This document shows positions 1 through 64,000 of a stretch of 64,000 nucleotides of DNA, piece after piece. The position numbers and the translations under genes are program-made. A model generated the notes under the pieces. The model saw nothing but the letters and a program-made list of their open reading frames with translations, ran no database searches and was not told where the DNA came from. The stretch is taken from the IMG/VR virus record IMGVR_UViG_3300009432_000017; one strand, given 5' to 3'. Source of the DNA: an uncultured virus (IMG/VR IMGVR_UViG_3300009432_000017) (Duplodnaviria > Heunggongvirae > Uroviricota > Caudoviricetes > Schitoviridae). Numbering within the stretch: position 1 is the first letter of the stretch; each line of letters starts with the position of its first letter.

Positions 1-96
1 ACTTGTTGTGTGGTCTTGAACAGCTTGCGCTGTCGAATTGTCACTGAACACGAATTCAGTGACATTATTTGATGTGTAGTCATCAATTACCTGCAT
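1..96 (-). CDS. Early-region hypothetical protein, partial (runs off the window start)
   Basis: ATG at 96 with GGAG RBS; open frame MQVIDDYTSNNVTEFVFSDNSTAQ... Confidence 0.55.
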   Translation of the reverse strand, partial: MQVIDDYTSNNVTEFVFSDNSTAQAVQDHTTS

Positions 97-168
97 GTTA
101 TACTCCTTTTTATCTGTCTTAGTGATGAGATTAAACACTCGAAGGTGTTTATACTAAGCTTGCCAGGC

Positions 169-396
169 TTACTTGGTACTAAATTTAGCCCAGTCGTACC
201 TAGCAAGATAGCGTGTGCAATCTTTGCCCCGGTTGCGTGGCAGTAACGCTGTTTTCTTGCAATGCTTCTGCAGGCGCTTGCATACTTTCTTTACACGCCT
301 TTCAGACACGTCGAAGCGCTCCATGATGTAGGACGCAGTGCGCCCTGATTGGAGGTATGTTTTAATTGTGCCAGTCATTTCTTGTGAGTTGTTCAT
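169..396 (-). CDS. Early small basic protein, possible HTH
   Basis: ORF track 169..426; better start at ATG 396 with AAGGA RBS; ASYIMERFDVSERRVKKVCKRL is HTH-like. Confidence 0.6.
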   Translation of the reverse strand: MNNSQEMTGTIKTYLQSGRTASYIMERFDVSERRVKKVCKRLQKHCKKTALLPRNRGKDCTRYLARYDWAKFSTK

Positions 397-434
397 AATG
401 TTTGTCCTTAAGGCACCCGTAGGCACCTTATTAG

Positions 435-611
435 TTAAGGGAGAGTGTTAAGTATTTGTGTGTCACATGAGCCACACTTAACGAATGGTGCGTAAGTATC
501 ACCATTCCAGATGAACTCATCAGGTCTATCCGCTAAGTGGTCTTCATGACAGAACTGTATTTTGTCTTGGTCGTATACTAGGCCACAACCATCGCAGCTA
601 ATTAGTTTCAT
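435..611 (-). CDS. 58-aa putative zinc-ribbon protein (not in ORF track)
   Basis: MKLISCDGCG...KCGSCDTQILNTLP*; two CxxC motifs; TAATG overlap with the upstream gene. Confidence 0.65.
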   Translation of the reverse strand: MKLISCDGCGLVYDQDKIQFCHEDHLADRPDEFIWNGDTYAPFVKCGSCDTQILNTLP

Positions 612-742
612 TAGTGAAACTCACAAGGTTCGTCTTTCCAATACCAAACACCACATACATCGCAATGAGTACTGCACTCATTACACTCTGCACATGGGTC
701 TTCTTCTTCACATACTTGCTCTGTTATCTTATTGATGACCAT
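611..742 (-). CDS. 43-aa Cys-rich protein (not in ORF track)
   Basis: MVINKITEQVCEEEDPCAECNECSTHCDVCGVWYWKDEPCEFH*; TAATG coupling at both ends. Confidence 0.6.
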   Translation of the reverse strand: MVINKITEQVCEEEDPCAECNECSTHCDVCGVWYWKDEPCEFH

Positions 743-927
743 TAGCTTAACTCCTTACACTTACTTGAAAATACATTAGTGCCATTAGCTATCTGAATAG
801 CCTCTTCTTTGGCACAATTATAAGTTTCTACAATCGTTAGTCCTCTTGCTACACCTGCACTTACTAGCACCATCTGTAGTCCTACTACCAATGCTACTGT
901 GTAAAGTATCTTAGTTCTATATCTCAT
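742..927 (-). CDS. Small membrane or exported early protein
   Basis: Start ATG 927 with GAGG RBS; basic N-terminus followed by hydrophobic ILYTVALVVGLQMVLVSAGVA. Confidence 0.65.
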   Translation of the reverse strand: MRYRTKILYTVALVVGLQMVLVSAGVARGLTIVETYNCAKEEAIQIANGTNVFSSKCKELS

Positions 928-1148
928 GGTTACTATCCTCATAGTATAAATGTAACTGGTACTAGGCTTGTGCAGCCCAGTACTCATTGTTCTCAATAGA
1001 TAGACGAGACATAGCCTCATCTACCTGTTTATCTGTCATAACACTAAAGTCTATGTAACGCGGTTTAACCCCGTGTAATGACTTGTAGACGTTGTAGTAA
1101 CATTCAATCGTTTCTTGTCTTGCAGACATGGTTACTATCCTCATAGTA
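925..1148 (-). repeat. Two identical 22-bp translation-initiation cassettes (925-946 and 1127-1148)
   Basis: CATGGTTACTATCCTCATAGTA occurs twice, each copy containing the RBS and ATG of consecutive genes. Confidence 0.9.
962..1129 (-). CDS. Small early phage protein
   Basis: Start ATG 1129 with GAGG RBS; YKSLHGVKPR motif recalled from small phage proteins. Confidence 0.7.
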   Translation of the reverse strand: MSARQETIECYYNVYKSLHGVKPRYIDFSVMTDKQVDEAMSRLSIENNEYWAAQA

Positions 1149-1258
1149 ATTGAATTGGCGGTACCTACATCTCTCATGTCTTACCCGATACGACGCTGAT
1201 GCGTTCATCGTACATGCTCAAGATGTAGTTAAAGGTGAAGGCACCTAATACCTCCATT

Positions 1259-1272
1259 ACCAGCTTGCTGGT
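1259..1272 (-). promoter_or_regulatory. Putative virion-RNAP hairpin promoter
   Basis: ACCAGC-TT-GCTGGT hairpin on the template (+) strand upstream of a minus-strand early unit; one of three copies. Confidence 0.65.
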
Positions 1273-1278
1273 TTCTTT

Positions 1279-1306
1279 AAAAAAATGAACCCATAAGGGT
1301 TCATTT
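1279..1306 (-). terminator. Intrinsic terminator after 1305..1643
   Basis: AAATGAACCC/GGGTTCATTT stem with an A-run on + (U-tract on -). Confidence 0.7.
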
Positions 1307-1643
1307 AGTTAGCCCAGTGAGCAGGACCAGTATGTGCAATACTGTTAGCGTGAGCAGACATTAAGATGTCTTGTCTCTCACGATGTTCATCACCCCATTT
1401 CATTACCTTACCTGTGGTAAGACTAATGATTATGTTTTTAGCAGTAACTAGATAACTACTACTTTCATAGTTGACATAACAACACTTGTTACTAGTAGTA
1501 GTGACCTTTTCACGTTTAACGTTAACCTTACGGTTACCACTAAGTGGGTTAATAAGCTTAACCAAGCCATTGGTATATCCTAAAGCGATATGCATTACGC
1601 CTTTGTAAGCGACATAAGAACCAAGAACTAGTGAATAAGACAT
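1305..1643 (-). CDS. Early hypothetical protein
   Basis: 112-aa ORF, GGAG RBS, bracketed by a promoter hairpin and a terminator. Confidence 0.8.
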   Translation of the reverse strand: MSYSLVLGSYVAYKGVMHIALGYTNGLVKLINPLSGNRKVNVKREKVTTTSNKCCYVNYESSSYLVTAKNIIISLTTGKVMKWGDEHRERQDILMSAHANSIAHTGPAHWAN

Positions 1644-1684
1644 AGTTGTACTCCAGTAGAGATAGCAGGATTGCTACCATAACT

Positions 1685-1698
1685 ACCAGCTTGCTGGT
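1685..1698 (-). promoter_or_regulatory. Putative virion-RNAP hairpin promoter
   Basis: ACCAGCTTGCTGGT, identical to the 1259 copy, about 40 nt upstream of ATG 1643. Confidence 0.65.
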
Positions 1699-1912
1699 TA
1701 TATCGGTAATGTATCGGTACAATGGAGATGTATGATAGTATATGGGTGATTAAGGCTATAAACATGTGATTGTTTGTATACCACTAGATAACACCATACA
1801 GAGCGATACAGGAGCTCTCAGCCCTACAGATGGATATGTAGTAATACCATCTTTCTTATAACTATCTGTCTTAAGTTGTGTGTTGTTAGTGTGCTCTTGT
1901 GTGCTCCTAAAG

Positions 1913-1935
1913 AAATAAACCCCGAAGGGTTTATT
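1913..1935 (-). terminator. Hairpin terminator with cUUCGg loop
   Basis: Minus strand reads AATAAACCC-TTCG-GGGTTTATT(TC), overlapping the stop of 1931..2137. Confidence 0.6.
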
Positions 1936-2137
1936 GTGCAGGCTCCAATGGTGGAAGCCCAAGCTCGGCACGACGCTTGGTACGTGCAGCAGAGCGTAGC
2001 TCTGTTGTCTCCGAACGGTAGTCAATGGATGCGTCAGCAGCCAAGGCTGTGATGTTGTCACCAGCAATCGCTATGTTATTAACAGTACTGAACAGGTGGC
2101 CAAGAAAGGCCCAAAACATACGGTTAAAGTTTGCCAT
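1931..2137 (-). CDS. First early gene, 68 aa
   Basis: ATG 2137 with GGAG RBS, just downstream of the 2177 hairpin. Confidence 0.7.
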   Translation of the reverse strand: MANFNRMFWAFLGHLFSTVNNIAIAGDNITALAADASIDYRSETTELRSAARTKRRAELGLPPLEPAQ

Positions 2138-2176
2138 GATAGATACTCCGGTAGTATAGGCATGATTGCCACAAGT

Positions 2177-2190
2177 CCCAGCTTGCTGGG
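2177..2190 (-). promoter_or_regulatory. Putative virion-RNAP hairpin promoter (closest to the genome end)
   Basis: CCCAGC-TT-GCTGGG; compensatory change (A-T to C-G) in the outer stem pair relative to the other copies. Confidence 0.65.
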
Positions 2191-2354
2191 GCATGTAGTT
2201 GCTTTTGCTTTGTGGGAAGCATAGGGGGGGTATGTTGCTTTTAGTTGGTAAGACTGTAGTAAATGGACTCATACCTAGATTTCATTTTTCTGTAAAAGTT
2301 TTACTAAAAAATTATTATAAAATTAGCGACTGTCCTTAACTTTATTTAGGACAT

Positions 2355-2376
2355 AAAAAAGCCCTAGTTAAAGGGC
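2355..2376 (-). terminator. Intrinsic terminator of the sponge-gene unit
   Basis: Minus strand GCCCTTTAACTAGGGC-TTTTTT. Confidence 0.7.
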
Positions 2377-2711
<335 letters not shown>

Positions 2712-2714
2712 AAG

Positions 2715-3200
2715 TTACCCTAGTAGTATCCAATCTTCAGCCAATAAGTCTGTTTGGCTTGCTAACCAAGGTACAACATTACCTTGTGCTGTTTTCATAG
2801 CGATGTAAGCACCGTAGGGTACTGACTCACCAATATGATCCTTAGCTACTTTGGTTCGAGCAGGGTAAGTGTTTTCAGGAACCAAGTAGAGGAACATACC
2901 TTTTCCGTTCCAGCCTTGCCGAGCTACTGCCATACCGTTTTGCATTAGTTGAATTGCATGGCCCATTGTTACACCTACTCTTGTGTCTTGGTATGATGCC
3001 ATAAATACGTCAGTGGGTGACCAACTAATGTAGCCTTCATGGTCTGGGTGGTTTGAGGTACCACCATCTAAGTATTCCACCAAGAATCCGCCGTCTGCGC
3101 CATTTTCGTCTGCAGGTAAAGTCCAATTACGGTAGATGTTGTAATCTAATCTACTCATTGGAATTGCGTTAATAAGTTTTGTACCAATAAATGTTTGCAT
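2715..3200 (-). CDS. Two-domain protein with C-terminal DUF2829 (Tad2-like sponge) domain
   Basis: C-terminal GHAIQLMQNGMAVARQGWNGKGMFL...PWLASQTDLLAEDW is DUF2829; N-terminal GTKLINA...GYISWSP-DVF domain; likely start ATG 3200. Confidence 0.85.
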   Translation of the reverse strand: MQTFIGTKLINAIPMSRLDYNIYRNWTLPADENGADGGFLVEYLDGGTSNHPDHEGYISWSPTDVFMASYQDTRVGVTMGHAIQLMQNGMAVARQGWNGKGMFLYLVPENTYPARTKVAKDHIGESVPYGAYIAMKTAQGNVVPWLASQTDLLAEDWILLG

Positions 3201-3227
3201 AGGTAGCCTAATAGGATTGGGGAGTAT

Positions 3228-3253
3228 AAAAAGCCCCTCGGTTAAAAGGGGGC
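3228..3253 (-). terminator. Intrinsic terminator upstream of the Tad2-like gene
   Basis: Minus strand GCCCCCTTTTAACCGAGGGGC-TTTTT. Confidence 0.65.
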
Positions 3254-3324
3254 AAAAGTTCCATGACACACTGGATATGTGGTAAAGCTCCGTTGGTAAA
3301 CTCTTAACTAAACCAACAGGAGCT

Positions 3325-3352
3325 ATTATAGGGTTGAAAGGTTAGCTGTAAA
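3325..3352 (-). promoter_or_regulatory. Sigma70-type promoter
   Basis: Minus strand TTTACA-N16-TATAAT. Confidence 0.6.
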
Positions 3353-3413
3353 GTTTATGGCTTAACTGTACTAATTCTGTATAGATTTACTTTCTATGTA
3401 ATAAGAGTGTTTT

Positions 3414-4157
3414 ATGTCTGAATTAACCATGGAGCAGCTTAAGGTTGCTTTACCCGCCCAGTTTAAGAAGAGTGTTAACCAGGATTTACTGGATAATATT
3501 AATAGTACTATTAGTGACCCTGAATCCTATGAGATATATAGGGATAACTTGCTTAGCTATACCCAGGTGTTAACTGAAGGTAAGTTTAAGATGACAAGTT
3601 ATATTGATGCCGTTAGGTATGTAAGCTTTAAGCTTATGGGGCATACTAATATTAAGAGTTACTCTTTGACCTTCCCAGATAAAATTGCACGGTTTAATAC
3701 CCAAGGTGTATCATCTAAAGATATTGCTAGTTATTCAACTGCGTATCACAAGAGTAAGTTAGTTGGTTTGCTTTTAGCACAGACGCTTACGCCATCATGG
3801 ATATTGAACCAAGACTTATATCAGGAAGCCCTTAATACTCAGGCAGAATTAATGTTGTATGCCAAAAGTGAGAAGGTTAGATCGGATGCAGCTAATAGCT
3901 TATTGGTTCAGCTTAAGCAGCCAGAAGTTAAGAAGGTTGAATTAGATATAGGTCTTAAGGAAGATAAGACTATCGAAGCACTTCGTGCTTCTACATTACA
4001 GTTAGTAGCCCAACAACGCGCAATGCTTGTTAGTGGTAGTTCTGATGCCCAGCAAATAGCGCACAGTAAATTGATTACTGATGCGTCCTACGAAGAAGTG
4101 GAACCTCTAGATGAATCCCCAGCAACAACCCCAAAACCCCCAAGTCTCTTCACCTAG
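3414..4157 (+). CDS. N4 gp69-like protein (putative terminase small subunit)
   Basis: Position upstream of TerL as in N4; AKSEKVRSDAANSLL-type conserved block. Confidence 0.7.
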   Translation: MSELTMEQLKVALPAQFKKSVNQDLLDNINSTISDPESYEIYRDNLLSYTQVLTEGKFKMTSYIDAVRYVSFKLMGHTNIKSYSLTFPDKIARFNTQGVSSKDIASYSTAYHKSKLVGLLLAQTLTPSWILNQDLYQEALNTQAELMLYAKSEKVRSDAANSLLVQLKQPEVKKVELDIGLKEDKTIEALRASTLQLVAQQRAMLVSGSSDAQQIAHSKLITDASYEEVEPLDESPATTPKPPSLFT

Positions 4158-5103
4158 AAAATACAAACAGATGCAGTCAGGTACTATGGCCCAGTGGGAG
4201 AGTCACTGGTCAGGTATAGCCGAGGACTTATTTGCAGAATACTCTGAGAAAGCTGATTGGGATGGTTATGATAAAGAGGTTAAGAATCTTAGGAGGCAAA
4301 TGCCCTCAGCATGGGCTAAGCGTTTTGATGAACGTAAGGCTACTAAAGAGCGTGAGCTGGAGGCGACTTTACACTCAGACGAGTTTATAAAACAGTATGG
4401 TAAAGATCCCTGGTCGAGAAAGGGGATTCGTAACCTAAAGGAGCTAAAGCGTACAGTGCCTTTTGGTATAGCAAATAGGGCTGCTATGCCAGGTAGTACA
4501 GTGGCACAAGTGATTACTACTAAAAACAGGCCGGACGGTCCTGATGATGCTAGGGCTTTCTTTAGTGGTAAGGCGTTTAATCAAGTAGGTAATGACTTAA
4601 AAACTAATGGCGGATTGGGCCCCATAATACGGCATGAAGCGTCTCATACTGAGTTTGATGCATTAGGTGAGGAAAGGTTGGTTCGAGCTATGGATGGACT
4701 GTACCACCCACAAAATAGTTATCAGAAGATACACGGTGATGCTGACCCAAGTGAGTGGGGCATGTACAGTCGACTAATGCAGATGGCACAAAGTGCAGGT
4801 GCAGACAGTAATGACAGTATGGCGCCGGTACCTTCTTACTTAGAGGGACGCCGGAGAATACCCGCAGATGACCCTGTACTTTCTAATTTAAGTAATGGGC
4901 AGAGACTGGAGCTACTTAACTCTGCTTCTCAGTTCGATAAAATAAACCACAATGGGTTATCACGTAGTCTTCCTGGTGATACTGCCTGGGGTGACTTCAT
5001 GCGTGGTACGGAGAGGTTGCTGGGTACTAACTCTGCCACAAAAGCTATGAAACGTTGGAGTGAGTTGCCCTACGCTGAACGTAAGCAGGTGACTAAGCCA
5101 TGA
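4111..5103 (+). CDS. Hypothetical protein with HExxH motif (start uncertain, possibly 4171)
   Basis: Long ORF coupled to TerL by ATGA; IIRHEASH followed by E residues. Confidence 0.6.
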   Translation: MNPQQQPQNPQVSSPRKYKQMQSGTMAQWESHWSGIAEDLFAEYSEKADWDGYDKEVKNLRRQMPSAWAKRFDERKATKERELEATLHSDEFIKQYGKDPWSRKGIRNLKELKRTVPFGIANRAAMPGSTVAQVITTKNRPDGPDDARAFFSGKAFNQVGNDLKTNGGLGPIIRHEASHTEFDALGEERLVRAMDGLYHPQNSYQKIHGDADPSEWGMYSRLMQMAQSAGADSNDSMAPVPSYLEGRRRIPADDPVLSNLSNGQRLELLNSASQFDKINHNGLSRSLPGDTAWGDFMRGTERLLGTNSATKAMKRWSELPYAERKQVTKP

Positions 5104-6704
5104 ATCTGAAGCAACTTCAGGACAGCCCTCCAACAGTGGAGAGTTATTTAAATAGCGTTAGCTATGCAAATGACCCAAGTTATGTTCCATCGGACTTTGC
5201 CTTAGAGTTTGTTAACTTTATTAAGTTAGTTAATGGTGAAGAGGGTGAAGAGAACTTAACGCCTATTGTCCACTATAAGATGCTGGATACCTTGACCCAT
5301 AGAGGAACTAGGGTAGCTAACTTATGTCACCGTGGGATAGCCAAGACTACGGTGATGGGTGAGTACTTGTTCCTGTACATAGCCACTTATGGTGCTATCC
5401 CTGGCTTCGGTAAAGTACCTTTAGCTATTTATGTTTCGGACTCCATTGATAATGGGGTTAAGAACATGCGTAAGAACTTGGAGTATCGATACGAGAACTC
5501 TGACTTTCTAAGGACTTATGTACCTGCTGTGAAGTTTACAGACACACGGTGGGAGTTTACTAATGCAGACGGCAATAAGTTTATTGTAAAAGGCTACGGA
5601 GCCAAGACAGGTGTTCGTGGTGCTAAAGAGATGGGTACACGTCCTGTCCTAGCAGTATTGGATGACTTGGTTTCTGATGAGGATGCGCGAAGCGCAACCG
5701 TAATCAGTGCAATAGAGGATACGGTTTATAAAGCCGTTACTTATGCCTTACACCCTAAAAAGTTTCTAATCATTTGGTCAGGTACACCATTTAATGCGAA
5801 GGATCCTCTGTACAAGGCTGTAGAGTCAGGTGCTTGGATTGTTAACGTGTTTCCAGTGTGTTCAAAGTTTCCTTGTGAACGCCATGAGTTTAGGGGTAGT
5901 TGGCCAGATAGATTTAACTACGACTACGTTAAAGACCAGTATGACAGTGCAATGAAGCTGGGTAAGGTTGATACATTTAACCAAGAGCTGATGCTGAGGA
6001 TTATGTCAGATGATGACAGGCTGATTCTTGATAATGATATCCGCTGGTACAAGTCTTCTAGTGTGTTTGAGAACATGCAGGCATTTAACTTCTACATTAC
6101 TACCGACTTTGCAACCTCTGAGAGAACCAGTGCTGATTACTCTGTAATAAGCGTATGGGCGCTTGGAAGTAATGGGGATTGGTTCTGGGTAGACGGTGTG
6201 TGCCGTAGGCAGCTTATGGATAGAAATATCGATGACTTGTTTAGGATGGCTCAGTTGTATCGACCACAGCAGGTAGGGATTGAAGTGAGTGGGCAACAGG
6301 GAGGATTCATTCAATGGATCCAAGACCAAATGATAACTCGCAATATCTATTTTCCCCTGGCTTCAGAGAACAACAACGGTAAGCCTGGTGTTAGACCCAA
6401 CACACAGAAGATGGTTAGGTTTAATACAGTGGTGCCGATGTTTAAAGCTGGGAAGATACACCTACCTATCGAGCGTAAAGAAGGGCCAGAGATGCGGGAG
6501 GCAGTAGAAGAACTTAGCCTAGCTGCACCGAATGGCTTTAGGTCTAAACATGACGACTGGATAGACACTGTTTCTATGCTGAGCGTACTACACACATGGC
6601 GGCCATCTGAATTAACAACATTCACCCGAAGTAGTGAAAATGATATTTGGGAGTATGAAGTTGAGGATACAGAGAGTAGCACCCGTAGTTCCTACATTGT
6701 TTAG
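5100..6704 (+). CDS. terL: Terminase large subunit (N4 gp68-like)
   Basis: HRGIAKTT Walker A variant, LAVLDD Walker B, GTPF motif, nuclease TTDFA...DYS...HDD. Confidence 0.95.
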   Translation: MNLKQLQDSPPTVESYLNSVSYANDPSYVPSDFALEFVNFIKLVNGEEGEENLTPIVHYKMLDTLTHRGTRVANLCHRGIAKTTVMGEYLFLYIATYGAIPGFGKVPLAIYVSDSIDNGVKNMRKNLEYRYENSDFLRTYVPAVKFTDTRWEFTNADGNKFIVKGYGAKTGVRGAKEMGTRPVLAVLDDLVSDEDARSATVISAIEDTVYKAVTYALHPKKFLIIWSGTPFNAKDPLYKAVESGAWIVNVFPVCSKFPCERHEFRGSWPDRFNYDYVKDQYDSAMKLGKVDTFNQELMLRIMSDDDRLILDNDIRWYKSSSVFENMQAFNFYITTDFATSERTSADYSVISVWALGSNGDWFWVDGVCRRQLMDRNIDDLFRMAQLYRPQQVGIEVSGQQGGFIQWIQDQMITRNIYFPLASENNNGKPGVRPNTQKMVRFNTVVPMFKAGKIHLPIERKEGPEMREAVEELSLAAPNGFRSKHDDWIDTVSMLSVLHTWRPSELTTFTRSSENDIWEYEVEDTESSTRSSYIV

Positions 6705-6746
6705 TCCAGACACAGTAAAATACCGAAAAAAGCAGGGCAACAATTA

Positions 6747-9125
6747 ATGACAATCATTAGAAACATTATACAGCCAATTATCAGGCCAATTATCAGCCGC
6801 GTGTTATTTATCCGTGACCTCGTTGACCTAGTTGAAATTTACACTAGAACTCTAGTATACCTAGACGGAGTGGAGTCAAACACCCATTACAGATTGGCTA
6901 AGCCTTGGACGGCTGCGGGTAATTTTGAGGTTGAGTTTGACTTTGCCACTACCTCGGTAGCCCAAGAATATATTGCGGAAGGTTCGGGCGGGGGTTTTAT
7001 CAGGATTACATCAGGTCAGATTGTAATGAGACCTATTACGGGTGCGCCATTTCTTTCTATTGAAGTAAAGGTTAATGATGGCGCTTTAAATACCTTAAAA
7101 CTTGTTGCGGGCGTTTCGGGTGCATCGGTATATATAAATGGTGTTTTTATCAAAAGTGATTTACAAGATTGGACTACCTTTGACTTAAGTTACTTAGGTA
7201 GGAGGGCGGCGGGCAGCTACTTCAAAGGCAATATATCAAACGTAAAACTAACAGACGTTGACACACCATCAAACACCTTAAAGTTCGTATTAAACGAACT
7301 TACAAAAATGTACGAACTGCATGCTAATAACGTTTTTGGGCCGGAGTTATGGGATTACGGGGTGATTTCCACAGACGCAGATATCAACGCATATGCGTTG
7401 TTTGCGGGAGATTATAGTGGAAACTTTGAGGCGGATGAGTGTTACGTAGCAGAGGTATCGTGGACAAACTTAACAGGCAGGATAAAGTTTAATGCAGGTG
7501 ACGGTAATTTTACTACTGATGTTGTATCTGGCGATACAGGATCAGCAACGTTCCCGTTAAAATTCTTGAGCGGTGGCAACCCAAGATTAAATGTGATGGA
7601 GCTATCAGAGGACCACAGTAAAGCCGATGCTATTACCATGTCAGTCCGTAAAGTAAGTAACTTCATAACATATGAAAACATAGCACTAGAGGAACGACAG
7701 GTCTACACGGTAGCAGATGGCGTATTGGTTGGTCCTGAAGCTTGGGAGTATTCAAGTGGCTGGACACCACTCGGCAATGGTCAATATCAGGGAGGTGCGG
7801 GTTCGATGTTCGGAAATGTATCGGTACTAACAGACGGTGCTACGTATCAAATGCAAGCTAAATACATTTCAGAAGATACAATAACTGGCAATCTTAAAGC
7901 TCGTATTGATGGTGATATTAAAAATTTATGGTCTCCAAACGCTGGTGTTTTTGGTGACGTGTACACTGCGAATGTGACAGCAAACTTGGGAGGGTCAATT
8001 AGGTTCTTTTCAGACGTTGGCACAGCTTCAATGATTGTTGGTGATTTATCAGTAAAACGAATAATAAACATAGCGGAGCAGTACGTAGCACCCGAGGTTG
8101 TTACTAGAACCCTAATAACCCTAGACGGAGCTGAGTCAAACAGCTATTACAAGCTAAGTGCGCCAATTACGTTTGCGGGTGATTTTGAGATTGAGATTGA
8201 TTACCAACTAACTGTATTAACTGACAGTCATGCATTTTGCGGTGGCACAGGCAATGATTTGTTTAGGGTTGATGGTGCATCCAACACTATGTTATATCGC
8301 ATTGGAAACAGTACCTACACAACCACAGGCGCATACACTGAGGATTCAAAATTAAACACCGCTAAGATGGTGCGAACAGGTGGGACAATTAAGGTTTACA
8401 GAAATAATGTAGAGATAGGTTCAAGTTCAGTAGCCGTGGTGGATTGGAGTGTTTTTGAACTCGGGAAAAGATATATATACGACTTCTTCAAAGGCAGTAT
8501 ATCAAACGTAAAACTTACAAATATTACAACATCAAACACATTAGAGTTCGAGTTAAACGAACTTACAAAAATGTACGAACTACCTGTTAATAACGTTTTT
8601 GGTGACGAAGAAGTGGGCAACAATACTTTCGCAGACACGACAGGTTGGTATGCACCAAGAACTTCTTCCACCATCAGCATAGTTAGCGGAAAGCTCAGGT
8701 CTACAGCGGATGGAACAGGTACATTTGGGGCTGCTATAGAGCTAACAGGGCTAATTGAGGGCGAGTGGTATCTATACACTGGTACAGCCACATCTAGTAA
8801 CCCAGACGCAATTGTTAGGCTTAGAATTGGAGAATCATCTAACCTACAGATTGTTCTACTTGACGAAGTAAGAGAGGGCAGTGTCTCAGTCGACCAGCCA
8901 TTTGTTGCAACCGCCACAACTATGTACGTGGGGACAATAGTAACAGGGCATATTGCGGGGGATTATGTCGATATTGATGCAGGTATAAGCTTTAAATCGG
9001 TAGCAAACTTCATAGCATATGAAAACATAGCACCAACGCCAGAGGTAAGAGAGGTCTACACGGTAGCAGATGGTGTGTTGGTTGGAGATGACAGAACAAT
9101 AATCATAGCGGAGCAAGCATCATGA
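6747..9125 (+). CDS. LamG/concanavalin-A-like repeat virion fibre protein with an internal duplication
   Basis: Two copies of LDGxESN...F(A)GxFE...FKGxISNVKL...LNELTKMYEL; beta-rich. Confidence 0.7.
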   Translation: MTIIRNIIQPIIRPIISRVLFIRDLVDLVEIYTRTLVYLDGVESNTHYRLAKPWTAAGNFEVEFDFATTSVAQEYIAEGSGGGFIRITSGQIVMRPITGAPFLSIEVKVNDGALNTLKLVAGVSGASVYINGVFIKSDLQDWTTFDLSYLGRRAAGSYFKGNISNVKLTDVDTPSNTLKFVLNELTKMYELHANNVFGPELWDYGVISTDADINAYALFAGDYSGNFEADECYVAEVSWTNLTGRIKFNAGDGNFTTDVVSGDTGSATFPLKFLSGGNPRLNVMELSEDHSKADAITMSVRKVSNFITYENIALEERQVYTVADGVLVGPEAWEYSSGWTPLGNGQYQGGAGSMFGNVSVLTDGATYQMQAKYISEDTITGNLKARIDGDIKNLWSPNAGVFGDVYTANVTANLGGSIRFFSDVGTASMIVGDLSVKRIINIAEQYVAPEVVTRTLITLDGAESNSYYKLSAPITFAGDFEIEIDYQLTVLTDSHAFCGGTGNDLFRVDGASNTMLYRIGNSTYTTTGAYTEDSKLNTAKMVRTGGTIKVYRNNVEIGSSSVAVVDWSVFELGKRYIYDFFKGSISNVKLTNITTSNTLEFELNELTKMYELPVNNVFGDEEVGNNTFADTTGWYAPRTSSTISIVSGKLRSTADGTGTFGAAIELTGLIEGEWYLYTGTATSSNPDAIVRLRIGESSNLQIVLLDEVREGSVSVDQPFVATATTMYVGTIVTGHIAGDYVDIDAGISFKSVANFIAYENIAPTPEVREVYTVADGVLVGDDRTIIIAEQAS

Positions 9126-9505
9126 ACAACATATGGTACGTTTATGTTAAAGGTTACGAACCGGATGCGCTTGAGTTTAAATATCCGAATCGAGCGCAGC
9201 ACCCACCTAAAAATGAAGATGGGACCGACCCAGAGGGGGTCATCCTACTTCTTTATGTAGAGGGTTTAGAGGATGTTACAGGACACGCACCAGAGCTAGT
9301 CCTAGAACTATTCCGCGAGGGTTTAAACCACCCATTTGACGAGGAAGGTACAGGGCTAACTCTGGAAGAATTAGTCTCACGATTTGAGGGATTGATATCG
9401 GATGAACCACAGCCACCCACCTCAGCAGAAGTGCAGATCTTAAAGTCACAGGGGCGTCTAATCTATAAGTTGAAATTTAAAATAGAAGGGCCACTCAATG
9501 TCTAG
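9122..9505 (+). CDS. Hypothetical acidic protein
   Basis: ATGA overlap with the fibre gene; 127 aa. Confidence 0.75.
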   Translation: MNNIWYVYVKGYEPDALEFKYPNRAQHPPKNEDGTDPEGVILLLYVEGLEDVTGHAPELVLELFREGLNHPFDEEGTGLTLEELVSRFEGLISDEPQPPTSAEVQILKSQGRLIYKLKFKIEGPLNV

Positions 9506-9626
9506 GATGCACAGTACTGATCTGCTGACAGTAAACTGGCGTTCAACGGTGTGGATAAGTAAAGTGCAAGCTGATTATATTTACGAAACAAGATTTAAAC
9601 CAATAGACGAGGCGATAGAACTATGA
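9498..9626 (+). CDS. Possible 42-aa ORF (not in ORF track)
   Basis: Fills the gap exactly, overlaps both neighbours (ATGA at 9623); KVQADYIYETRFK resembles the end of the upstream protein (KSQGRLIYKLKFK). Confidence 0.35.
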   Translation: MSRMHSTDLLTVNWRSTVWISKVQADYIYETRFKPIDEAIEL

Positions 9627-9844
9627 AAGCACTATTAGGTAACCTGCCTTTTACTAACATTAGTAAATTTAGTATTGAGGCAGAAGGGGGCAGTGCACAA
9701 CTACAGTTTCAGTTGTCCACAGGGGCATACGTTGACTTAGCGGACTACGTGTACACATCGAATACCCAGGTAGTAATGACCCCACTTAGAGGGTTCAAAT
9801 ACCAGTGGATTCTTACTAACGCAAAAGTGTTTACAGAAGCTTAA
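9623..9844 (+). CDS. Small beta-rich virion protein (possible capsid-spike base)
   Basis: 73 aa, GAGG RBS, alternating beta pattern. Confidence 0.6.
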   Translation: MKALLGNLPFTNISKFSIEAEGGSAQLQFQLSTGAYVDLADYVYTSNTQVVMTPLRGFKYQWILTNAKVFTEA

Positions 9845-9859
9845 CTCAGTAGGTACCTC

Positions 9860-10564
9860 ATGCTTTTATCAGAAATATTTTCTTATTTATCCTACGGTGA
9901 ATTATCTCAGTACGAGATAGGTACCGGTAATGACGGTGTGATAAGTGAATTAGATTTCCCTAGAGTAACCTCACTAGTTAACAGGGGATTAATACAGTTA
10001 CACACTAAGTTGCCTTTACGATTAGAGCAGGTATTAGTTGAAACTAATCATGCGGATCCAAGGTACATGCTTAGTAGCAAATTTGCTGCAAGTAACCTCA
10101 CCAGTACTGCAAGTGTAAAGTACATTAAAGACATCGCTTATCCGTTTCAGGATAATGTCATAAAGATAGAGCAAGTCTTCAAGTCAGACGATGCAGAGTT
10201 GTTTTTAAATGACTCCACGGATCCTGACACTGTATACACGCCAACTAAGAACACTATCCAGTTTGCTAACCCGTTCGATGGATTAGTTGCTGTGTTCTTT
10301 AGAGCTAACCACCCAATTCTAAGTATGTCACGAGGTATTGATCCTTCCGTAATTGAAGTGGACATTCCAGACAGTCTACTTGAGCCTCTAATCACTTTTG
10401 TATCAAGTAAGGTAGTTACGGCCAAAGGTGGTACCGATGGCTTACAAGCGGGTATGGCGCTTACAAATAGCTTTGAAACACAACTAATTGATTTAGCAGC
10501 ACAAGGTGTATTCAGCGTTGACTTCCCTAAACAAGAAAGAATTTGGAGAGATGGATGGGTTTAG
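9860..10564 (+). CDS. N4 gp67-like head-tail adaptor
   Basis: MLLSEIFSYLSYGELSQ start, DNVIKIEQV block, C-terminal GWV; N4 gene order. Confidence 0.8.
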   Translation: MLLSEIFSYLSYGELSQYEIGTGNDGVISELDFPRVTSLVNRGLIQLHTKLPLRLEQVLVETNHADPRYMLSSKFAASNLTSTASVKYIKDIAYPFQDNVIKIEQVFKSDDAELFLNDSTDPDTVYTPTKNTIQFANPFDGLVAVFFRANHPILSMSRGIDPSVIEVDIPDSLLEPLITFVSSKVVTAKGGTDGLQAGMALTNSFETQLIDLAAQGVFSVDFPKQERIWRDGWV

Positions 10565-10601
10565 CAACTGATTTTACCCTTAACGGTCACAGGTTAACTA
10601 T

Positions 10602-10898
10602 ATGATAGAAATTAATTGGGAAGCTTTTGGAGTACTACTAACTATAGCTTTAGCTTGTTTAGCAGGTATTACATTGCTAGTTAAGTTATTTTGGGGATGG
10701 AGAACAGCATCTGTAATTTCGCAACAAGAAAAAATGATGAAAGCTATTCTAGTAGTAGAGCTGGCTGGCACGGTTAGTAGAATAAAGCAACTCGAACTGG
10801 ACGTTAAAGAATCTGCAACAAAAAACATGGAGATGTCCCAAGCGTTCCATAGCGAGATAAGCAAAATACTTTACTTATTTACGGAGCGTGAAAAATGA
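10602..10898 (+). CDS. Single-pass membrane protein with coiled-coil tail (holin-like or membrane anchor)
   Basis: TM AFGVLLTIALACLAGITLLVKLFWGW; ATGA-coupled to the receiver gene. Confidence 0.7.
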   Translation: MIEINWEAFGVLLTIALACLAGITLLVKLFWGWRTASVISQQEKMMKAILVVELAGTVSRIKQLELDVKESATKNMEMSQAFHSEISKILYLFTEREK

Positions 10899-11350
10899 CA
10901 GGTCTCAAAGTAATGGTTGTTGAGGACAATGAGTTTGATATGCACGTTATTACTGAAGCCTTGAAGTACGCAAAAATTAATTACTTTGCATTAACTGACC
11001 CGAAAGAGGCGCTACAAAGGGCCATAGACGAGCAGCCAGGAATAGCCGTATTAGACATGTCTATGGCCAGTATGAACGGAAAGGCTTTATGCAAGGCGTT
11101 ACAGACTCACCCTGCCACTAGCCATATTAAGATCATATTTCTCACAGCATCTGACAGCATTGATGATGTATTGTTTGGGGTTAATGTCCACGCTGCGGCT
11201 TACTACAGAAAAGGTGTTCCCATGAAGGAGCTACTCAATAAAATAGTAACAATTGATTTTGCATCTAACTTACGCGAACGAGTTACTGAGTTCAGCCAGT
11301 ACAACAAGAACTTACTCCAGCGTTATGAGAATAGAGTAAACAGCCACTAG
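10895..11350 (+). CDS. Stand-alone response-regulator receiver (CheY-like) protein
   Basis: KVMVVEDN acidic pocket, AVLDMSM phospho-Asp, MNG, IIFLTA, YYRK; short helical tail. Confidence 0.9.
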   Translation: MTGLKVMVVEDNEFDMHVITEALKYAKINYFALTDPKEALQRAIDEQPGIAVLDMSMASMNGKALCKALQTHPATSHIKIIFLTASDSIDDVLFGVNVHAAAYYRKGVPMKELLNKIVTIDFASNLRERVTEFSQYNKNLLQRYENRVNSH

Positions 11351-11445
11351 GCGGTAGATATGTTACCTGCAAGCGTTGACAGCTACAGCTACAGGTACTA
11401 ATCAGATATCTTCTTTTGTAGTTAACTTCTAAAACAATACAACGC

Positions 11446-11479
11446 AAAAAGCACTACTTAATGGTGGTGCTTTTTTTTT
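11446..11479. terminator. Bidirectional intrinsic terminator
   Basis: AAAAA-GCACTAC...GGTGGTGC-TTTTTTTTT. Confidence 0.8.
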
Positions 11480-11488
11480 GTCTAAAAA

Positions 11489-11752
11489 TTAGTGGCTGTA
11501 GAGTGACTGGTTAGTTATCCATCCAGTGACGGAAGTTTCAGAAAGTAACCCTGCTTCTAACATCTCATTAATAGTTTTACATGTACCGTCTACAATCCAT
11601 TCACCATTGACCTGACAAGCAAGCTTGGTCTTTTTATTAATAGACATTAGTGCGTATTTACGAGGGTAATTCTTTTCTTTGAGCTTAACTAGATTGTGCA
11701 TACTTACTTGCCTTAATCTGCTTCCAGTGGTACGTATACTAAAGGTGTACAA
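11489..11752 (-). CDS. Hypothetical protein between two terminators
   Basis: 87-aa ORF, non-ATG start, no clear RBS. Confidence 0.35.
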   Translation of the reverse strand: MYTFSIRTTGSRLRQVSMHNLVKLKEKNYPRKYALMSINKKTKLACQVNGEWIVDGTCKTINEMLEAGLLSETSVTGWITNQSLYSH

Positions 11753-11764
11753 ATAATAGTCAAT

Positions 11765-11789
11765 AAAAAGCCACTTAATGTGGCTTTTT
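11765..11789. terminator. Bidirectional terminator after the holin
   Basis: AAAAAGCCAC-TTAAT-GTGGCTTTTT. Confidence 0.8.
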
Positions 11790-11804
11790 ATTATTAAATA
11801 TTTT

Positions 11805-12194
11805 TTACTTTTTAAAAGTTTGTATAGACTTTTCTATGGAGCGTCCTGCTACATAACCTCCTAAACCCATTTGTAATAATGTCCAGGCTTCTGGTGCAAG
11901 TGGGTTAGCAAGCCAACCAAAACTATCAAATACTACTAAACCTAAGAAAGTGAGCATTGTAATAGGTCGCCAGTTCCGTTGCATCCCGCTTTGGCCATTG
12001 GATTCTGCGTTGATAATAGATGTCTGAGACTGAAGTAATTTAGTTTCATACTCTATAAGTTTTGAGTGCATCTCATTTTGGATAACTGTTAGTTTATTTT
12101 TTAGTGCTAATTTTTCTTCTGTACTGGTGTGCACATCATCAATTAGTTTAGCTGCTGGTTCAAATATACCTGCTATAATGTTCATGATGCTCAT
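11805..12194 (-). CDS. Holin, 3TM (GTA-type) family
   Basis: KLIDDVHTSTEEK...AES...RNWRP...LGGYVAGRSIEK; ATGA-coupled to the endolysin. Confidence 0.85.
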   Translation of the reverse strand: MSIMNIIAGIFEPAAKLIDDVHTSTEEKLALKNKLTVIQNEMHSKLIEYETKLLQSQTSIINAESNGQSGMQRNWRPITMLTFLGLVVFDSFGWLANPLAPEAWTLLQMGLGGYVAGRSIEKSIQTFKK

Positions 12195-12631
12195 AGCTTT
12201 GCACTCCAATCCCAGTAATCCTTAAGGTATTTTTCTGCAGTAGCCTTACCAGTACGATTCCAGTAAGCCTTACAATAAAGTGCTGTGTTTATGTCACCTT
12301 TAGGTAGTGGATTAGTATCCATAAGAAGGTAGTGGCGAGACACCCATATACCATATTCATCATCTTCTTCTAACAAAAAGAAGTCTCTGTGTATGTCGTG
12401 CAGCTCTGCGCGTTTATGTATAGTGTCTGAATTGTCCCATATAGAGTCATGGGTAACTTTCTCTATTTGCTGTAAGCCTCTTGCTGGCCCACCTCCTACT
12501 TGCCGTCTGTATTTACCTTGGGCAGACTCATGCGCGGTAATCATACAAATAGTGGTTACTGCTTCCGGTGAGTACAGATCCCACTTACGTAAGAGAGTCT
12601 GAACAGTGTCTGTAAACTGGGTGTATTTCAT
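12191..12631 (-). CDS. Putative endolysin (lysozyme-like fold)
   Basis: AHES...GGGPARGLQQIE..T, YCKAYWN...GK; start ATG 12631 with AGGA RBS; adjacent to the holin. Confidence 0.75.
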   Translation of the reverse strand: MKYTQFTDTVQTLLRKWDLYSPEAVTTICMITAHESAQGKYRRQVGGGPARGLQQIEKVTHDSIWDNSDTIHKRAELHDIHRDFFLLEEDDEYGIWVSRHYLLMDTNPLPKGDINTALYCKAYWNRTGKATAEKYLKDYWDWSAKL

Positions 12632-12718
12632 AGATGTTCCTTGGTTTAGGTAGGACAAATTAAACACACAAGTTAATACGGATGATTTGGCTGTATGTGT
12701 TTAGGTAATGTAAAGTCC

Positions 12719-12746
12719 TTGTATAGACTTTAATTGGTGTCATAAT
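12719..12746 (+). promoter_or_regulatory. Possible sigma70 late promoter for the tail-fibre operon
   Basis: TTGTAT-N16-CATAAT with TGn extended -10, in the divergent intergenic region. Confidence 0.35.
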
Positions 12747-12844
12747 ACGCAAAAGAAGATGCAATGTCTCCTTGATCCAATTTAAAGAGCTAACAACTCG
12801 ACCCGTCTAAAATCCCCGCTAGTTACTAACCCCTTGAGGTTACA

Positions 12845-13180
12845 ATGAAGTCATTAAGTAAAATATATACAAATACTAATTACCCTTTGGTAATAACCTA
12901 CAGAGACACAAACTCTGCGCCTATTGATATAACAGGTGCCACAGCAGTTTTTGTTGTACGTAGAACACTACAATCCACTCCAGTAATTAACGTAGCTGGA
13001 ACTATTGATGGAGCCAATGGAAAAATAACTTTTGATGTGACTCCAGAAGATACTGCAGGAGTTTTAAGTGATAGTGATTCAGAGAAATTTATCTGTGGCT
13101 GTGTATTAGATCTTACAGGAGAGAAGATACACTTGTTCCAGACGACCATATATATAGAACGTAGTGCTACTGAAGGTTAG
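12845..13180 (+). CDS. BppU-N-like Ig adaptor for tail fibre
   Basis: PIDITGATAVFVV...IDGANGKITFDVTPEDT pattern. Confidence 0.65.
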   Translation: MKSLSKIYTNTNYPLVITYRDTNSAPIDITGATAVFVVRRTLQSTPVINVAGTIDGANGKITFDVTPEDTAGVLSDSDSEKFICGCVLDLTGEKIHLFQTTIYIERSATEG

Positions 13181-13186
13181 ATAATT

Positions 13187-15349
13187 ATGCCCCATAATGT
13201 AAATTCAGATGGGCCTGTAACTATCATTTCCACAGACCATACGGTAGTAGTTACGGAGTCAGTAAGTGAAGTAAGTATACAGTCTCAAGCTGGCCTTACA
13301 ATAACTGCCCCAAGCCAAGAAATCACCATATACGAGCAAAGACCTTTATTGGTAATTGATCCAGGTAAAGAAGGCAGTAACCCTTACTTTGATAAGTCTC
13401 CTTCACTTATGGTTATCTCAGGTATTGCTGCCATACGTGGTTTGGTAAAAGTAGATCTATCATGGGTTGAGCAAGATAACTCTGACTACCATAGCCATAC
13501 GGAAGTTTGGAGAGGAACGGTAGATAACATTAATGGGGCAATCTGCGTAGGCGATAGCCGCACGCAGTCTTTCACAGATACAATAGAACCAGAATTAAAT
13601 TACTACTATTGGCTTAGGGCTGTAACCTTTGTAGGAAATAAGAGTGAGTTCTTTGGTAGTCACAGTGTAAGTTCTAGCTTAGACAGTGAAACCTTAAAGA
13701 ACTTTTTAAACATAGATGATTTGTATAATCAACTGGCCCAATTGGAAATAGACCTTAGAGCTGAGCTAGCTCTTTTAGCCAGTAATGTTGATACAAATTC
13801 TGCTAATGATTACACCGCACTAACCAATATAATAAATACAAACTTTGCTTTAATTACAGACAACATAATTAGTACTAGTAACACCCTTGGTTTACAAAAC
13901 AGTAAATCTTATGCCGGTATACAAGACCAACTTACGCTACTCATAAATGAAAATATAGCATTCGTAAATACCGTCAGTACGCTCACTGCAAGTCTTACTT
14001 CTGAAGGCGCTACACGAGCTGCAGAAATAGAAACTATCAACACAGCCTATGCAAGTTTAAATAGTGCATTGGCTTCTACTACCACATCTTTGCAAGCCAG
14101 TATTGCTAATGAGAAAGCTATACTAGAAGCACTCATCACTGCTGAGAACGTTGCTAGGGTAAATGAAAATCTAGTCTTGGCCAGTACAGTAACATCCCTT
14201 AGCTCACAGATTGATGATGAGGTAGCAAACAGAACTGCAGCTATTGACGCTGAGCGCACTACACGGGTTACTAATGAGAGTGCAACTGCAACACTAGTAA
14301 ACACATTATCTTCTGGCTTTGTGACTGCAGAGAGCACTCTCAATGCGCGTATAACCAATACAGATAATACTAGAGCCAGCGAAGACAGCACTTTAGCAAC
14401 AAGCATTGCTGATCTTAATACTACATTTAATGGTTTGTTTGGTACTACCTCTGCAGATGTAGCTGCCCTTACATCAGCACTATCAGACGAAGCAGGTTCT
14501 AGAGGTCTTTACGAGCTAGACGCTACAGCAAGATTTGAAGGTATAGAAGGGGTTGTAACTGCTCAAGGTGGGTTAATCATTGATGTAGCTACAAAAGCTG
14601 ATGGTACTGCTACCGCACTAGCTGAGTTAACAGCATCCATAGCCAGTGATGGAGACGCTGCAGCAGCTATAGTAAGGCTAGATGCACTTGATGATGTAGT
14701 AGATGGTCTATCAGCAAGAGCTGTGTTTGGTACTGATATAAACGGTAACTTTACAGGTATTACTGTAGAGGGTAGTACTGACCGTAGTTCAGTATCATTT
14801 GATGCTACTGAGTTCTCACTACGTGATGGTGCTACACAGGCGCTTTATTACTCAGGAGGTGTGTGGAACTTTAAAGGTATTTTACGCCTCAGTGATGGTA
14901 CTAGTCTTGATACTGCAGCAGATATTGTAGGTGCTCCTGGCCCTACACCTTCAGTTATTAAAGTAGATGACACGGTTACTATAGACAATGGTGTAGATGC
15001 ACCTGTAACTATTGTTGATGGTGCGTCGGTTTTGGTTACGCTAACAAGTGACCAAGGCCAGGCGTTTAAGAACAATGTAGGTGACGTAAAAACAATTACG
15101 GCAAATGTATTTATAGGTGGGGCTGAATCTGAAGATTATGCCAACTACATCTATAACTGGACGGCCAACAACCAACCCGTCTACGCAAGCAACTCAGGGA
15201 TCTACGCAGGACACGAACCTGGGTTTCAAACATATCTTGCAGATGGTGCCGATCCTTCGGGTATCAATCTGCGCTCAATTCAAATCACCCCTAGCGATGT
15301 AGAGTCAGGCATAAACCTGTTCCTGAACTGCGTCATATCTAATATCTAA
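13187..15349 (+). CDS. Tail fibre proximal subunit (FN3 domain, coiled coil, Ig-like C-terminus)
   Basis: LSW...TEVWR...YYYWLRAV FN3 motif; long Ala/Thr heptad region; DINGNFTGI as in J-like tail proteins. Confidence 0.8.
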   Translation: MPHNVNSDGPVTIISTDHTVVVTESVSEVSIQSQAGLTITAPSQEITIYEQRPLLVIDPGKEGSNPYFDKSPSLMVISGIAAIRGLVKVDLSWVEQDNSDYHSHTEVWRGTVDNINGAICVGDSRTQSFTDTIEPELNYYYWLRAVTFVGNKSEFFGSHSVSSSLDSETLKNFLNIDDLYNQLAQLEIDLRAELALLASNVDTNSANDYTALTNIINTNFALITDNIISTSNTLGLQNSKSYAGIQDQLTLLINENIAFVNTVSTLTASLTSEGATRAAEIETINTAYASLNSALASTTTSLQASIANEKAILEALITAENVARVNENLVLASTVTSLSSQIDDEVANRTAAIDAERTTRVTNESATATLVNTLSSGFVTAESTLNARITNTDNTRASEDSTLATSIADLNTTFNGLFGTTSADVAALTSALSDEAGSRGLYELDATARFEGIEGVVTAQGGLIIDVATKADGTATALAELTASIASDGDAAAAIVRLDALDDVVDGLSARAVFGTDINGNFTGITVEGSTDRSSVSFDATEFSLRDGATQALYYSGGVWNFKGILRLSDGTSLDTAADIVGAPGPTPSVIKVDDTVTIDNGVDAPVTIVDGASVLVTLTSDQGQAFKNNVGDVKTITANVFIGGAESEDYANYIYNWTANNQPVYASNSGIYAGHEPGFQTYLADGADPSGINLRSIQITPSDVESGINLFLNCVISNI

Positions 15350-15359
15350 AGGAAACATT

Positions 15360-16436
15360 ATGGCATCAAGAATTGCAACCGGAGCTATCACTCTACTAGA
15401 CGTAGCAGATGGCAACAACCCACTAGCTATTACATTGGGAAACCAATCACACATCTTTGCGGCAGATACGTTTGGAAAGATATCAGTAAGCGAACGAAAT
15501 GTATTTCGTAGTGAAGTGTTTGCCTTTGTAGGTTCAACCCGTGCAACGTATGACGCTACCGCAGTACCGGCAAACAACACATACAAAATAACAGGGATTA
15601 GCGAAACTGCGGGTTGGCAAGCGGTGAACACCCCTACGAATGTTGGTACGGGCGGTAACCAAGCAGTTATCACATGCAATGGCACCCCAGAAAACACCTC
15701 AAACAGAACAGGTACGGTTGACCTGAGTATTGACGTGAAAAACAGCGTAGGCAACGTCACCAGTGTTGTACTGACTATCACATGGTCAGTAATGATAGAA
15801 GGTGCGGGTGGCTCTGCGGTATGGCTAACACCGTCTCGTCTGACGTTCCAGTTTGATGAAACGGGAACGGATACAACTGATGGCTCTATTACGATAGATG
15901 TAGCCACTGCGGGTAACTTAGGTGGTTTAGAAGCAAAATATCTTTTAAATGGCACCTCAAATTGGGATACCGCACCTGAACTAATACAGGGAGGGGCAGC
16001 AAACAAAGCCTCTGCAATAGACATCAACGGAATAGGCGATAACGATAAGATTGTCATCACTGCGGCTAACTTTGGCACCGCAGACATCTTTAGTATACGA
16101 GTCAAAGGCGATGCGGGCGGTTCTGACACTATTAGCATCATTAAGATCAAAAACGGTAAAACAGGACGGTCTTCTTTATTTGTGAGTATCACCTCCAATA
16201 AAGATGGTTTTGCTTTTAAAAACAACAACGGCGAAGGCACCGCGAAAACACTTACGGCCAAGGTGTTCGATATGGTTGATGGTGCGGAAATTACCACCGC
16301 AAGTAGACTGGCTTATCGCTGGCAGAAAAATGGGGTCAACTTTGGAGGTACAGCCAAGACCCAAGTGGTCACTGCTGCTGATGTAAATGATAATGGTTCC
16401 GACCAATTTCAGTGTAACGTAACAGTGACAGACTAA
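15360..16436 (+). CDS. Tail fibre middle subunit (tandem Ig-like domains)
   Basis: AFKNN...KTLTAKVF...YRWQKNG...FQCNV; AAGGA RBS. Confidence 0.75.
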   Translation: MASRIATGAITLLDVADGNNPLAITLGNQSHIFAADTFGKISVSERNVFRSEVFAFVGSTRATYDATAVPANNTYKITGISETAGWQAVNTPTNVGTGGNQAVITCNGTPENTSNRTGTVDLSIDVKNSVGNVTSVVLTITWSVMIEGAGGSAVWLTPSRLTFQFDETGTDTTDGSITIDVATAGNLGGLEAKYLLNGTSNWDTAPELIQGGAANKASAIDINGIGDNDKIVITAANFGTADIFSIRVKGDAGGSDTISIIKIKNGKTGRSSLFVSITSNKDGFAFKNNNGEGTAKTLTAKVFDMVDGAEITTASRLAYRWQKNGVNFGGTAKTQVVTAADVNDNGSDQFQCNVTVTD

Positions 16437-16449
16437 GGGATAGGCACCA

Positions 16450-19400
16450 ATGACAACTAGATATGCGATTGGAACAGTCACTCTAGTAGATGTGGCAGAT
16501 GGAGAAGACAGTGTCGTTGCGGGGCCAACGGGTACATCGGTTGCTTATGCCCAGCAATTCGACACCGTTGCTTCGCAGAATGAGATGCTAGTCCACTCAG
16601 GAACGAAAGAGCTTTCTACGGATAACTTCAGCGGTGCTTACTCCTATTTACTTACGTCAGCCATAGGCGGGGACCTCATATCTTCAGGTAGTGGAGGAGC
16701 TTTCTACCTAACAATTCCTGAAGATTTGGCCTTGTCTTTTGTAGGCAGTAAAGCTGTTTTTACCGTCTACGCTAAACCGCCAGCAGAGAACCCTAGTGCC
16801 GAGTTTGCGTTAGCCTACAGTACATCAGAAGTCGGAAATAGTGGGTTTACTACCTTCTCTCTTGTGGACCCTGAAACTGACTCGCCTAAAACTGAATGGG
16901 AAAAGTATTCTGCGGAATACATCGTTCCAGAGCCTGCCGCCGGCGGCGTAGATTATCTTATAATAGCGGCTGATACCGCATTGTCGGGTAAATCGGTACT
17001 AATAGATAATGTTAGAGTGGGGATTCAAGGGCCAAGAGGTGCAGGATGGTATACTGCTAAAGTACCTGCTGGCGTCACTTCTTGGTCGCTAGACCATACA
17101 ACAAGAGATGCAGAAGCGGATGCTGCTTGTCCTGATGGGCCTCAGTTAAATGACAGAGTTACCCTATACAGTAAAGAAGCGGGTAATGAGTTTTCAACAA
17201 CTAGATATTATCAATATGTATCTAATACACATAAATGGCAACCAGCAGCACTTGTAATTGATGGCAGTTTAATCGTAAAAGATACAGTCAGCGTTGATAA
17301 GTTACTAGTAAACGGAGCCATGGTTACTAAGTTATTTGCTGAAGATGTTACTGCAACAGGGACTATCACGGGTGCGACCCTGCTAGGTGGTAAACTTGAG
17401 GTTTCCAGTAATACTTCATCCAGAAAAGTCACAATTGATTCTGCTGCAAACTCACCGCTAGTTATTAATGACGGCACGAATGATGTACTACGCTTTGATG
17501 CCGATAACAAGTTGCAACTATCGGGTGGTCTTGCCGACAACACGATAAATAACCTTAGCATGTTTAGCAATTCAATATGGTCGCAGATAAAGTCTCCAAT
17601 ATCTGAGGGGGCTACGGGCGGTTCTTTCACAGCAGCGACAGCTTCAGGCGAATCTTCTATCACTAGCGTTGTAACTATGACTAACGTTAATACTAGTGAG
17701 TTAACGTTGGCAGTTAGATTTAATAGTGATTACTGGGACACAACCACAGTTCGCCCAGATTGGACTCTGACTGTTAACGTAAGAACCTGTGCTGTAACAG
17801 GTGAAGGTAATTATACTGCGTACACAACTATTCACAACCAAATGTATAGCGGTTACACAGAGACTGAAAGTGGAGAGGGAACGCGTTCGTCTATTAGCAT
17901 CAACTATGTAGGCAATAACACACCCGCTGCGATTACATTGGGAGGCGACGTACAGGTTCAATACACTGTTACTCACAATGCAGGTTCGCATACGAGTGGC
18001 TGGCTAACGTCAGCATCCGCGTCACAGACAGTGGCGGGTGGAGGCCAAGCTGGTGCGGCTACACTTCTGAATGGTAAAGAAGGCTCTTATTACCTGAACT
18101 ACAATAATTTCAGCAATACGCCAACCGTGCTGGCCAACGATGGAACCAGTACAGGTACTTATTCTACGTCAGGAAATATTCAATCGGGTAGGGGTTCTGG
18201 TGGTGTTGCGCTTACTATCAACGATGGATACGGTAATGCAAATGTAACATTTAACCACCAAAAAGGAGTCCCAGAGCAAACCGGTAACGCTGCACGAATT
18301 GAGTTTAATACAGATGGCACCTCCAATCCTACGATGACTTTTGAGTTAGGCACTGGTACTTCAGGGGCTGCTTTCCAAACTCCCACTATTCTGACTTTAA
18401 CCTCTACGGGTGCGGCTGTTACTGGGACTTTATCTACCACAGGCGGCAACTCTACCGACTGGAACACAGCCTACACTTATTCTCAGGTTGGTCACGTACC
18501 CTTAGTTGGTGGTACGATGACTGGTAACTTAACTGTATCCAACGGTGCTCCTTCAATTAAGTTTAATGACACAGACTCCGGCGCAGATGACTTCTGGATT
18601 CATATCAACAGTGACATATTCTATATACTTACAGATCGTGATGACAGCGGTAGTTGGGACGGTAATCACCCCCTCCAGCTTAGAAATCCTACTTCGGATG
18701 GGTTGTTATATGGTGCAGCTATCTACACGGCAAATAACTTTGGTAAGACTCAGATTGATGCACTTAATGTAGATGCTTCCACGGTAGATGGTTACTCTCT
18801 CTCAAAGGATAATGGGAATGGGGACACTATCGCACAGCGTAACGGTAGCGGTGACATTCACGCGAGACTGCTACGTTCTTCCTATAGTAACCAAAATACT
18901 ATAAGTGGAGCCTTGGCGTTTAGAGTGAATGGCACGAATGACAACTATAACCGCTATTGTTCTGATCGTGCTGCTATCCGCACTTGGCTGGATTTGTATA
19001 ACAAAGGAGAGGCTGATGCTAGGTATGTAAACGCTACTGATGGTCTATTGGAAGTTGATAGTACTACGAACACTGATGGGGCAGAGGCAACTCTAAGACT
19101 TAACAGTGCGTCTAAGCAAGGTTGCGATATTAGGCTTAACACTTACGACTCAAATATAGCACCTTTTGGTGTCCATATTGAACGTGCTGCTGACAATGCC
19201 CAGACTTCTAATAAAGCTTATCTTAGTGTGCAAGGGAACCTGTACATGGATGGGGATACCATGCAGAGCAACGGTAAAACCATGTTTAAAACTAATGATA
19301 ACTACCTGCGTATCAATGACCAAGCTCAATTCACTAGTGGTATCTACTGTGGCACTATGAAATTTAGGGCTGACGGACAGGTTAGGCTAGGAACGGGTGG

Positions 19401-19833
19401 TAACAATTGTATCATCGAGACTACTGGTAAAATCACATCACTCAATACTGTGACAGGTACTGATGTAATAGCCACGTCTGATATACGAGTGAAGCAGAAT
19501 CTTCAGTCTATATCTAATGCTGCTCTTAAGCTGAGAACTTTACGTACTACAACTCACGACCGTCTTGATCAAGATAAGGTTGATGGGAAATACCCGCGTA
19601 GAGCATCAGTGATCGCACAGGATATTGAAGCGGTCCTTCCTGAAGCCATTAACTACATCGACGATGACACGCTAGGTACAAAGTTAACTGTTTCTGTCCC
19701 TGCAACTGTTGTGCTAACCATAGCTGCTGTAAATGAGCATACAGATACCATAGCTGCACAAGCTAAGACTATCGTAAGTTTAGAGGAGAGACTGGCTAGG
19801 TTAGAAGCTCTAGTGGAGGCGTCACATGGCTGA
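16450..19833 (+). CDS. Long tail fibre with C-terminal intramolecular chaperone (peptidase S74)
   Basis: Gly/Thr-rich fibre repeats, GGTMTGNL, C-terminal SDIRVKQNL...IAQDIEAVLPEA plus coiled coil. Confidence 0.9.
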   Translation: MTTRYAIGTVTLVDVADGEDSVVAGPTGTSVAYAQQFDTVASQNEMLVHSGTKELSTDNFSGAYSYLLTSAIGGDLISSGSGGAFYLTIPEDLALSFVGSKAVFTVYAKPPAENPSAEFALAYSTSEVGNSGFTTFSLVDPETDSPKTEWEKYSAEYIVPEPAAGGVDYLIIAADTALSGKSVLIDNVRVGIQGPRGAGWYTAKVPAGVTSWSLDHTTRDAEADAACPDGPQLNDRVTLYSKEAGNEFSTTRYYQYVSNTHKWQPAALVIDGSLIVKDTVSVDKLLVNGAMVTKLFAEDVTATGTITGATLLGGKLEVSSNTSSRKVTIDSAANSPLVINDGTNDVLRFDADNKLQLSGGLADNTINNLSMFSNSIWSQIKSPISEGATGGSFTAATASGESSITSVVTMTNVNTSELTLAVRFNSDYWDTTTVRPDWTLTVNVRTCAVTGEGNYTAYTTIHNQMYSGYTETESGEGTRSSISINYVGNNTPAAITLGGDVQVQYTVTHNAGSHTSGWLTSASASQTVAGGGQAGAATLLNGKEGSYYLNYNNFSNTPTVLANDGTSTGTYSTSGNIQSGRGSGGVALTINDGYGNANVTFNHQKGVPEQTGNAARIEFNTDGTSNPTMTFELGTGTSGAAFQTPTILTLTSTGAAVTGTLSTTGGNSTDWNTAYTYSQVGHVPLVGGTMTGNLTVSNGAPSIKFNDTDSGADDFWIHINSDIFYILTDRDDSGSWDGNHPLQLRNPTSDGLLYGAAIYTANNFGKTQIDALNVDASTVDGYSLSKDNGNGDTIAQRNGSGDIHARLLRSSYSNQNTISGALAFRVNGTNDNYNRYCSDRAAIRTWLDLYNKGEADARYVNATDGLLEVDSTTNTDGAEATLRLNSASKQGCDIRLNTYDSNIAPFGVHIERAADNAQTSNKAYLSVQGNLYMDGDTMQSNGKTMFKTNDNYLRINDQAQFTSGIYCGTMKFRADGQVRLGTGGNNCIIETTGKITSLNTVTGTDVIATSDIRVKQNLQSISNAALKLRTLRTTTHDRLDQDKVDGKYPRRASVIAQDIEAVLPEAINYIDDDTLGTKLTVSVPATVVLTIAAVNEHTDTIAAQAKTIVSLEERLARLEALVEASHG

Positions 19834-21064
19834 TTTTCTTTATGATGTCACCACGTATAGTGATGCTGAAACTAACTTCCTAAGCGGTGGTGGTTCTCAG
19901 ATATTAAGCTCAAACGACAGGTTGGCCTTTCGATGGGTCTCTCATTCGGGAGGCAATCAACCGTCGAATGTCTATGTTTCGGGATGGAGTTCTACAGCGT
20001 GGACAGGAACGGCAAGTGCAACGCTGACGCTAGGTGGAGGGTATGTTTATCATACAGTTAAAAACCCACCTACCGAGCAGTCAGATGTCTTGTCGATATC
20101 TGCCACTTCGTATGACTCAGCAACATTCACGGCGTATGTATCAGACGGTATAGATAATACACCTAATGCCTTCACGTTAGGTTCTAATGTAGTGGGCGCT
20201 AGTCCAAACAATGTTTACTACTCACGGAGTTTTGTCATATCAGGGTTGTCTAACGGGACATACGCAACGGTGTCCGCTTCAGGTACGGCTCAGATAAGCA
20301 AGAACGGAGACACGTACACAACAGGGACTCTACTTGTCTACAATGACGACAGAGTGTGGACTCGAATGGCTGCATCATCAAGTTACGGTTCGTCGGTCAA
20401 TACAACTGTGAACGTAACAGGGGTAACGTCATATTGGGCTATAAGCACTATGGGCGACCCCGCTGATGGCACAATCCTAGAGTTTGGTCATGAGACTGGG
20501 AACATTACGCTCAATGATGTTAAAGCCTTCTTTGGCGGCGGTAATAATCTCGACAGTTACCGTAGGGATGAGTTTGTCCCTACGATATCCCCCGAAAATG
20601 ACAGCATTACCAACAACCCAAGTGTGTGGTTGAGGCTCACGCACTTCAGAGGCACCGTCACATCATTCTACTGGAGTGTGCCACCGCCAAATAAGCAGGC
20701 TAATGGCGACACTATGCAAGGCAGCAACACTTATTACCTCACTTGGCAGTCTTCTATAGATTGGCAATTAGGATACGGGGCAGGGATGACCGAGGTGTGT
20801 GAGTATAAGTTTGCGTTCATAGAGCAATCTAAGGAGACGTTGTCATCAGGTAGTAGTTATCCTAACGCTGACGTACAGATGAATAGCGTGAGCAACACAC
20901 AATGGGGGTTTAATAATAAGACTCTCGTTATTAGAGTCACGCCCGCGCAGGCCACGGAAGCCTTCTATGATGGAATTATTAGATGCTACGCAAGAAACAC
21001 TATAGATACTTCTATCGTGGTTACATCAGACATCTATTACAACTTCGCATTTAGCGCAAACTAA
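19826..21064 (+). CDS. Distal fibre adhesin / receptor-binding subunit
   Basis: Follows the S74 fibre; GNITLNDVKAFFGG attachment-like motif; aromatic beta-rich. Confidence 0.6.
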   Translation: MADFLYDVTTYSDAETNFLSGGGSQILSSNDRLAFRWVSHSGGNQPSNVYVSGWSSTAWTGTASATLTLGGGYVYHTVKNPPTEQSDVLSISATSYDSATFTAYVSDGIDNTPNAFTLGSNVVGASPNNVYYSRSFVISGLSNGTYATVSASGTAQISKNGDTYTTGTLLVYNDDRVWTRMAASSSYGSSVNTTVNVTGVTSYWAISTMGDPADGTILEFGHETGNITLNDVKAFFGGGNNLDSYRRDEFVPTISPENDSITNNPSVWLRLTHFRGTVTSFYWSVPPPNKQANGDTMQGSNTYYLTWQSSIDWQLGYGAGMTEVCEYKFAFIEQSKETLSSGSSYPNADVQMNSVSNTQWGFNNKTLVIRVTPAQATEAFYDGIIRCYARNTIDTSIVVTSDIYYNFAFSAN

Positions 21065-21094
21065 ATTCTTAACAACAAAACAAAAGGCACAACC

Positions 21095-21451
21095 ATGATC
21101 ACGACAACATTTACAGACCCGCAGGGCGCACTACATGAAAACGCAGTAGTTTATGTTCGCAACGCTAATTATAGTAAACAAATTAACGAATATTTCGCGC
21201 TAAATGTTAGCGATTTTGAAACTGTCACAAACCCCGATGCAAGTGTCTCTCAAAATATTAGATACAGCGCCTACTACTGGATAGATGCGGAAGCAAAAGC
21301 ATCAGGGGCTGCACCGTATATCCTGGCTAACTCTGGAGATATGGATATGGATTTTGGGTTCCAACCAGATGAAAATTATGAAGAGCTAACGCTGGAAGCA
21401 AAGTGTGAGAAGCACCTATTAGACGTCGTGCTGCCGCCAATGCAAGCCTAG
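21095..21451 (+). CDS. Tail-fibre-associated hypothetical protein
   Basis: 118-aa ORF at the end of the fibre cluster. Confidence 0.7.
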   Translation: MITTTFTDPQGALHENAVVYVRNANYSKQINEYFALNVSDFETVTNPDASVSQNIRYSAYYWIDAEAKASGAAPYILANSGDMDMDFGFQPDENYEELTLEAKCEKHLLDVVLPPMQA

Positions 21452-21602
21452 AAACAAAACTATACTAAATAAGTACTAACCTAAAAGCCCTTCTAGGTTT
21501 ACTTGCCTGACCATCTTATACGATGTTTAATGTCCGTCGAACCCATACCTCCCTGGTAAGAGTTTATCCCTCCCTTAACTTTATCAAGAAGTTAATCTAA
21601 AA

Positions 21603-23714
21603 ATGAATGATAGTACAAAGCCTACCTTAGAAGATCCCGCCAAGTTGACTGAGTGGGAAAACGAGCCGAAGCTCAGTCAACTTAAACAAGATTACGCTGA
21701 TGCGAAAATTGAAGCAGATAAACATGTCACTGATGTAGATCGTTGGCTTGATAACCTGCATATCAAAGGAAGTGCGAAGATTGCTAAAAGCAAGAGTCGT
21801 TCTAGTATCCAGCCGAAACTTATAAGGAAGCAAGCAGAGTGGCGTTATTCATCCCTGTCAGAACCCTTCCTCTCTACGGCTGACGTTTTTAACGTCAGCC
21901 CCGTCACCTTTGAAGATAAGCAAGCTGCAGTACAAAACGAGCTAATCCTAAACCACCAGTTTAATAACAAACTTGATAAAGTACACTTTATCGATGAGTA
22001 CGTTAGAACTGCTGTGGATGAAGGCACAATCGTTGTACGAACAGGTTGGGACTACGAACAAGAGATAGTAGAAAAAGAAGTACCGGTTTACTCGCAAAGA
22101 GTAAATACGGATCCTGCCTTTGCACAGCAATTGGCTCAAGCAGGACAGATGGCACAAGAAAATCCACAAGAGTTTGAGAAACAAGCTCCTGAAGATTTAA
22201 AGATGTCACTACAAGCTTCTATGGAAGCACAACAGCCTATTCAGGTATTCCAGTCAGGTACAGAGATGGTAGAAGAAACAGTTGTTCTTCGTAACCAACC
22301 TACTGCTGAAGTGTGTGACTACCGAGATATAGTTATAGACCCTACTTGTAAGGGTGTTTTAAAGAAAGCCAAGTTTGCTATATACCGTTTTACTACTTCT
22401 TTGGAAGAACTTAAAACAACAGGCATGTACAAGAACCTAGATGAAATAGTTACTAACACTAATTCTATTTTAGGTGAGCCAGATTATGATACTCCAGACA
22501 ATGACACCTTTAACTTTAAAGATGAGCCACGTAAGAAATTCATGGCTTATGAGTATTGGGGTTTCTGGGATATCAACAATGATGGGAAACCAAAAGCATT
22601 TGTAGCTACTTGGGTTGGAGAAACATTAATACGTTTAAGTAGTAATCCTTTCCCAGACCAACAATTACCTTTCGTAACTATACCAACATTACCTGTACGC
22701 AATTCAATATATGGTGAGCCAGATGGTGAGTTACTTAAAGACAACCAAGACGTTGTAGGTGCAGTTACAAGAGGCATGATTGATATCATGGCTAGTAACG
22801 CTAGTGGTCAGAAAGGTCGTCGTAAAGATGCCTTAGACATTACTAACCAACGTAAATACGATAAGGGTGACGACTACGAGTTCAACGTTCATGTTGATCC
22901 TAGGCAAGCTTTCTACACACACGTACCTGCAGAGATTCCTAACTCTTCTCAGTTCATGTATCAAATACAGAACATGGAAGCCGAGTCTATGACCGGGGTT
23001 AAGGCATTCGCTGATGGTATCAATGGTGCATCACTTGGCGATACAGCCACTGGTGTGAATGGTGTACTTGCTGCTTCAAGTAAACGTGAGTCAGGTATCT
23101 TACGAAGACTTGCAGACGGTATAACTCAGATAGGTAATAAGTTTATTTCTATGAACAGCGAGTTTCTTGCTGATGAAGAAATAGTGCGTATTACTAATGA
23201 CGAGTTTGTGGCCATTAACCGTGAAGCATTAGCTGGTTCATTTGACCTTAAACTATCCATCTCTACTGCAGAAGAAGATAACCAGAAAGCTCAAGAATTG
23301 GCTTTCATGTTACAGACTACTGGGCCTACTTCGGATCCAGGTGAAGTCAGAATGATTCGTGCAGAGATAGCTAGATTAAGAAGAATGCCTGAGTTAGCTA
23401 AGAAGATTGAAGATTATCAACCACAGCCTGACCCAATTGAGCAAATGAAAGCTCAATTAGAAGTTGAATTATTGAAAGCACAAATTGCTGAAGTTCAGGC
23501 TGAGGCTGCACAGCGGCAAGCCACTGCACAGCTAAACATGAGTAAAGCTGCAGAAACAGATTCACAGACCGACTTAAACAACCTTGATTTTGTAGAACAA
23601 GAGTCAGGTGTTAAGCAGGAACGTGACCTACAGAAGCAAGGCGAACAAGCCAAGTCCAATGCAAAGTTAGAAATGGTTAAGTCAGCCTTAGCACCAGAGA
23701 AACCTACTAAGTAA
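21603..23714 (+). CDS. Portal protein (N4 gp59-like)
   Basis: PKLIRKQAEWRY..LSEPFL, YEYWG, AESMTGVKAF, LDFVEQESGV motifs typical of N4-like portals. Confidence 0.93.
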   Translation: MNDSTKPTLEDPAKLTEWENEPKLSQLKQDYADAKIEADKHVTDVDRWLDNLHIKGSAKIAKSKSRSSIQPKLIRKQAEWRYSSLSEPFLSTADVFNVSPVTFEDKQAAVQNELILNHQFNNKLDKVHFIDEYVRTAVDEGTIVVRTGWDYEQEIVEKEVPVYSQRVNTDPAFAQQLAQAGQMAQENPQEFEKQAPEDLKMSLQASMEAQQPIQVFQSGTEMVEETVVLRNQPTAEVCDYRDIVIDPTCKGVLKKAKFAIYRFTTSLEELKTTGMYKNLDEIVTNTNSILGEPDYDTPDNDTFNFKDEPRKKFMAYEYWGFWDINNDGKPKAFVATWVGETLIRLSSNPFPDQQLPFVTIPTLPVRNSIYGEPDGELLKDNQDVVGAVTRGMIDIMASNASGQKGRRKDALDITNQRKYDKGDDYEFNVHVDPRQAFYTHVPAEIPNSSQFMYQIQNMEAESMTGVKAFADGINGASLGDTATGVNGVLAASSKRESGILRRLADGITQIGNKFISMNSEFLADEEIVRITNDEFVAINREALAGSFDLKLSISTAEEDNQKAQELAFMLQTTGPTSDPGEVRMIRAEIARLRRMPELAKKIEDYQPQPDPIEQMKAQLEVELLKAQIAEVQAEAAQRQATAQLNMSKAAETDSQTDLNNLDFVEQESGVKQERDLQKQGEQAKSNAKLEMVKSALAPEKPTK

Positions 23715-23792
23715 TACCCACCACGGACTCCCTTTCTGGGAGTTCTTACATAAACCTAATCTGTGTCATTTTGGCCAGGACAAGGAATAACC

Positions 23793-24140
23793 ATGAACGA
23801 ACAAAGCATTAATGAACAAATCCAATCTGTAGAAGTAAGTATGGATCACGCTAAAGAAGCTGTAGAGAAGAGTAAGTCTATTGCACGTCTTGTTAAGAAC
23901 CGTGACTTCAAGAAGATCATCCTCGATGGTTACTTTGAGCAAGAAGCTATTCGCTTAGTTACTTTGAAAGCTGATGCAGGCTTTCAGACTTCAGAAGACC
24001 AAGCCAGTATTCTTAAGCAGATGGACGGTATTGGTTCATTACGTGTATACCTCAACACTGTTAACCAACTAGGTGCAATGTCTGCCCGTGCTTTAGAAGA
24101 AGATGAGGAAACCTTAGCTGAACTAAGAGCTGAGGAATAA
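23793..24140 (+). CDS. N4 gp58-like protein
   Basis: NRDFKKIILDGYF motif; AAGGA RBS before ATG 23793; gene order. Confidence 0.8.
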   Translation: MNEQSINEQIQSVEVSMDHAKEAVEKSKSIARLVKNRDFKKIILDGYFEQEAIRLVTLKADAGFQTSEDQASILKQMDGIGSLRVYLNTVNQLGAMSARALEEDEETLAELRAEE

Positions 24141-24143
24141 CAG

Positions 24144-25268
24144 ATGTCTGTAGAAGAAAACAATCCCTTATCAATGTCTGATGAGCAATTCATGGAATCA
24201 GGTTTACCACCTTTAGAAACTACTAAAGAAGTGTCAACAGACACTGATGAGTATGTAGAGGCGGTTGAAGAAGATACTGAGTCTGCAGCCGAAGGCGAAG
24301 CAGACGAAGAGGCATCAGTTAGTGAAGAAGTTGTTGATGCGGAAAATGAGACAACTGAGGTCGATACAGAATCTGAGGAAGAAACAGATGAAGCTGATGA
24401 CTCTGAAGAATCAGTAGAAGAAGAAAAGTCTGTAATAGACTATGAGAGCGAGTATAAGAAGATATTGGCTCCCTTCAAGGCCAACGGTAAGGAGATACAG
24501 ATTGAGTCTGTTGACGATGCCGTACAGCTCATGCAAATGGGCGCTAACTACAATAAAAAGATGGCTGCATTAAAACCCAACCTTAAACTACTTAAGATGT
24601 TGGAGAACAATAGCCTACTTACAGAAGAAAAGTTATCTTACCTTATTGATTTGGATCGCAAAGACCCAGATGCTATTAAGAAGTTAGTTAAAGATAGTAA
24701 GATAGACACATACGAATTAGAAAACTCCGACGATGCAAGTGAGTACAAACCTAAAACTTACACTGTCGATGATAGCGAACTAGCGTTAGATGCCGTCCTT
24801 GAGGATATCTCAAGTACTCCGACATATAGCACTACTGTAGATGTTATCGGTACTAAGTGGGATGAAGCTAGTCGCAAAGACATCGTTAAAAATCCAGAAA
24901 TAATCAGAGTTATTAATGAGCATATCAGTAATGGTATATACGAGTTAATTAGCACTGAGACAGAAAAAGAAAAAATGCTTGGGCGGTTATCAGGAATGAC
25001 TGATATCGAAGCATACCGCCAAGTAGGAGATCGACTTTATGCAGAAGGCAAATTTGGTGCTGCAACACCTCAAGCCGAATCCAGCAAAAGTATCGAGACA
25101 CCTACGAAAACAAGAGCAAAAACCACAGACCCTAAAGTTGTTGAGCGTAAGCGTGCTGCCGCACCTACTAAGTCCAATCCGTCTGCTTCATCACCCACCG
25201 AAGATTTTAATCCCTTGAACTTGTCAGATGAAGAATTTGAAAAACAGTTCTCTAGCAAGTACACATAA
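24144..25268 (+). CDS. N4 gp57-like protein (acidic, likely scaffold)
   Basis: Acidic N-terminus, PFKANGK...LMQMGANY..KM, C-terminal NPLNLSDEEF; directly upstream of the capsid gene. Confidence 0.85.
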   Translation: MSVEENNPLSMSDEQFMESGLPPLETTKEVSTDTDEYVEAVEEDTESAAEGEADEEASVSEEVVDAENETTEVDTESEEETDEADDSEESVEEEKSVIDYESEYKKILAPFKANGKEIQIESVDDAVQLMQMGANYNKKMAALKPNLKLLKMLENNSLLTEEKLSYLIDLDRKDPDAIKKLVKDSKIDTYELENSDDASEYKPKTYTVDDSELALDAVLEDISSTPTYSTTVDVIGTKWDEASRKDIVKNPEIIRVINEHISNGIYELISTETEKEKMLGRLSGMTDIEAYRQVGDRLYAEGKFGAATPQAESSKSIETPTKTRAKTTDPKVVERKRAAAPTKSNPSASSPTEDFNPLNLSDEEFEKQFSSKYT

Positions 25269-25284
25269 ATAGGTAGTTCACAAC

Positions 25285-26457
25285 ATGCCAGAATTAAAGC
25301 AGCAATATAAAGATCCAGCAGGCGACACACCCTCCAGTGTAGGTGCTCAGTTACGTACCGATCACTTTTCCAAGAAAGCGCTTATAGAAGCGGTTAAGGA
25401 AGAGTATTTTGGGCAATTGGCTTCTAGCCGCAACATGCCTAAAAACATGGGTAAGACAATTAAGCTTTACCATTACTTACCGTTACTAGATGACCGTAAC
25501 CAAAATGACCAAGGTATCGATGCCGCAGGTGCAGCAATTGCCGATGGTAACTTGTATGGTTCATCTAAAGATGTAGGAACTATTAATGGCAAGATTCCTC
25601 TGTTATCAGAGAATGGTGGCCGAGTTAACCGTATTGGCTTCAAGCGTTTAGTACTTGAAGGCACAATTGAGAAAATGGGTTTCTTCGACGAGTACACACA
25701 AGAGTCTTTAGACTTTGACTCTGATGAAGACCTGATGATGCACGTTAACCGTGAGATGGTTGTTGGTGCAGATCAGCTTACTGAGGCTATGCTTCAATCT
25801 GATTTGTTGACTGCCGCCTCTACTATTAAGTATGCCGGTTCTGCAACTACTCAAGCTACTGTTACTCCAACTTCACTAGTTATTTATGATGACTTAGTTA
25901 AGCTTGGTATTGACCTTGACAACAACCGCACACCTAAGCAAACCAAAGTAATCACTGGTACTCGTATTATTGATACTAAAGTTGTTTCAGGTGGTCGTGT
26001 TATGTACTGTGCGTCTGAGTTGTTGCCTACTTTAATGGCAATGAAGGATTACCACGACAATCCTGCTTTCATTGAAGTGAAGCACTATGCTTCTAACGGT
26101 TCTACTCTACGTGGTGAAGTTGGTTCTATTGCTGGCTTCCGTATTATCAATCCTTTAGAAATGCAACGCTATGAAGGCACAGGCGCTACAGGTAACGGTA
26201 CTAGTTATGAGACTGGCGGTAAAGTTGATGTATTCCCAATGCTTGTTGTTGGTGATGAATCATTCGCTACTATTGGTTTCCAGACTGACGGTAAGACTGT
26301 TAAGTTTAAGATTATCCACAAGAAACCAGGTGTTGAAACTGCGGATCGTACTGACCCGTTTGGTGAAACTGGCTTCATGGCTATCAAATGGTACTACGGC
26401 TTCTTGCCACTACGTACCGAACGTATAGCAGTATTGTTAACCGCTGCTAAGGCATAA
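25285..26457 (+). CDS. Major capsid protein (N4 gp56-like)
   Basis: [49 protein letters not shown]. Confidence 0.95.
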
Positions 26458-26476
26458 CACCCATAAGTAACCTTTC

Positions 26477-26506
26477 GCCCCCTTACAACCTGTAAGGGGG
26501 CTTTTT
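26477..26506 (+). terminator. Intrinsic terminator after the capsid gene
   Basis: GCCCCCTTACA-ACC-TGTAAGGGGGC-TTTTT. Confidence 0.9.
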
Positions 26507-26534
26507 ACCTTCCCACATACACTGAGTTAAACAT

Positions 26535-27053
26535 ATGACCGATATCACCAATGATGCTCCTAGCGAGTTAGACACATTAAAAGAACGTGCTAAAACTATG
26601 GGTATTAAGTTTCATCCAAGTATTAGCCTCTCTACGCTACGAGACAAAGTTAACGAATCACTTACTCCTGTTGTAAAAGAAACAACTGTTGCACCTAAAT
26701 CAGATACGGCTAAGGCACGCCTATCAGCTTCTGCATTAGTTCGTGTGAATGTAGTCTGCATGAACCCAGCCAAGAAAGAATGGCCAGGTGAAATATTTAT
26801 TACTGGTAATTCACAAATTGGTACCTTTAAGAAGTATGTCCATTTTGACACTACTGATGGTTACCATGTTCCTAAGATCATATTCGATATGATTAAGGCC
26901 AAGAAATTCCAGATGTTCAAAACAGAAATCACCAAGAATGGTGTATCTAAGCGTGTAGGTATGCTTGCTAATGAGTTTGCCATCGAAGAGTTACCGCAGC
27001 TTACTAAAGCAGAATTAGCTGACTTAGCTAAGCAACAAGCAGCGAGAGGCTAA
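26535..27053 (+). CDS. N4 gp55-like protein
   Basis: LKERAKTMGIKFHPSI, CMNPAKKEWPGEI, LT..ELADLA..QA. Confidence 0.85.
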   Translation: MTDITNDAPSELDTLKERAKTMGIKFHPSISLSTLRDKVNESLTPVVKETTVAPKSDTAKARLSASALVRVNVVCMNPAKKEWPGEIFITGNSQIGTFKKYVHFDTTDGYHVPKIIFDMIKAKKFQMFKTEITKNGVSKRVGMLANEFAIEELPQLTKAELADLAKQQAARG

Positions 27054-27054
27054 T

Positions 27055-28221
27055 ATGAGTTTTGAGTCGCTTACTGAGGGCACGATAGAAGGTAACGGTA
27101 TCTTTGACCGATTGATGGCTGTTACCAAAGCACACCTTGATACAGAGTATTCTAAGAATAGGTTATCAGGTGAAGAGTACGCTAAAGCTTATACTGCTAT
27201 TACTACTACAGTTCTACAGCAAGCGATTCAATTCCAATTAACCGATGCACAGTCTGCAGCACAAGTAGCCCTTACTGAAGCGCAGACAGCTAAAGTACTT
27301 TTGGACACTGAAGTGTCCACAGTACAGAAAGCTAACTTAGTACTTGAAGGTGCCAATATACTTAAGCAGGGTGTAAGCCTTGATAAAGAAATTCAATTGG
27401 CAGATGCCCAGTTAGCTAAGCTAGCTAAAGAAACATTAATGGTTGCTCAACAAACTGAATTACTTGTTGTTGATACAGCTAACAAGACTTTAGAAGGTCT
27501 ACAGATTGCGGCACAAACAGCCAGTATTGCTATTAGTGATACTAAGACGCAATCTGAGGTATTAATCTTAAACCAACAGTTACTTAATTTGGGTACTGAG
27601 AGAGCCAATGCAGTATTACAAGGTGACTTAATACTTGAGCAAATTAACAAGCTACAAGCAGACATTCTTGATACAAATGCAAACGTTACTTACAGAACTA
27701 AGCAATCAGCTTTAGTAGACCAACAAGTAACTAATTTAACTGCAGATGCATTGAACATACCTAAGCAGGGTATTGTACTAGACAGGCAGGCTTTTAAATT
27801 AGATGAGGATATTACTTCTTCTCAACTTGACCAACTACAAACCCAGAAGCAAACAGACATGTTAACTGCACAGATTAGTAAGTTGTCTTCTGACATAGCA
27901 TTGATAGATTCTAATATAACTAAGACAACTCAAGAGATTAGTGTATTGGCTCAGCGTGCTAAAACAGAAGAAGCGCAGATCAGGGACACTGTAGATGGTC
28001 TTGCTGTTACCGGTGTTGTTGGTAAGCAGAAAGCCTTATACGCAGCTCAGACTGAAGGTTATGCCAGAGATGCAGAGCAGAAGGTTCTTAAAACTATGGC
28101 CGATGTATGGGCCGTACAGAGAACCACAGATACAGGTTTTCAACCTACTGCCGCTGGATTGGGTAACGATGCTATAGCTGCTGTAGTGGCCAAAGCTAAG
28201 TCAGGTATTGGAGTGGTTTAA
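27055..28221 (+). CDS. N4 gp54-like structural (tail) protein
   Basis: GIFDRLM...HL..EY..NR..GEEYAKAY, GVVGKQK.LY.AQ..GY.RDAEQK; coiled coil. Confidence 0.85.
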   Translation: MSFESLTEGTIEGNGIFDRLMAVTKAHLDTEYSKNRLSGEEYAKAYTAITTTVLQQAIQFQLTDAQSAAQVALTEAQTAKVLLDTEVSTVQKANLVLEGANILKQGVSLDKEIQLADAQLAKLAKETLMVAQQTELLVVDTANKTLEGLQIAAQTASIAISDTKTQSEVLILNQQLLNLGTERANAVLQGDLILEQINKLQADILDTNANVTYRTKQSALVDQQVTNLTADALNIPKQGIVLDRQAFKLDEDITSSQLDQLQTQKQTDMLTAQISKLSSDIALIDSNITKTTQEISVLAQRAKTEEAQIRDTVDGLAVTGVVGKQKALYAAQTEGYARDAEQKVLKTMADVWAVQRTTDTGFQPTAAGLGNDAIAAVVAKAKSGIGVV

Positions 28222-28256
28222 TGCCTGCCAGTAAAAACAATTTAAAGAATGGGGAG

Positions 28257-28281
28257 AGGGGGGCGTAAGCCTCCTTTTTTT
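28257..28281 (+). terminator. Intrinsic terminator abutting the gp53-like start
   Basis: AGGGGGGC-GTAA-GCCTCCT-TTTTTT. Confidence 0.75.
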
Positions 28282-28284
28282 GTT

Positions 28285-30747
28285 ATGGGGATATTTAGTA
28301 GTAAATATAAAACATATGTGGCCAGCACTTCGATACCATTATTTGACTTAGACCCTGAGCCACTTAAAGAGAGTGTACTTAGCAGTATAATACGTGGAGA
28401 GCGCGTAGGTCAGAATCTAATACAAGATGCTATAAATGGTGGTTCTGGTAAGTTAGATAGATACTATCAGTATGGTAGGGACAACTATGCCAGAGGGCTA
28501 CCAAGCGGTACCTTTGAGCAAACCATATTACAGTCAGATGATATAGTGGCTTATATTGAATCACTTGAAACAGACTCTGTAACAGTTACTTCAGTAGACT
28601 TTGAATTAGATGAACCAGAGTTCTTTCTTAAAGACCACTTGGTTACTGAGTACGGGCACAACAGGTTTAAAGGAACAGTCACTGATATACCTGCCGCTAC
28701 TTTAGCTCAAATGGATATAGATGAATCCAATTACCTAGCAACAGTACAGGCCACATTAGAAGGATACCTGCCAGCGCAGCGTGTAGGTATCCCTGTAAGT
28801 AGAACAGTAGAAACACCGGTTAATTATCAAGATAGGGTAGCCACTAAAGTAGAGGTATTTACTGTAACAAGTGAAGAGAAAGCCCTACTTATACCTATTA
28901 CAAAAAGACAAAACTTTATAGATAATACCGAGATTAATGCAGGAACACCCACAGTCATATCTTACGACATAAACTTCAGCAGTAGGTTAGGTATAAAGGT
29001 TACGGGTAAAGCAGTAATATCCTACAAAGAGGATGTAACTACGCACTATGTGTTTGATGACGATGCTTCAGAGACAACACCTATTTCATTACCTGGCTTA
29101 AGTAAAAATACGACTCCTGTATTAGAGACATTCATTAATTCGTTTACTTACCCATATACTGAGGTTTACACAAAAACCGTAAATAGGAAGATGCCTTATT
29201 ACTACATAGAATATTTCACTACATTCTCAGAGTTAGATAAGCCTGATGTACTCACACCAAAGCACTTATTTTATTCAGAAAGTGAAGCTAGTGTAATTGG
29301 TGCTGCGTTTCCTAAAGGAACAAGAGAAGATATTAATCCGTACTACCCAGTAGTAGTACTCAGAAGAGACAACGTAGACTTATTTACGCCTGCAGATGCA
29401 GAAACCATTACTTACACTACAAGCCAAAAGCTCCTAGATATCTATGGTTTAAATGCAACAGACCTTGCAGATAGTATAAACCAGAACGAGGGTATTGACT
29501 CAATAGACCATGCTTACTTGGTTTCAGGTATAAATCTAAACACAGATAAGCAAAGTGGTTTGCGGTACTTAATAGAATACTTTGACTATATCTCTGATGT
29601 AACAAATGAGCCCCCATTACCTTCTGTAGTTACAACCGGTAATAGATCACTTAATATTTATAGAGATGTAGCGCTAAGAGTAGGGGTGAGCTATGGTGTA
29701 AATTCTGTAAAAATATTAGAAGGTGGTTTAGACTCCTCGATGTACTGGAGCAGCATAACCAAAGAATTGATACAGGGTAAAATAGGTACTACTGGTTTTG
29801 TTAAATCTAAAATAGATATTGTAGGTAATGTTGAGTTAATTACTTTTTCGCATCAAATTGACCAGAACACTTACAGACAAATTAAGATTTATGGCCTTAA
29901 ACATATTAATAGTATTTACCAACAGCATACTGTAGTAACCACTTTAAAAGACTTAGTAGAGAATGATGATGAAAATAGTTTCATTATTCCACTTAATAGT
30001 TTAGTAGTTAATAGTTTAGATGTCTTTACTAAGAGTGCATTATTCTATGCAGCACCACACTTGGTGTTTTATAGTTATGACCGCGTAAAACTTAAGTGGT
30101 ACCAGACAAGTTTATTTAAAGTTTTCATGATTGTGTTGGCCATAGTTGTGTTTGTGTTTACTGGTATAGAAATATACAGTATATACGCTGCAGCTATCGC
30201 AACTGGAGCTACGGTTGGTGTAGCACTTTGGGCCGTAAGTGTTTATATAATAAATCTAGTACTAACTAATGTTGTACTTTCTTACGCTTTTAAATACGTA
30301 ATTAAGGTACTAGGTACAGAATTTGCTTTTTTAGCTGCTATAATGGCGTTTGCATCAGCCGCTTACGGCAACTTCGCAGGAGTTGAGTCACTAGCTGCTA
30401 CATGGGCATCAGAGTTAATGATGCTCAGTACAGGTATAAGTAAAGCCATTACTGAAAGTATGGCTGAAGATTTAGAAGACTTGCTAAAAGAAGCGAGTAT
30501 CTTTGAAGCAGAAGCAAAAGATTTAATGGATGAGTTAGAGCAGAAGCAAGAATTACTTGCACCCTCTAAACTACTCGACCCATTTGAATTTATTAGGACA
30601 GAGCCATTAAACGACTTTAATGAGACACCTACTAATTTCTACAACCGCACAATACACAACGTTAATGTTGCATCGCTTAGTTACAGCGCAATAGAAGATT
30701 TCGTTGATCTCAATTTAGCCCTACCAAAAGTTAATCATAATTTTTAA
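28285..30747 (+). CDS. N4 gp53-like virion protein with C-terminal hydrophobic helices
   Basis: MGIFSSK start, VKLKWYQT followed by TM-like segments; gene order. Confidence 0.8.
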   Translation: MGIFSSKYKTYVASTSIPLFDLDPEPLKESVLSSIIRGERVGQNLIQDAINGGSGKLDRYYQYGRDNYARGLPSGTFEQTILQSDDIVAYIESLETDSVTVTSVDFELDEPEFFLKDHLVTEYGHNRFKGTVTDIPAATLAQMDIDESNYLATVQATLEGYLPAQRVGIPVSRTVETPVNYQDRVATKVEVFTVTSEEKALLIPITKRQNFIDNTEINAGTPTVISYDINFSSRLGIKVTGKAVISYKEDVTTHYVFDDDASETTPISLPGLSKNTTPVLETFINSFTYPYTEVYTKTVNRKMPYYYIEYFTTFSELDKPDVLTPKHLFYSESEASVIGAAFPKGTREDINPYYPVVVLRRDNVDLFTPADAETITYTTSQKLLDIYGLNATDLADSINQNEGIDSIDHAYLVSGINLNTDKQSGLRYLIEYFDYISDVTNEPPLPSVVTTGNRSLNIYRDVALRVGVSYGVNSVKILEGGLDSSMYWSSITKELIQGKIGTTGFVKSKIDIVGNVELITFSHQIDQNTYRQIKIYGLKHINSIYQQHTVVTTLKDLVENDDENSFIIPLNSLVVNSLDVFTKSALFYAAPHLVFYSYDRVKLKWYQTSLFKVFMIVLAIVVFVFTGIEIYSIYAAAIATGATVGVALWAVSVYIINLVLTNVVLSYAFKYVIKVLGTEFAFLAAIMAFASAAYGNFAGVESLAATWASELMMLSTGISKAITESMAEDLEDLLKEASIFEAEAKDLMDELEQKQELLAPSKLLDPFEFIRTEPLNDFNETPTNFYNRTIHNVNVASLSYSAIEDFVDLNLALPKVNHNF

Positions 30748-30758
30748 GGATCCTTCCT

Positions 30759-31301
30759 ATGGCAGTAACAGAGAGCTGGTTTAACCCCCAAACACCAATG
30801 AACTATTCAGTACCTCAAACCAATATGTTTGAGGGTATGGGTGGTATTAACGACACAAGCCAAAGTTGGGGTAACTTTGGTAATTCTACAGGTAATAGCC
30901 CAGGTAAAGTAAATTCTTCTTGGAGTGCGCTAGGCGGTAAAAATGACGATGGCTCTACCACTAACGGTTTTCTCATGCCAGGACTACAAGCAGTAGGTGG
31001 GCTCGCCAATGCATGGCTTGGTTTCCAGCAACAGAGCTTGGCTAAGAAACAATTCGCCTTTCAGAAGTCTGCTTTCACTCAGCAGTACAACCAACAAGCC
31101 CAATCCATGAATACACAGCTAGCTGACAGACAGGCTGCCAGAGTAGACGCAGGTGGTAACTACCAGTCAGTAGGTGACTACATGAATGATAATAAAATAC
31201 AAAGCTATGGTGCACAGCCTAATGCACAGCCACAAGTGGCGGCACAACAGAACCAACAACCTCAGCAAGCTAACTACCGTAGACTTCCAGGAGTTGCATA
31301 A
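30759..31301 (+). CDS. N4 gp52-like ejection protein
   Basis: Gly/Asn/Gln-rich, LAKKQFAFQK..F...YN.Q...NTQL.DRQ.AR. Confidence 0.8.
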   Translation: MAVTESWFNPQTPMNYSVPQTNMFEGMGGINDTSQSWGNFGNSTGNSPGKVNSSWSALGGKNDDGSTTNGFLMPGLQAVGGLANAWLGFQQQSLAKKQFAFQKSAFTQQYNQQAQSMNTQLADRQAARVDAGGNYQSVGDYMNDNKIQSYGAQPNAQPQVAAQQNQQPQQANYRRLPGVA

Positions 31302-32692
31302 TGGCTAACGTAATAACTTGGCGTAACATCAATGCACCCAGCTTCGCTGGAGTGCAGCAAGGCATGGCATCTGCAAGAGAAGGTATTTCAGATGGTATAG
31401 CTGGATTACAAGGCGCACTACAGACTGTCAGAACCAATAATGATAACTCTTTCGATGAAGCTCGTGATATGAAAACACAGAGCTTAATGGATCAGATACA
31501 AGGCTTAGGCAACTTAGATGGTTATGGTGACTTGAGTACTGATGTACGTAGTCAGTTAGATGGTATGGGTTCTGGTCAAGTAGACAAGAGTAAGATACTG
31601 GCTTCACTAGGCCAACGCGATGATACTCTTCGTACTGACGCTACCAATGAGTACAACTACAGTGAAGCACAACGTAAGCAACGTGAAGACCCTATAATTG
31701 CTGCAGCACGTTCTCGTATACAGAATGGTACAGCTACTATAGATGGTCTATCTGGTTTAGATATTCAGGATACTTCAGGATTAACTAAGAGCTTCAATGA
31801 TAAGTTGAGATCTGATAAAGATTACGCTTATGGACAAGATCAAATCAGGCAGTCAGAAGTAGGCGCACAAGGCGCAATTAGCCTAGGACAGACAGCACAA
31901 ACTGAGGGTGACTTAACTCGTATACAGAATAAATATATTAAAGATAATAACCTTAAAGGTAGACACGCTACTGAATTTAAAGCTGCCACTGATGCTACCT
32001 ATAAACGTGCCAATACACTAACCACTGAAGCCAATAATGAAATAACGGATAGAGCTAGTCAATATACGTCAAGTGTAAGTTCTCTCTCAAGACAGAGGGA
32101 TTTCGTTAAGCAACAGACCATACCTGCGGTTCTACCGGAAGAAGTAGAAAGTTACTCTAGTGACTACGCTAAGTCAGATGCTGTTAAGTATATTGGTGAG
32201 CTTTCTGGTGAAACGCCTACATTCCAGATTAACACACCAACAGCATTACTCAACTCTGGGGTAGAAGGCAAAGAAAACGGTATCACTTACGCTGAGAAAG
32301 GTATAAAAGAAATTGAAGAGAAGCTTTTGGCTGATATTGCTAAGAGTTTACCTACTGAAGATGGCAAAGTTACTTCTACAAGCCAGTTACACGAAAACTT
32401 TAAGAGAGATGGTATACCCGGTATAGTAGTAAAAAGAGCTTTTGATAGGACTGCAAGAGAAGGTAGTGAAGAGAGTAAAGGTGGTGAGTGGGAGTATGAA
32501 CAGTTCACAAACCTTCTTAAAGAAGAGTTTAAGGCTTACGCTTCTTACAAGGATAAGATATTCAAATCACAACAGTTCGATAAAGAAACAGAAAATCAGT
32601 TAAGTACACTTACAAAACAAAATGCTGATAATCTAAGAAAGTTTGAGAAGCAGCATAGTGGATTCCAAAAGTTCACTAACCAACCAAAATAA
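31301..32692 (+). CDS. N4 gp51-like ejection protein
   Basis: ITWRNI N-terminus; helical; immediately upstream of the vRNAP gene. Confidence 0.75.
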   Translation: MANVITWRNINAPSFAGVQQGMASAREGISDGIAGLQGALQTVRTNNDNSFDEARDMKTQSLMDQIQGLGNLDGYGDLSTDVRSQLDGMGSGQVDKSKILASLGQRDDTLRTDATNEYNYSEAQRKQREDPIIAAARSRIQNGTATIDGLSGLDIQDTSGLTKSFNDKLRSDKDYAYGQDQIRQSEVGAQGAISLGQTAQTEGDLTRIQNKYIKDNNLKGRHATEFKAATDATYKRANTLTTEANNEITDRASQYTSSVSSLSRQRDFVKQQTIPAVLPEEVESYSSDYAKSDAVKYIGELSGETPTFQINTPTALLNSGVEGKENGITYAEKGIKEIEEKLLADIAKSLPTEDGKVTSTSQLHENFKRDGIPGIVVKRAFDRTAREGSEESKGGEWEYEQFTNLLKEEFKAYASYKDKIFKSQQFDKETENQLSTLTKQNADNLRKFEKQHSGFQKFTNQPK

Positions 32693-32719
32693 GTAAATAG
32701 TACTCTCCCCATAATACCT

Positions 32720-32754
32720 AACCAGCCTATATGTTCTCGACATATAGGCTGGTT
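32720..32754. other. Perfect 15-bp inverted repeat upstream of the vRNAP gene
   Basis: AACCAGCCTATATGT-TCTCG-ACATATAGGCTGGTT. Confidence 0.85.
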
Positions 32755-32771
32755 CTACATAGGAACTCGCA

Positions 32772-35700
32772 ATGAGTGATCCAAATCTTGTACCTCAAAC
32801 CACCTCCTCCATACTAGAAAACGCCATAAACAGAAATCAACCCAAAGTAGCTAATGCCACCACAAACAAACTTGCCAAACTAAGTAAAGCTGCAGAAGTA
32901 AACTCTCAAAAATTAGCTTCTATTACTGAAGAACCATTAGGTTACGTCGACGCTAATATCGCTGAGCGTATGCGTAGAGCAGTACAGAGTACTGGTGCTT
33001 TTGTTGGTGACAATGACCTTGATACAATATCTGGTGCAACACTTAACACAGTTACTGCTATAGCACTAGATGCAGCGCGTATAGCAGGTAACTTTACATC
33101 TGCTGGTGATAATGAAGAAGCAGTTGGTTACTTAAGTAAATTAAGCGATGCTGCCAGAGATGCCCTATACAAAGAGAAGCAGGGTATAGCCTTAACTCCA
33201 GAAGAGTCTGCTGAACTAGATAAGCCTATCGATATAGGTAAAAAGTCAGATCATCAGTATGGGGGTTTTACAGACACCGCTGAATTAGTTGGTGCCCGCG
33301 AAGTGTATGATAAGTATAAAACAGCACAACAAAAAGCGCAGAAAGATAAGAACTACTACACCGAAGATACTTGGCTCACTAAAGGGTTTAACACACTTAA
33401 AAGAGAGCAGCTTAATCGAGATTTAGCCGGTGCTTGGGACAGCATGGATGATGCAATATCTAACGCTGATGGAGTGTTTGACACTATAAAAGTGGGCGCT
33501 AAGCTGTCTGAGGGTGTAGGTGCCTTATTAGATAACGTAGGTGCAACCGTAGAGTACGCTGCTGAGAGTGCACTAAGTACTGTATTATCTGTAAACCCTT
33601 ATACCGCTATAGCTAATACCTTAGCTTACTCTAGTGATGTAAGGTCACAGAATCTTAGAAACAGTGACGAGGAAACAGAGAGGTTAGTAAGTAAAGCTAA
33701 GCAACGTGAGTTAGGCCAAGAAGCATTATTAGCCGGAGGCTTAGAGTATATAAGTAACGCTACATTAGCTTCAGTCTCTGGATTAAAAGCTTTAAGTAGG
33801 GCTGGCAAAGCTAAAGTACCTTCTAAAGAGGCAGTCAAGAAATCATTATTAAAATCCACTGCAACCCGTGTAGCAAAGACTACAGGAGCTATCGCTCAAG
33901 AAAGTGTAACAGAAGGTATCCAAACAGCCATTGAAGGGGACAACTTTGGTAAAGACTTCAACCTTAAGGAGGATGGTAAAGAAGTATTCACAGGTGCTGC
34001 CATAGGTTTAGGTGCTGCAGGCGTAACTACAATTCCTAGTCAAGCACTAGGTGTAGTAAAAGACGGTACTAAGGGTGCTATACAAGCCACCACTAATAAA
34101 GTAATAGCCAAGGCTAACGCAAATAAAAAGAAAGAAGCTGCCTTAGACTCTGTCGTTGAATCAGGGGATTACAACTCATATGTAGAGGCAGCTCTTAATG
34201 AGGATATTACTACCGATAAAGGTAGTGTTAGATCTGCATTAGATACCATTACTAAACTATATGATGTTGCGAATAATAAAAATACTTTAGATGCAGATAA
34301 ATCTAGTGGACTTTTAAAAGCATACACAAGTACTATCGCGGCCGCTTTTGAGCAAGAGGATAAGTTATACGCAGAAAGAGATAGGACTACTGACCCTAAA
34401 AAGATTAAAGAAATTAATGAAAAGATAGGGGTACTTCAAGACGTTATAGAAAATAATGATCTTGTAAGAATGCAAGCCAAAGAAGCAGGTTTGATTAAAT
34501 CAATGGACACCGTTAATAGTATAACGGCCTCAACAGACAGGGACGCAAAGTTTGAGATTGATGCTCAGCGTATCTTTGATACTAATGAGTACAATCCAGG
34601 TGCGTTAAATACGGAACAGATGACTGCATTATTATCGTCAGATAAATGGACATCGCAAGAACGCACACAGCTTGAAGCATCGGCTGAAGTGGTTAAAGCA
34701 CAAGAAGAGTCCAACGCTTTCAAGGAAGAAGGTAAGCTTAAAACAAAGGAGCAAGTACACGGTGAGGTTATTGCCGGTAAGCGTACAGCAAATCCTGAAA
34801 TCCCTAATGTATTTGGGAGTAACAACTATAGGCAGATGGTATTCTCTGCCATAAATGAAGGTAATACTGAAAAAGTAAAAGCAATCCGTGAGAAGTTCCA
34901 GTCTTTTGCTCAAAGACACATAGACAAAGCAGAAGTCTTTAAGACTGCATACGCTCCCTATGCTAGAAGAACAGTAGCTCAATCCAGTAGAGGTAATCCT
35001 GCACCTGAACCAGCAACACAAGCTGAGCTAGATGCTGCCCAATATATTCGTGATAATTACAAGACACTAGCTGGCCCAGGCTTCGAGGTAGTTAATACTT
35101 CTGCTGGCCCAGTGGTTCAGTCTATTCAATTAGAAGCTGCAGTACTTGCTGCTACGTTAGCTGAAGTAGATGTGTCTATAACAAACGGTAAGCGTGAGCC
35201 TGTAGTTACAGAAGAAGTAACCCCTACTAAAGTCGAACTAACTAAAACAGGTAAACATACTCCTAAAGACCAAGTTAAGTCTGATCAAGCTAATAAGTTT
35301 ATAGGTGTTGGTTCAGAGAAGTCTTCTACAAACCAGTATGCTAAAGACTGGGGCGACAATGCTAACACTGGCTCCTATGAAGCTACTGACACCGTATTTA
35401 TTAGTGCAGAGGGTAATCGCAGCAACAGAGTAGATACTGACTTGTCTGAGGTTGATAGAGCCATTACAGCAGGTGCCACTATTATTACTGATACCTCTGG
35501 TCATGGTAATAGTAAATACAATGAAGTAGGTGAAGGAAAGTTACAAGCCTACTTAACCAGTAAGGGTTACACGGCTAAACAGGAGACTGTTGATGGACAT
35601 TCTTTTAATAAATGGAACAAAGTTACCCCAACAGAAAATAATGTCACTGAAGTCGTTACAGAGCCACCTGCTACGCAGGAGCCTCAAGAACAAGTAGAGG

Positions 35701-38700
35701 AAGTAGTTGCTGAGCCGCAGGCAGAAGCAACTGTAGAAGGTGATGTAGAACCGGAACCATCTATTATTAATGACACTGTTGTAGAGCCAGAACAAACAGA
35801 AGCTGCTACTAAGTTAGAAGAGGTCACTGGTAGGATTACTGCACTCAATGATCAAGTGGCTGCCATCGATGAACAACTCTCCAATGATAATGCATCACAG
35901 CGTCGTAGGGATGCCATTATAGCTCTTGGTTTAAACAGTAATAGTTTGACCGATGCAGATAAGAAAGCTGTCCGTGCAAAAGTAGATGAAACAAAAAGAA
36001 GTCTTCTTGATGATAAGAAGAAACTTAATAAAGAAATAGAAACAATCACTAAGAAAGAACTAGCCCAGGCTGAAGCAGCAGTGGTTAGTGAAACGTTTGC
36101 TGATGATACCGAAGGTTATACGGATAAAGCGCGAGAAACCATTCGTAATATTATCCGTGCTGGCTTAGAAGTTGAAGGTGTTAAGGGTCTTTTCAAAGCA
36201 GCGGAAGGTGATAAAGAAGCTACTAAAGATGTTCACAGTAAGCTTAAAGAAGCTACTGCAAAGGTTAAAAAGCTTAGGTCTGATCTAAAGGTATTATTAG
36301 GCACAGCAGAGAAGTTCAGTGCTGCACAAGAAATAATGGATGGCTACTCAGATACTAAGTTTGGCCGTTGGTTCCAAGTAGGTAAGCCAAAGGGTGTAAT
36401 AGGTAATGTACAAGGCGTAATAGCTAGGCTTAAAGTATTACCAGAGCTTGCTTTAGCTTACGCCCAGTCAGAGTTTATTATGTCTCCTCGTAAGAGTGCG
36501 GCTATAAAAGATTTCGTTGGTTTTGCTGAAACATTCTCTAAAGTACTTAATGACCTGTCGCCTCTAAATGTATTAGACATACATGTGCATAACCGTATGA
36601 ATGCGGCGTTCTTAAAAGATGGAAAACTTACTGATTCTGCATTAGCTGCTATGTCTGCTGCTGCATATAGCTTCTTGGCTTTTGAAGCCAAAGGTACTAT
36701 TTACCCGAGCCCTACTGACATGGCTAGCTTACTTGGTTTACCAGATAAGGACAGCGTAGGTTCAAGCGATTACATTAATCACAGTGACATGGGTGTTAGT
36801 CGTATCAGGCTTGCCAGTGGGATAGGGAGAGATATAGCAGGTGCACTTGGCATAGACTACAACCCAGAAACAACCAATGCGGATAAGCAGTCTGAGCTTC
36901 ATACTGCACTGGGTAACTTTGTTCTTGGTGCTTTACAGCATAAAGGCTTCGTAGAGTTACACCAAAAGACAGTTCAATCTACTTTGAAAACCAAAAATGG
37001 TAAGCCACTTAAGAAAGGCGAGAAAGGAGATGTAGTAGACAGATACCTCACAGGTGTGCGGGTAGCTACTTTGGAAGATGGTAAGGAAATGATACCTACC
37101 GTACAAAGTAAAATTGACATCAATGAAGACACTGACCGGGTCGTAGGAGAGTTACTTAATCCAAGTAAAGCTGCTACAGCTCCTAGCCTAGCTCCTGTAT
37201 TAACCACAGCAGACAAGTTAAAGAACACTGTACGAAACGTAGCTGACACAGTCAGTAAGATGCTTTTGCAAGCCCAGGCGAAGCCGTGGGGCTTGTCAGA
37301 ACAAACAGACAATATCATGCAGTTATTTGATGGTGCCCAACTTGATAAGGTACTAGGTCTAGTTAGTAAAGAAGATTTAGCTAAGATGACAGAAGGTAAT
37401 CGAAAGACGCATCTTGCTAAAAACTCAGCAATACAGAAGGACTGGGATAACCTACAAAGTTACCGAAACAGCTTGAAAGGGACTAAGAAGGGTTTAGCTA
37501 CTCCATTCTACTTTACCTATGCACCTTGGAAAAACCTACGTGTGGGTATAGCAAACACATTGGTTAACCCCCAATCCTCTAAAATAGTAAGGGGATTAGT
37601 TGGCTTAAAAAAATGGAAAACTGAAGTAAGTCTTAATGACCAAGTTATGCAGGACAACTTCTTATATGGTATTGCCCAAGGACTAGACTTTAAAGTTAAA
37701 GGTCTTGGTGCAGACAAGTTGACTATGCCTACGCTACTTGCAGCTTTAACTAAAGAGCTAAATATAAGTGAACTGGATGGCGTTACTAAGCTTGAAGAGA
37801 ATAATGAAACCCCTCTTTTTGTAGAGGCAGCTCAAGCTATACATATGATTAACTCTGATGCTGATATTAGTACTGAAGATATGGCTTCATCCAGGGAAGT
37901 AATAGTGAGGGCCATAGAGAAAGCTGGGGAGAATACCCACACATTACTCGCACTTACTAATCTAGGAAGATTCTTGGATGCTAAGAAGAATGGCAAAAAG
38001 TCTTTTACTTCTGATATCTGGATTGAGCTAGATGGTATTACTAATGGACCAGCCATTGGTTTAATACAATTTGGTAACCACGACATGGCAGGTCTTTTAG
38101 AAAAAGCAGGTGTCTACTCTGATGAACGTCGCTCTAATGGTGAGTTCAAGGAAAGTGGTGAGAATGATATGTATGAGACTCTAAAAGAGGAGTGGAGTTC
38201 TAGTATCAGCGCAATGATGACAACAGCTAAAGCTAATAACGATGTTGGAATAATTAACGGGTTAAATGCAATAAAGCATTTTATGGGTAGCATTGTAAGA
38301 AGCACTGCTAAAGGTCCACTCATGACTAATGTGTATGGTGCTGGATTGGGAGGCATACTTGATGACTTCGGTGAGTCATTACTTGAAAGCATCAATACTA
38401 AAATAGAAGAAGTTGTTAACGACGATAGCAAGACCACTACTCAAAAGAATAAAGAGTTAGCTAAGATTAATAAGTTCATTAGCTACTTATCAGGTAGCAG
38501 GGATAACTTGGTTTTAAACGGTGACCCTAAATTCTTACTTACTAAAGAAGGTGCGCTTAACTTTAAGACACAGGCTGCAATAAAGAATGCTGCTGGCGGT
38601 TTGCACTATGAGTCACTAGGTAATGCAATAGATAGTATGTTTGAAGGATTCAAAGAGAACAGAGCAGAGTACAACGGTGCAATGCAATCTATGAATGAAG

Positions 38701-41700
38701 CATTCATTATAGCATACAAAGAAATGGTGGCTAAGAAGACACAGGAACTCACTGAAAGCGGTAGTATGCAAAAGGGTGACTATCTACCGCAAGTTGAGAT
38801 AGACAAGATCATAGAGCTACTGCAGCCGCTTATGCCCGCAACTCAAATATCTTTTTCTGATAACGCTAATGAGCAACTACAAGTCAGTAAGACTGAGATG
38901 GTTACTAGGAATCCAGGTGATAAGAAGAAAGGTATTAAACGCCAGGGTGACGTAGTAACACAATTCTCTAAGCCGCTGAACAATAATGGTAGCTCTACAT
39001 TAACCAACGCACCAACCACAGTAAGTTTTGTAGAGTACATTGCTTCAGGTGCTGCTATACAGTTTATTCACTCTATCGATGCAACCATAGCTCTGAAAAT
39101 ATTTACCAAGTATGACGTACTTAACGTATTTGACGGTTTCCCTTCAAGTGTAGAGAACGTTGCTGAGGTGGCTAAAGCACTTAACGAAGCCATGCATGAC
39201 TTAATGAATGAGCGCCATGTCTACCGTGAGTTAGCAGAGACATTAGAAAAGTCACAAGAAGCACTTGCACAACTTGTAGAGGGTGGGCACATATCACCTA
39301 ATAAGAAAATAGTTACTTTATTGGCAGGAGCCAGAAACAAAGTAATGCTTGTAGAGGTTATGACTGAGAAGCCAATACAAGAATTTAAGGACAGTATCGA
39401 GCATGTTAATCACTACAGCTTTGAAGGTGCTGGTTTTGAAACTCCACTGGGTAAATCTAATCGTGAGAAGCGTGAAGCTAATGATCAGAGGGGTCCAGTT
39501 ATTGCTACTATTCCTGTTACCCCTACACCAGTTACTGAGAGTAACCCTTGGGGCAAACTAGGTAGAAAGTCTGCTACCCAGTTTAGTACTACAGTTGCTA
39601 ATTTTGATAATGTGGTAGACCTGTTTGAGCACATAAAAGACAACTTTGCGGTGGGTAACATTGATGTACTGGGTACACTAATTAATGACCTATTACCATT
39701 GGTTTCAAAAGACTTGAAGCTTGTTGTTATAAATAAAGACACACCTTACGACCCAAGACTAGAAGCACTAGTTGGTTCCAAAGGTGGGTACGTTGCAGAA
39801 ACTAATACTATCTATTTAAAGTCTACAGACTTTGTAGTAAATGGTATGACCCCTGAAACTGTAGCCCATGAAGTGCTGCACGGTATGACCTCAAAGCTAA
39901 TAAATGAAGTAAGCGGGGAAGTTAAATCGGGTAAGTCACCACGTAACCCTGCAGCACATCAAGCGGTTAAAGAGCTGCAAGCTTTACTTATTAAGACTCG
40001 CAAACTTCTAGGTAACAAAGCTACTACTAATATGCGTAGAGGGCCACTGTCTAACGTTAAAGAGTTTGTTGCGTATGGGTTAACTAACCCAGAGTTCAGG
40101 GAAACAATCCAGGGATTAGAACTAAAGAGTAGTGGTAGTAAAGTAGCCACTGTGCTGAATGCTTTCGTTAAGTCCATTAATAAACTTATCTTTGGCAGAA
40201 CCAACGCTGCTAGAAATAATGTATTAAGTGAAGTACTTCAACTGACTAATACAATCATTGCAGAGCAAGCAGTTACTAATCCCACTGGTTTAAATAACGA
40301 GATAGACCTGCAGCGTATAGAGCGTATGACATCAGAAGAGATGTTAAACGCCTTGGATAAAGGAAACCGTTCAGACGAGCACATAGACCACATCACCACT
40401 ATACAAACCAACCTTGTAAACAGTATTGCCGGTGTGGAGGGCGCAGACCTCCGCAACGCAGAGGAGAACCTTGGTGACGAAGTAGACACTTACCTAGAGA
40501 GTTTAGCCACTAACAAAGGATCGTTCGTTAGCACCATTCACAGGCTGTTTAAGATGACTGCACAGGAAGCGTATGTGGCAGAACAGCTTGAAGCAGTGTT
40601 TGAGGGTGACCTATTGGCAGGTAGTAATGCCATGAACCATGTTCAGAGACTATGGGAACAAGCCAAGCAGTTGCCAGTAGAAGCTTTCTTGGATCACCCG
40701 TCACAAGTAAACAACCGTCATGCTATGAAATTAGCTGTAGCTAGACGTAAGTTTATGTTTGATGTGAAAGCCAATAAGGTAAGTGTCGATTACAGTGAGG
40801 GTGCTGGTAGGGCTACTGTCGAGAGTAAATCAGATTACCGGAAACGGTTTGCAATATTGGCTTCAACCCATGCACCGCTTAGAGCAGAACTGGCCAAGCT
40901 AGACGGTACAAGGGTAGCGAGTAGTAAAGTAGAAAGTAGCTTTATGAAGCAACTATCTATTGCATTGGGTGCAGTAATTGAGCACATACGTTCAATCTTT
41001 GAAGAAAGGGTAATTGCTACTGGTGCCTTAAGTGCACAGATGGATAGTGTGTTAAAGAACGTTGCTACTGTTAACCGTAAGAAGCGTCGTAGAATAGCGA
41101 GTGGCCCTGACTTATTTACTAAGACACAGGACTACTTGGATAGCGCAGGTAGAAAGCTTTTTGCTAAAGCAGCCAGCAAGATGAATGTCGAGGGAACCAG
41201 AAATAGTGATAACAAGTTTGTATCGCTTGCAGGGAACATATTAGATATTGTCTCGAATGATAAGGGCCAAATCCTTATTGATACTATCTATGACTTCTCT
41301 TCTACAGTAACTAAGTCACGCCACAGTCTCATACTCAACATAGTTGAAGAGATGCGTGGTGAGACTCCTAATAACAGTAGGCTAATGCAGTTACTGCGTT
41401 GGGCTAATAGAGACAATGAGCAGCAGCGTAGGTTTGTTAAAGAGCGTGTATCTGAAATAGTGAGCAAGAGCTTTAGTAGCAAACTAGAAGATGCTGAGCA
41501 GACAGCTTTAACAAAAGTGTTTGTACAGGGAGATCTAGAAAGTTTACTTGATGAGTTTGGTTTGGGCGGAATAGAAACATTCCTAACAGACAATGCGACA
41601 TTAGCTGCCGAGATAGTGCGGATTGAAGGGGAGCTTAAAAACTTAACTGAAGGTAAGCATGAATACTACGCCAACCAAGCTGAGGCTTTGGGCAAGTACA

Positions 41701-43916
41701 TGATTACTAATAGTGCAAGTTTTAAGGACATGCCTAAGAATGCATTCAGTATTTCTACTATGCCGGGTACTGGAGTAAGAGTAAGCGGTGTAACAGCGAA
41801 GTCTGCAGAGTCTTTGATAGACACATTGGCTTCATTACAAGCTATTACCTTTATGGAGAAAGGGGATAAGCAACTAGCCGTTGAAGTACTACGAACTGAG
41901 AACAACCGTACAGACGTAGGCAATGGCGTTGACTTCACCCTTAAGCAGCACAGGGCTCTTAAGAAAGAATCGCTGGCTAGAAACTTCATTGGTTCAGAAA
42001 GACTAATGACAAAGGGCTACGTGCACGAAATCACAAACCATAATCTTACAGTTAAATGGGCACTTGCTGGTACGGTAGAAAGTGAACGCTTATTGGCACA
42101 GGGCTACAAAGCGAAGCTTACAGACATCAAGCGTGACAAAGATGACCATGAGCCAAACGCTACTATGTATGTCATAGAAGATGGTGGTATGGCTCAGTAT
42201 CTTACTGGCATGTTCTCTTTTACTGCTAAGAGTACAAAGGGTAAAACCTTTGACAAATCAGCAAAAGAGGTTGGAAGTACCAATACGACTATGTCTTATA
42301 ATGGCGATCTCACCAGATTAAAGAGAGCCGGTAGCACAGAGAACCGTATGTTATTAAACCAACGTGTTCATGCTAGGGATATGGATTCACCCAGCCTGTT
42401 AGCTGTCTACAACCCATCAGGTAACGTAGTTACTTATCGTTATGAGATGAGTGAAAGAGTTCGTGAAGATGTGTTAGAAAAGAACTACAAGCTGTCTGAT
42501 GTACTGGGTGGCCTAGCAGGAAGCATAGTAGATAAAGAAACCACTGAGACTATCAACGTACAAGTTATCGATATCTTGAATGACCAATATACTAACGAAA
42601 GTATTGGTCGACAGAGTAACTATGTAAAAATTAGTGCTAACTCTCCTGAACCAGAAATAAAAGAAATCTGGGACATGATGCCTTACGATGCTAGGCAGTA
42701 TGCGAGAGAAACATTTGGTGGTACAGAGCCTCATATCATGATCCGCAAAGAGCATATGAACTTAGTGTTCGGTTACCGTAAGTCAAGTATAGCTAACTTA
42801 TGGGATGGTCGTTTCGATGGTCGTACTATGTTTGATCACATCAGTGATAATGAATTTGGTTTGCTTACACAGCACGCAGTAAAGAATTCTTTAGATATGG
42901 CATTAGGGCCAATCTTTGGTGCACAAGTGGCCAATAAGTTACGTACCGCTGAAGACGCACACAAGATGCTTATTGCCATGGTGAAGGACACGTTTGTTGT
43001 AAAAAATATATTTACTACTACGACTAACATTATGAGTAATGCTGCTCTACTTAGTTTATCTGGTGTACCTATCAGGCACATTATCCGTGACCAAGCAGTA
43101 GCCTGGAAGGGCGCCCAAGACTACAACGAGCACAAGAAAGAGTTGACTGAGCTACAGAATAATATTCAAGTACTACAGCCAACAGGTAAAACGCTTTCTG
43201 ATATGCAAAGTAGGATAAATGAGCTAAACCATAGAATGTCATCTAATCCCGTTAGCGAGCTAATGGAAGCCGGTATGTTCCAAACTATTGTTGAAGATAT
43301 TGATGCCACCATTGACCCTTACTCGTACAAGAGTAAGTTAATGAGACAAGTGGGTAAAAGAGTAGACAACGTATTAAACAAGAAAGATGCTGATGGTAAC
43401 GTTACTAATGTTGAAACTAACTTTGGTAAGAATGTCAAAGCTTTCGGTAAAAACCTGTTTATAACTCAAGATACTAAGCTGTATAAATTCATTAACCATC
43501 CTATACAGATGTCAGATTTTGCAGCTAGGTACACACAGTTCAAGTATTTAACGGAAACCAAAACAGAGAAGCTAAGTAAAAAGGATGCTTTTAAAACTAT
43601 CTCAGAAAACTTCATACAGTACGATGCGCCTACTAATAAGCTAATACAGTACATGAATGAGGTTGGCTTAATGATGTTTACTAAGTACACGCTAAGGATA
43701 ATGAAGCCAGTATTTAACTTACTTGCTGAGCGTCCTGCTACTGCGTTACTTAATATGACAGCTCAAAGTATAGCTGGGTTTACGAGTCCTATTGACTCAG
43801 TAGGGTTGGGTAACTTGTTGGGTAGGTTTGTTAATCCATGGGAGAGTATGATCAACGCTCCTGATGAAATAGCAACAATCAATGCAATCTTACATACGTT
43901 AGGTATTAAGCAGTAA
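32772..43916 (+). CDS. Virion-encapsidated RNA polymerase (N4 gp50-like), 3714 aa
   Basis: T7-like motifs ELDGITNG (A), RSTAKGPLMTNVYG (B), LNVFDG (C); no Cys seen, as in N4 vRNAP; C-terminal QMSDFAARY and GLMMFTKY. Confidence 0.97.
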   Translation: MSDPNLVPQTTSSILENAINRNQPKVANATTNKLAKLSKAAEVNSQKLASITEEPLGYVDANIAERMRRAVQSTGAFVGDNDLDTISGATLNTVTAIALDAARIAGNFTSAGDNEEAVGYLSKLSDAARDALYKEKQGIALTPEESAELDKPIDIGKKSDHQYGGFTDTAELVGAREVYDKYKTAQQKAQKDKNYYTEDTWLTKGFNTLKREQLNRDLAGAWDSMDDAISNADGVFDTIKVGAKLSEGVGALLDNVGATVEYAAESALSTVLSVNPYTAIANTLAYSSDVRSQNLRNSDEETERLVSKAKQRELGQEALLAGGLEYISNATLASVSGLKALSRAGKAKVPSKEAVKKSLLKSTATRVAKTTGAIAQESVTEGIQTAIEGDNFGKDFNLKEDGKEVFTGAAIGLGAAGVTTIPSQALGVVKDGTKGAIQATTNKVIAKANANKKKEAALDSVVESGDYNSYVEAALNEDITTDKGSVRSALDTITKLYDVANNKNTLDADKSSGLLKAYTSTIAAAFEQEDKLYAERDRTTDPKKIKEINEKIGVLQDVIENNDLVRMQAKEAGLIKSMDTVNSITASTDRDAKFEIDAQRIFDTNEYNPGALNTEQMTALLSSDKWTSQERTQLEASAEVVKAQEESNAFKEEGKLKTKEQVHGEVIAGKRTANPEIPNVFGSNNYRQMVFSAINEGNTEKVKAIREKFQSFAQRHIDKAEVFKTAYAPYARRTVAQSSRGNPAPEPATQAELDAAQYIRDNYKTLAGPGFEVVNTSAGPVVQSIQLEAAVLAATLAEVDVSITNGKREPVVTEEVTPTKVELTKTGKHTPKDQVKSDQANKFIGVGSEKSSTNQYAKDWGDNANTGSYEATDTVFISAEGNRSNRVDTDLSEVDRAITAGATIITDTSGHGNSKYNEVGEGKLQAYLTSKGYTAKQETVDGHSFNKWNKVTPTENNVTEVVTEPPATQEPQEQVEEVVAEPQAEATVEGDVEPEPSIINDTVVEPEQTEAATKLEEVTGRITALNDQVAAIDEQLSNDNASQRRRDAIIALGLNSNSLTDADKKAVRAKVDETKRSLLDDKKKLNKEIETITKKELAQAEAAVVSETFADDTEGYTDKARETIRNIIRAGLEVEGVKGLFKAAEGDKEATKDVHSKLKEATAKVKKLRSDLKVLLGTAEKFSAAQEIMDGYSDTKFGRWFQVGKPKGVIGNVQGVIARLKVLPELALAYAQSEFIMSPRKSAAIKDFVGFAETFSKVLNDLSPLNVLDIHVHNRMNAAFLKDGKLTDSALAAMSAAAYSFLAFEAKGTIYPSPTDMASLLGLPDKDSVGSSDYINHSDMGVSRIRLASGIGRDIAGALGIDYNPETTNADKQSELHTALGNFVLGALQHKGFVELHQKTVQSTLKTKNGKPLKKGEKGDVVDRYLTGVRVATLEDGKEMIPTVQSKIDINEDTDRVVGELLNPSKAATAPSLAPVLTTADKLKNTVRNVADTVSKMLLQAQAKPWGLSEQTDNIMQLFDGAQLDKVLGLVSKEDLAKMTEGNRKTHLAKNSAIQKDWDNLQSYRNSLKGTKKGLATPFYFTYAPWKNLRVGIANTLVNPQSSKIVRGLVGLKKWKTEVSLNDQVMQDNFLYGIAQGLDFKVKGLGADKLTMPTLLAALTKELNISELDGVTKLEENNETPLFVEAAQAIHMINSDADISTEDMASSREVIVRAIEKAGENTHTLLALTNLGRFLDAKKNGKKSFTSDIWIELDGITNGPAIGLIQFGNHDMAGLLEKAGVYSDERRSNGEFKESGENDMYETLKEEWSSSISAMMTTAKANNDVGIINGLNAIKHFMGSIVRSTAKGPLMTNVYGAGLGGILDDFGESLLESINTKIEEVVNDDSKTTTQKNKELAKINKFISYLSGSRDNLVLNGDPKFLLTKEGALNFKTQAAIKNAAGGLHYESLGNAIDSMFEGFKENRAEYNGAMQSMNEAFIIAYKEMVAKKTQELTESGSMQKGDYLPQVEIDKIIELLQPLMPATQISFSDNANEQLQVSKTEMVTRNPGDKKKGIKRQGDVVTQFSKPLNNNGSSTLTNAPTTVSFVEYIASGAAIQFIHSIDATIALKIFTKYDVLNVFDGFPSSVENVAEVAKALNEAMHDLMNERHVYRELAETLEKSQEALAQLVEGGHISPNKKIVTLLAGARNKVMLVEVMTEKPIQEFKDSIEHVNHYSFEGAGFETPLGKSNREKREANDQRGPVIATIPVTPTPVTESNPWGKLGRKSATQFSTTVANFDNVVDLFEHIKDNFAVGNIDVLGTLINDLLPLVSKDLKLVVINKDTPYDPRLEALVGSKGGYVAETNTIYLKSTDFVVNGMTPETVAHEVLHGMTSKLINEVSGEVKSGKSPRNPAAHQAVKELQALLIKTRKLLGNKATTNMRRGPLSNVKEFVAYGLTNPEFRETIQGLELKSSGSKVATVLNAFVKSINKLIFGRTNAARNNVLSEVLQLTNTIIAEQAVTNPTGLNNEIDLQRIERMTSEEMLNALDKGNRSDEHIDHITTIQTNLVNSIAGVEGADLRNAEENLGDEVDTYLESLATNKGSFVSTIHRLFKMTAQEAYVAEQLEAVFEGDLLAGSNAMNHVQRLWEQAKQLPVEAFLDHPSQVNNRHAMKLAVARRKFMFDVKANKVSVDYSEGAGRATVESKSDYRKRFAILASTHAPLRAELAKLDGTRVASSKVESSFMKQLSIALGAVIEHIRSIFEERVIATGALSAQMDSVLKNVATVNRKKRRRIASGPDLFTKTQDYLDSAGRKLFAKAASKMNVEGTRNSDNKFVSLAGNILDIVSNDKGQILIDTIYDFSSTVTKSRHSLILNIVEEMRGETPNNSRLMQLLRWANRDNEQQRRFVKERVSEIVSKSFSSKLEDAEQTALTKVFVQGDLESLLDEFGLGGIETFLTDNATLAAEIVRIEGELKNLTEGKHEYYANQAEALGKYMITNSASFKDMPKNAFSISTMPGTGVRVSGVTAKSAESLIDTLASLQAITFMEKGDKQLAVEVLRTENNRTDVGNGVDFTLKQHRALKKESLARNFIGSERLMTKGYVHEITNHNLTVKWALAGTVESERLLAQGYKAKLTDIKRDKDDHEPNATMYVIEDGGMAQYLTGMFSFTAKSTKGKTFDKSAKEVGSTNTTMSYNGDLTRLKRAGSTENRMLLNQRVHARDMDSPSLLAVYNPSGNVVTYRYEMSERVREDVLEKNYKLSDVLGGLAGSIVDKETTETINVQVIDILNDQYTNESIGRQSNYVKISANSPEPEIKEIWDMMPYDARQYARETFGGTEPHIMIRKEHMNLVFGYRKSSIANLWDGRFDGRTMFDHISDNEFGLLTQHAVKNSLDMALGPIFGAQVANKLRTAEDAHKMLIAMVKDTFVVKNIFTTTTNIMSNAALLSLSGVPIRHIIRDQAVAWKGAQDYNEHKKELTELQNNIQVLQPTGKTLSDMQSRINELNHRMSSNPVSELMEAGMFQTIVEDIDATIDPYSYKSKLMRQVGKRVDNVLNKKDADGNVTNVETNFGKNVKAFGKNLFITQDTKLYKFINHPIQMSDFAARYTQFKYLTETKTEKLSKKDAFKTISENFIQYDAPTNKLIQYMNEVGLMMFTKYTLRIMKPVFNLLAERPATALLNMTAQSIAGFTSPIDSVGLGNLLGRFVNPWESMINAPDEIATINAILHTLGIKQ

Positions 43917-43917
43917 G

Positions 43918-43941
43918 AAAAGGGGCGCAAGCCCCTTTTTA
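43918..43941. terminator. Bidirectional terminator between the late and middle blocks
   Basis: AAAAGGGGC-GCAA-GCCCCTTTTT. Confidence 0.9.
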
Positions 43942-43943
43942 CT

Positions 43944-44390
43944 TTATACACTTGCAGGTACTGCAAATAAAATCATTCCTGCACCTAATATAGCCCCTAT
44001 TACTACTGCCGCAGCTACGTTATTAAGGTAACTAAATTTACTTCTTTTCTTAAGTAATAACGATGGTGGTATAGGTGGTGGTGTATTCATTGGGATTGAC
44101 TTAGATATTTGTCTAGGGGTAAATAAGTGCAATGGTATTTTAGGTGATAATGATAGGTTTTCCCTAGTATTTGGTACCTTAGTTGGGTAACCATTCTTAA
44201 ACCTGCTGTTGTACTCTTTTCTACCTACAGCGTTAATAACATTACCTTTTGCTCTAAGGCGAGTTACCCTGCCAGAAACCATACCTTCGGTCATACCCAT
44301 TACTTTTGCTACTTCACGATATAGCAGCCTATCGGTGTTAATAAGGCGCATCAATAAGATGACATCATTCTTTGTAAATTTATCTTTCAT
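43944..44390 (-). CDS. HTH (GcrA-like) protein with C-terminal TM helix
   Basis: YREVAKVMGMTEGMVSGRVTRLR HTH; C-terminal VAAAVVIGAILGAGMILFAV. Confidence 0.7.
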   Translation of the reverse strand: MKDKFTKNDVILLMRLINTDRLLYREVAKVMGMTEGMVSGRVTRLRAKGNVINAVGRKEYNSRFKNGYPTKVPNTRENLSLSPKIPLHLFTPRQISKSIPMNTPPPIPPSLLLKKRSKFSYLNNVAAAVVIGAILGAGMILFAVPASV

Positions 44391-44433
44391 TAGATTACCT
44401 AAAGTAGAAGACCTGCGATAGCAGGTCTTTATT

Positions 44434-44610
44434 TTATGATTCTTCCTTGCGCATTTGTCTATAACCTGAGACTAATACAAAGAGTAAGAATAGGACTAGG
44501 GCTACTGTACCCACTATTGTGAGTACATAAACTAGCCCTATTGTTACGAGAATGGTCACTGCTATGCCTATTATGGTAAGCAGTGTTTTTATCCATTCCA
44601 TGAGAACCAT
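44434..44610 (-). CDS. Small hydrophobic membrane protein (not in ORF track)
   Basis: (MVL)MEWIKTLLTIIGIAVTILVTIGLVYVLTIVGTVALVLFLLFVLVSGYRQMRKEES*; TAATG coupling. Confidence 0.7.
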   Translation of the reverse strand: MVLMEWIKTLLTIIGIAVTILVTIGLVYVLTIVGTVALVLFLLFVLVSGYRQMRKEES

Positions 44611-45008
44611 TACGCAAACAGTGACTTAGATTTTACGGGTACAGGTGCTTCTTTTTCCACTGGTTCGTCAGTTACTACTGTTGGCTCAAAAGGAGGTTTC
44701 TTAGCTTCTACCTCTGCTTCAGCTTTCTCTCCATAATCTGCAGGAGTACTTGCACTTTCTGTTGGTTCAGCTTTATTCGCTTCAGCAGCTTTAACTTCTG
44801 CGCTGCTACGTCTTTTTCTTTTGACCAGTGGGGTTGTTGCCACTGTACTGCCGCCTTCACTAATGTCGACTGCTACTTCTACACAGTCATCATCAGTTAT
44901 GTTTAAAACAACTGATACTTCTTTACCTTTTAAGTTAAAAAAGGGGTTGCTTGCTACGTGGGCTTCCACGATAGACATTAAGTCTTTTTCTTCTAATATG
45001 ACTTTCAT
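44610..45008 (-). CDS. Hypothetical protein with disordered tail ending KSLFA
   Basis: 132-aa ORF with AAGGA RBS. Confidence 0.8.
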   Translation of the reverse strand: MKVILEEKDLMSIVEAHVASNPFFNLKGKEVSVVLNITDDDCVEVAVDISEGGSTVATTPLVKRKRRSSAEVKAAEANKAEPTESASTPADYGEKAEAEVEAKKPPFEPTVVTDEPVEKEAPVPVKSKSLFA

Positions 45009-45017
45009 ATTCTTTCC

Positions 45018-45662
45018 TTACTGTATTTTAACTATAGTGCTGTAACGGCTCTGAAGTGAGTCGTATAAAGCTTCTTGAATTTTAGGGCTAGAAGAATCCA
45101 TGGTAGATAATAGGTACCCAAGATATTCATTATCTTCCTGACCATCCCATACTTTTACGTAGGTGCCTTCTTTGTAGCCATTGTCCTGGCGAAAGAAGTT
45201 AAGGGTGTTTTTACCAATATACTTTAGATACAAGTCATCGGTAGACATACCCGACTGCTCTACCATTGCAAAGAACAGATCTAGGTCGATAGAGTTTGTT
45301 GAGTAGTGACTTACTGCCATTTTTAAATTGGTTATTAAGTCATCTTCCTTGTGGGAATCTACATCTTTTCTATCAACTGACATAAGCATATTAGCTGCAG
45401 ATTTATGTACGTCGCCCTCATAATGGACAAGAGAACCGGACATAATAAAGTGCCATATATCCACAAGCTCCATTTGGAGTTGTTTCATATCTGTATCCTG
45501 CTTCTTCCACCATTTCCAACCGTGGTGGTCAATAGCTTCTACAGCTTCCATCATTGCAGCTAATAGAAAATCAGAACCTGCATCTAACCACTTTGGATTG
45601 ATACGACAGTTCATATCATCTTGTAGAACTAACATTTTTATGTATTGATCTAAGCTAAGCAT
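45018..45662 (-). CDS. dut: Dimeric (all-alpha) dUTPase
   Basis: WKWWK, MELVDIWHF, KNTLNFFRQDNGYKEGTYVKVWDGQEDNE. Confidence 0.92.
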   Translation of the reverse strand: MLSLDQYIKMLVLQDDMNCRINPKWLDAGSDFLLAAMMEAVEAIDHHGWKWWKKQDTDMKQLQMELVDIWHFIMSGSLVHYEGDVHKSAANMLMSVDRKDVDSHKEDDLITNLKMAVSHYSTNSIDLDLFFAMVEQSGMSTDDLYLKYIGKNTLNFFRQDNGYKEGTYVKVWDGQEDNEYLGYLLSTMDSSSPKIQEALYDSLQSRYSTIVKIQ

Positions 45663-46209
45663 TAAAAGCCTCCCGTATTGACATTAATTGTTTAAAGGTG
45701 TCAGTACGCACAGCGGCTTTAATAGCTGCCAGTGCGTCTGCCATGTGCTCGTTTTTTTCTACCAGTGAACGTACACCTTTCTGGTTTTTCCACAGCCATG
45801 CTGCATCTGGGAACTCACCTACAGCCCAGTCGATCATTTGTTTCTTAGTTGCATTCTTATTACCTGTAGCAGCCAATTTCACCTCTGCAGGTGTTACCTG
45901 AATGATAGGTATTTTGATGGTAGAAATGATTCCGACACAGATACCATATGAAGCCATAGCACGAGCAGACTGACTGCCTACTGGTATTTCTATAGCTACT
46001 AGGTCAACGCCTTGAAGAAACTGCTTAGTAGCGGTGTGTAGTAGCTTAGCGCGATTCAAATCATCGCTGTTTACTCTCACTTGTTTCTTGTTCTTAGTGG
46101 CTTCCGTTTGTTCTAGGTGTAGGTGTTCAAGGGCAAAGAAGTTATCTTCTAGTTTGCCCTTGGCCATCCCAAAGTTAGATAGACTTGGATCCAAGCCTGC
46201 AATAATCAC
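45655..46209 (-). CDS. RuvC-like Holliday junction resolvase (N4 gp46-like)
   Basis: IAGLDPSLSNFG, AIEIP, VTPAEVK..ATK, EHMADA. Confidence 0.88.
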   Translation of the reverse strand: MIIAGLDPSLSNFGMAKGKLEDNFFALEHLHLEQTEATKNKKQVRVNSDDLNRAKLLHTATKQFLQGVDLVAIEIPVGSQSARAMASYGICVGIISTIKIPIIQVTPAEVKLAATGNKNATKKQMIDWAVGEFPDAAWLWKNQKGVRSLVEKNEHMADALAAIKAAVRTDTFKQLMSIREAFNA

Positions 46210-46944
46210 TTATGCGAAAAGTGATTTAACACCGCCACTGGCGGCTGATCGGACATTTTTACCTGCTGCTGCCGGTGCACCTGAACTAACGCCAGTCTTA
46301 GTAGACTTGTCACGGATGTTACCCGCGTTTTTCTCCGTCCAGATATGAATGAAGGCTGCTTCTTCTGCCTGTGCTGTAATCTCAGTCACAGTCATGGAAT
46401 CACGGCTACGGAAGTACTTAACAATCTCGTTTTGCTCACGAGTTTCGCCAGTAGCTACGTATACGCCTGCTTCATTCTTAGCACTTTTGTCAACAAGCTG
46501 TTGCTCGATAGCGGCTATAACTTCAGTACCAACTAAGCTAGTGAACATCTGTACCTTGGTAGGTACATCTTTCTTAAGGTCATAGTTGTAAAGATTAATT
46601 ACCTTTTCTTCTGTTTCTAAGTCACCAATCTCTTCACCTACAGTAAGTAGGGCAAGTGAGTTAGCAATAAGGAAACCAGGTAGGTAAGCTTCATCACCTG
46701 TCTTCTTGTTAATGTAAGTGTTCTTACCTGCTTTAGAAGTCATGTAAGTAGTTTCATTAACAGTTTTACCATCCTGAGTAGTAACTTCTACATTCAGTGC
46801 CATAGCACCTCCTGAAGAAACAGTAATATAAGCCAACTTAATAGTTAGGTTATAAATAGCTGAAGGTAATATGCGGCTCCCACCTACATAGTCTGTGTCA
46901 ATCGCTGCGATGTTTGCGTTAGTTTTTAAGCTGGATAAATCCAT
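46210..46944 (-). CDS. ssb: N4-type single-stranded DNA-binding protein / late activator (gp45-like)
   Basis: AYLPGF, TGETREQNEI.K.F; AGGAG RBS before ATG 46944; gene order. Confidence 0.85.
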   Translation of the reverse strand: MDLSSLKTNANIAAIDTDYVGGSRILPSAIYNLTIKLAYITVSSGGAMALNVEVTTQDGKTVNETTYMTSKAGKNTYINKKTGDEAYLPGFLIANSLALLTVGEEIGDLETEEKVINLYNYDLKKDVPTKVQMFTSLVGTEVIAAIEQQLVDKSAKNEAGVYVATGETREQNEIVKYFRSRDSMTVTEITAQAEEAAFIHIWTEKNAGNIRDKSTKTGVSSGAPAAAGKNVRSAASGGVKSLFA

Positions 46945-46957
46945 GGTGTTGCTCCTG

Positions 46958-47686
46958 TTAAGCGTAATATTCGTGCAGACGGTTAAATACGTTCTGCAAG
47001 TTGTTATCAATAAATGTTTCGTTAATACCCCAACACTCATATGAGCTACGTAAACGTTCGTTCACGGTTTCTTTAGTTAACTTGGTTTGGAATACATATT
47101 TGAAGCCGAGTGCTTCTTCTTCTTCGGTTACTTTAAGTAAGTCACTTTTAAACTTGTCTATGCTTTTGAGGGTTACTTTTTTAGATGCTATTACGCATGA
47201 GAAGTATGACTCTACACCATTGGCTTTAATTGAGCCTTTAACTGGTACCTTGGTTTCAGATACCATATCGGCCTCATTAACTGAGTCTGCTGTGTGGGCC
47301 GTAAAGACCACGTTTTTTGAAGATGCCGCAACGTGTTGTTGCATTAGTTTTTTAAAGAACTGGGCGAAATCACCCCATGCTGCCATGCTGTTGGTAGACT
47401 TGTAGACGTACACTGACTCAAACATGTCCATCATGTAAGTAAGTGAATCTACTACTATGGTGTGTATCTCTGGCATATCCTCAGCACGCTGAAATGCTTC
47501 TTCCACCTGGTAAGGATCTGTAATAACAAATTCTCTAAACTTGCTTCTGAATGGTAATAATTTGCCCGCTTCACAGTTCAAATACATCACCCCTTCTGGA
47601 TTCTTTAGACCCATTAGAGATGCTGATTTTCCTGTAGCAGATTTTCCACCTAGCAGAACTAAGTGATTGTTGACTGTTTGGGTCAT
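46958..47686 (-). CDS. AAA ATPase, Sak4-like (N4 gp44-like)
   Basis: GKSATGKS Walker A, IVVDSLT Walker B, YVFQT. Confidence 0.88.
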   Translation of the reverse strand: MTQTVNNHLVLLGGKSATGKSASLMGLKNPEGVMYLNCEAGKLLPFRSKFREFVITDPYQVEEAFQRAEDMPEIHTIVVDSLTYMMDMFESVYVYKSTNSMAAWGDFAQFFKKLMQQHVAASSKNVVFTAHTADSVNEADMVSETKVPVKGSIKANGVESYFSCVIASKKVTLKSIDKFKSDLLKVTEEEEALGFKYVFQTKLTKETVNERLRSSYECWGINETFIDNNLQNVFNRLHEYYA

Positions 47687-47739
47687 TGGTTTACTCCACG
47701 TTATGATTCATAAAAAGGCAACGGACGTTGCCCTTAAAG

Positions 47740-49905
47740 TTATGCTGCTCGCTTGTTATAAGCTTTGCGTACTGATTGCATAATGGTAGATAGGATCTCT
47801 TCCTCTGAGAGTTTGTCCGGTATCTTCTCGTTCAGAGCAAAGATTGCTTGCTCTGTTTGAGTCACTGTTTTGCCTGAGTCTACAAGTAGCAAACCAAACT
47901 TAATAAGTTGGTTCGACCTGTTACCTAGTCCAGTGTTATTTACAAACCAGCGTTCAAGGTTAGATAGAGATTGTTGGTCTACTAACTTATTTTTACGCTT
48001 CTCGTTTTTACTGGTCTTAGGGATGAACTCAAGAGGGTTAAACAGTATGCCATCATTCTCTACTAGTGTGCTCGACAGACTTAACCACTTGCGGCTACGC
48101 TGTCCCGTACCATCATCTACTGCAAATGGTAACCAGTCATAGATAGCCTGCATGAACTCTTTGTAGTCAGGGCCATCTAGTTTGAGGATGTATTGCATAG
48201 GCATGATAATGCGGTACCTATCTTCACCATCTAGCCCATGGCGCTTAGTAGTGTAGAAGAATGATTTGTAATCCTTCAACAACTCCTGTGCAGTTTGCAT
48301 AGGCACATCACCATCCACATCGATAACCAGTAAACTAAAGCCAGGTTTACATTTGTCTTCACATCTGTGGTTATCTAATAAGTGGTGGGTAACCCAGTGC
48401 ATATCAGGCATTTGAGTAAGCTTACCTACGTTATCCCAGCTAATGTTCTCGCTGAGGTAGTTGTAAGCCACATGGTTTGAATAAGATACGTTTAGGCTTT
48501 CCAAGTCAGTTTCTTTCAGGCTTTCACCTTTAAGGAACTCAATACCATCATTATAGATTTTCTTAATGATGATGTTGTTTTGGTAACCATAGGCTATGGC
48601 CATAGTAAGCATCTCTGCTTTTTGCTGTAGATTACCTTTATAGAAAGGTAAGTCCTCTACCAGCTCAACCTGAGTTACTTGCCTTGGTATATCACCAAGA
48701 TACTTGGCTAACTTAACGTAAGGTCTATCACGGGTGATTAACTTAGCAAAATCTTTACCAGAGTCCTCAACAACTGCTATGGCGTTGTACAAGTGGTCTT
48801 CAGTGACGATAGGGCTGTTATCAATGAAAGCATATGTAGCTGCAAGCTTAAGTGCTTTAAACCAACGGTGCTCCATTTCAATGCGCTTAACAACATCAAA
48901 CTCAGACATCTCTGCTGCACGGTCTTGGCAGTACATGGTGTACTCAATACGCAGCATCTCCTCATCTTTGTTAAGGTTAATTTGCTTCTTGTAGTTAATT
49001 GGATCAGCCAGGTCTAATAGATGCTCTGCCAACTCTTCAATGAACTGAAAGGATTGCTGTGAAGCATTACGCTTCATAATATCCTCAGCAGTTAAATCAA
49101 GTGAACGGTGTACGTCTTTAGTAAATGCAAAAATACATCTACGAGCGTAGCCTTTTTCTAACATGGCATTAAATTCATCTTCTTTCTTAGAACCATCTAG
49201 CAATGAGCTAGGAGTACCAAACATAATCAGGTTACATGGCGTTTGGCCATTTATCTCAGATAGTCTGGTATTCTCTTTGGTATTTTTAGTAAGAGATTCT
49301 TTAACTTTACCTTTGTCGTACAACTCAAGATATTTAGAGAAAGCTTCACTGTTACCAGTAAGGTTGTCTCCAATCTCATCTATCTCAAAGTTAAGTGAGC
49401 CAGCATCAGCTAGTAGAAGTTTATGTCTGAATTGCTTCAGTGCGGGTGCAGTGGCATTATCAAATGAACTTAACCATTGTCCTGACGCTTTGAACTCAGT
49501 ACACAAGGCCTGAAACTCTGCATCTGGATCTGTATTGTTCTTGGCTGCTCTTTCCACGGATAACTTCGCTAAATGCAGCTCAGTGGCATAGGGGAGCAGC
49601 TCGTCTTTGAATCGCTCTGTATATAGAGCACAAACTTCCTCTTCTAAGAAGTTCATAGCTTTTGTCTTTCCGGCGCCTGATGGTGCCAACGCAACTGCAT
49701 ACATATTAATAGGTAAAAGCTTATTGGTGTGCGTTCTCACACTGGCTCTCATCTGAGCTGCAATCTTACCAAAGAAGTAAGATACCAACATTCTGAAGAA
49801 CACTGGGCTGTCATTCTCACAGTGTCCTGATAAGTGCTGTGCTAATTTCTCAGCAACAGGGTGGTACTTTATTTTTGCTGGGTCAAATACGGTTAGTTGT
49901 CTCAC
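47740..49905 (-). CDS. DNA primase (N4 gp43-like)
   Basis: APSGAGKT P-loop, EIDEIG, C-terminal AEP-like IDVDG...YTTKRH...RYR, PriCT-like GNRSNQL. Confidence 0.88.
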   Translation of the reverse strand: MRQLTVFDPAKIKYHPVAEKLAQHLSGHCENDSPVFFRMLVSYFFGKIAAQMRASVRTHTNKLLPINMYAVALAPSGAGKTKAMNFLEEEVCALYTERFKDELLPYATELHLAKLSVERAAKNNTDPDAEFQALCTEFKASGQWLSSFDNATAPALKQFRHKLLLADAGSLNFEIDEIGDNLTGNSEAFSKYLELYDKGKVKESLTKNTKENTRLSEINGQTPCNLIMFGTPSSLLDGSKKEDEFNAMLEKGYARRCIFAFTKDVHRSLDLTAEDIMKRNASQQSFQFIEELAEHLLDLADPINYKKQINLNKDEEMLRIEYTMYCQDRAAEMSEFDVVKRIEMEHRWFKALKLAATYAFIDNSPIVTEDHLYNAIAVVEDSGKDFAKLITRDRPYVKLAKYLGDIPRQVTQVELVEDLPFYKGNLQQKAEMLTMAIAYGYQNNIIIKKIYNDGIEFLKGESLKETDLESLNVSYSNHVAYNYLSENISWDNVGKLTQMPDMHWVTHHLLDNHRCEDKCKPGFSLLVIDVDGDVPMQTAQELLKDYKSFFYTTKRHGLDGEDRYRIIMPMQYILKLDGPDYKEFMQAIYDWLPFAVDDGTGQRSRKWLSLSSTLVENDGILFNPLEFIPKTSKNEKRKNKLVDQQSLSNLERWFVNNTGLGNRSNQLIKFGLLLVDSGKTVTQTEQAIFALNEKIPDKLSEEEILSTIMQSVRKAYNKRAA

Positions 49906-49906
49906 G

Positions 49907-50884
49907 TTAGCCTCTTAGTATAAGTTCACCACTAGCGATTAACCTGTCCTTTTGTTTACAGACAGGAAATGCATCGCAGTATTTACATGCGGTTACGTCA
50001 CCACCTTTTTTAACCACAACACCGCCTTTAAGTGAGGCTTCTAAATCAGCAGCCATTTGGGTGTCAAAGTTCTTAGTGGAACGTATCATTTTTTCTGGAT
50101 TCTTGTAGTACTTCCAGACATCGGCTTTACGCCACAGATCTTTGTCTGAACACTCAGGAATATCTGCTTCATCAGTATCGATATACTTTTTAATATCAGC
50201 TATTTTTCCTCTAATAAAAGATTCGGTAGCTGCTACAGTTTTAAGGGGTAGACGGTACTCAAGGGTGCTAGCATTAGGATACTTGGGTTCTTTGGTACGA
50301 GTAGCCTGCCAGTCTTTAAATATAAACTGTATCGCCATCTCGTCCCGAGTAATGATGTCAGGGTTAAGCCAACGATAAATACTCCCTTGCATGATGTATT
50401 TGTCATCATTGGTTTTATTAATATAGGTGTAGACTGATGTGTTTTTTAAATCTTCTACGCGTCCTTCACCTACAAAGTCAAACTTACCTGAGATAATAAA
50501 GCCATCTATTTCTTTCTCTGAGCGTAGCTCTAGATAGACTGGTATTGTGTCCTCAGTTAAGTCTTCAGGTGCTGGGTTTACTTTAACCTTGTCTATGACC
50601 CTATCAGGGATCCCTAAGTTACTTAGGCCTTGCTTGTAGTTATTTACCCAAGCATTCTCTAATCCATCGTGCACTGCTGTACCTGTTCTAGACGGTATGA
50701 GCGCAGCTACGTCTGGGACGTTAACGCTTTTGTCTACTCTTTTAGTGAGAACAAGCTGACGTATTGGCTTAAGTAATGATGTAGCTGATATGTGGTTTTC
50801 ACGGTTATCGTGGTCGTAGGTGTCATGAGCTAACCATACTGCTACAGACAGCGGTATGTTGCTATTATTGGTATAGGCAGGCAT
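49907..50884 (-). CDS. PD-(D/E)XK exonuclease (N4 gp42-like)
   Basis: SATSLLKP, GTAVHD, ISGKFD...DLK, C-terminal CKYC...C. Confidence 0.88.
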   Translation of the reverse strand: MPAYTNNSNIPLSVAVWLAHDTYDHDNRENHISATSLLKPIRQLVLTKRVDKSVNVPDVAALIPSRTGTAVHDGLENAWVNNYKQGLSNLGIPDRVIDKVKVNPAPEDLTEDTIPVYLELRSEKEIDGFIISGKFDFVGEGRVEDLKNTSVYTYINKTNDDKYIMQGSIYRWLNPDIITRDEMAIQFIFKDWQATRTKEPKYPNASTLEYRLPLKTVAATESFIRGKIADIKKYIDTDEADIPECSDKDLWRKADVWKYYKNPEKMIRSTKNFDTQMAADLEASLKGGVVVKKGGDVTACKYCDAFPVCKQKDRLIASGELILRG

Positions 50885-50958
50885 ATATAGTTCTCTGTAC
50901 ATTGAAATCATTAAACCCAACGGACGTTGGGCTTATAAGTGGGTTTACGGGTAGGAGT

Positions 50959-51396
50959 TTACTTACTTAGTTCTTTCCACAATTCCTTGGCTTCATCTAA
51001 GTTGATACATTTTATTAGTGAAGGGTTAATCATAAAATATTTGTTATCAGGTACTAATTGGTATTTGCGTTGGTAACGCTTAATGACAGGTACAATAATC
51101 TTTGCATCTTTGAGTTGCTTAATGTACCTATAAAAAATTTGGTATGAAGAAGAAGATGTATCTCTAATCCTATCTAAAATAGGGTAAGAGCAAATACCTA
51201 CTTCTGATGTGTAATTATTCTTCAGCTCAATAAATAATACTTGAGCTGCAGGTGTAACTTTTACTAAGACATCGAGTAAGTCTTGTTTGTTGTATCCGTT
51301 GTTTAACGGCACAGTTAATTTAAAAGGTGGGGCAGGCGGTACTATCTTATCTAATGGTTTGAATAGAGTTTTAAACTTTTCATTAGGTATCAACAT
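50959..51396 (-). CDS. AT-rich winged-helix protein, RepL-like
   Basis: FYRYIKQLKDAKII...YFMINPSL resembles the RepL-type wHTH wing motif. Confidence 0.5.
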   Translation of the reverse strand: MLIPNEKFKTLFKPLDKIVPPAPPFKLTVPLNNGYNKQDLLDVLVKVTPAAQVLFIELKNNYTSEVGICSYPILDRIRDTSSSSYQIFYRYIKQLKDAKIIVPVIKRYQRKYQLVPDNKYFMINPSLIKCINLDEAKELWKELSK

Positions 51397-51519
51397 TATT
51401 AGTTACATCTCCAGAACGTTATAAATTACTTTAGCTATAACTATTGATCTTTACTGCTTTTTGCTTTACCGTAAAGACCTTCCCGACATATGCCCAGACC
51501 TACACCCCCCATATACTCT

Positions 51520-51715
51520 TATCAACTAATACTATATAAGTAAGTGCAAGTAAGCATACTACGTATACTTACTTGCACAATGCGAGCGCAGCGGAAGCAT
51601 TGTGCTTATTAAGTAATAACTATATAAGTAATAAAAGGGTAAACGTTTACGTAAGTAAACCTAGTTAATTAAGCTTAACTAAATTTAATTAATGGTACAT
51701 ATGTTGGTACATGAT
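51520..51715. other. AT-rich, palindrome-dense origin-like region
   Basis: Overlapping IRs GTGCAAGTAAG/CTTACTTGCAC and GCACAATGC/GCATTGTGC, direct repeat ACTATATAAGTAA twice, palindromes GTAAACGTTTAC and TTAATTAA. Confidence 0.5.
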
Positions 51716-51794
51716 ACCCAATTAGATTAATAATTCTACTAAAATCAGTCTAGTAAACTAACTTTAATAAGTCTGTCTGAGGAATCGAATTAGT

Positions 51795-52025
51795 TTAACT
51801 AGTTAAAACTCTTTCCTCAATCTCAATCATTTTATCTATAAAACGTTTAGCTTCTTCTCTGGTTTTAGAGTTAGGCAATTGCTCACCGGTAACTCTATGG
51901 GTAGATCTAAAAAAATCTATGTGTTCTGGTTTAGGGATTTTTTTAACTACGGCACGATGCTTATTAATATCAAAGTCTGAACCAGGAATGTACTGAGGAA
52001 TTATGTCGTACTTTTTATATCTCAT
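51795..52025 (-). CDS. Small basic hypothetical protein
   Basis: 76-aa ORF, ATG start. Confidence 0.55.
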   Translation of the reverse strand: MRYKKYDIIPQYIPGSDFDINKHRAVVKKIPKPEHIDFFRSTHRVTGEQLPNSKTREEAKRFIDKMIEIEERVLTS

Positions 52026-52209
52026 AAGTACTTATCTAATTTTTTCATGGCTATCAATGTACGGATTGTAAGTAGGGTAAAAACGGACATTTTTTTTCCT
52101 AATTGGTTAAATGATCTGCAGTCAGTCACTATATTGCAAAAAGATCTTGCACAGTGAATGTCGATGTATATAATGCTGCCCACATCAAGAGGTGAGCAGG
52201 AATATCTCT

Positions 52210-52512
52210 TGTTGGTACATATGATGGTATCAGACTTAGTTAGAAAACATAAAGTCCAATTAAAACATATGTTTAAGTAAGGTTTGTGCTGGCGGGTTCC
52301 GCCTCCAATCATTTATACGTGTAGTACCTTTAAAGTAGTTAAACCATTGTTTTACATAATAAATCTACCATTTGAGTAGATTTTTTTATGTCTGGAATTC
52401 GTACGCATTCGCCTAAATCCGCAAAATGTGTTGGTATTTATGTTGGTACATTTCAGAATTGTGGCGCATAGTGGTAAATGTACCAACAAACCTATAATTA
52501 AATGTACCAACA
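52210..52512. mobile_element. attP-like site: arm-type boxes flanking a tRNA-3'-end core
   Basis: TGTTGGTACAT at 52210 and 52441, variants at 52222 and 52429, inverted ATGTACCAACA at 52478 and 52502; core CGGGTTCCGCCTCCA at 52293-52307; directly upstream of the integrase. Confidence 0.8.
52361..52387 (+). terminator. Terminator downstream of the att core
   Basis: AAATCTAC-CATTTGA-GTAGATTT-TTTT. Confidence 0.7.
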
Positions 52513-52534
52513 AAAGTACATAAGGAATTGACCG

Positions 52535-53803
52535 ATGCCCTTAACTAACTTGGCTTTGGCTAACGCCACGCCAAGAGATAAAGATTATAAGCTGTCTGAT
52601 GGGAAAGGACTGTATTTACTGGTTAAGAAGAATGGTAGTAAATACTGGAGATGGTCATATCGACATGATGGTAAGCAACGGACTATGGCCTTGGGTGTTT
52701 ATCCTGAAGTGGGTGCTAAGACAGTTCGTGAACGTCATACTGAATTAAGAGTAATTTTAGCTACTGGCTCAGATCCTCAGGAGCACTCTAAACAAGTAAA
52801 GTTAGATAAAGTCAAACAAAATGAAAAAGGTGTCATGTTCCATGATGTCTTAGACACTTGGTTTGAAGACTGGAAAACTGAGTACCACGGTAAGACTATT
52901 GTGCGTAACAGTGGGATCATAGATAACTGGATCAAACCATTCACCATAGACCTCCAAGCCAAGGATATGAACGGTACTATTGTCATTGGCTTGATACGTA
53001 GGTTAGAAGCCCTTGATAAGCGTCCTACAGCTCATAAGACTTACACTATTCTCAAGCAGATGTTTGCTTGGTGTATTGCAGAGCCCACCATACCTATTGA
53101 CCGTAATTGGGCCATGGACATTGGTGAACTGAGAAAGCCATTATTAGAGAGTCACTACGCAGCTATGGTGACACCTAAAGAGATAGGTGGCCTGTTGCAC
53201 TCGATAGCAACAAGTAGCTCATTCTGGCTTACTAAGCTCGCTATGCGGTTATCATTACATTGGTTTATCAGACCAGGAGAACTCCGTAATCTGAAGTGGA
53301 GTGATGTTAACTGGGACATGGAGTGTGTTCAGATTGATGCCGAAGATATGAAAAAGACTAAAACGGTTCAAGAGCACTGGGTACCTTTAACTAAACAAAC
53401 TAAAGAAATGCTGTTATTCATCAAACACAACGGCTACGCCTCTGTGTTTGTGTTTCCTTCTGTTAGGACCCTTTGTAAACCAATAAGTGAAAATACAGTT
53501 AATACTGCATTAAAAAGTATGGGCTTCAAAGGTAAGCAAACTGCACACGGCCTCAGAGCCACAGCTAGGACACTATTAGAAGAAGAATTAGGTGAGAATG
53601 CTTTATATGTAGAGCATCAGCTAGCGCACGTAGTGCGTGACGCTAATGGTAGAGCTTACAACCGTACTACTATGCTAGATGAGCGCAGAGAGATGCTACA
53701 ACGTTGGTCTAACTACCTAGATGAGTTGGAGTATAAAGCTACTTACGGTATAGTTATCCAATCCAAGTATGAAACTGCATTAAATAAAAAGGAAGTCGAA
53801 TGA
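52535..53803 (+). CDS. int: Tyrosine integrase, P4/IntA-like
   Basis: Arm-binding N-terminus (DGKGLYLLV..GSKYWR..YR..GKQ..MALGVYP), catalytic RPGE, K, HGLR, QLAH, AYNR; AAGGA RBS. Confidence 0.96.
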   Translation: MPLTNLALANATPRDKDYKLSDGKGLYLLVKKNGSKYWRWSYRHDGKQRTMALGVYPEVGAKTVRERHTELRVILATGSDPQEHSKQVKLDKVKQNEKGVMFHDVLDTWFEDWKTEYHGKTIVRNSGIIDNWIKPFTIDLQAKDMNGTIVIGLIRRLEALDKRPTAHKTYTILKQMFAWCIAEPTIPIDRNWAMDIGELRKPLLESHYAAMVTPKEIGGLLHSIATSSSFWLTKLAMRLSLHWFIRPGELRNLKWSDVNWDMECVQIDAEDMKKTKTVQEHWVPLTKQTKEMLLFIKHNGYASVFVFPSVRTLCKPISENTVNTALKSMGFKGKQTAHGLRATARTLLEEELGENALYVEHQLAHVVRDANGRAYNRTTMLDERREMLQRWSNYLDELEYKATYGIVIQSKYETALNKKEVE

Positions 53804-53908
53804 AAAATTATTATTAAGCTTAGTTGTTATCGGTGCCACTGCTTGCAGCAGCGCACCTAAACGTGAAGTAATTCCTGGTACCGTTGTACAGGTTGTCACT
53901 CGTTGTAA

Positions 53909-54142
53909 TTAATCCCTGGATTGAATACGAGCGTCGACCCATTTCTGTACTTCACTGTCTACCCATCCTACGGCTTTACCAGTTATAGGAACTGGCTTAG
54001 GGAATGAACCTTCCCTAATTAGTTTATGCAGTGTTGTGTGACCAATGCCGGTTACATGAAGTACTTCTGGTTTGCGTAGTAAGCGAGTGAGAGGAATTAC
54101 CTTACCCTCTAAATTATTCTGTGATTCGATTGATTCAAACAT
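53909..54142 (-). CDS. alpA: AlpA-family excisionase / recombination directionality factor
   Basis: LLRKPEVLHVTGIGHTTLHKLIREGSFPKPV.I..KAVGW..SEV..W. Confidence 0.9.
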   Translation of the reverse strand: MFESIESQNNLEGKVIPLTRLLRKPEVLHVTGIGHTTLHKLIREGSFPKPVPITGKAVGWVDSEVQKWVDARIQSRD

Positions 54143-54157
54143 TTTACGTCCTCAACG

Positions 54158-54190
54158 AAAAAAGCCACCTTATTAGGGTGGCTTTTATTT
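54158..54190. terminator. Bidirectional terminator
   Basis: AAAAAGCCACC-TTATTAG-GGTGGCTTTT. Confidence 0.8.
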
Positions 54191-54356
54191 ATTAGTTAGT
54201 TTTACTGTTCAGGCATGTGTGTGGCCATTTGTAGTACATAGGTACACGATTAAACATGCTACTTTTGTATATTCTTATATAAAATTGATACGACCTGAAG
54301 GGGTCTTTAAGCACGGATGCAAGGGCTGGTATCACCGCCTATACTACGAGGAATCT

Positions 54357-55229
54357 TTAGCCTACCACAGTATGACCTGGAATAAGTTGTCTTTGTTGTA
54401 CCCACTCACAGGCATTACCAGACCATACTTGTTTTGAAGCATCCACATGAGTAAATCCTAATTTAGCTGCCTTAGCTAAGGTTAGACCTTTAGAGTTAAC
54501 TGCTTTGAATTGGTGCTCAAATGGTGATGCGTGAACTCGGTCACCTGAAGTAAGCATGTTTACTATTTTTTCTGCTTTTTCTAATGAGGTATCCAGTACC
54601 CTGTAACTGACCTGTGCACAACTGGATGTTGATATATAGTTCAATTCTTTTAAGGTGAACTGGTCTTTTATAATATTAGGTATGTAAGGTAAATGCCATT
54701 CACCCCACTGTAATAATTTTGGTTTGTTAGTAAGAAGGGCTTTTGATACCAAATTACCTAACACCTGTAATTCGGGCTGAGCATCAATGTGGTTGCGTAA
54801 CCATACAAAATTGTTCCACTCACTACCTGAGATAACAATCTTCATTAAAGCCCATGGTTCGAGGATCCGGTTAATGTATTGTTTGTGTAAGCCAAGCTTT
54901 TCTAAGCCCCAATGGAACATACAAGCTGTTCTAGCTGCACTTTTCCATAACCAACCTGCTACTTTACCTCTACGGCTGCTGAGGGTAGCTTTGGCAGACA
55001 TACCAGCCTGGTTCTTAGACCATTCAACTGGCATTGCTGGGTTATCCCAAACTTGCTTACGTACTTTCTTAGCAGGGATAGCACGACTACTTGCTGCATT
55101 CTTTGAAAGGGCTCTGTGAGTCATTACTTCACTGTGGATAAATCGTGGGTATTCCCACTCAAATGAAGCCACTGTTTTACCATTTGGGTTAACAGAATAG
55201 GCTAATAAACTTACTGTAATAAATGACAT
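54357..55229 (-). CDS. thyX: Flavin-dependent thymidylate synthase (phage ThyX-type)
   Basis: YPRFIHSEVMTHR..S.NAASSRAIP, LR....AQPE, CAQVSY, HASPFEH. Confidence 0.88.
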   Translation of the reverse strand: MSFITVSLLAYSVNPNGKTVASFEWEYPRFIHSEVMTHRALSKNAASSRAIPAKKVRKQVWDNPAMPVEWSKNQAGMSAKATLSSRRGKVAGWLWKSAARTACMFHWGLEKLGLHKQYINRILEPWALMKIVISGSEWNNFVWLRNHIDAQPELQVLGNLVSKALLTNKPKLLQWGEWHLPYIPNIIKDQFTLKELNYISTSSCAQVSYRVLDTSLEKAEKIVNMLTSGDRVHASPFEHQFKAVNSKGLTLAKAAKLGFTHVDASKQVWSGNACEWVQQRQLIPGHTVVG

Positions 55230-55738
55230 TAATTGTTTTCTCTTAATTCATTGAAAGTGCCATTAACTAGATCTTGGTATTGGTCGACAGGTACGAGTAC
55301 CCATTTAGGTAACCGATTATGGTTTACCACCACTACACTGTCTTCTGTGATGTGGCCATCTCCTACAGCCTGTCTTAACTCAGTAAGAGACATATTAGGT
55401 GCACGGATACCCAATCTAGGTAAGGAACGTATGTTGTATAGACGCATTTTTGTATAGATAACTTGAAGGCTGTAACCAACTACTTCAGCTATTTCTTCTA
55501 CGCTGTAACCGTTGATCCATAGTGCAGACATATCTGCTTGGAGTTTGGCTTTCCTAATTTCACAACCACTTACTAAGCCCCACCTGTTTCTTCTACACCA
55601 AATAGTGTCAGGAGTGACTTTGTAAATTTTTGCTATTTCCTGGTCTGAGGTACCATCATTAACTAGAGTAGTGATGTGTTCTCTATCTGAATCGAAAGGT
55701 GCTTTCCTAAGCTCGATATTTGGGGAAGTTCTTGCCAT
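55229..55738 (-). CDS. Tandem HTH protein with C-terminal Phd/YefM-like domain
   Basis: SDQEIAKIYKVTPDTI and SVEEIAEVVGYSLQVI HTHs; MSLTELR...VVVVNHNRLPKWVLVPVDQYQDL. Confidence 0.7.
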   Translation of the reverse strand: MARTSPNIELRKAPFDSDREHITTLVNDGTSDQEIAKIYKVTPDTIWCRRNRWGLVSGCEIRKAKLQADMSALWINGYSVEEIAEVVGYSLQVIYTKMRLYNIRSLPRLGIRAPNMSLTELRQAVGDGHITEDSVVVVNHNRLPKWVLVPVDQYQDLVNGTFNELRENN

Positions 55739-55842
55739 GTAATTGATCTACTTGAAAGGAACTTTTACTTATTAGTTGCAAACGCCCTAACAAGTAAGAG
55801 TCTTGTTTAGAAGGGATCAGTGTGTCTGCTAGAACAGGAAGG

Positions 55843-56058
55843 TTATTCTTGTATTTTATTCTTATGGTAGTGGGCGTGATCATTGGCACAATCAACATCA
55901 CAAAATAGTTTCTGAACATCCATTGGCTCATTACACCAGTAGCAATCACCTCTGGGTTTTAAACCCTGGGTAGTATTCCTAATGTTTTCTATGGCTTGGG
56001 CGTTCATGCGCTCTTGTTCTGCACAAGCTGCATCGATTAGGTCAGGGTAGCTATTCAC
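55843..56058 (-). CDS. TraR/DksA-like zinc-finger protein
   Basis: GTG start 56058 with AGGAG RBS; DLIDAA (DxxDxA) plus CYWC...FCDVDC. Confidence 0.65.
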   Translation of the reverse strand: MNSYPDLIDAACAEQERMNAQAIENIRNTTQGLKPRGDCYWCNEPMDVQKLFCDVDCANDHAHYHKNKIQE

Positions 56059-56347
56059 CGCCTCTCTCCTTATATGCTGCCTCGGCGCCAAGAGCAAAGT
56101 AAGCTGAACCACCTTCATAGTTGTCAAGTTTGAAACCTCCTTGCTGGGTACGCACAGCTTTAAGTATTACCATAAATAACCAGCCTTGTTCTTCGCTAAG
56201 CTCAGAGCCTGTTATAGTGTTAAATGCTTTAACAGTATTGGCCATAGAGCGTTCACCCTTACCTTTACTGTCGTAGGTGGTGCCTTTATCTACTAAATGG
56301 CTTTGTGCGGTTTGTAGTACTTCTGCCGCAACTACAGGATTGCCCAT
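56051..56347 (-). CDS. DUF6378-like phage protein
   Basis: ERSM..TV.AFN.ITG..LSE.QGW.FM.ILK.VR....DNY....AY.AL. Confidence 0.75.
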   Translation of the reverse strand: MGNPVVAAEVLQTAQSHLVDKGTTYDSKGKGERSMANTVKAFNTITGSELSEEQGWLFMVILKAVRTQQGGFKLDNYEGGSAYFALGAEAAYKERGGE

Positions 56348-56520
56348 TCTATTACCCCTTTTATTGGTTTGTTATCTAGTGATCTGTAGTCAGGATCTGA
56401 CGAGTAAGAAGTAGCGTAGTTAGGCCTTATGGCTACATACTCTCCGTCAACTGTCCTAACAAGTAGCTTTATAAGTGGTGTCGGGAAAGTACTGGCAGGA
56501 TGCCATTTACGTTTATTCAT
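56332..56520 (-). CDS. Hypothetical protein
   Basis: 62-aa ORF overlapping both neighbours in the operon. Confidence 0.7.
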   Translation of the reverse strand: MNKRKWHPASTFPTPLIKLLVRTVDGEYVAIRPNYATSYSSDPDYRSLDNKPIKGVIEWAIL

Positions 56521-56993
56521 GCTTCCACTATCTCGTTTGAACTGAGTTTTTTAAAATCAAATGCACCAAGTGATTCTAATATTTCAAAAGCCTCAGATTC
56601 TTTCCAATCCTTAAGATAAGGCGTAGCAAGCCAACCATAACTAAGTAAGTGTCTGTGGTTGAATTTCTTGCCTAAAGCCAAGTGATGGGTATTAAGTGCA
56701 TCAATCATTTCTTCCTGTCGTACAGGGTGATTGACGGCAATTTCTTCTGACTTCATGTACCGTTTGTTATTATCATCGATACCGAATACGGCTATGAACA
56801 CAGACCACTGGTGTCGTAAGGTAGATAAAAGCCTTACTTTGTTTTCTGTGATAGGTACTTTGGTTACGCTACGTAAGTCGATGAGTTGGCACCCATCTTT
56901 ACCAGCAATACATCCAATGGCTGAATTTTTTAATGCCACCTTAGCTACTAAGTCTAGTTGCTTTAGTGGGTTATACCTCTTGTTCTTACGCAT
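56517..56993 (-). CDS. Hypothetical protein
   Basis: 158-aa ORF with GAGG RBS. Confidence 0.8.
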   Translation of the reverse strand: MRKNKRYNPLKQLDLVAKVALKNSAIGCIAGKDGCQLIDLRSVTKVPITENKVRLLSTLRHQWSVFIAVFGIDDNNKRYMKSEEIAVNHPVRQEEMIDALNTHHLALGKKFNHRHLLSYGWLATPYLKDWKESEAFEILESLGAFDFKKLSSNEIVEA

Positions 56994-57024
56994 AATAACG
57001 TAATACCTCTTAAAAGAAAAAGCC

Positions 57025-59592
57025 CTATGAAGTTAGGGCTAATTTTATTGTTGCTCTTATGGACTCTTGATCTGCACCATTAGGGATAACTATCTCTTCT
57101 TTCCAGCTTGGGTAGAACAAAGATAACTCACCTCCTAAACCAACTGTATCGTGCTGTATTTCAGGCAACTCTTGCCATTCCATACATTGCACTAAGTTGA
57201 TGTTTAACCATTCCACTACCTCAATATCATCTCTTACTATGAAGTACTGGGCATCATGTATGTGAGCGACAGGTAGAATGTCATACCGGTAATCGGATTC
57301 CAGTGTTCTTTCTTGTAGGTCTATACCTGCACGGTTGTTGAGTAACCCATATGACTGACCAAGTGCATTACCGCCAGTTCTTCCTTCAGCCTGGGCTTCA
57401 TATGGAGTCTTGCGGCTATTCATTGCGGTTTGGTGGAGCAGAGGTGTTCTAACTCGTAGCCCAAAGGCCACTGTTAGGTAACCTACTTTAGCTGCGTCGT
57501 CTAACTTAGACTTTACCCACTCATCTGAGTGAACATACAAGGTGTGATAGTTAAGTTCTATGGATAAGGATTCTTCCTTAGTCAATCCAACGTCATTCAT
57601 TAACCCATGGTAAGTACCACCGTAGGTTAGTAAGAATGTAGGTTCTTTGGAGTCCTGCCTAAAATCTGGGTATAGAACTTTGATGCTGTTTATACTCACC
57701 ACAGTATTTACTATGTCAGGCATCTGAGCACCGTAGTAACTATGTGCCCTTAAGCAATGTCCATCGAAACCATCTGTGTAGACTTTAAGTTTCATTGGAT
57801 CTTGTGTGGTCAGTGCAGAGATTCTGTCTTCTAAAGAAGCAAAATCAGCTCCCATGAATACAAAACCAGGTGGAGCTACAAAACATGCCTTAATAATCTT
57901 GGCGTACTTTGAGCCAGTACTAGGAATGTTTTGTAAGTTGGGCCCAGATGAACTAAGTCGACCAGAGACTGTACCACCTAAGTTGAAATTACCGTGAAGG
58001 TAGTGGCAACCATCAGCCTTTAATACAGAGTTTTCAAGGGCAACAATAAAGGTGTTTAGTATCTTAGCTGCAGCAGAAAAGTCTTGTAGGGCACACATAA
58101 GTTCCTTAATAGCAGGATCATCAGTGTGGTTTACCAGCTTTTTGAGTGTCTTAGCTCCCACGGCAGGTGCCTTGGCTTTAGTCTTATCAATAATAGGTAA
58201 GTCCAAGTAGTCATACAGTAGCTGTTGCATCTGGAGGTTAGAGTTAGGGTTAAAGACATAGTCGTCAAAATGAGATAAGGGATGTACTTTTTTTACCAAC
58301 TTAGCATTGGCTTTATTCATCTCTTGCTCACGCAGTATGTAACCGAACTGGTCAATTATATCACTGGACATAATTAGGTCAGTAGCAGCTTTAATAGCTG
58401 TTTCTAGTATAACCCTTGCTTCAGCAACCCTAGTCATATCGACAGGCATACCAGTAAGTTCCATCTGCAGTATAACTTTAACGGATGGCTTCATAATAGT
58501 GCTGTAAATGTCTAACTGCTTACCAGCTACCATTTCAGGATAGTGCTTATCAAATACAAACCAGGTTGATAAACAATCTACCAGGTTGTACTTCATTAAG
58601 ACTGCAGGATCCATTTTAGTAATATCAGTGATGCCATCTTCAGCGTAGTTACCCGCGAACTCATGAGCTGCTGCTTTTAGACCAAGGACATTTCCGGCAC
58701 ATGAATTTGTAGCCAGATACCTAATAAGTTTAGTGTCATGAAAATTACGAGTAAGTAACTCAATACCGTTCTGCTTACCTTTTTCATCTAGTAGGTGCTC
58801 CATAAATAATGTGTTAATTAGGATCTTCATATCGAAATTGGCATTGTGATAAAGCAGGGTGCCTATGTACGTGTAGAAGAAGTTCTTAAGTAATTCCCTT
58901 ACTTTGGTATTGGATTCATTTTTATAGCTGTCACACCATATAACGATGCCGTTGTGTTTGTCCCAAGCAAAACCAATAGTGACAACCCCTGTTTCCCAGA
59001 AATTGAGGCTAAGTGTTTCTACATCTACAGAGAGTGCAGGGTGTTGCTTGATATCACTTAGATAACCATAAACATCTGCAGGTGTGTGGATGTACTTAGC
59101 TGACTTAATAATGTCTGCGCCAAGATCTTTGTGAGTACCTCTTACAAATTTAGATAACGTCTTAAGACCCATATCTAATTTGTCTTGTAAATCTGGGTTG
59201 TAGTAGAGCCCTTGGTAGTTAGGAACTAATACAACGTTCATGAACTCAAAGCCTTTTATGGCACAAGGCAGGACGTATCCATAATGTACTTCTGCTTTGC
59301 GTTGATTAGTGATTGTCTTAAAGTAGTTGGCGTCTGCTACAAGAAGTATTTTGGTACCTAGATCTTTGAGGATAGGTAACAAGTCTTGTAAGTAAGCTTT
59401 CTGTAACGGAACTGCAGGCTTTTTAGATGGGCCATACACTAGGTCGAAAGCACATATATTATTTGGCTTAATCCCTAGTGGTTTAAGTGGGTTTATATAA
59501 GCATTCTCTAAAGGTGCTTTGACTAACGAAGAAGGCTTAATAAGTAAGGCTACATCGTAAGTATCACTCTTATCGAAGACGATATGCTGCAT
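57025..59592 (-). CDS. DNA polymerase, family A (N4 gp39-like)
   Basis: Exonuclease DVET, HNANFD, YNLVD; TVSGRLSS.PNLQN, motif A DFASLE, motif B RQDSKEPTFLLTYGG, motif C HIHDA. Confidence 0.96.
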   Translation of the reverse strand: MQHIVFDKSDTYDVALLIKPSSLVKAPLENAYINPLKPLGIKPNNICAFDLVYGPSKKPAVPLQKAYLQDLLPILKDLGTKILLVADANYFKTITNQRKAEVHYGYVLPCAIKGFEFMNVVLVPNYQGLYYNPDLQDKLDMGLKTLSKFVRGTHKDLGADIIKSAKYIHTPADVYGYLSDIKQHPALSVDVETLSLNFWETGVVTIGFAWDKHNGIVIWCDSYKNESNTKVRELLKNFFYTYIGTLLYHNANFDMKILINTLFMEHLLDEKGKQNGIELLTRNFHDTKLIRYLATNSCAGNVLGLKAAAHEFAGNYAEDGITDITKMDPAVLMKYNLVDCLSTWFVFDKHYPEMVAGKQLDIYSTIMKPSVKVILQMELTGMPVDMTRVAEARVILETAIKAATDLIMSSDIIDQFGYILREQEMNKANAKLVKKVHPLSHFDDYVFNPNSNLQMQQLLYDYLDLPIIDKTKAKAPAVGAKTLKKLVNHTDDPAIKELMCALQDFSAAAKILNTFIVALENSVLKADGCHYLHGNFNLGGTVSGRLSSSGPNLQNIPSTGSKYAKIIKACFVAPPGFVFMGADFASLEDRISALTTQDPMKLKVYTDGFDGHCLRAHSYYGAQMPDIVNTVVSINSIKVLYPDFRQDSKEPTFLLTYGGTYHGLMNDVGLTKEESLSIELNYHTLYVHSDEWVKSKLDDAAKVGYLTVAFGLRVRTPLLHQTAMNSRKTPYEAQAEGRTGGNALGQSYGLLNNRAGIDLQERTLESDYRYDILPVAHIHDAQYFIVRDDIEVVEWLNINLVQCMEWQELPEIQHDTVGLGGELSLFYPSWKEEIVIPNGADQESIRATIKLALTS

Positions 59593-59596
59593 ATGA

Positions 59597-60115
59597 TTAT
59601 CCTTTTATGGATTTGATAACCACCTGTACGCTAATAAGTTTAAGAGTTTCTTTATGGGTTTCTTTAAATTTATATATTTTCTCTTTTGAAAGAGAAGGGT
59701 AGCTAGAATCAGGTAGAGGTAATGTAGGGTGAATGCACTCAGGGAGTAATTCGCGTAGGTCATTGGTGTTGCCCATAAGATTAAAGGCAGAGACTAGTAT
59801 GCTATCAACTCTGTGCTGTCTGTCAAGATGGACATCCCAGCTAGCAATGTGGTCTTTAAAGTCATCAACTAGTGATGAGTGTAGAGGCTTACATTGAAAT
59901 GGCTGAGAATAAACTAACTGATGTTGGTAGTGCTTTAAACCTAACCTGAATGCCGCAATGGATCTAGTTAGATTTCTATGCTTGAGTGCAAAGTCGTCTA
60001 CCACTTTCTGCTTACTATTATTGAAAGAGATGAGTAGAAAGTCCTTTATGGTATTGAAACAATTTACCTTAAAGTTACGCGGGTACTCACGTTTACTGTA
60101 GCTGGATTCCTCCAT
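59597..60115 (-). CDS. Hypothetical protein between helicase and polymerase
   Basis: 172-aa ORF in the operon with AGGAG RBS. Confidence 0.75.
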   Translation of the reverse strand: MEESSYSKREYPRNFKVNCFNTIKDFLLISFNNSKQKVVDDFALKHRNLTRSIAAFRLGLKHYQHQLVYSQPFQCKPLHSSLVDDFKDHIASWDVHLDRQHRVDSILVSAFNLMGNTNDLRELLPECIHPTLPLPDSSYPSLSKEKIYKFKETHKETLKLISVQVVIKSIKG

Positions 60116-61385
60116 TAGTTGCTCCTAGATATTTAGGGGGTAGGTCACCATACATGATGACTTGATCTGAAGGTCTTGAAGAGGCCACATATAATAATCT
60201 GGCTGTATCGCTAGGCATGTTACATCTACCTATGTCAGATAAGTCTATGAAGACTTGGCCATAGGTAGAGCCCTGTGATTTGTGAACAGTTGAGGCATAT
60301 GGCTGACGTAGATCACCCCATGTGTCCTTTATGTTGAAATACTTTTTCCAGTTTTTCTCTTTGGCGTAGTGCTTCATGAGAGCTTTGGCATCTTTTTGAG
60401 AGGTGGGAACAAAAATAACCCCTATATTTTCTAAGTAAACTTCATAGCCATCTATACCGAACATGGTAGTAGGTATAGAACTAACCACCTTAACAGGTGA
60501 ATCAGTACTGGCCTCAATTTTACCATAGATCATTATTGGACTATTAGTTATCAGAGTCTCTCCCGAAGGGAAGGGCTCTGTGATACCGCGTAAATCAGCA
60601 ATATAGTTGTTGTAGTCATTCACTCTTGTATTAGACCAAGCCAATACTTTAGCTGACTTATCTGCTACGTAATCTTTGCTTAGAAATGCTGCATCTATTA
60701 AAGACTGAAACTCAGTTCCAGATACATGAGTAACCATGCTACTGGTACCAGTGATTATGTCTTTGAACATTGAGCTTGTAACTGATTCACGGAACTGAGC
60801 TGATAACTCTTGTATTGGGCCTTGATTACGCATAATGGTAGTCAAATGTACTGTGGGAATTTTCCCATCAAACACAGGAGACTTAAAGGTACCCGGTTGT
60901 AGTAGCTGACATGGATCACCCATGAATACTATTTTACAAGATGTACTGGTCATTTCTCTTACTTTAAGTAAGAGCTCTGCATTCATGAAACTGGCTTCAT
61001 CTATAAAGATAAGAGTATCTGATTTTACATATGCACCTTTGGCAAGCTTAAGGAAAGTCTCACCTGTGTCGTAATTATTTCTTAAAACTAAGCCAAGGTA
61101 ACTATGTATAGTACTTGGCTCAGTATTAAGTGAGTGTGCTAATACATGCGCTGCTTTACGTGTTGTAGCAGTAATCTGTACGTTCTGAGGGACAGTTTTA
61201 GTTTTACCTAGTGCTTTAGCTGCAGCTTCATACTTATCTAAGTTATCAATTAAGTATTTAACTAGAGTAGTTTTACCCGTACCAGCAAAGCCAGATATAA
61301 CTAGCTCTGATTGGGCAGGGTGAAACAGAAATTCTACAAATGAGTCAACGGCAGCTAGTTGACAGGAATTTAAAGTGATAGTCAC
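60093..61385 (-). CDS. SF1B (RecD/Dda-like) DNA helicase (N4 gp37-like)
   Basis: GFAGTGKT, IDEAS, GDPCQL, YASTVHKSQGST, LLYVASSR; GTG start with AAGGAG RBS. Confidence 0.93.
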   Translation of the reverse strand: MTITLNSCQLAAVDSFVEFLFHPAQSELVISGFAGTGKTTLVKYLIDNLDKYEAAAKALGKTKTVPQNVQITATTRKAAHVLAHSLNTEPSTIHSYLGLVLRNNYDTGETFLKLAKGAYVKSDTLIFIDEASFMNAELLLKVREMTSTSCKIVFMGDPCQLLQPGTFKSPVFDGKIPTVHLTTIMRNQGPIQELSAQFRESVTSSMFKDIITGTSSMVTHVSGTEFQSLIDAAFLSKDYVADKSAKVLAWSNTRVNDYNNYIADLRGITEPFPSGETLITNSPIMIYGKIEASTDSPVKVVSSIPTTMFGIDGYEVYLENIGVIFVPTSQKDAKALMKHYAKEKNWKKYFNIKDTWGDLRQPYASTVHKSQGSTYGQVFIDLSDIGRCNMPSDTARLLYVASSRPSDQVIMYGDLPPKYLGATNGGIQLQ

Positions 61386-61499
61386 TGTGTTGCTCCTTGG
61401 TTGTTTATTAAAAGAATAATTGATTGACGTATTGCGTAGGACAGGCACGTCATTCCTGTATTATGTATAACTATATTCATCTACTGATTGGTGTTCTAC

Positions 61500-61595
61500 T
61501 TATGAAAAAGGTTCTGGGAGGGGCTTACCAGTAAGCGCTAATTTAGCAATGACTGTTTTATTTAGTGCTATGACCACGTCTGAGCGATAGCCCAT
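61500..61595 (-). pseudogene. Short, probably truncated ORF (MGYRSDV...)
   Basis: Strong AGGAG RBS and an N-terminus recalled from longer phage proteins, but stop after 31 aa. Confidence 0.4.
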
Positions 61596-61605
61596 AATAT
61601 TTCTC

Positions 61606-62718
61606 CTAATAAGTTATGACCTTACCTTTCTTAACCTTAAAGCTTGAGTGACCGTGGATGACCCAAAATATAGGTATACCTCTAGGTATCTCTTCATCAG
61701 CCGTATCAAAGTAACCATCTGTAAAGATGATTAGTATTTTTGGCTTGTGGGTTTTAGCCCATTCATACACTGGTTGGATTAACGTGCCCCCTCCACCTAT
61801 GAATTTTAGCTTTAGTAAATCAGCACGGTTCTGTATGAAAGCTTCCATCGTTATCTCAGTATCAAAACCCACTACGTGAGTTTTGCTAGGCTTCACCATA
61901 TTGTGTATGGAATGAATCTCTGATATGAATATGTCAGCTTCTGTTTGTGTTATTGAGCCAGATAGGTCAACTGCTACTGCAATCTCTCCTATGGCTGCTG
62001 AGTAGCGTGTAGGCATGTAATGGTCAGGCATGTACCTACGATTAGGTCTACTGAAGGTGTGGTCATCTTGTGCGAAGCTATTCAGACAATTGGCCAGTAT
62101 TCTGTGCCAAGGTAACTTGGGTGACACTAGCTTATCCAAGAATATTTCTACTTCACCTGGGATAGTACCAGCCTGGTTTTCCAACTTAGCCTGGATAGAT
62201 GCTTTTATTATTGTATCCTTTACTGCTTCAGCTATTGCTTTAGCTTGTTCGGGATCCGTAGGCATCTCTTCAAAGTCTTCTTCGAAGCCCTGTGGTAGTT
62301 CACTCTCTGGCTTCGGTACAAGCAAGTCATAGACTTCATAACTACTCATGGCTTTGTACTGCTTATCGAGTAGGCCGCCTTTTATGAACTCAAAGCCACT
62401 GTCTACTAACATCTGATTAATCACATAGTCAGTAGCGAAGTTCCATATCCTGAAGATACGCCCTTCTACTCTTGCCATGTGTTGGAATGCTACGTGGTAT
62501 GACTCATGAGCCAGTAAGAATATTCTTTGTCCTTTCGTTAAGTCTATAAAGAACTTAGGGTTTACCTTTAGGTAAACACCGTTAGTACATGCAGTAGGTA
62601 CAGTGCCATCCCACTCGAACCGCAAACTGAACAGTATAGTAGAAATGAATACACTGTCTGGTCTGCAGATCAGGTTAATCTTAGCCGAGTCCAATGCCTT
62701 ATCATGTTCAGTTTGCAT
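61606..62718 (-). CDS. Metallopeptidase-like plus VWA domain protein (DUF2201 type, N4 gp25-like)
   Basis: LAHESYH, AVDLSGSI MIDAS, GGGT, FTDG. Confidence 0.9.
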   Translation of the reverse strand: MQTEHDKALDSAKINLICRPDSVFISTILFSLRFEWDGTVPTACTNGVYLKVNPKFFIDLTKGQRIFLLAHESYHVAFQHMARVEGRIFRIWNFATDYVINQMLVDSGFEFIKGGLLDKQYKAMSSYEVYDLLVPKPESELPQGFEEDFEEMPTDPEQAKAIAEAVKDTIIKASIQAKLENQAGTIPGEVEIFLDKLVSPKLPWHRILANCLNSFAQDDHTFSRPNRRYMPDHYMPTRYSAAIGEIAVAVDLSGSITQTEADIFISEIHSIHNMVKPSKTHVVGFDTEITMEAFIQNRADLLKLKFIGGGGTLIQPVYEWAKTHKPKILIIFTDGYFDTADEEIPRGIPIFWVIHGHSSFKVKKGKVITY

Positions 62719-62740
62719 AGTGGTTCCTTTTTAAACCTTT

Positions 62741-63757
62741 TTAAAGGTGTGTGGCTACTTCAGTAATCTTCTTAATGAATAGCTCATTGGTTTCTACGAA
62801 AGGACAACGTCTACTCATTTCCCTGATTGTAATAATCTGGAACTCTTTAGGCAGTCTGTCTACGTAGGTAAGTAACCTACTGACATTGTCTTTCTCAGTG
62901 TTATCTGCAATTACGGCCGACATTGCGTATAGCGTACTTGGTTCATCTGGTACCTGTGCACTAGTAGGGCTCTCGATGATCTTTCTGATGTCAGGTAGTT
63001 GCTTAAATATCTTAGTAAATTGGTAGAACTCTCTGGCTACGCCTTCACTTAGTGCACCTGATAGTAGATTTACAAATTCAGGCTTTATCTCATCCCATAG
63101 GGAGATAAGCTTACTAGTAAACTCCCATGTTCTTGGGCAGGCGAAGGTCATATCAGAGTGGTCTGGATCAAACATTTGTAAACACGAGGGTCTGAAGTTG
63201 ATGTAGGAAGTTATCCGATAGTCAATATCGTTAGCCTGTGCCCACTCAATCCAGTCTGCTGTGCTTGGGATTAATTTTATGTGGATCAATCTTGATTGGT
63301 TTGCTGTAGACATTTGGTCTACTAACGCACCATCAGTATCTAAGTTACCTGCACACACTATGGCTACGTTCTTGTGTAGTTTGTGCTGACCTACCATTTT
63401 ATCCAGTGTCAACTTATAAGCTGCTTTCTGTACTGCAATTGAGGCTGAGTTAAACTCGTCCAAGAAAAGTAACCAACCACCTTTATCTTTAGGAAGTGGG
63501 TCACCTTCTAGTGGAAACATATCCATAGGGCAGTAATGTGCTTTACCGTTATCTCCCATAGTAGGGAATCCGTTTAAGTCTGTTGGGTCACACTGGCTTA
63601 ACCTGATATCGATTAACTGTAGGTTAAACTCATCTGCTATCTGAGAAGTGATATCTGATTTACCAATCCCTGGGCTGCCATGTAGCATAGGCACAAGTCG
63701 GGCTTTCAGTACTTCTCTTATATAACTGGTAGCCACACTCGGCTTTACTGCTTGCAT
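62741..63757 (-). CDS. MoxR-like AAA+ ATPase (N4 gp24-like)
   Basis: GSPGIGKS, LFLDE, AGN, PRTWE; paired with the VWA protein. Confidence 0.9.
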   Translation of the reverse strand: MQAVKPSVATSYIREVLKARLVPMLHGSPGIGKSDITSQIADEFNLQLIDIRLSQCDPTDLNGFPTMGDNGKAHYCPMDMFPLEGDPLPKDKGGWLLFLDEFNSASIAVQKAAYKLTLDKMVGQHKLHKNVAIVCAGNLDTDGALVDQMSTANQSRLIHIKLIPSTADWIEWAQANDIDYRITSYINFRPSCLQMFDPDHSDMTFACPRTWEFTSKLISLWDEIKPEFVNLLSGALSEGVAREFYQFTKIFKQLPDIRKIIESPTSAQVPDEPSTLYAMSAVIADNTEKDNVSRLLTYVDRLPKEFQIITIREMSRRCPFVETNELFIKKITEVATHL

Positions 63758-63808
63758 AGACAGTCCTTATATTTTTTAAATTAATGGGTTAAAGCAAACG
63801 GAGTTTGC

Positions 63809-63985
63809 CTAGTAAGATGGGATTTTTTTGAAGGTTAATTCTTTGGCTAGCTCTATTAACACTAGGTGTTCATCAAATAAATATTTATCGAACTGCGAAT
63901 AGGCTTGGTTTACGGTTACTGCTGCGAGGGTTTGGAACTGGTAATTAGTTTGGTTTACTGTTGCTTCACAATAATATTCTGTCAT
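63809..63985 (-). CDS. 58-aa hypothetical protein (not in ORF track)
   Basis: ATG 63985 with AGGAGGAG RBS; MTEYYCEATVNQ...KKIPSY*. Confidence 0.7.
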   Translation of the reverse strand: MTEYYCEATVNQTNYQFQTLAAVTVNQAYSQFDKYLFDEHLVLIELAKELTFKKIPSY

Positions 63986-64000
63986 TTACTCCTCCTTATT

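Follow-up and report, generated by a model that had tools for sequence, protein, structure and literature searches.

A predicted P4/CP4-57-type recombination cassette in a fixed lysogeny slot of a probably temperate N4-like phage

The N4-like phages are the textbook case of a transcription programme begun by an injected polymerase, in N4 itself a cascade that runs from the virion RNA polymerase (vRNAP) via RNAP II to the host RNA polymerase acting with SSB, and the family, whose members are employed and recommended as strictly lytic agents, has long been regarded as purely lytic. What, then, is the meaning of an integrase, an excisionase and an attP-like site in the genome of such a phage, and how might an injected-polymerase cascade be silenced and restarted in a lysogen? 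The window analysed here is a stretch of 64 kb from an uncultured virus, and the original prediction that it stems from a genome with N4 core genes and a giant vRNAP is well supported. Its DNA polymerase shares 53% identity with the enzymes of Klebsiella/Salmonella N4-like phages, a 3714-aa ORF (32772-43916) encodes the giant virion RNA polymerase, the central 1101 aa of which have matches to annotated vRNAPs from 295 records, the best at 2e-48, and with an SU10-type portal, a major head protein and a terminase, besides primase, exonuclease and SSB, the N4-type core of DNA polymerase, primase, exonuclease, SSB, portal, major capsid protein and terminase is present. PF00940, the RNAP II family, is unmatched among the window ORFs but found in the early regions of the relatives G406, G407 and G408, and the RNAP II genes are probably located in that portion of the genome which the 64-kb window does not cover.

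Between two strong hairpins within the replication block, where the module had indeed been placed, lies what we consider, with a probability of about three in four, to be a self-contained P4/CP4-57-type site-specific recombination cassette (51.54-54.19 kb), consisting of an attP, an arm-binding integrase (Int) and an AlpA/Vis-type recombination directionality factor (RDF) in a fixed exchangeable slot. The left hairpin (51544-51578, minus strand), a minus-strand transcriptional boundary from the terminator scan with a 16-bp stem and a T-rich tail, has a folding energy of -24.7 kcal/mol (z -4.67) that none of 200 shuffles equalled, and the right one is a bidirectional hairpin terminator (54160-54186; z -3.68 on the minus and -3.83 on the plus strand), directly after which the relatives X2 and X3 begin to diverge from the window. 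Position 50959, initially given as the start of the cassette, has to be abandoned as such, since it takes in orf145 (50959-51396, minus strand), a conserved backbone gene for a clade-specific winged-helix protein that lies beside the slot and outside the cassette.

The int gene (52535-53803, plus strand) is an uninterrupted ORF of 422 codons' worth of protein (422 aa), and judged by its sequence the product is a tyrosine integrase of the P4/CP4-57 type, possessing the arm domain and, in the R-K-H-R-H-Y set, the catalytic residues that had been claimed for it. Pfam matches comprise Arm-DNA-bind_3 (PF13356; residues 3-87, 4e-23), Phage_int_M and Phage_integrase (PF00589; 3.6e-15), PHROG 1 integrase is matched at 1.3e-56, and the arm-binding N-terminal domain resembles solved 'CP4-like integrase' domains in the PDB (3ju0, 1.7e-28; 3jtz, 1.1e-17). 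When aligned with lambda Int and P4 Int, R246, H338, R341 and H365 are invariant and Y375 is found opposite a tyrosine of P4 Int, and all of these residues together with K273, which we take to be the catalytic lysine, are invariant in 12 integrase family members. Eight metagenomic orthologues from several samples, of which two belong to contigs 74.6 and 76.2 kb long, share 71-93% identity with Int, and the nearest cellular integrase, from Glaciecola punicea, is only 58% identical.

Upstream of int, an attP-like site had been proposed, and this notion is in good agreement with the distribution of the repeat TTGGTACAT, which occurs in five exact copies in the 64 kb, all five of them inside 51704-52510, a 0.8-kb stretch adjoining int. 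If up to one mismatch is allowed there are 33 matches as compared to a shuffle mean of 21.9, and 33 was reached in one of 100 shuffles. The arm copies form tandem pairs in 12-nt phase that flank a 199-nt interval on either side: the P-arm pair (52212-52232, plus strand) consists of TTGGTACAT and a degenerate copy, and the P'-arm (52431-52514) of a direct tandem pair (52431-52451) and two inverted TAAATGTACCAACAAA copies (52475-52490 and 52499-52514), the interval for the putative crossover core being 52233-52430. A further tandem pair, distal and likewise in 12-nt phase, is formed by the arm-type repeats ATGGTACAT / TTGGTACAT about 600 nt from the presumed core (51692-51712, plus strand). A putative core that lies next to an integrase gene and is flanked left and right by repeated arm sites constitutes an attP-type layout, and the site resembles that of satellite phage P4 (NC_001609) in having tandem 12-nt arm repeats either side of the core at similar spacing and arm sites just upstream of the int start. 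In the P4 annotation the arm pairs are 185 nt apart with a 20-bp core between them, and transferring this spacing would put the core at approximately 52287-52319, which takes in, and is only consistent with, the earlier proposed core at 52293-52307, where a small GC hairpin falls short of significance (z -0.65). The relative L006 is 96% identical at the nucleotide level across 52102-52272, P-arm included, its contig beginning at the equivalent of 52272. A perfect TATAAT (52493-52498), read directly from the sequence, lies 37 nt upstream of the int start and is bracketed by the inverted TAAATGTACCAACAAA copies; the promoter scan did not list an int promoter because the -35 is poor. In P4, Int bound at arm sites autoregulates int, and Int on the arm sites that bracket the -10 hexamer would be expected to do the same here.

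That arm repeats as well as phage genes are found to the left and to the right furthermore points to the non-integrated form, as had been suggested, and this bears on the question whether the module might have arisen differently, either by insertion of a small integrative element or satellite into the phage genome or as a chimera of the assembly. The terminators bounding the cassette, the slightly lower GC of the region (0.366-0.397 at 50-54 kb versus about 0.41) and the differences in integrase type among relatives would be in keeping with such an origin, but an inserted element should be flanked by attL and attR with one-sided arms each, and it is disfavoured since the arm repeats here flank one interval on both sides. 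As to a chimera, for which read coverage had been put forward as a check, the region is continuous, and of even depth, in three assemblies. L001, a second contig in IMG/VR, runs collinear with the window over 49282-60227 at 99.9%, and one of the Logan contigs, which assemble the probable source run separately, spans 49628-54684 with a depth of 11.3 against 11.9 and 10.8 in the flanks, so that the module is not chimeric; in addition, relatives from two other studies join int/alpA to thyX or orf158, i.e. to an N4-type backbone. In either form this explanation is extremely improbable.

Convergent to int, with 105 nt separating the two stop codons, is alpA (53909-54142, minus strand; 77 aa), encoding an AlpA/Vis-type excisionase and regulator. 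Its product matches PF05930 (Pfam, 1.6e-16) and PHROG 2790 'excisionase and transcriptional regulator', and it belongs to the same Pfam family as P4 Vis/ORF88, which carries that very annotation, with 47% identity over 57 aa. As a small HTH protein of PF05930 encoded next to an integrase, AlpA is predicted to be the RDF, and the convergent arrangement first described for it can be upheld. Since the right-hand terminator sits 15 nt upstream of its start region, alpA has no room for a promoter of its own. Compared with P4, the Int proteins are alike in domain architecture at 31% identity, whereas P4 vis is found 5 kb away from int and alpA adjoins it, and whereas P4 is a satellite and the carrier of the present cassette an N4-like virus of 67-75 kb. 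The families are also common to IntA and AlpA of the E. coli CP4-57 prophage, which pairs an Arm-DNA-bind_3 integrase with a PF05930 AlpA. In CP4-57, integration takes place at ssrA and AlpA activates intA.

As a rule, P4-type integrases act at tRNA or tmRNA genes, and P4 itself integrates into a tRNA-Leu gene. The window site, by contrast, has no tRNA- or tmRNA-like sequence according to ARAGORN (0 genes) and Rfam (nothing above threshold), and its target may be of a different kind. The search for integrated copies that had been called for was likewise negative for junctions, attB and host: with 216 nt spanning the core interval as query, only chance-level matches were obtained, in unrelated genes, among 400 sampled Gammaproteobacteria, a 20-mer of the proposed core matched in IMG/VR only the contig of the phage itself, and attL/attR junctions were absent from the contigs of three runs, which is weak evidence because contigs drop rare variants. 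It could accordingly be argued that the cassette is a recently captured and effectively inert passenger in a phage that is lytic and never forms stable lysogens, and the lack of an obvious alpA promoter and the weakness of that of int would fit as well. Such a view is nonetheless in poor agreement with an intact Int that has all catalytic residues and is 71-93% conserved across those eight relatives, with arm sites that are 96% identical in L006, and with the int/xis pair that relatives, one of them classed as a provirus, keep in the same slot, and we consider it distinctly improbable.

The slot lies between a backbone gene on its right flank, for a ThyX-like thymidylate synthase (54357-55229, minus strand; PHROG 85, 1.1e-66), and orf145 plus exonuclease on the other side; orf145 homologues adjoin the exonuclease in L003, L004, L005 and L006, and in G406, G407 and G408, too, ThyX neighbours the int/xis pair. 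All three of these complete close relatives hold int and xis in the same slot, G406 and G408 an Arm-DNA-bind_2 Int with a DUF1233 protein and G407 a 328-aa Int with a PF07825 Exc, and we can conclude that clade members fill one fixed lysogeny slot with exchangeable, non-homologous int/xis pairs. G406, a whole N4-like genome, is classed as a provirus by IMG/VR, and with Int occupying bases 1-1269 and the homologue of orf145 occupying 74583-75002 out of 75,038 the record is linearised exactly at the slot; since it is without host flanks, its provirus status rests on the IMG/VR label and these record-end positions. The G406 integrase differs in type from that of the window phage and is 58% identical to Int of the free-form G408; an IS110 transposase is also present in G406. 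No integrase was found in two more distant complete N4-like relatives, G417 and G418. The clade is very probably temperate, given that three relatives hold int/xis in the slot and that G406 is provirus-classed and opened there between its integrase and orf145 homologue, and the window phage probably belongs to this temperate branch of the N4-like family, as originally predicted, because it has the complete P4-style kit for insertion and exit.

It had also been suspected that the lifestyle as such might not be new, and a temperate N4-like lifestyle is indeed already known from metagenomes (Zheng et al. 2023, mSystems, PMC10654107). The portions of that survey considered here report 54 genomes that resemble the present one in carrying N4 hallmark genes together with an integrase, with marine habitats as the commonest source and lysogeny genes concentrated in particular subfamilies, as well as 40 integrated N4-like proviral regions; these portions list the hallmark genes and do not describe attP anatomy, a fixed slot, int/xis exchange or flanking DNA-binding genes. 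What is added by our analysis is a clean P4-type attP/Int/Vis anatomy, predicted in an N4-like phage from a marine source, evidence for a dedicated slot with swapped int/xis pairs in one clade, and two concrete candidate regulators.

After infection, Int would be expressed from a host-type promoter of its own, enclosed by the arm sites, and would recombine attP with a host attB, leading to a prophage of the order int ... early ... late ... exonuclease-orf145, and AlpA together with Int would reverse the integration. How such a prophage is kept silent is less obvious. The original prediction noted no visible HTH+S24 CI gene in the 64 kb, and the HTH_3, Peptidase_S24, CI and Cro families are indeed without a match among the 67 ORFs, of 68 in the window, that were scanned with Pfam, and do not occur among the PHROG matches; G406-G408 likewise show none of the CI/S24/Cro families in 96 ORFs from their early and variable regions, and LexA boxes are not enriched (1 match, 1.6 expected). 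Should the source contig measure 66,856 nt, the window would leave out only about 2.9 kb of it, a stretch that in relatives is occupied by the RNAP II genes. These results would agree with a lysogeny that needs no repressor, in which early genes are read only by the injected vRNAP, the integrated genome is silent by default and induction proceeds via host-RNAP-driven polymerase expression, and such a scheme also fits the vRNAP, RNAP II and host RNAP/SSB cascade of N4. A missing family match does not however mean a missing repressor, and that none is visible is not the same as there being none, since two clade-specific DNA-binding proteins are encoded at the edges of the slot; furthermore, an 85-aa HTH_28 protein is found in the early-side cluster, and the scheme leaves unexplained how a cell with fresh active vRNAP halts the cascade to establish lysogeny. 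We therefore regard it as improbable.

The first of the two proteins is the orf145 product, which has no tblastn match in 50,697 phage records. The top VIA matches of its AF2 model (pLDDT 87) are all winged-helix domains (Z 5.0-5.9), Foldseek returned nothing at E<=0.001, and the middling structural matches include the replication initiators RepA and ORC/Cdc6, making it a candidate regulator or origin-binding protein. A second candidate regulator is a clade-specific 169-aa protein with two small HTH domains (55229-55738, minus strand; HTH_23/HTH_7 in Pfam), which is conserved in G406-G408, is absent from the same 50,697 records by tblastn, and gives an AF2 model (pLDDT 79) with HTH-domain matches of Z<=6.3. 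That one or both of them act as an unrecognised non-CI immunity or switch protein is a tentative possibility, and one that we regard as somewhat more probable than the complete lack of a repressor. All four integrase-bearing genomes (the window phage, G406, G407 and G408) have both genes, the phage records have neither, G417 and G418, the complete relatives without an integrase, give no match to the orf145 profile, the predicted folds are of DNA-binding type, and orf145 is directly adjoined by a 400-nt non-coding stretch with repeats and hairpins. Co-occurrence within a single clade may however reflect nothing more than common descent, the integrase-less fragment G411 has a stretch weakly similar to orf145 (E 1.4e-4), the replication initiators among the structural matches make an origin-binding role fit equally well, and no operator motif was found common to the regions needing control. 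The two ideas may be combined into lysogeny without a CI-type repressor, in which the cascade would be silent in the lysogen because the virion RNA polymerase is absent there, and the winged-helix or double-HTH protein at the slot edge would shut it at establishment and release it at induction. This is speculative and on balance unlikely, but would, if true, represent a type of lysogeny switch that is undescribed for any phage, and the silencing and restart of the cascade become testable once the host or attB is known.

The cassette finally holds one further small ORF, orf76 (51795-52025, minus strand), which has no Pfam or PHROG match and is 93% identical at the amino acid level in L006, the codon differences being 6 synonymous versus 7 non-synonymous.

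A temperate lifestyle is supported for the clade of N4-like phages to which the window belongs and is likely for the window's phage itself, and the observation behind the original prediction, namely an integrase, an AlpA and an attP-like site in an N4-like phage, is confirmed. The integrase (422 aa, 52535-53803, plus strand) is the uninterrupted P4-type enzyme it was taken to be, with Arm-DNA-bind_3, Phage_int_M and Phage_integrase domains and with its catalytic residues in place, since R246, H338, R341 and H365 are invariant in an alignment with lambda Int and P4 Int, Y375 stands opposite a P4 Int tyrosine, and R246, K273, H338, R341, H365 and Y375 are the same in all 11 relatives (58-93% identical) aligned with the integrase. 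Its N-terminal 98 residues furthermore match arm-binding domains of known structure that were deposited under the names 'Phage integrase' and 'CP4-like integrase'. The notion of a convergent AlpA-type RDF is likewise borne out by the AlpA-family ORF of 77 aa (53909-54142, minus strand), which is convergent with the integrase and 47% identical over 57 residues to P4 ORF88, the sole PF05930 member of P4 and annotated as excisionase and transcriptional regulator.

The backbone around these genes is that of an N4-like podophage, of which the window represents most of the genome. The DNA polymerase (57025-59592) shares about 53% identity with its counterparts in N4-like phages of Klebsiella, Salmonella and Escherichia, the central part of a 3714-aa ORF (32772-43916) finds matches among the annotated virion RNA polymerases of 295 phage records (best E 2e-48), and there are genes for an SU10-type portal, major head protein, large terminase, primase, exonuclease, SSB and Dda-like helicase, in agreement with the N4 core and giant vRNAP noted earlier. 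Late genes occupy the plus strand (3414-43916) and replication genes the minus strand (43944-63985), and the integrase, alpA and the arm-repeat cluster are all three found within the replication block. RNAP II genes, which in relatives are located between the ATPase gene and the terminase side, are absent from the window; if a 66,856-nt contig bearing the 169-aa double-HTH protein (55229-55738, minus strand) is the source, about 2.9 kb, roughly the size of the RNAP II genes together, would lie outside the window, and a search with the ATPase gene for sequence past base 64000 gave distant relatives only. Elsewhere in the backbone, a 184-aa protein (2715-3269, minus strand) has a Tad2-like (Thoeris anti-defence 2) domain (PF11195 2.6e-24) and its gene adjoins an N4 gp49-family gene (2409-2711), a stand-alone response-regulator receiver domain (PF00072 2.5e-17) is encoded among the late and structural genes (10895-11350, plus strand), and three minus-strand ORFs within the plus-strand late block (11489-12667), one of them a GTA-type 3-TM holin (PF11351 4.3e-11), probably form a lysis cassette.

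That the integrase module could be an assembly chimera is contradicted by independent contigs and even depth, and we can conclude that it is not one. Another IMG/VR contig, L001 (10,946 nt), runs collinear with 49282-60227 at 99.9%, and in the separately built assembly of the probable source run (Logan's contigs) a contig bridges 49628-54684 at a depth of 11.3, against 11.9 and 10.8 in the flanks. Furthermore, a 3064-nt contig of a relative of about 90% identity from a sediment run links int to thyX, and a 3910-nt contig from a seawater run links int and alpA to the orf158 region.

The cassette is bounded by two strong hairpins, on the left by a predicted minus-strand terminator (51544-51578, 16-bp stem, -24.7 kcal/mol, z -4.67) and on the right by a bidirectional terminator hairpin (54160-54186, z -3.7 and -3.8), which ends 15 nt upstream of the alpA start region, alpA itself having a good Shine-Dalgarno sequence. 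Relatives from two other sequencing studies show similar sequence between about 52100 and 54170 and diverge directly after the second hairpin, and the loose contig ends at 52096 and 54193 reflect cargo that differs from phage to phage. A small cargo hot spot is found inside the cassette at 52020-52100, where L006, an IMG/VR locus from the closest relative (87-92% amino acid identity in exonuclease and primase), has a 120-aa ORF (184-546) that is absent from the window, and the relative from one of those two studies has yet another sequence left of 52096. The winged-helix gene orf145 (50959-51396, minus strand), which had been counted with the cassette, does not belong to it, since its homologues adjoin the exonuclease gene in four related contigs. 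Near the left hairpin, ACTATATAAGTAA occurs in two exact copies 88 nt apart (51531-51631), which flank the 16-bp stem and a second small hairpin; this pair might serve as origin, operator or RNA element, and its 12-nt core, CTATATAAGTAA, has no exact copies elsewhere in the window, so that with two local exact copies only it is ruled out as a general phage promoter.

The attP-like site proposed beside the integrase is substantiated by its repeats. All five exact occurrences of the 9-mer TTGGTACAT in the 64 kb fall within 51704-52510, tandem arm-repeat pairs with a 12-nt phase are found at 51692-51712, 52212-52232 and 52431-52451, and TAAATGTACCAACAAA is present in two inverted copies, at 52475-52490 and at 52499-52514; the clustering of arm repeats upstream of the integrase exceeds chance. 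The annotated attP of P4 is of the same design, with a 20-bp core flanked on either side by tandem 12-nt arm repeats and with further arm repeats just upstream of int as in the window, and its core-proximal arm pairs are 185 nt apart as compared to 199 nt here. If the P4 spacing is transferred, the core would fall at roughly 52287-52319, which is geometry and not proof. The core originally predicted at 52293-52307 lies inside this range, but the small GC hairpin found there is not significant (z -0.65) and no attB was found. The contig of L006 starts at the equivalent of 52272 and is 96% identical from there to 52102, a weak hint of an assembly break at the att site unless the position is due to chance. 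Within the same stretch, orf96 (52022-52312) was rejected as a gene, as it shows 2 synonymous versus 5 non-synonymous differences and its nucleotides are better conserved than its amino acids, and it is probably non-coding attP DNA; orf76 (51795-52025) is conserved and uninformative. No tRNA-like sequence was found at the site, and this is unusual for an integrase of the P4/CP4-57 type. Between the two inverted arm copies lies a perfect TATAAT (52493-52498), 37 nt before the int start, with AGGA 8 nt ahead of the int ATG; the promoter scan did not list this TATAAT and the -35 is poor. Int bound to its arm sites would cover the int promoter and might thereby regulate its own synthesis. P4 Int autoregulates int in a like manner.

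The notion that the clade integrates through a slot between the genes for ThyX (54357-55229 in the window) and orf145 has good but indirect support from related genomes. An exonuclease search of IMG/VR gave 13 loci, the window's own contig among them, and a homologue of orf145 lies beside the exonuclease in four (L003-L006) and is missing from the other eight (L007-L014). In all three complete records of these four, the stretch from ThyX to orf145 contains an integrase gene and an excisionase gene, of families other than those of the window: G407 (71,350 nt, with terminal repeats) has a 328-aa integrase and a PF07825 excisionase, while G408 (73,480 nt) and G406 (75,038 nt) both have an Arm-DNA-bind_2 integrase and a DUF1233 excisionase. 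Over all related records searched PF00589 is present in 3 of 13, and among complete ones in 3 of 5, the two complete records without it (G417 and G418) being more remote, their ATPases only 40-45% identical. G406, a provirus by IMG/VR classification, is a whole N4-like genome running from its integrase (1-1269, with the stop codon at base 1) to its orf145 homologue (74583-75002), so that its ends lie precisely at the point where an attP in the slot would open it, whereas G408, whose integrase is 58% identical to that of G406, has the unopened arrangement; G406 is known without host flanks. G406 also carries an IS110-family transposase (PF02371 1.1e-23, L117:4328-5362) between its ligase and ThyX genes.

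Integrase-bearing N4-like genomes had been suspected to be on record already, and this is so: the accessible part of Zheng et al. 2023 (PMC10654107) describes lysogeny hallmark genes in 54 N4-like genomes, which cluster in certain subfamilies and come most commonly from marine samples, as well as 40 integrated proviral regions, and speculates that integrases were gained by recombination. To what that part of the study contains, the present analysis adds a fixed slot with exchangeable int/xis pairs, the P4-like attP anatomy of the window's phage and two clade-specific candidate regulators flanking the slot.

The phage split at 52293-52307, as attL and attR would have it, was found neither in bacterial genomes nor in metagenome contigs, nor in the contigs of three sequencing runs, the probable source and two others that contain relatives, and the genomes and contigs searched likewise gave no attB and no host. 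The core interval (52225-52440) had matches at E<=1 in 233 of 400 sampled Gammaproteobacteria, all of them short, and a cluster of matches on the GC-rich word 52286-52310 was dismissed as attB since it sits in eleven unrelated ORFs, as expected by chance. A two-arm-site pattern gave 36 loci in metagenome contigs; by tblastn at E<=1e-4 none of them encodes a relative of any of the 14 proteins that the window has at 47740-59592, and short repeat similarity is confined to two. In IMG/VR viral contigs an arm-site pattern and a 20-mer of the proposed core hit the window's own contig only. The integrase itself has eight metagenomic orthologues of 71-93% identity, two of them on contigs of 76,234 and 74,574 nt, and its closest cellular homologue is that of Glaciecola punicea (WP_070111573.1, 58% identical), which together with the 41% GC gives a hint, no more, of a marine gammaproteobacterial host. 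An integrase alignment searched against bacterial genome contigs gave 30 loci, the G. punicea homologue not among them and none of the close family, these being full-length integrases of 30-39% identity or short N-terminal fragments; a second alignment found no close relative in IMG/VR viral contigs except L001, and the integrase profile reached at best 365 bits in the 400 Gammaproteobacteria, where the close family is absent.

The claim that no CI is visible stands, since HTH_3, Peptidase_S24, CI and Cro families have no match by Pfam in 67 of the 68 non-overlapping window ORFs (all but the vRNAP) or by PHROGs in 53, and none in the early and variable regions of G406-G408 (96 ORFs), where only weak generic HTH matches occur. 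A LexA box is likewise not enriched, its one match lying within a structural gene against 1.6 expected. It does not follow that there is no repressor, because two DNA-binding proteins, orf145 and the 169-aa protein, flank the slot, as they do in all four integrase-bearing genomes, and a repressor-free mechanism is a tentative idea; our literature search found no paper on the regulation of N4-like lysogeny. Searched by tblastn against 50,697 phage records, neither protein gave a match. Two small HTH domains are recognised in the 169-aa protein, and orf145 has a predicted winged-helix domain (pLDDT 87) whose top structural matches are all winged helices (ORC/Cdc6, TFIIE, ArsR, CodY, RepA and MarR) at middling Z scores of 5.0-5.9, Foldseek giving nothing at E<=0.001. 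Either protein could be a switch protein, but orf145 could equally be an origin-binding protein, because its gene adjoins 400 nt of non-coding DNA in which repeats and hairpins occur. The association of orf145 with an integrase is limited to one clade and is blurred by a weak orf145-like match (E 1.4e-4) in an integrase-less fragment. Among other genes, an early-region protein of G407 (L122:1665-2126) has a domain like the RNA polymerase alpha subunit C-terminal domain (PF03118 1.3e-08) and its gene adjoins that of RNAP II, and at 55843-56347 (minus strand) of the window a DksA-like zinc-finger protein (PHROG 54) and a DUF6378 protein overlap just upstream of the double-HTH gene.

What the first reader, a model, noticed from the sequence alone, without database searches (positions are those of the whole stretch)
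52293..52387. att core looks like a tRNA-Cys 3' end, followed by a replacement terminator
Seen: a GC-rich island CGGGTTCCGCCTCCA in AT-rich DNA. It parses as T-stem 3' strand (CGGG), acceptor 3' strand (TTCCGCC), discriminator T, then CCA. About 55 nt later there is an intrinsic terminator and then int, and an IHF-like AAACAATGGTTTA lies on the minus strand near 52340-52352. Established: bacterial tRNA-Cys starts GGC and has U73, and P4-type integrases target tRNA 3' ends and restore them. Inference: attB is a tRNA-Cys beginning GGCGGAA, which would also help identify the host.
Basis: partly seen in the sequence, partly recalled or inferred. Interest (0 to 1): 0.72.

Follow-up and report, generated by a model that had tools for sequence, protein, structure and literature searches.

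The report
Phage attachment site targeting cysteine tRNA
This is the docking site by which a marine virus, from a family long thought to only kill its host, can insert itself into a bacterial cysteine-tRNA gene; it carries a spare gene end and stop signal, and probably a spare promoter for the next tRNA gene that the insertion cuts off.

Summary
Confirmed. The 15-mer (52293-52307) is the attP identity block of an N4-like phage (vRNAP) with a P4-type integrase and an AlpA-type excisionase. A 58%-identical integrase sits in genome G727 on an 8,365-bp element whose attL is an intact tRNA-Cys(GCA) beginning GGCGGAA and whose attR is exactly this 15-mer, followed by tRNA-Leu(TAA); a congener holds the matching empty site. 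A second attL (L129; integrase identical to one labelled Glaciecola punicea) and a second attP (L128) share exactly the same block. Terminator and IHF-like site hold; arm repeats and a second IHF-like site were missed. The 15-mer alone does not name the host: it ends tRNA-Cys in many gammaproteobacteria; the integrase points to the Alteromonas/Glaciecola group. New: a promoter-like site (52147-52174) shaped like the host Gly-Cys-Leu operon promoter lies 118 nt before the core and is kept at G727 attR, facing the displaced tRNA-Leu; 3 of 4 attR sites at this tRNA carry such a site. No junction of this phage itself was found. Ordinary recombination, unusual carrier.

The parts
52293..52307 (+). 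attP identity block = last 15 nt of host tRNA-Cys(GCA) (T-stem 3' strand minus its first base, acceptor 3' strand, discriminator, CCA)
   Evidence: Identical block at attL/attR of G727, identity extends 0 nt either side; also L128, L129
52361..52387 (+). Intrinsic terminator-like hairpin + T run; ends the restored tRNA transcript at attL (inferred)
   Evidence: Fold z -4.06; homologues with paired stem changes in L128, L129, G727; not called
52340..52352 (-). IHF-like site, right arm
   Evidence: Same offset (32 nt after core) in 3 of 4 att sites, 0 of 2000 shuffles
52263..52275 (+).
   Evidence: Same offset (17 nt before core) in 3 of 3 att sites at 1-2 mismatches, 0 of 2000 shuffles
52210..52231 (+). 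Left pair of integrase arm-type repeats (TGTTGGTACA type)
   Evidence: same pair at the same distance in G727 attR
52429..52512 (.). Right arm-type repeats: two forward (52429, 52441), two reverse (52479, 52503), just before int
   Evidence: conserved motifs in L128, L129, G727 attL
51690..51712 (+). Far-left pair of arm-like repeats, role unclear
   Evidence: also in relative L184
52147..52182 (+). Sigma-70 promoter-like site (TTGCAC-16-TATAAT, G+C-rich discriminator) facing the core; proposed replacement promoter for the displaced tRNA-Leu(TAA)
   Evidence: Kept in L184 and G727 attR; host operon promoter has the same shape in 24 of 24 loci; only such + strand site in the window
52535..53803 (+). 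P4-type tyrosine integrase, 422 aa
   Evidence: PF13356 + PF22022 + PF00589; R246 K273 H338 R341 H365 Y375 invariant in 12 of 12
53909..54142 (-). AlpA-type excisionase / directionality factor
   Evidence: PF05930 E 1.6e-16; homologues after int in L128, L129, G727
32772..43916 (+). Virion RNA polymerase: marks the carrier as N4-like
   Evidence: phrog_2206, 1335 bits

Best explanation
The stretch is the attP of a temperate (integration-competent) N4-like marine phage. [quoted passage not shown] AlpA directs excision. Likely host: Alteromonas/Glaciecola group. Shown: sequence anatomy and mapped junctions in relatives. Inferred: protein binding, crossover point, promoter activity, lysogeny of this phage, host.
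For: G727: tRNA-Gly, tRNA-Cys, terminator, 58%-identical Int, AlpA, then after 8,365 bp the 15-mer and tRNA-Leu; attL/attR identity exactly 15 bp. Empty site in congener L294 matches the attR flank at 32 of 33 nt up to tRNA-Leu. L129 attL with Int identical to P0010, labelled Glaciecola punicea. L128 attP, Int 74%, same block. The three family-search hits outside the clade lie at tRNA-Ser or tmRNA. Arm repeats: 5 of 5 exact copies in 64 kb lie in 51702-52512. IHF-like offsets. Promoter. L040 tRNA-Cys is identical to L129's and its PgsA cluster is labelled Alteromonas.
Against: No attL/attR of this phage: 3 of 3 runs show the site only as attP and no listed loose end lies at the core (14 of 22 shown; X1 may be the source). 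G727 has no vRNAP, so it is a remnant and no full prophage of this Int clade was seen. L129 lacks the right IHF-like site (5 mismatches). The promoter has a weak -35 (3 of 6), is not called by the stock scan, my scoring rule was set after seeing it, and attR L178 has none. The 15-mer also ends tRNA-Cys in hosts far from Alteromonas (PgsA 44-56%).
Confidence: 0.9

Rival explanations
1. The site is a true attP, but integration is a dead end or rare: the phage is lytic in practice and inserted copies decay, as the 8-kb G727 remnant suggests.
For: The only fully mapped element of the clade has lost most of the genome and vRNAP. No repressor was identified among 35 window proteins scanned. A listing reports integration without lysogeny in T7-like cyanophages (PMC8776855, title only).
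Against: Int catalytic residues, AlpA, arm, IHF-like and terminator sites are all kept across 57-93% divergence; a complete N4-like record classed as provirus has an integrase at one end and the slot's other neighbour at the other (G907).
Confidence: 0.25
2. The promoter-like site serves the phage (a short RNA ending at the terminator, or int expression) and its facing tRNA-Leu after integration is incidental.
For: In attP it would give a ~205-nt RNA to the terminator; leader hairpin z only -1.67. L178 attR manages without one. No RNA data.
Against: Two other elements at tRNA-Cys (L023; L298, Int 35% identical) have their own TTGACA-type site 101 and 145 nt before attR, each with tRNA-Leu just after; the L182 attP, which targets the last gene tRNA-Leu, has none in 450 nt. 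The terminator lies between it and int.
Confidence: 0.25
3. The 15-mer is a chance G+C-rich match, part of the 96-aa ORF 52022-52312, or an N4-type hairpin promoter.
For: 15-mers match by chance: 87 of 94 viral hits and 7 of 17 class-wide hits are not tRNA-derived. The ORF overlaps it. It can form a 5-bp hairpin.
Against: Exact 15-bp attL/attR in G727; ORF has no Pfam or PHROG match and is interrupted in L184; hairpin z -1.57.
Confidence: 0.02

Closest known systems
P4-type / KplE1 (IntS) recombination module at tRNA 3' ends (PMC2951348, passages)
   Same: tRNA then int in the same orientation; arm sites between core and int start; directionality factor gene uncoupled from int; IHF use.
   Different: Carrier is an N4-like phage; target is tRNA-Cys in mid-operon; Int only about 30% identical to P4 Int; autoregulation untested.
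Islander tDNA islands, subsite J (PMC4383910, passages)
   Same: attP holds the 3' tRNA fragment and restores the gene; block starts in the T stem, as for the T/acceptor junction class (1836 of 3919 islands).
   Different: Nothing in mechanism; the crossover itself was not mapped.
Temperate N4-like viruses of Zheng et al. (PMC10654107, passages and 3 of 4 supplement files)
   Same: N4-like genomes with integrases (54 with lysogeny genes, 14 marine) and 40 proviral regions.
   Different: Main text has 0 hits for 'attachment' or 'Glaciecola' and 1 for 'tRNA' (host prediction); no att mapping seen. Its Table S4 (external site) was not seen and may list this phage.
HTVC019P-type pelagiphages integrating at tRNA-Cys/Leu (10.1101/410191, passages)
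   Same: Marine podophages of a mostly lytic group with 11-46 bp cores in tRNA-Cys and tRNA-Leu.
   Different: SAR11 hosts, cores at the 5' end or middle of tRNA-Cys, experimentally shown.

Membership tests
P4-type tyrosine integrase att system at a tRNA 3' end | Integrase with Arm-DNA-bind_3 + catalytic domain and R-K-H-R-H-Y residues | tested here: met
P4-type tyrosine integrase att system at a tRNA 3' end | attP block identical to a tRNA 3' end; integration restores the gene and leaves a fragment at attR | tested here: met
   Mapped in relative G727, empty site L294; not mapped for this phage
P4-type tyrosine integrase att system at a tRNA 3' end | Arm-type repeats on both sides of the core | tested here: met
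   Sequence repeats conserved; binding not tested
P4-type tyrosine integrase att system at a tRNA 3' end | AlpA/TorI-like directionality factor | tested here: met
   PF05930
P4-type tyrosine integrase att system at a tRNA 3' end | Int- and IHF-dependent recombination, 7-bp crossover | not testable with these tools
   Needs an in vitro or plasmid assay
KplE1-type autoregulated int | int promoter overlapped by arm sites and repressed by Int | tested here: inconclusive
   A TATAAT lies at 52493-52498 between two arm repeats but no full promoter is called
N4-like phages (Schitoviridae) | Virion RNA polymerase plus N4-type DNA polymerase, terminase, portal, capsid | tested here: met
   PHROG hits; no tree built
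Temperate phage | Stable inducible prophage with a repressor switch | tested here: inconclusive
   No junction in 3 runs; no repressor identified; relative G727 is a remnant

The most novel reading that the evidence does not exclude
A marine N4-like lineage integrates into the middle gene of the Gly-Cys-Leu tRNA operon and rescues the cut-off tRNA-Leu(TAA) with a phage-borne mimic of the host's stable-RNA promoter (16-bp spacer, G+C-rich discriminator). The host then needs the prophage's attR end, which would explain why the G727 remnant kept both ends while losing most of the genome. Unrelated elements at this tRNA reached the same solution, and N4-like phages swap whole integration modules (three integrase types, neighbouring tRNA targets) in one genome slot.
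Probability: 0.55. Interest if true: 0.62.

Novelty: new member of a known kind. Interest (0 to 1): 0.45.

Why it matters
The recombination system is a standard kind. Its value is that it gives base-exact att sites, a target gene and a culturable host group for lysogeny in N4-like phages, reported so far mainly from gene presence (PMC10654107, passages). That makes an open question testable: how a phage that depends on an injected RNA polymerase restarts from a prophage. The promoter facing the displaced tRNA-Leu is a simple testable rule for mid-operon tRNA insertions; 4 searches of the held library found no description (listings only), but Williams 2002 was not held and may cover it.

Tried and rejected
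No genome is held for the window. ARAGORN finds no tRNA in the window; Rfam gives 10 weak hits, all under gathering score. The integrase scan of genome contigs returned 30 loci, none of the clade (full-length matches 30-39%), and missed G727, so it is not evidence of absence; viral contigs gave only the window's twin L001 and two distant hits. Phage records: best Int 36%. Reads: no attL/attR in X1-X3; X2 and X3 hold relatives at small share, so no habitat claim rests on them. PgsA searches of the class sample (1 of 400 at E<=1e-60) and of G384's order did not reach the Alteromonas group; the latter served as a control (0 of 21 tRNA-Cys match). Family search with the Int profile: 4 of 181 at E<=1e-100, only G727 in the clade. 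A tmRNA reading and an inverted core symmetry (2 of 3 sites only) were dropped. L181's tRNA-like end matches held tRNAs over only 8 nt, and no core was found at the G907 ends. Four look-ups of earlier findings returned nothing. Searches for N4-like att sites or Glaciecola N4-like prophages gave no such paper in listings.

Full report
Observation. The 15-mer lies at 52293-52307 and is unique in the window at up to 2 mismatches. The window has no tRNA. The hairpin and T run at 52361-52387 fold at z -4.06 but were not called by the consensus scan. The IHF-like 13-mer is at 52340-52352 on the minus strand; 79 sites of that quality occur in the window, so it needed a conservation test.

Carrier. 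Of 35 proteins scanned, the 3,714-aa ORF is a virion RNA polymerase, with N4-type terminase, portal, capsid, primase and DNA polymerase. The 422-aa ORF at 52535 is a P4-type integrase and the ORF at 53909-54142 an AlpA-type excisionase. The site lies intact inside phage genes, so the window shows attP. All 5 exact copies of the 10-nt arm-type repeat in 64 kb lie within 51702-52512, on both sides of the core. The integrase has 11 relatives at 57-93% identity, then a gap to 42% or less; two lie on contigs of 74.6 and 76.2 kb, and one is labelled Glaciecola punicea on a 489-kb contig. Catalytic residues are invariant in 12 of 12.

The target. L128 (Int 74%) has the same 15-mer in attP form; L129 (Int 58%, identical to the G. 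punicea protein) has an intact tRNA-Cys(GCA) that begins GGCGGAA and ends in it, followed by terminator, arm repeats and int. Identity between the window and L129 is exactly 15 bp. Genome G727 settles the junctions: tRNA-Gly, tRNA-Cys, terminator, a 58%-identical Int, AlpA and cargo, then 8,365 bp on the bare 15-mer and tRNA-Leu(TAA) 33 nt later; attL/attR identity extends 0 nt on either side. Congener L294 holds the empty site with the same flank. Of 13 element ORFs tested, 7 match the window or its phage relatives (Int, AlpA, SPFH protein, dUTPase, ThyX, phosphoesterase, a 118-aa ORF); G727 has no vRNAP, so I read it as a deleted N4-like prophage (inference). The block starts inside the T stem, which fits the T/acceptor junction subsite (PMC4383910, passages); tyrosine integrases need identity over a roughly 7-bp exchange segment within such blocks (PMC10111431, passages). 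tRNA position names are from recall.

Accessory sites. L129 lacks the right site. The terminator is kept in 4 of 4. The layout tRNA, arm sites, int with a separate directionality gene is that of KplE1 (PMC2951348, passages).

Host. The 15-mer matches 16 of 401 class-wide genomes at 17 places (control 6): 9 tRNA-Cys ends, 1 attR-like fragment, 7 elsewhere. In the order of SeqA-bearing G191 it matches 34 of 301 genomes (control 4); 30 of 30 loci inspected are tRNA-Cys ends, 5 with PgsA 80-88% identical to an Alteromonas PgsA, 21 at 47-55%, 4 without. In G727's genus 27 of 37 genomes match (control 0). Named Shewanella, Vibrio, Halomonas and E. coli tRNA-Cys differ by 2-4 nt; 0 of 21 from G384's order match. 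In viral contigs 6 of 94 hits are intact tRNA-Cys and 1 a fragment; L040's is identical to L129's and its host proteins are labelled Alteromonas. So the core allows many hosts; the two integrated clade members point to the Alteromonas/Glaciecola group (my odds about 0.7).

Beyond the finding. Insertion at tRNA-Cys puts a terminator and the prophage between the operon promoter and tRNA-Leu(TAA). The host promoter is TTGACA-16-TA(G/A)AAT with a G+C-rich discriminator in 24 of 24 loci that include tRNA-Gly. The window carries TTGCAC-16-TATAAT-GCTGCCCA at 52147-52182, 118 nt before the core and facing it; it is kept in L184 and at G727 attR (115 nt) while the DNA around it has diverged. Under my rule it is the only such + strand site in 64 kb (one on the minus strand) and arises in 13 and 20 of 5000 resamples of 400 nt; the rule was set after seeing the site, and the -35 is weak. 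Of 4 attR sites at tRNA-Cys with tRNA-Leu behind them, 3 have an outward site (G727, L023, and L298 of Acidithiobacillus, a 52.7-kb island) and L178 has none; the L182 attP, aimed at tRNA-Leu itself, has none. Activity is untested.

Relatives. Three complete N4-like records (G905, G906, G907; vRNAP in 3 of 3) carry other tyrosine integrases in the same slot, barely alignable to this one. G906 has a 25-nt exact tRNA-Leu(TAA) 3' end there. G907, classed as provirus, has its integrase at one end and the slot's other neighbour at the other.

Against. No junction of this phage in 3 runs; no intact prophage of the clade; no repressor identified. Integration could be a dead end.

Novelty. Integrase-bearing and proviral N4-like genomes are in print (PMC10654107, passages; Table S4 and one scanned supplement not seen), as is tRNA-Cys integration by marine podophages (10.1101/410191, passages). 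I found no att mapping for N4-like phages and no account of a replacement promoter in listings; the library is partial and Williams 2002 was not held. Verdict: real, correctly read, a new member of a known kind; interest 0.45.

Noticed in passing
L182:8814-8838 and L181:7482-9270: Other N4-like phages hold different integrases in the same slot; L182's core is the 25-nt 3' end of tRNA-Leu(TAA), the next gene of the same operon; L181 has a tRNA-like end with no good match among 316 held tRNAs.
   Followed up: partly
G907 (L183, L262-L264): Complete 75-kb N4-like record classed as provirus, integrase at one end; att core not found at the record ends.
   Followed up: partly
window 51544-51578: 16-bp near-perfect inverted repeat upstream of the leftward 145-aa ORF, terminator-like on the minus strand; similar palindromic DNA in the L181 slot.
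   Followed up: no
window 51690-51712: A third pair of arm-like repeats 520 bp left of the left arm, kept in L184.
   Followed up: no
L171/L178 (G282:C81 33189-35539): A 2.3-kb islet at tRNA-Cys with a longer identity block reaching the anticodon stem, no integrase seen and no outward promoter.
   Followed up: partly
L128:1550-2005 and L265:2955-3410: A lipoprotein-like ORF follows int in two relatives but not in the window; no Pfam or PHROG match.
   Followed up: no
L235-L243, L245, L251: Several genomes have the Gly-Cys-Leu tRNA cluster duplicated or expanded, giving two attB copies.
   Followed up: no
L004, L052, L094: Viral contigs in which the 15-mer lies inside tandem repeats, unrelated to tRNA.
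   Followed up: no
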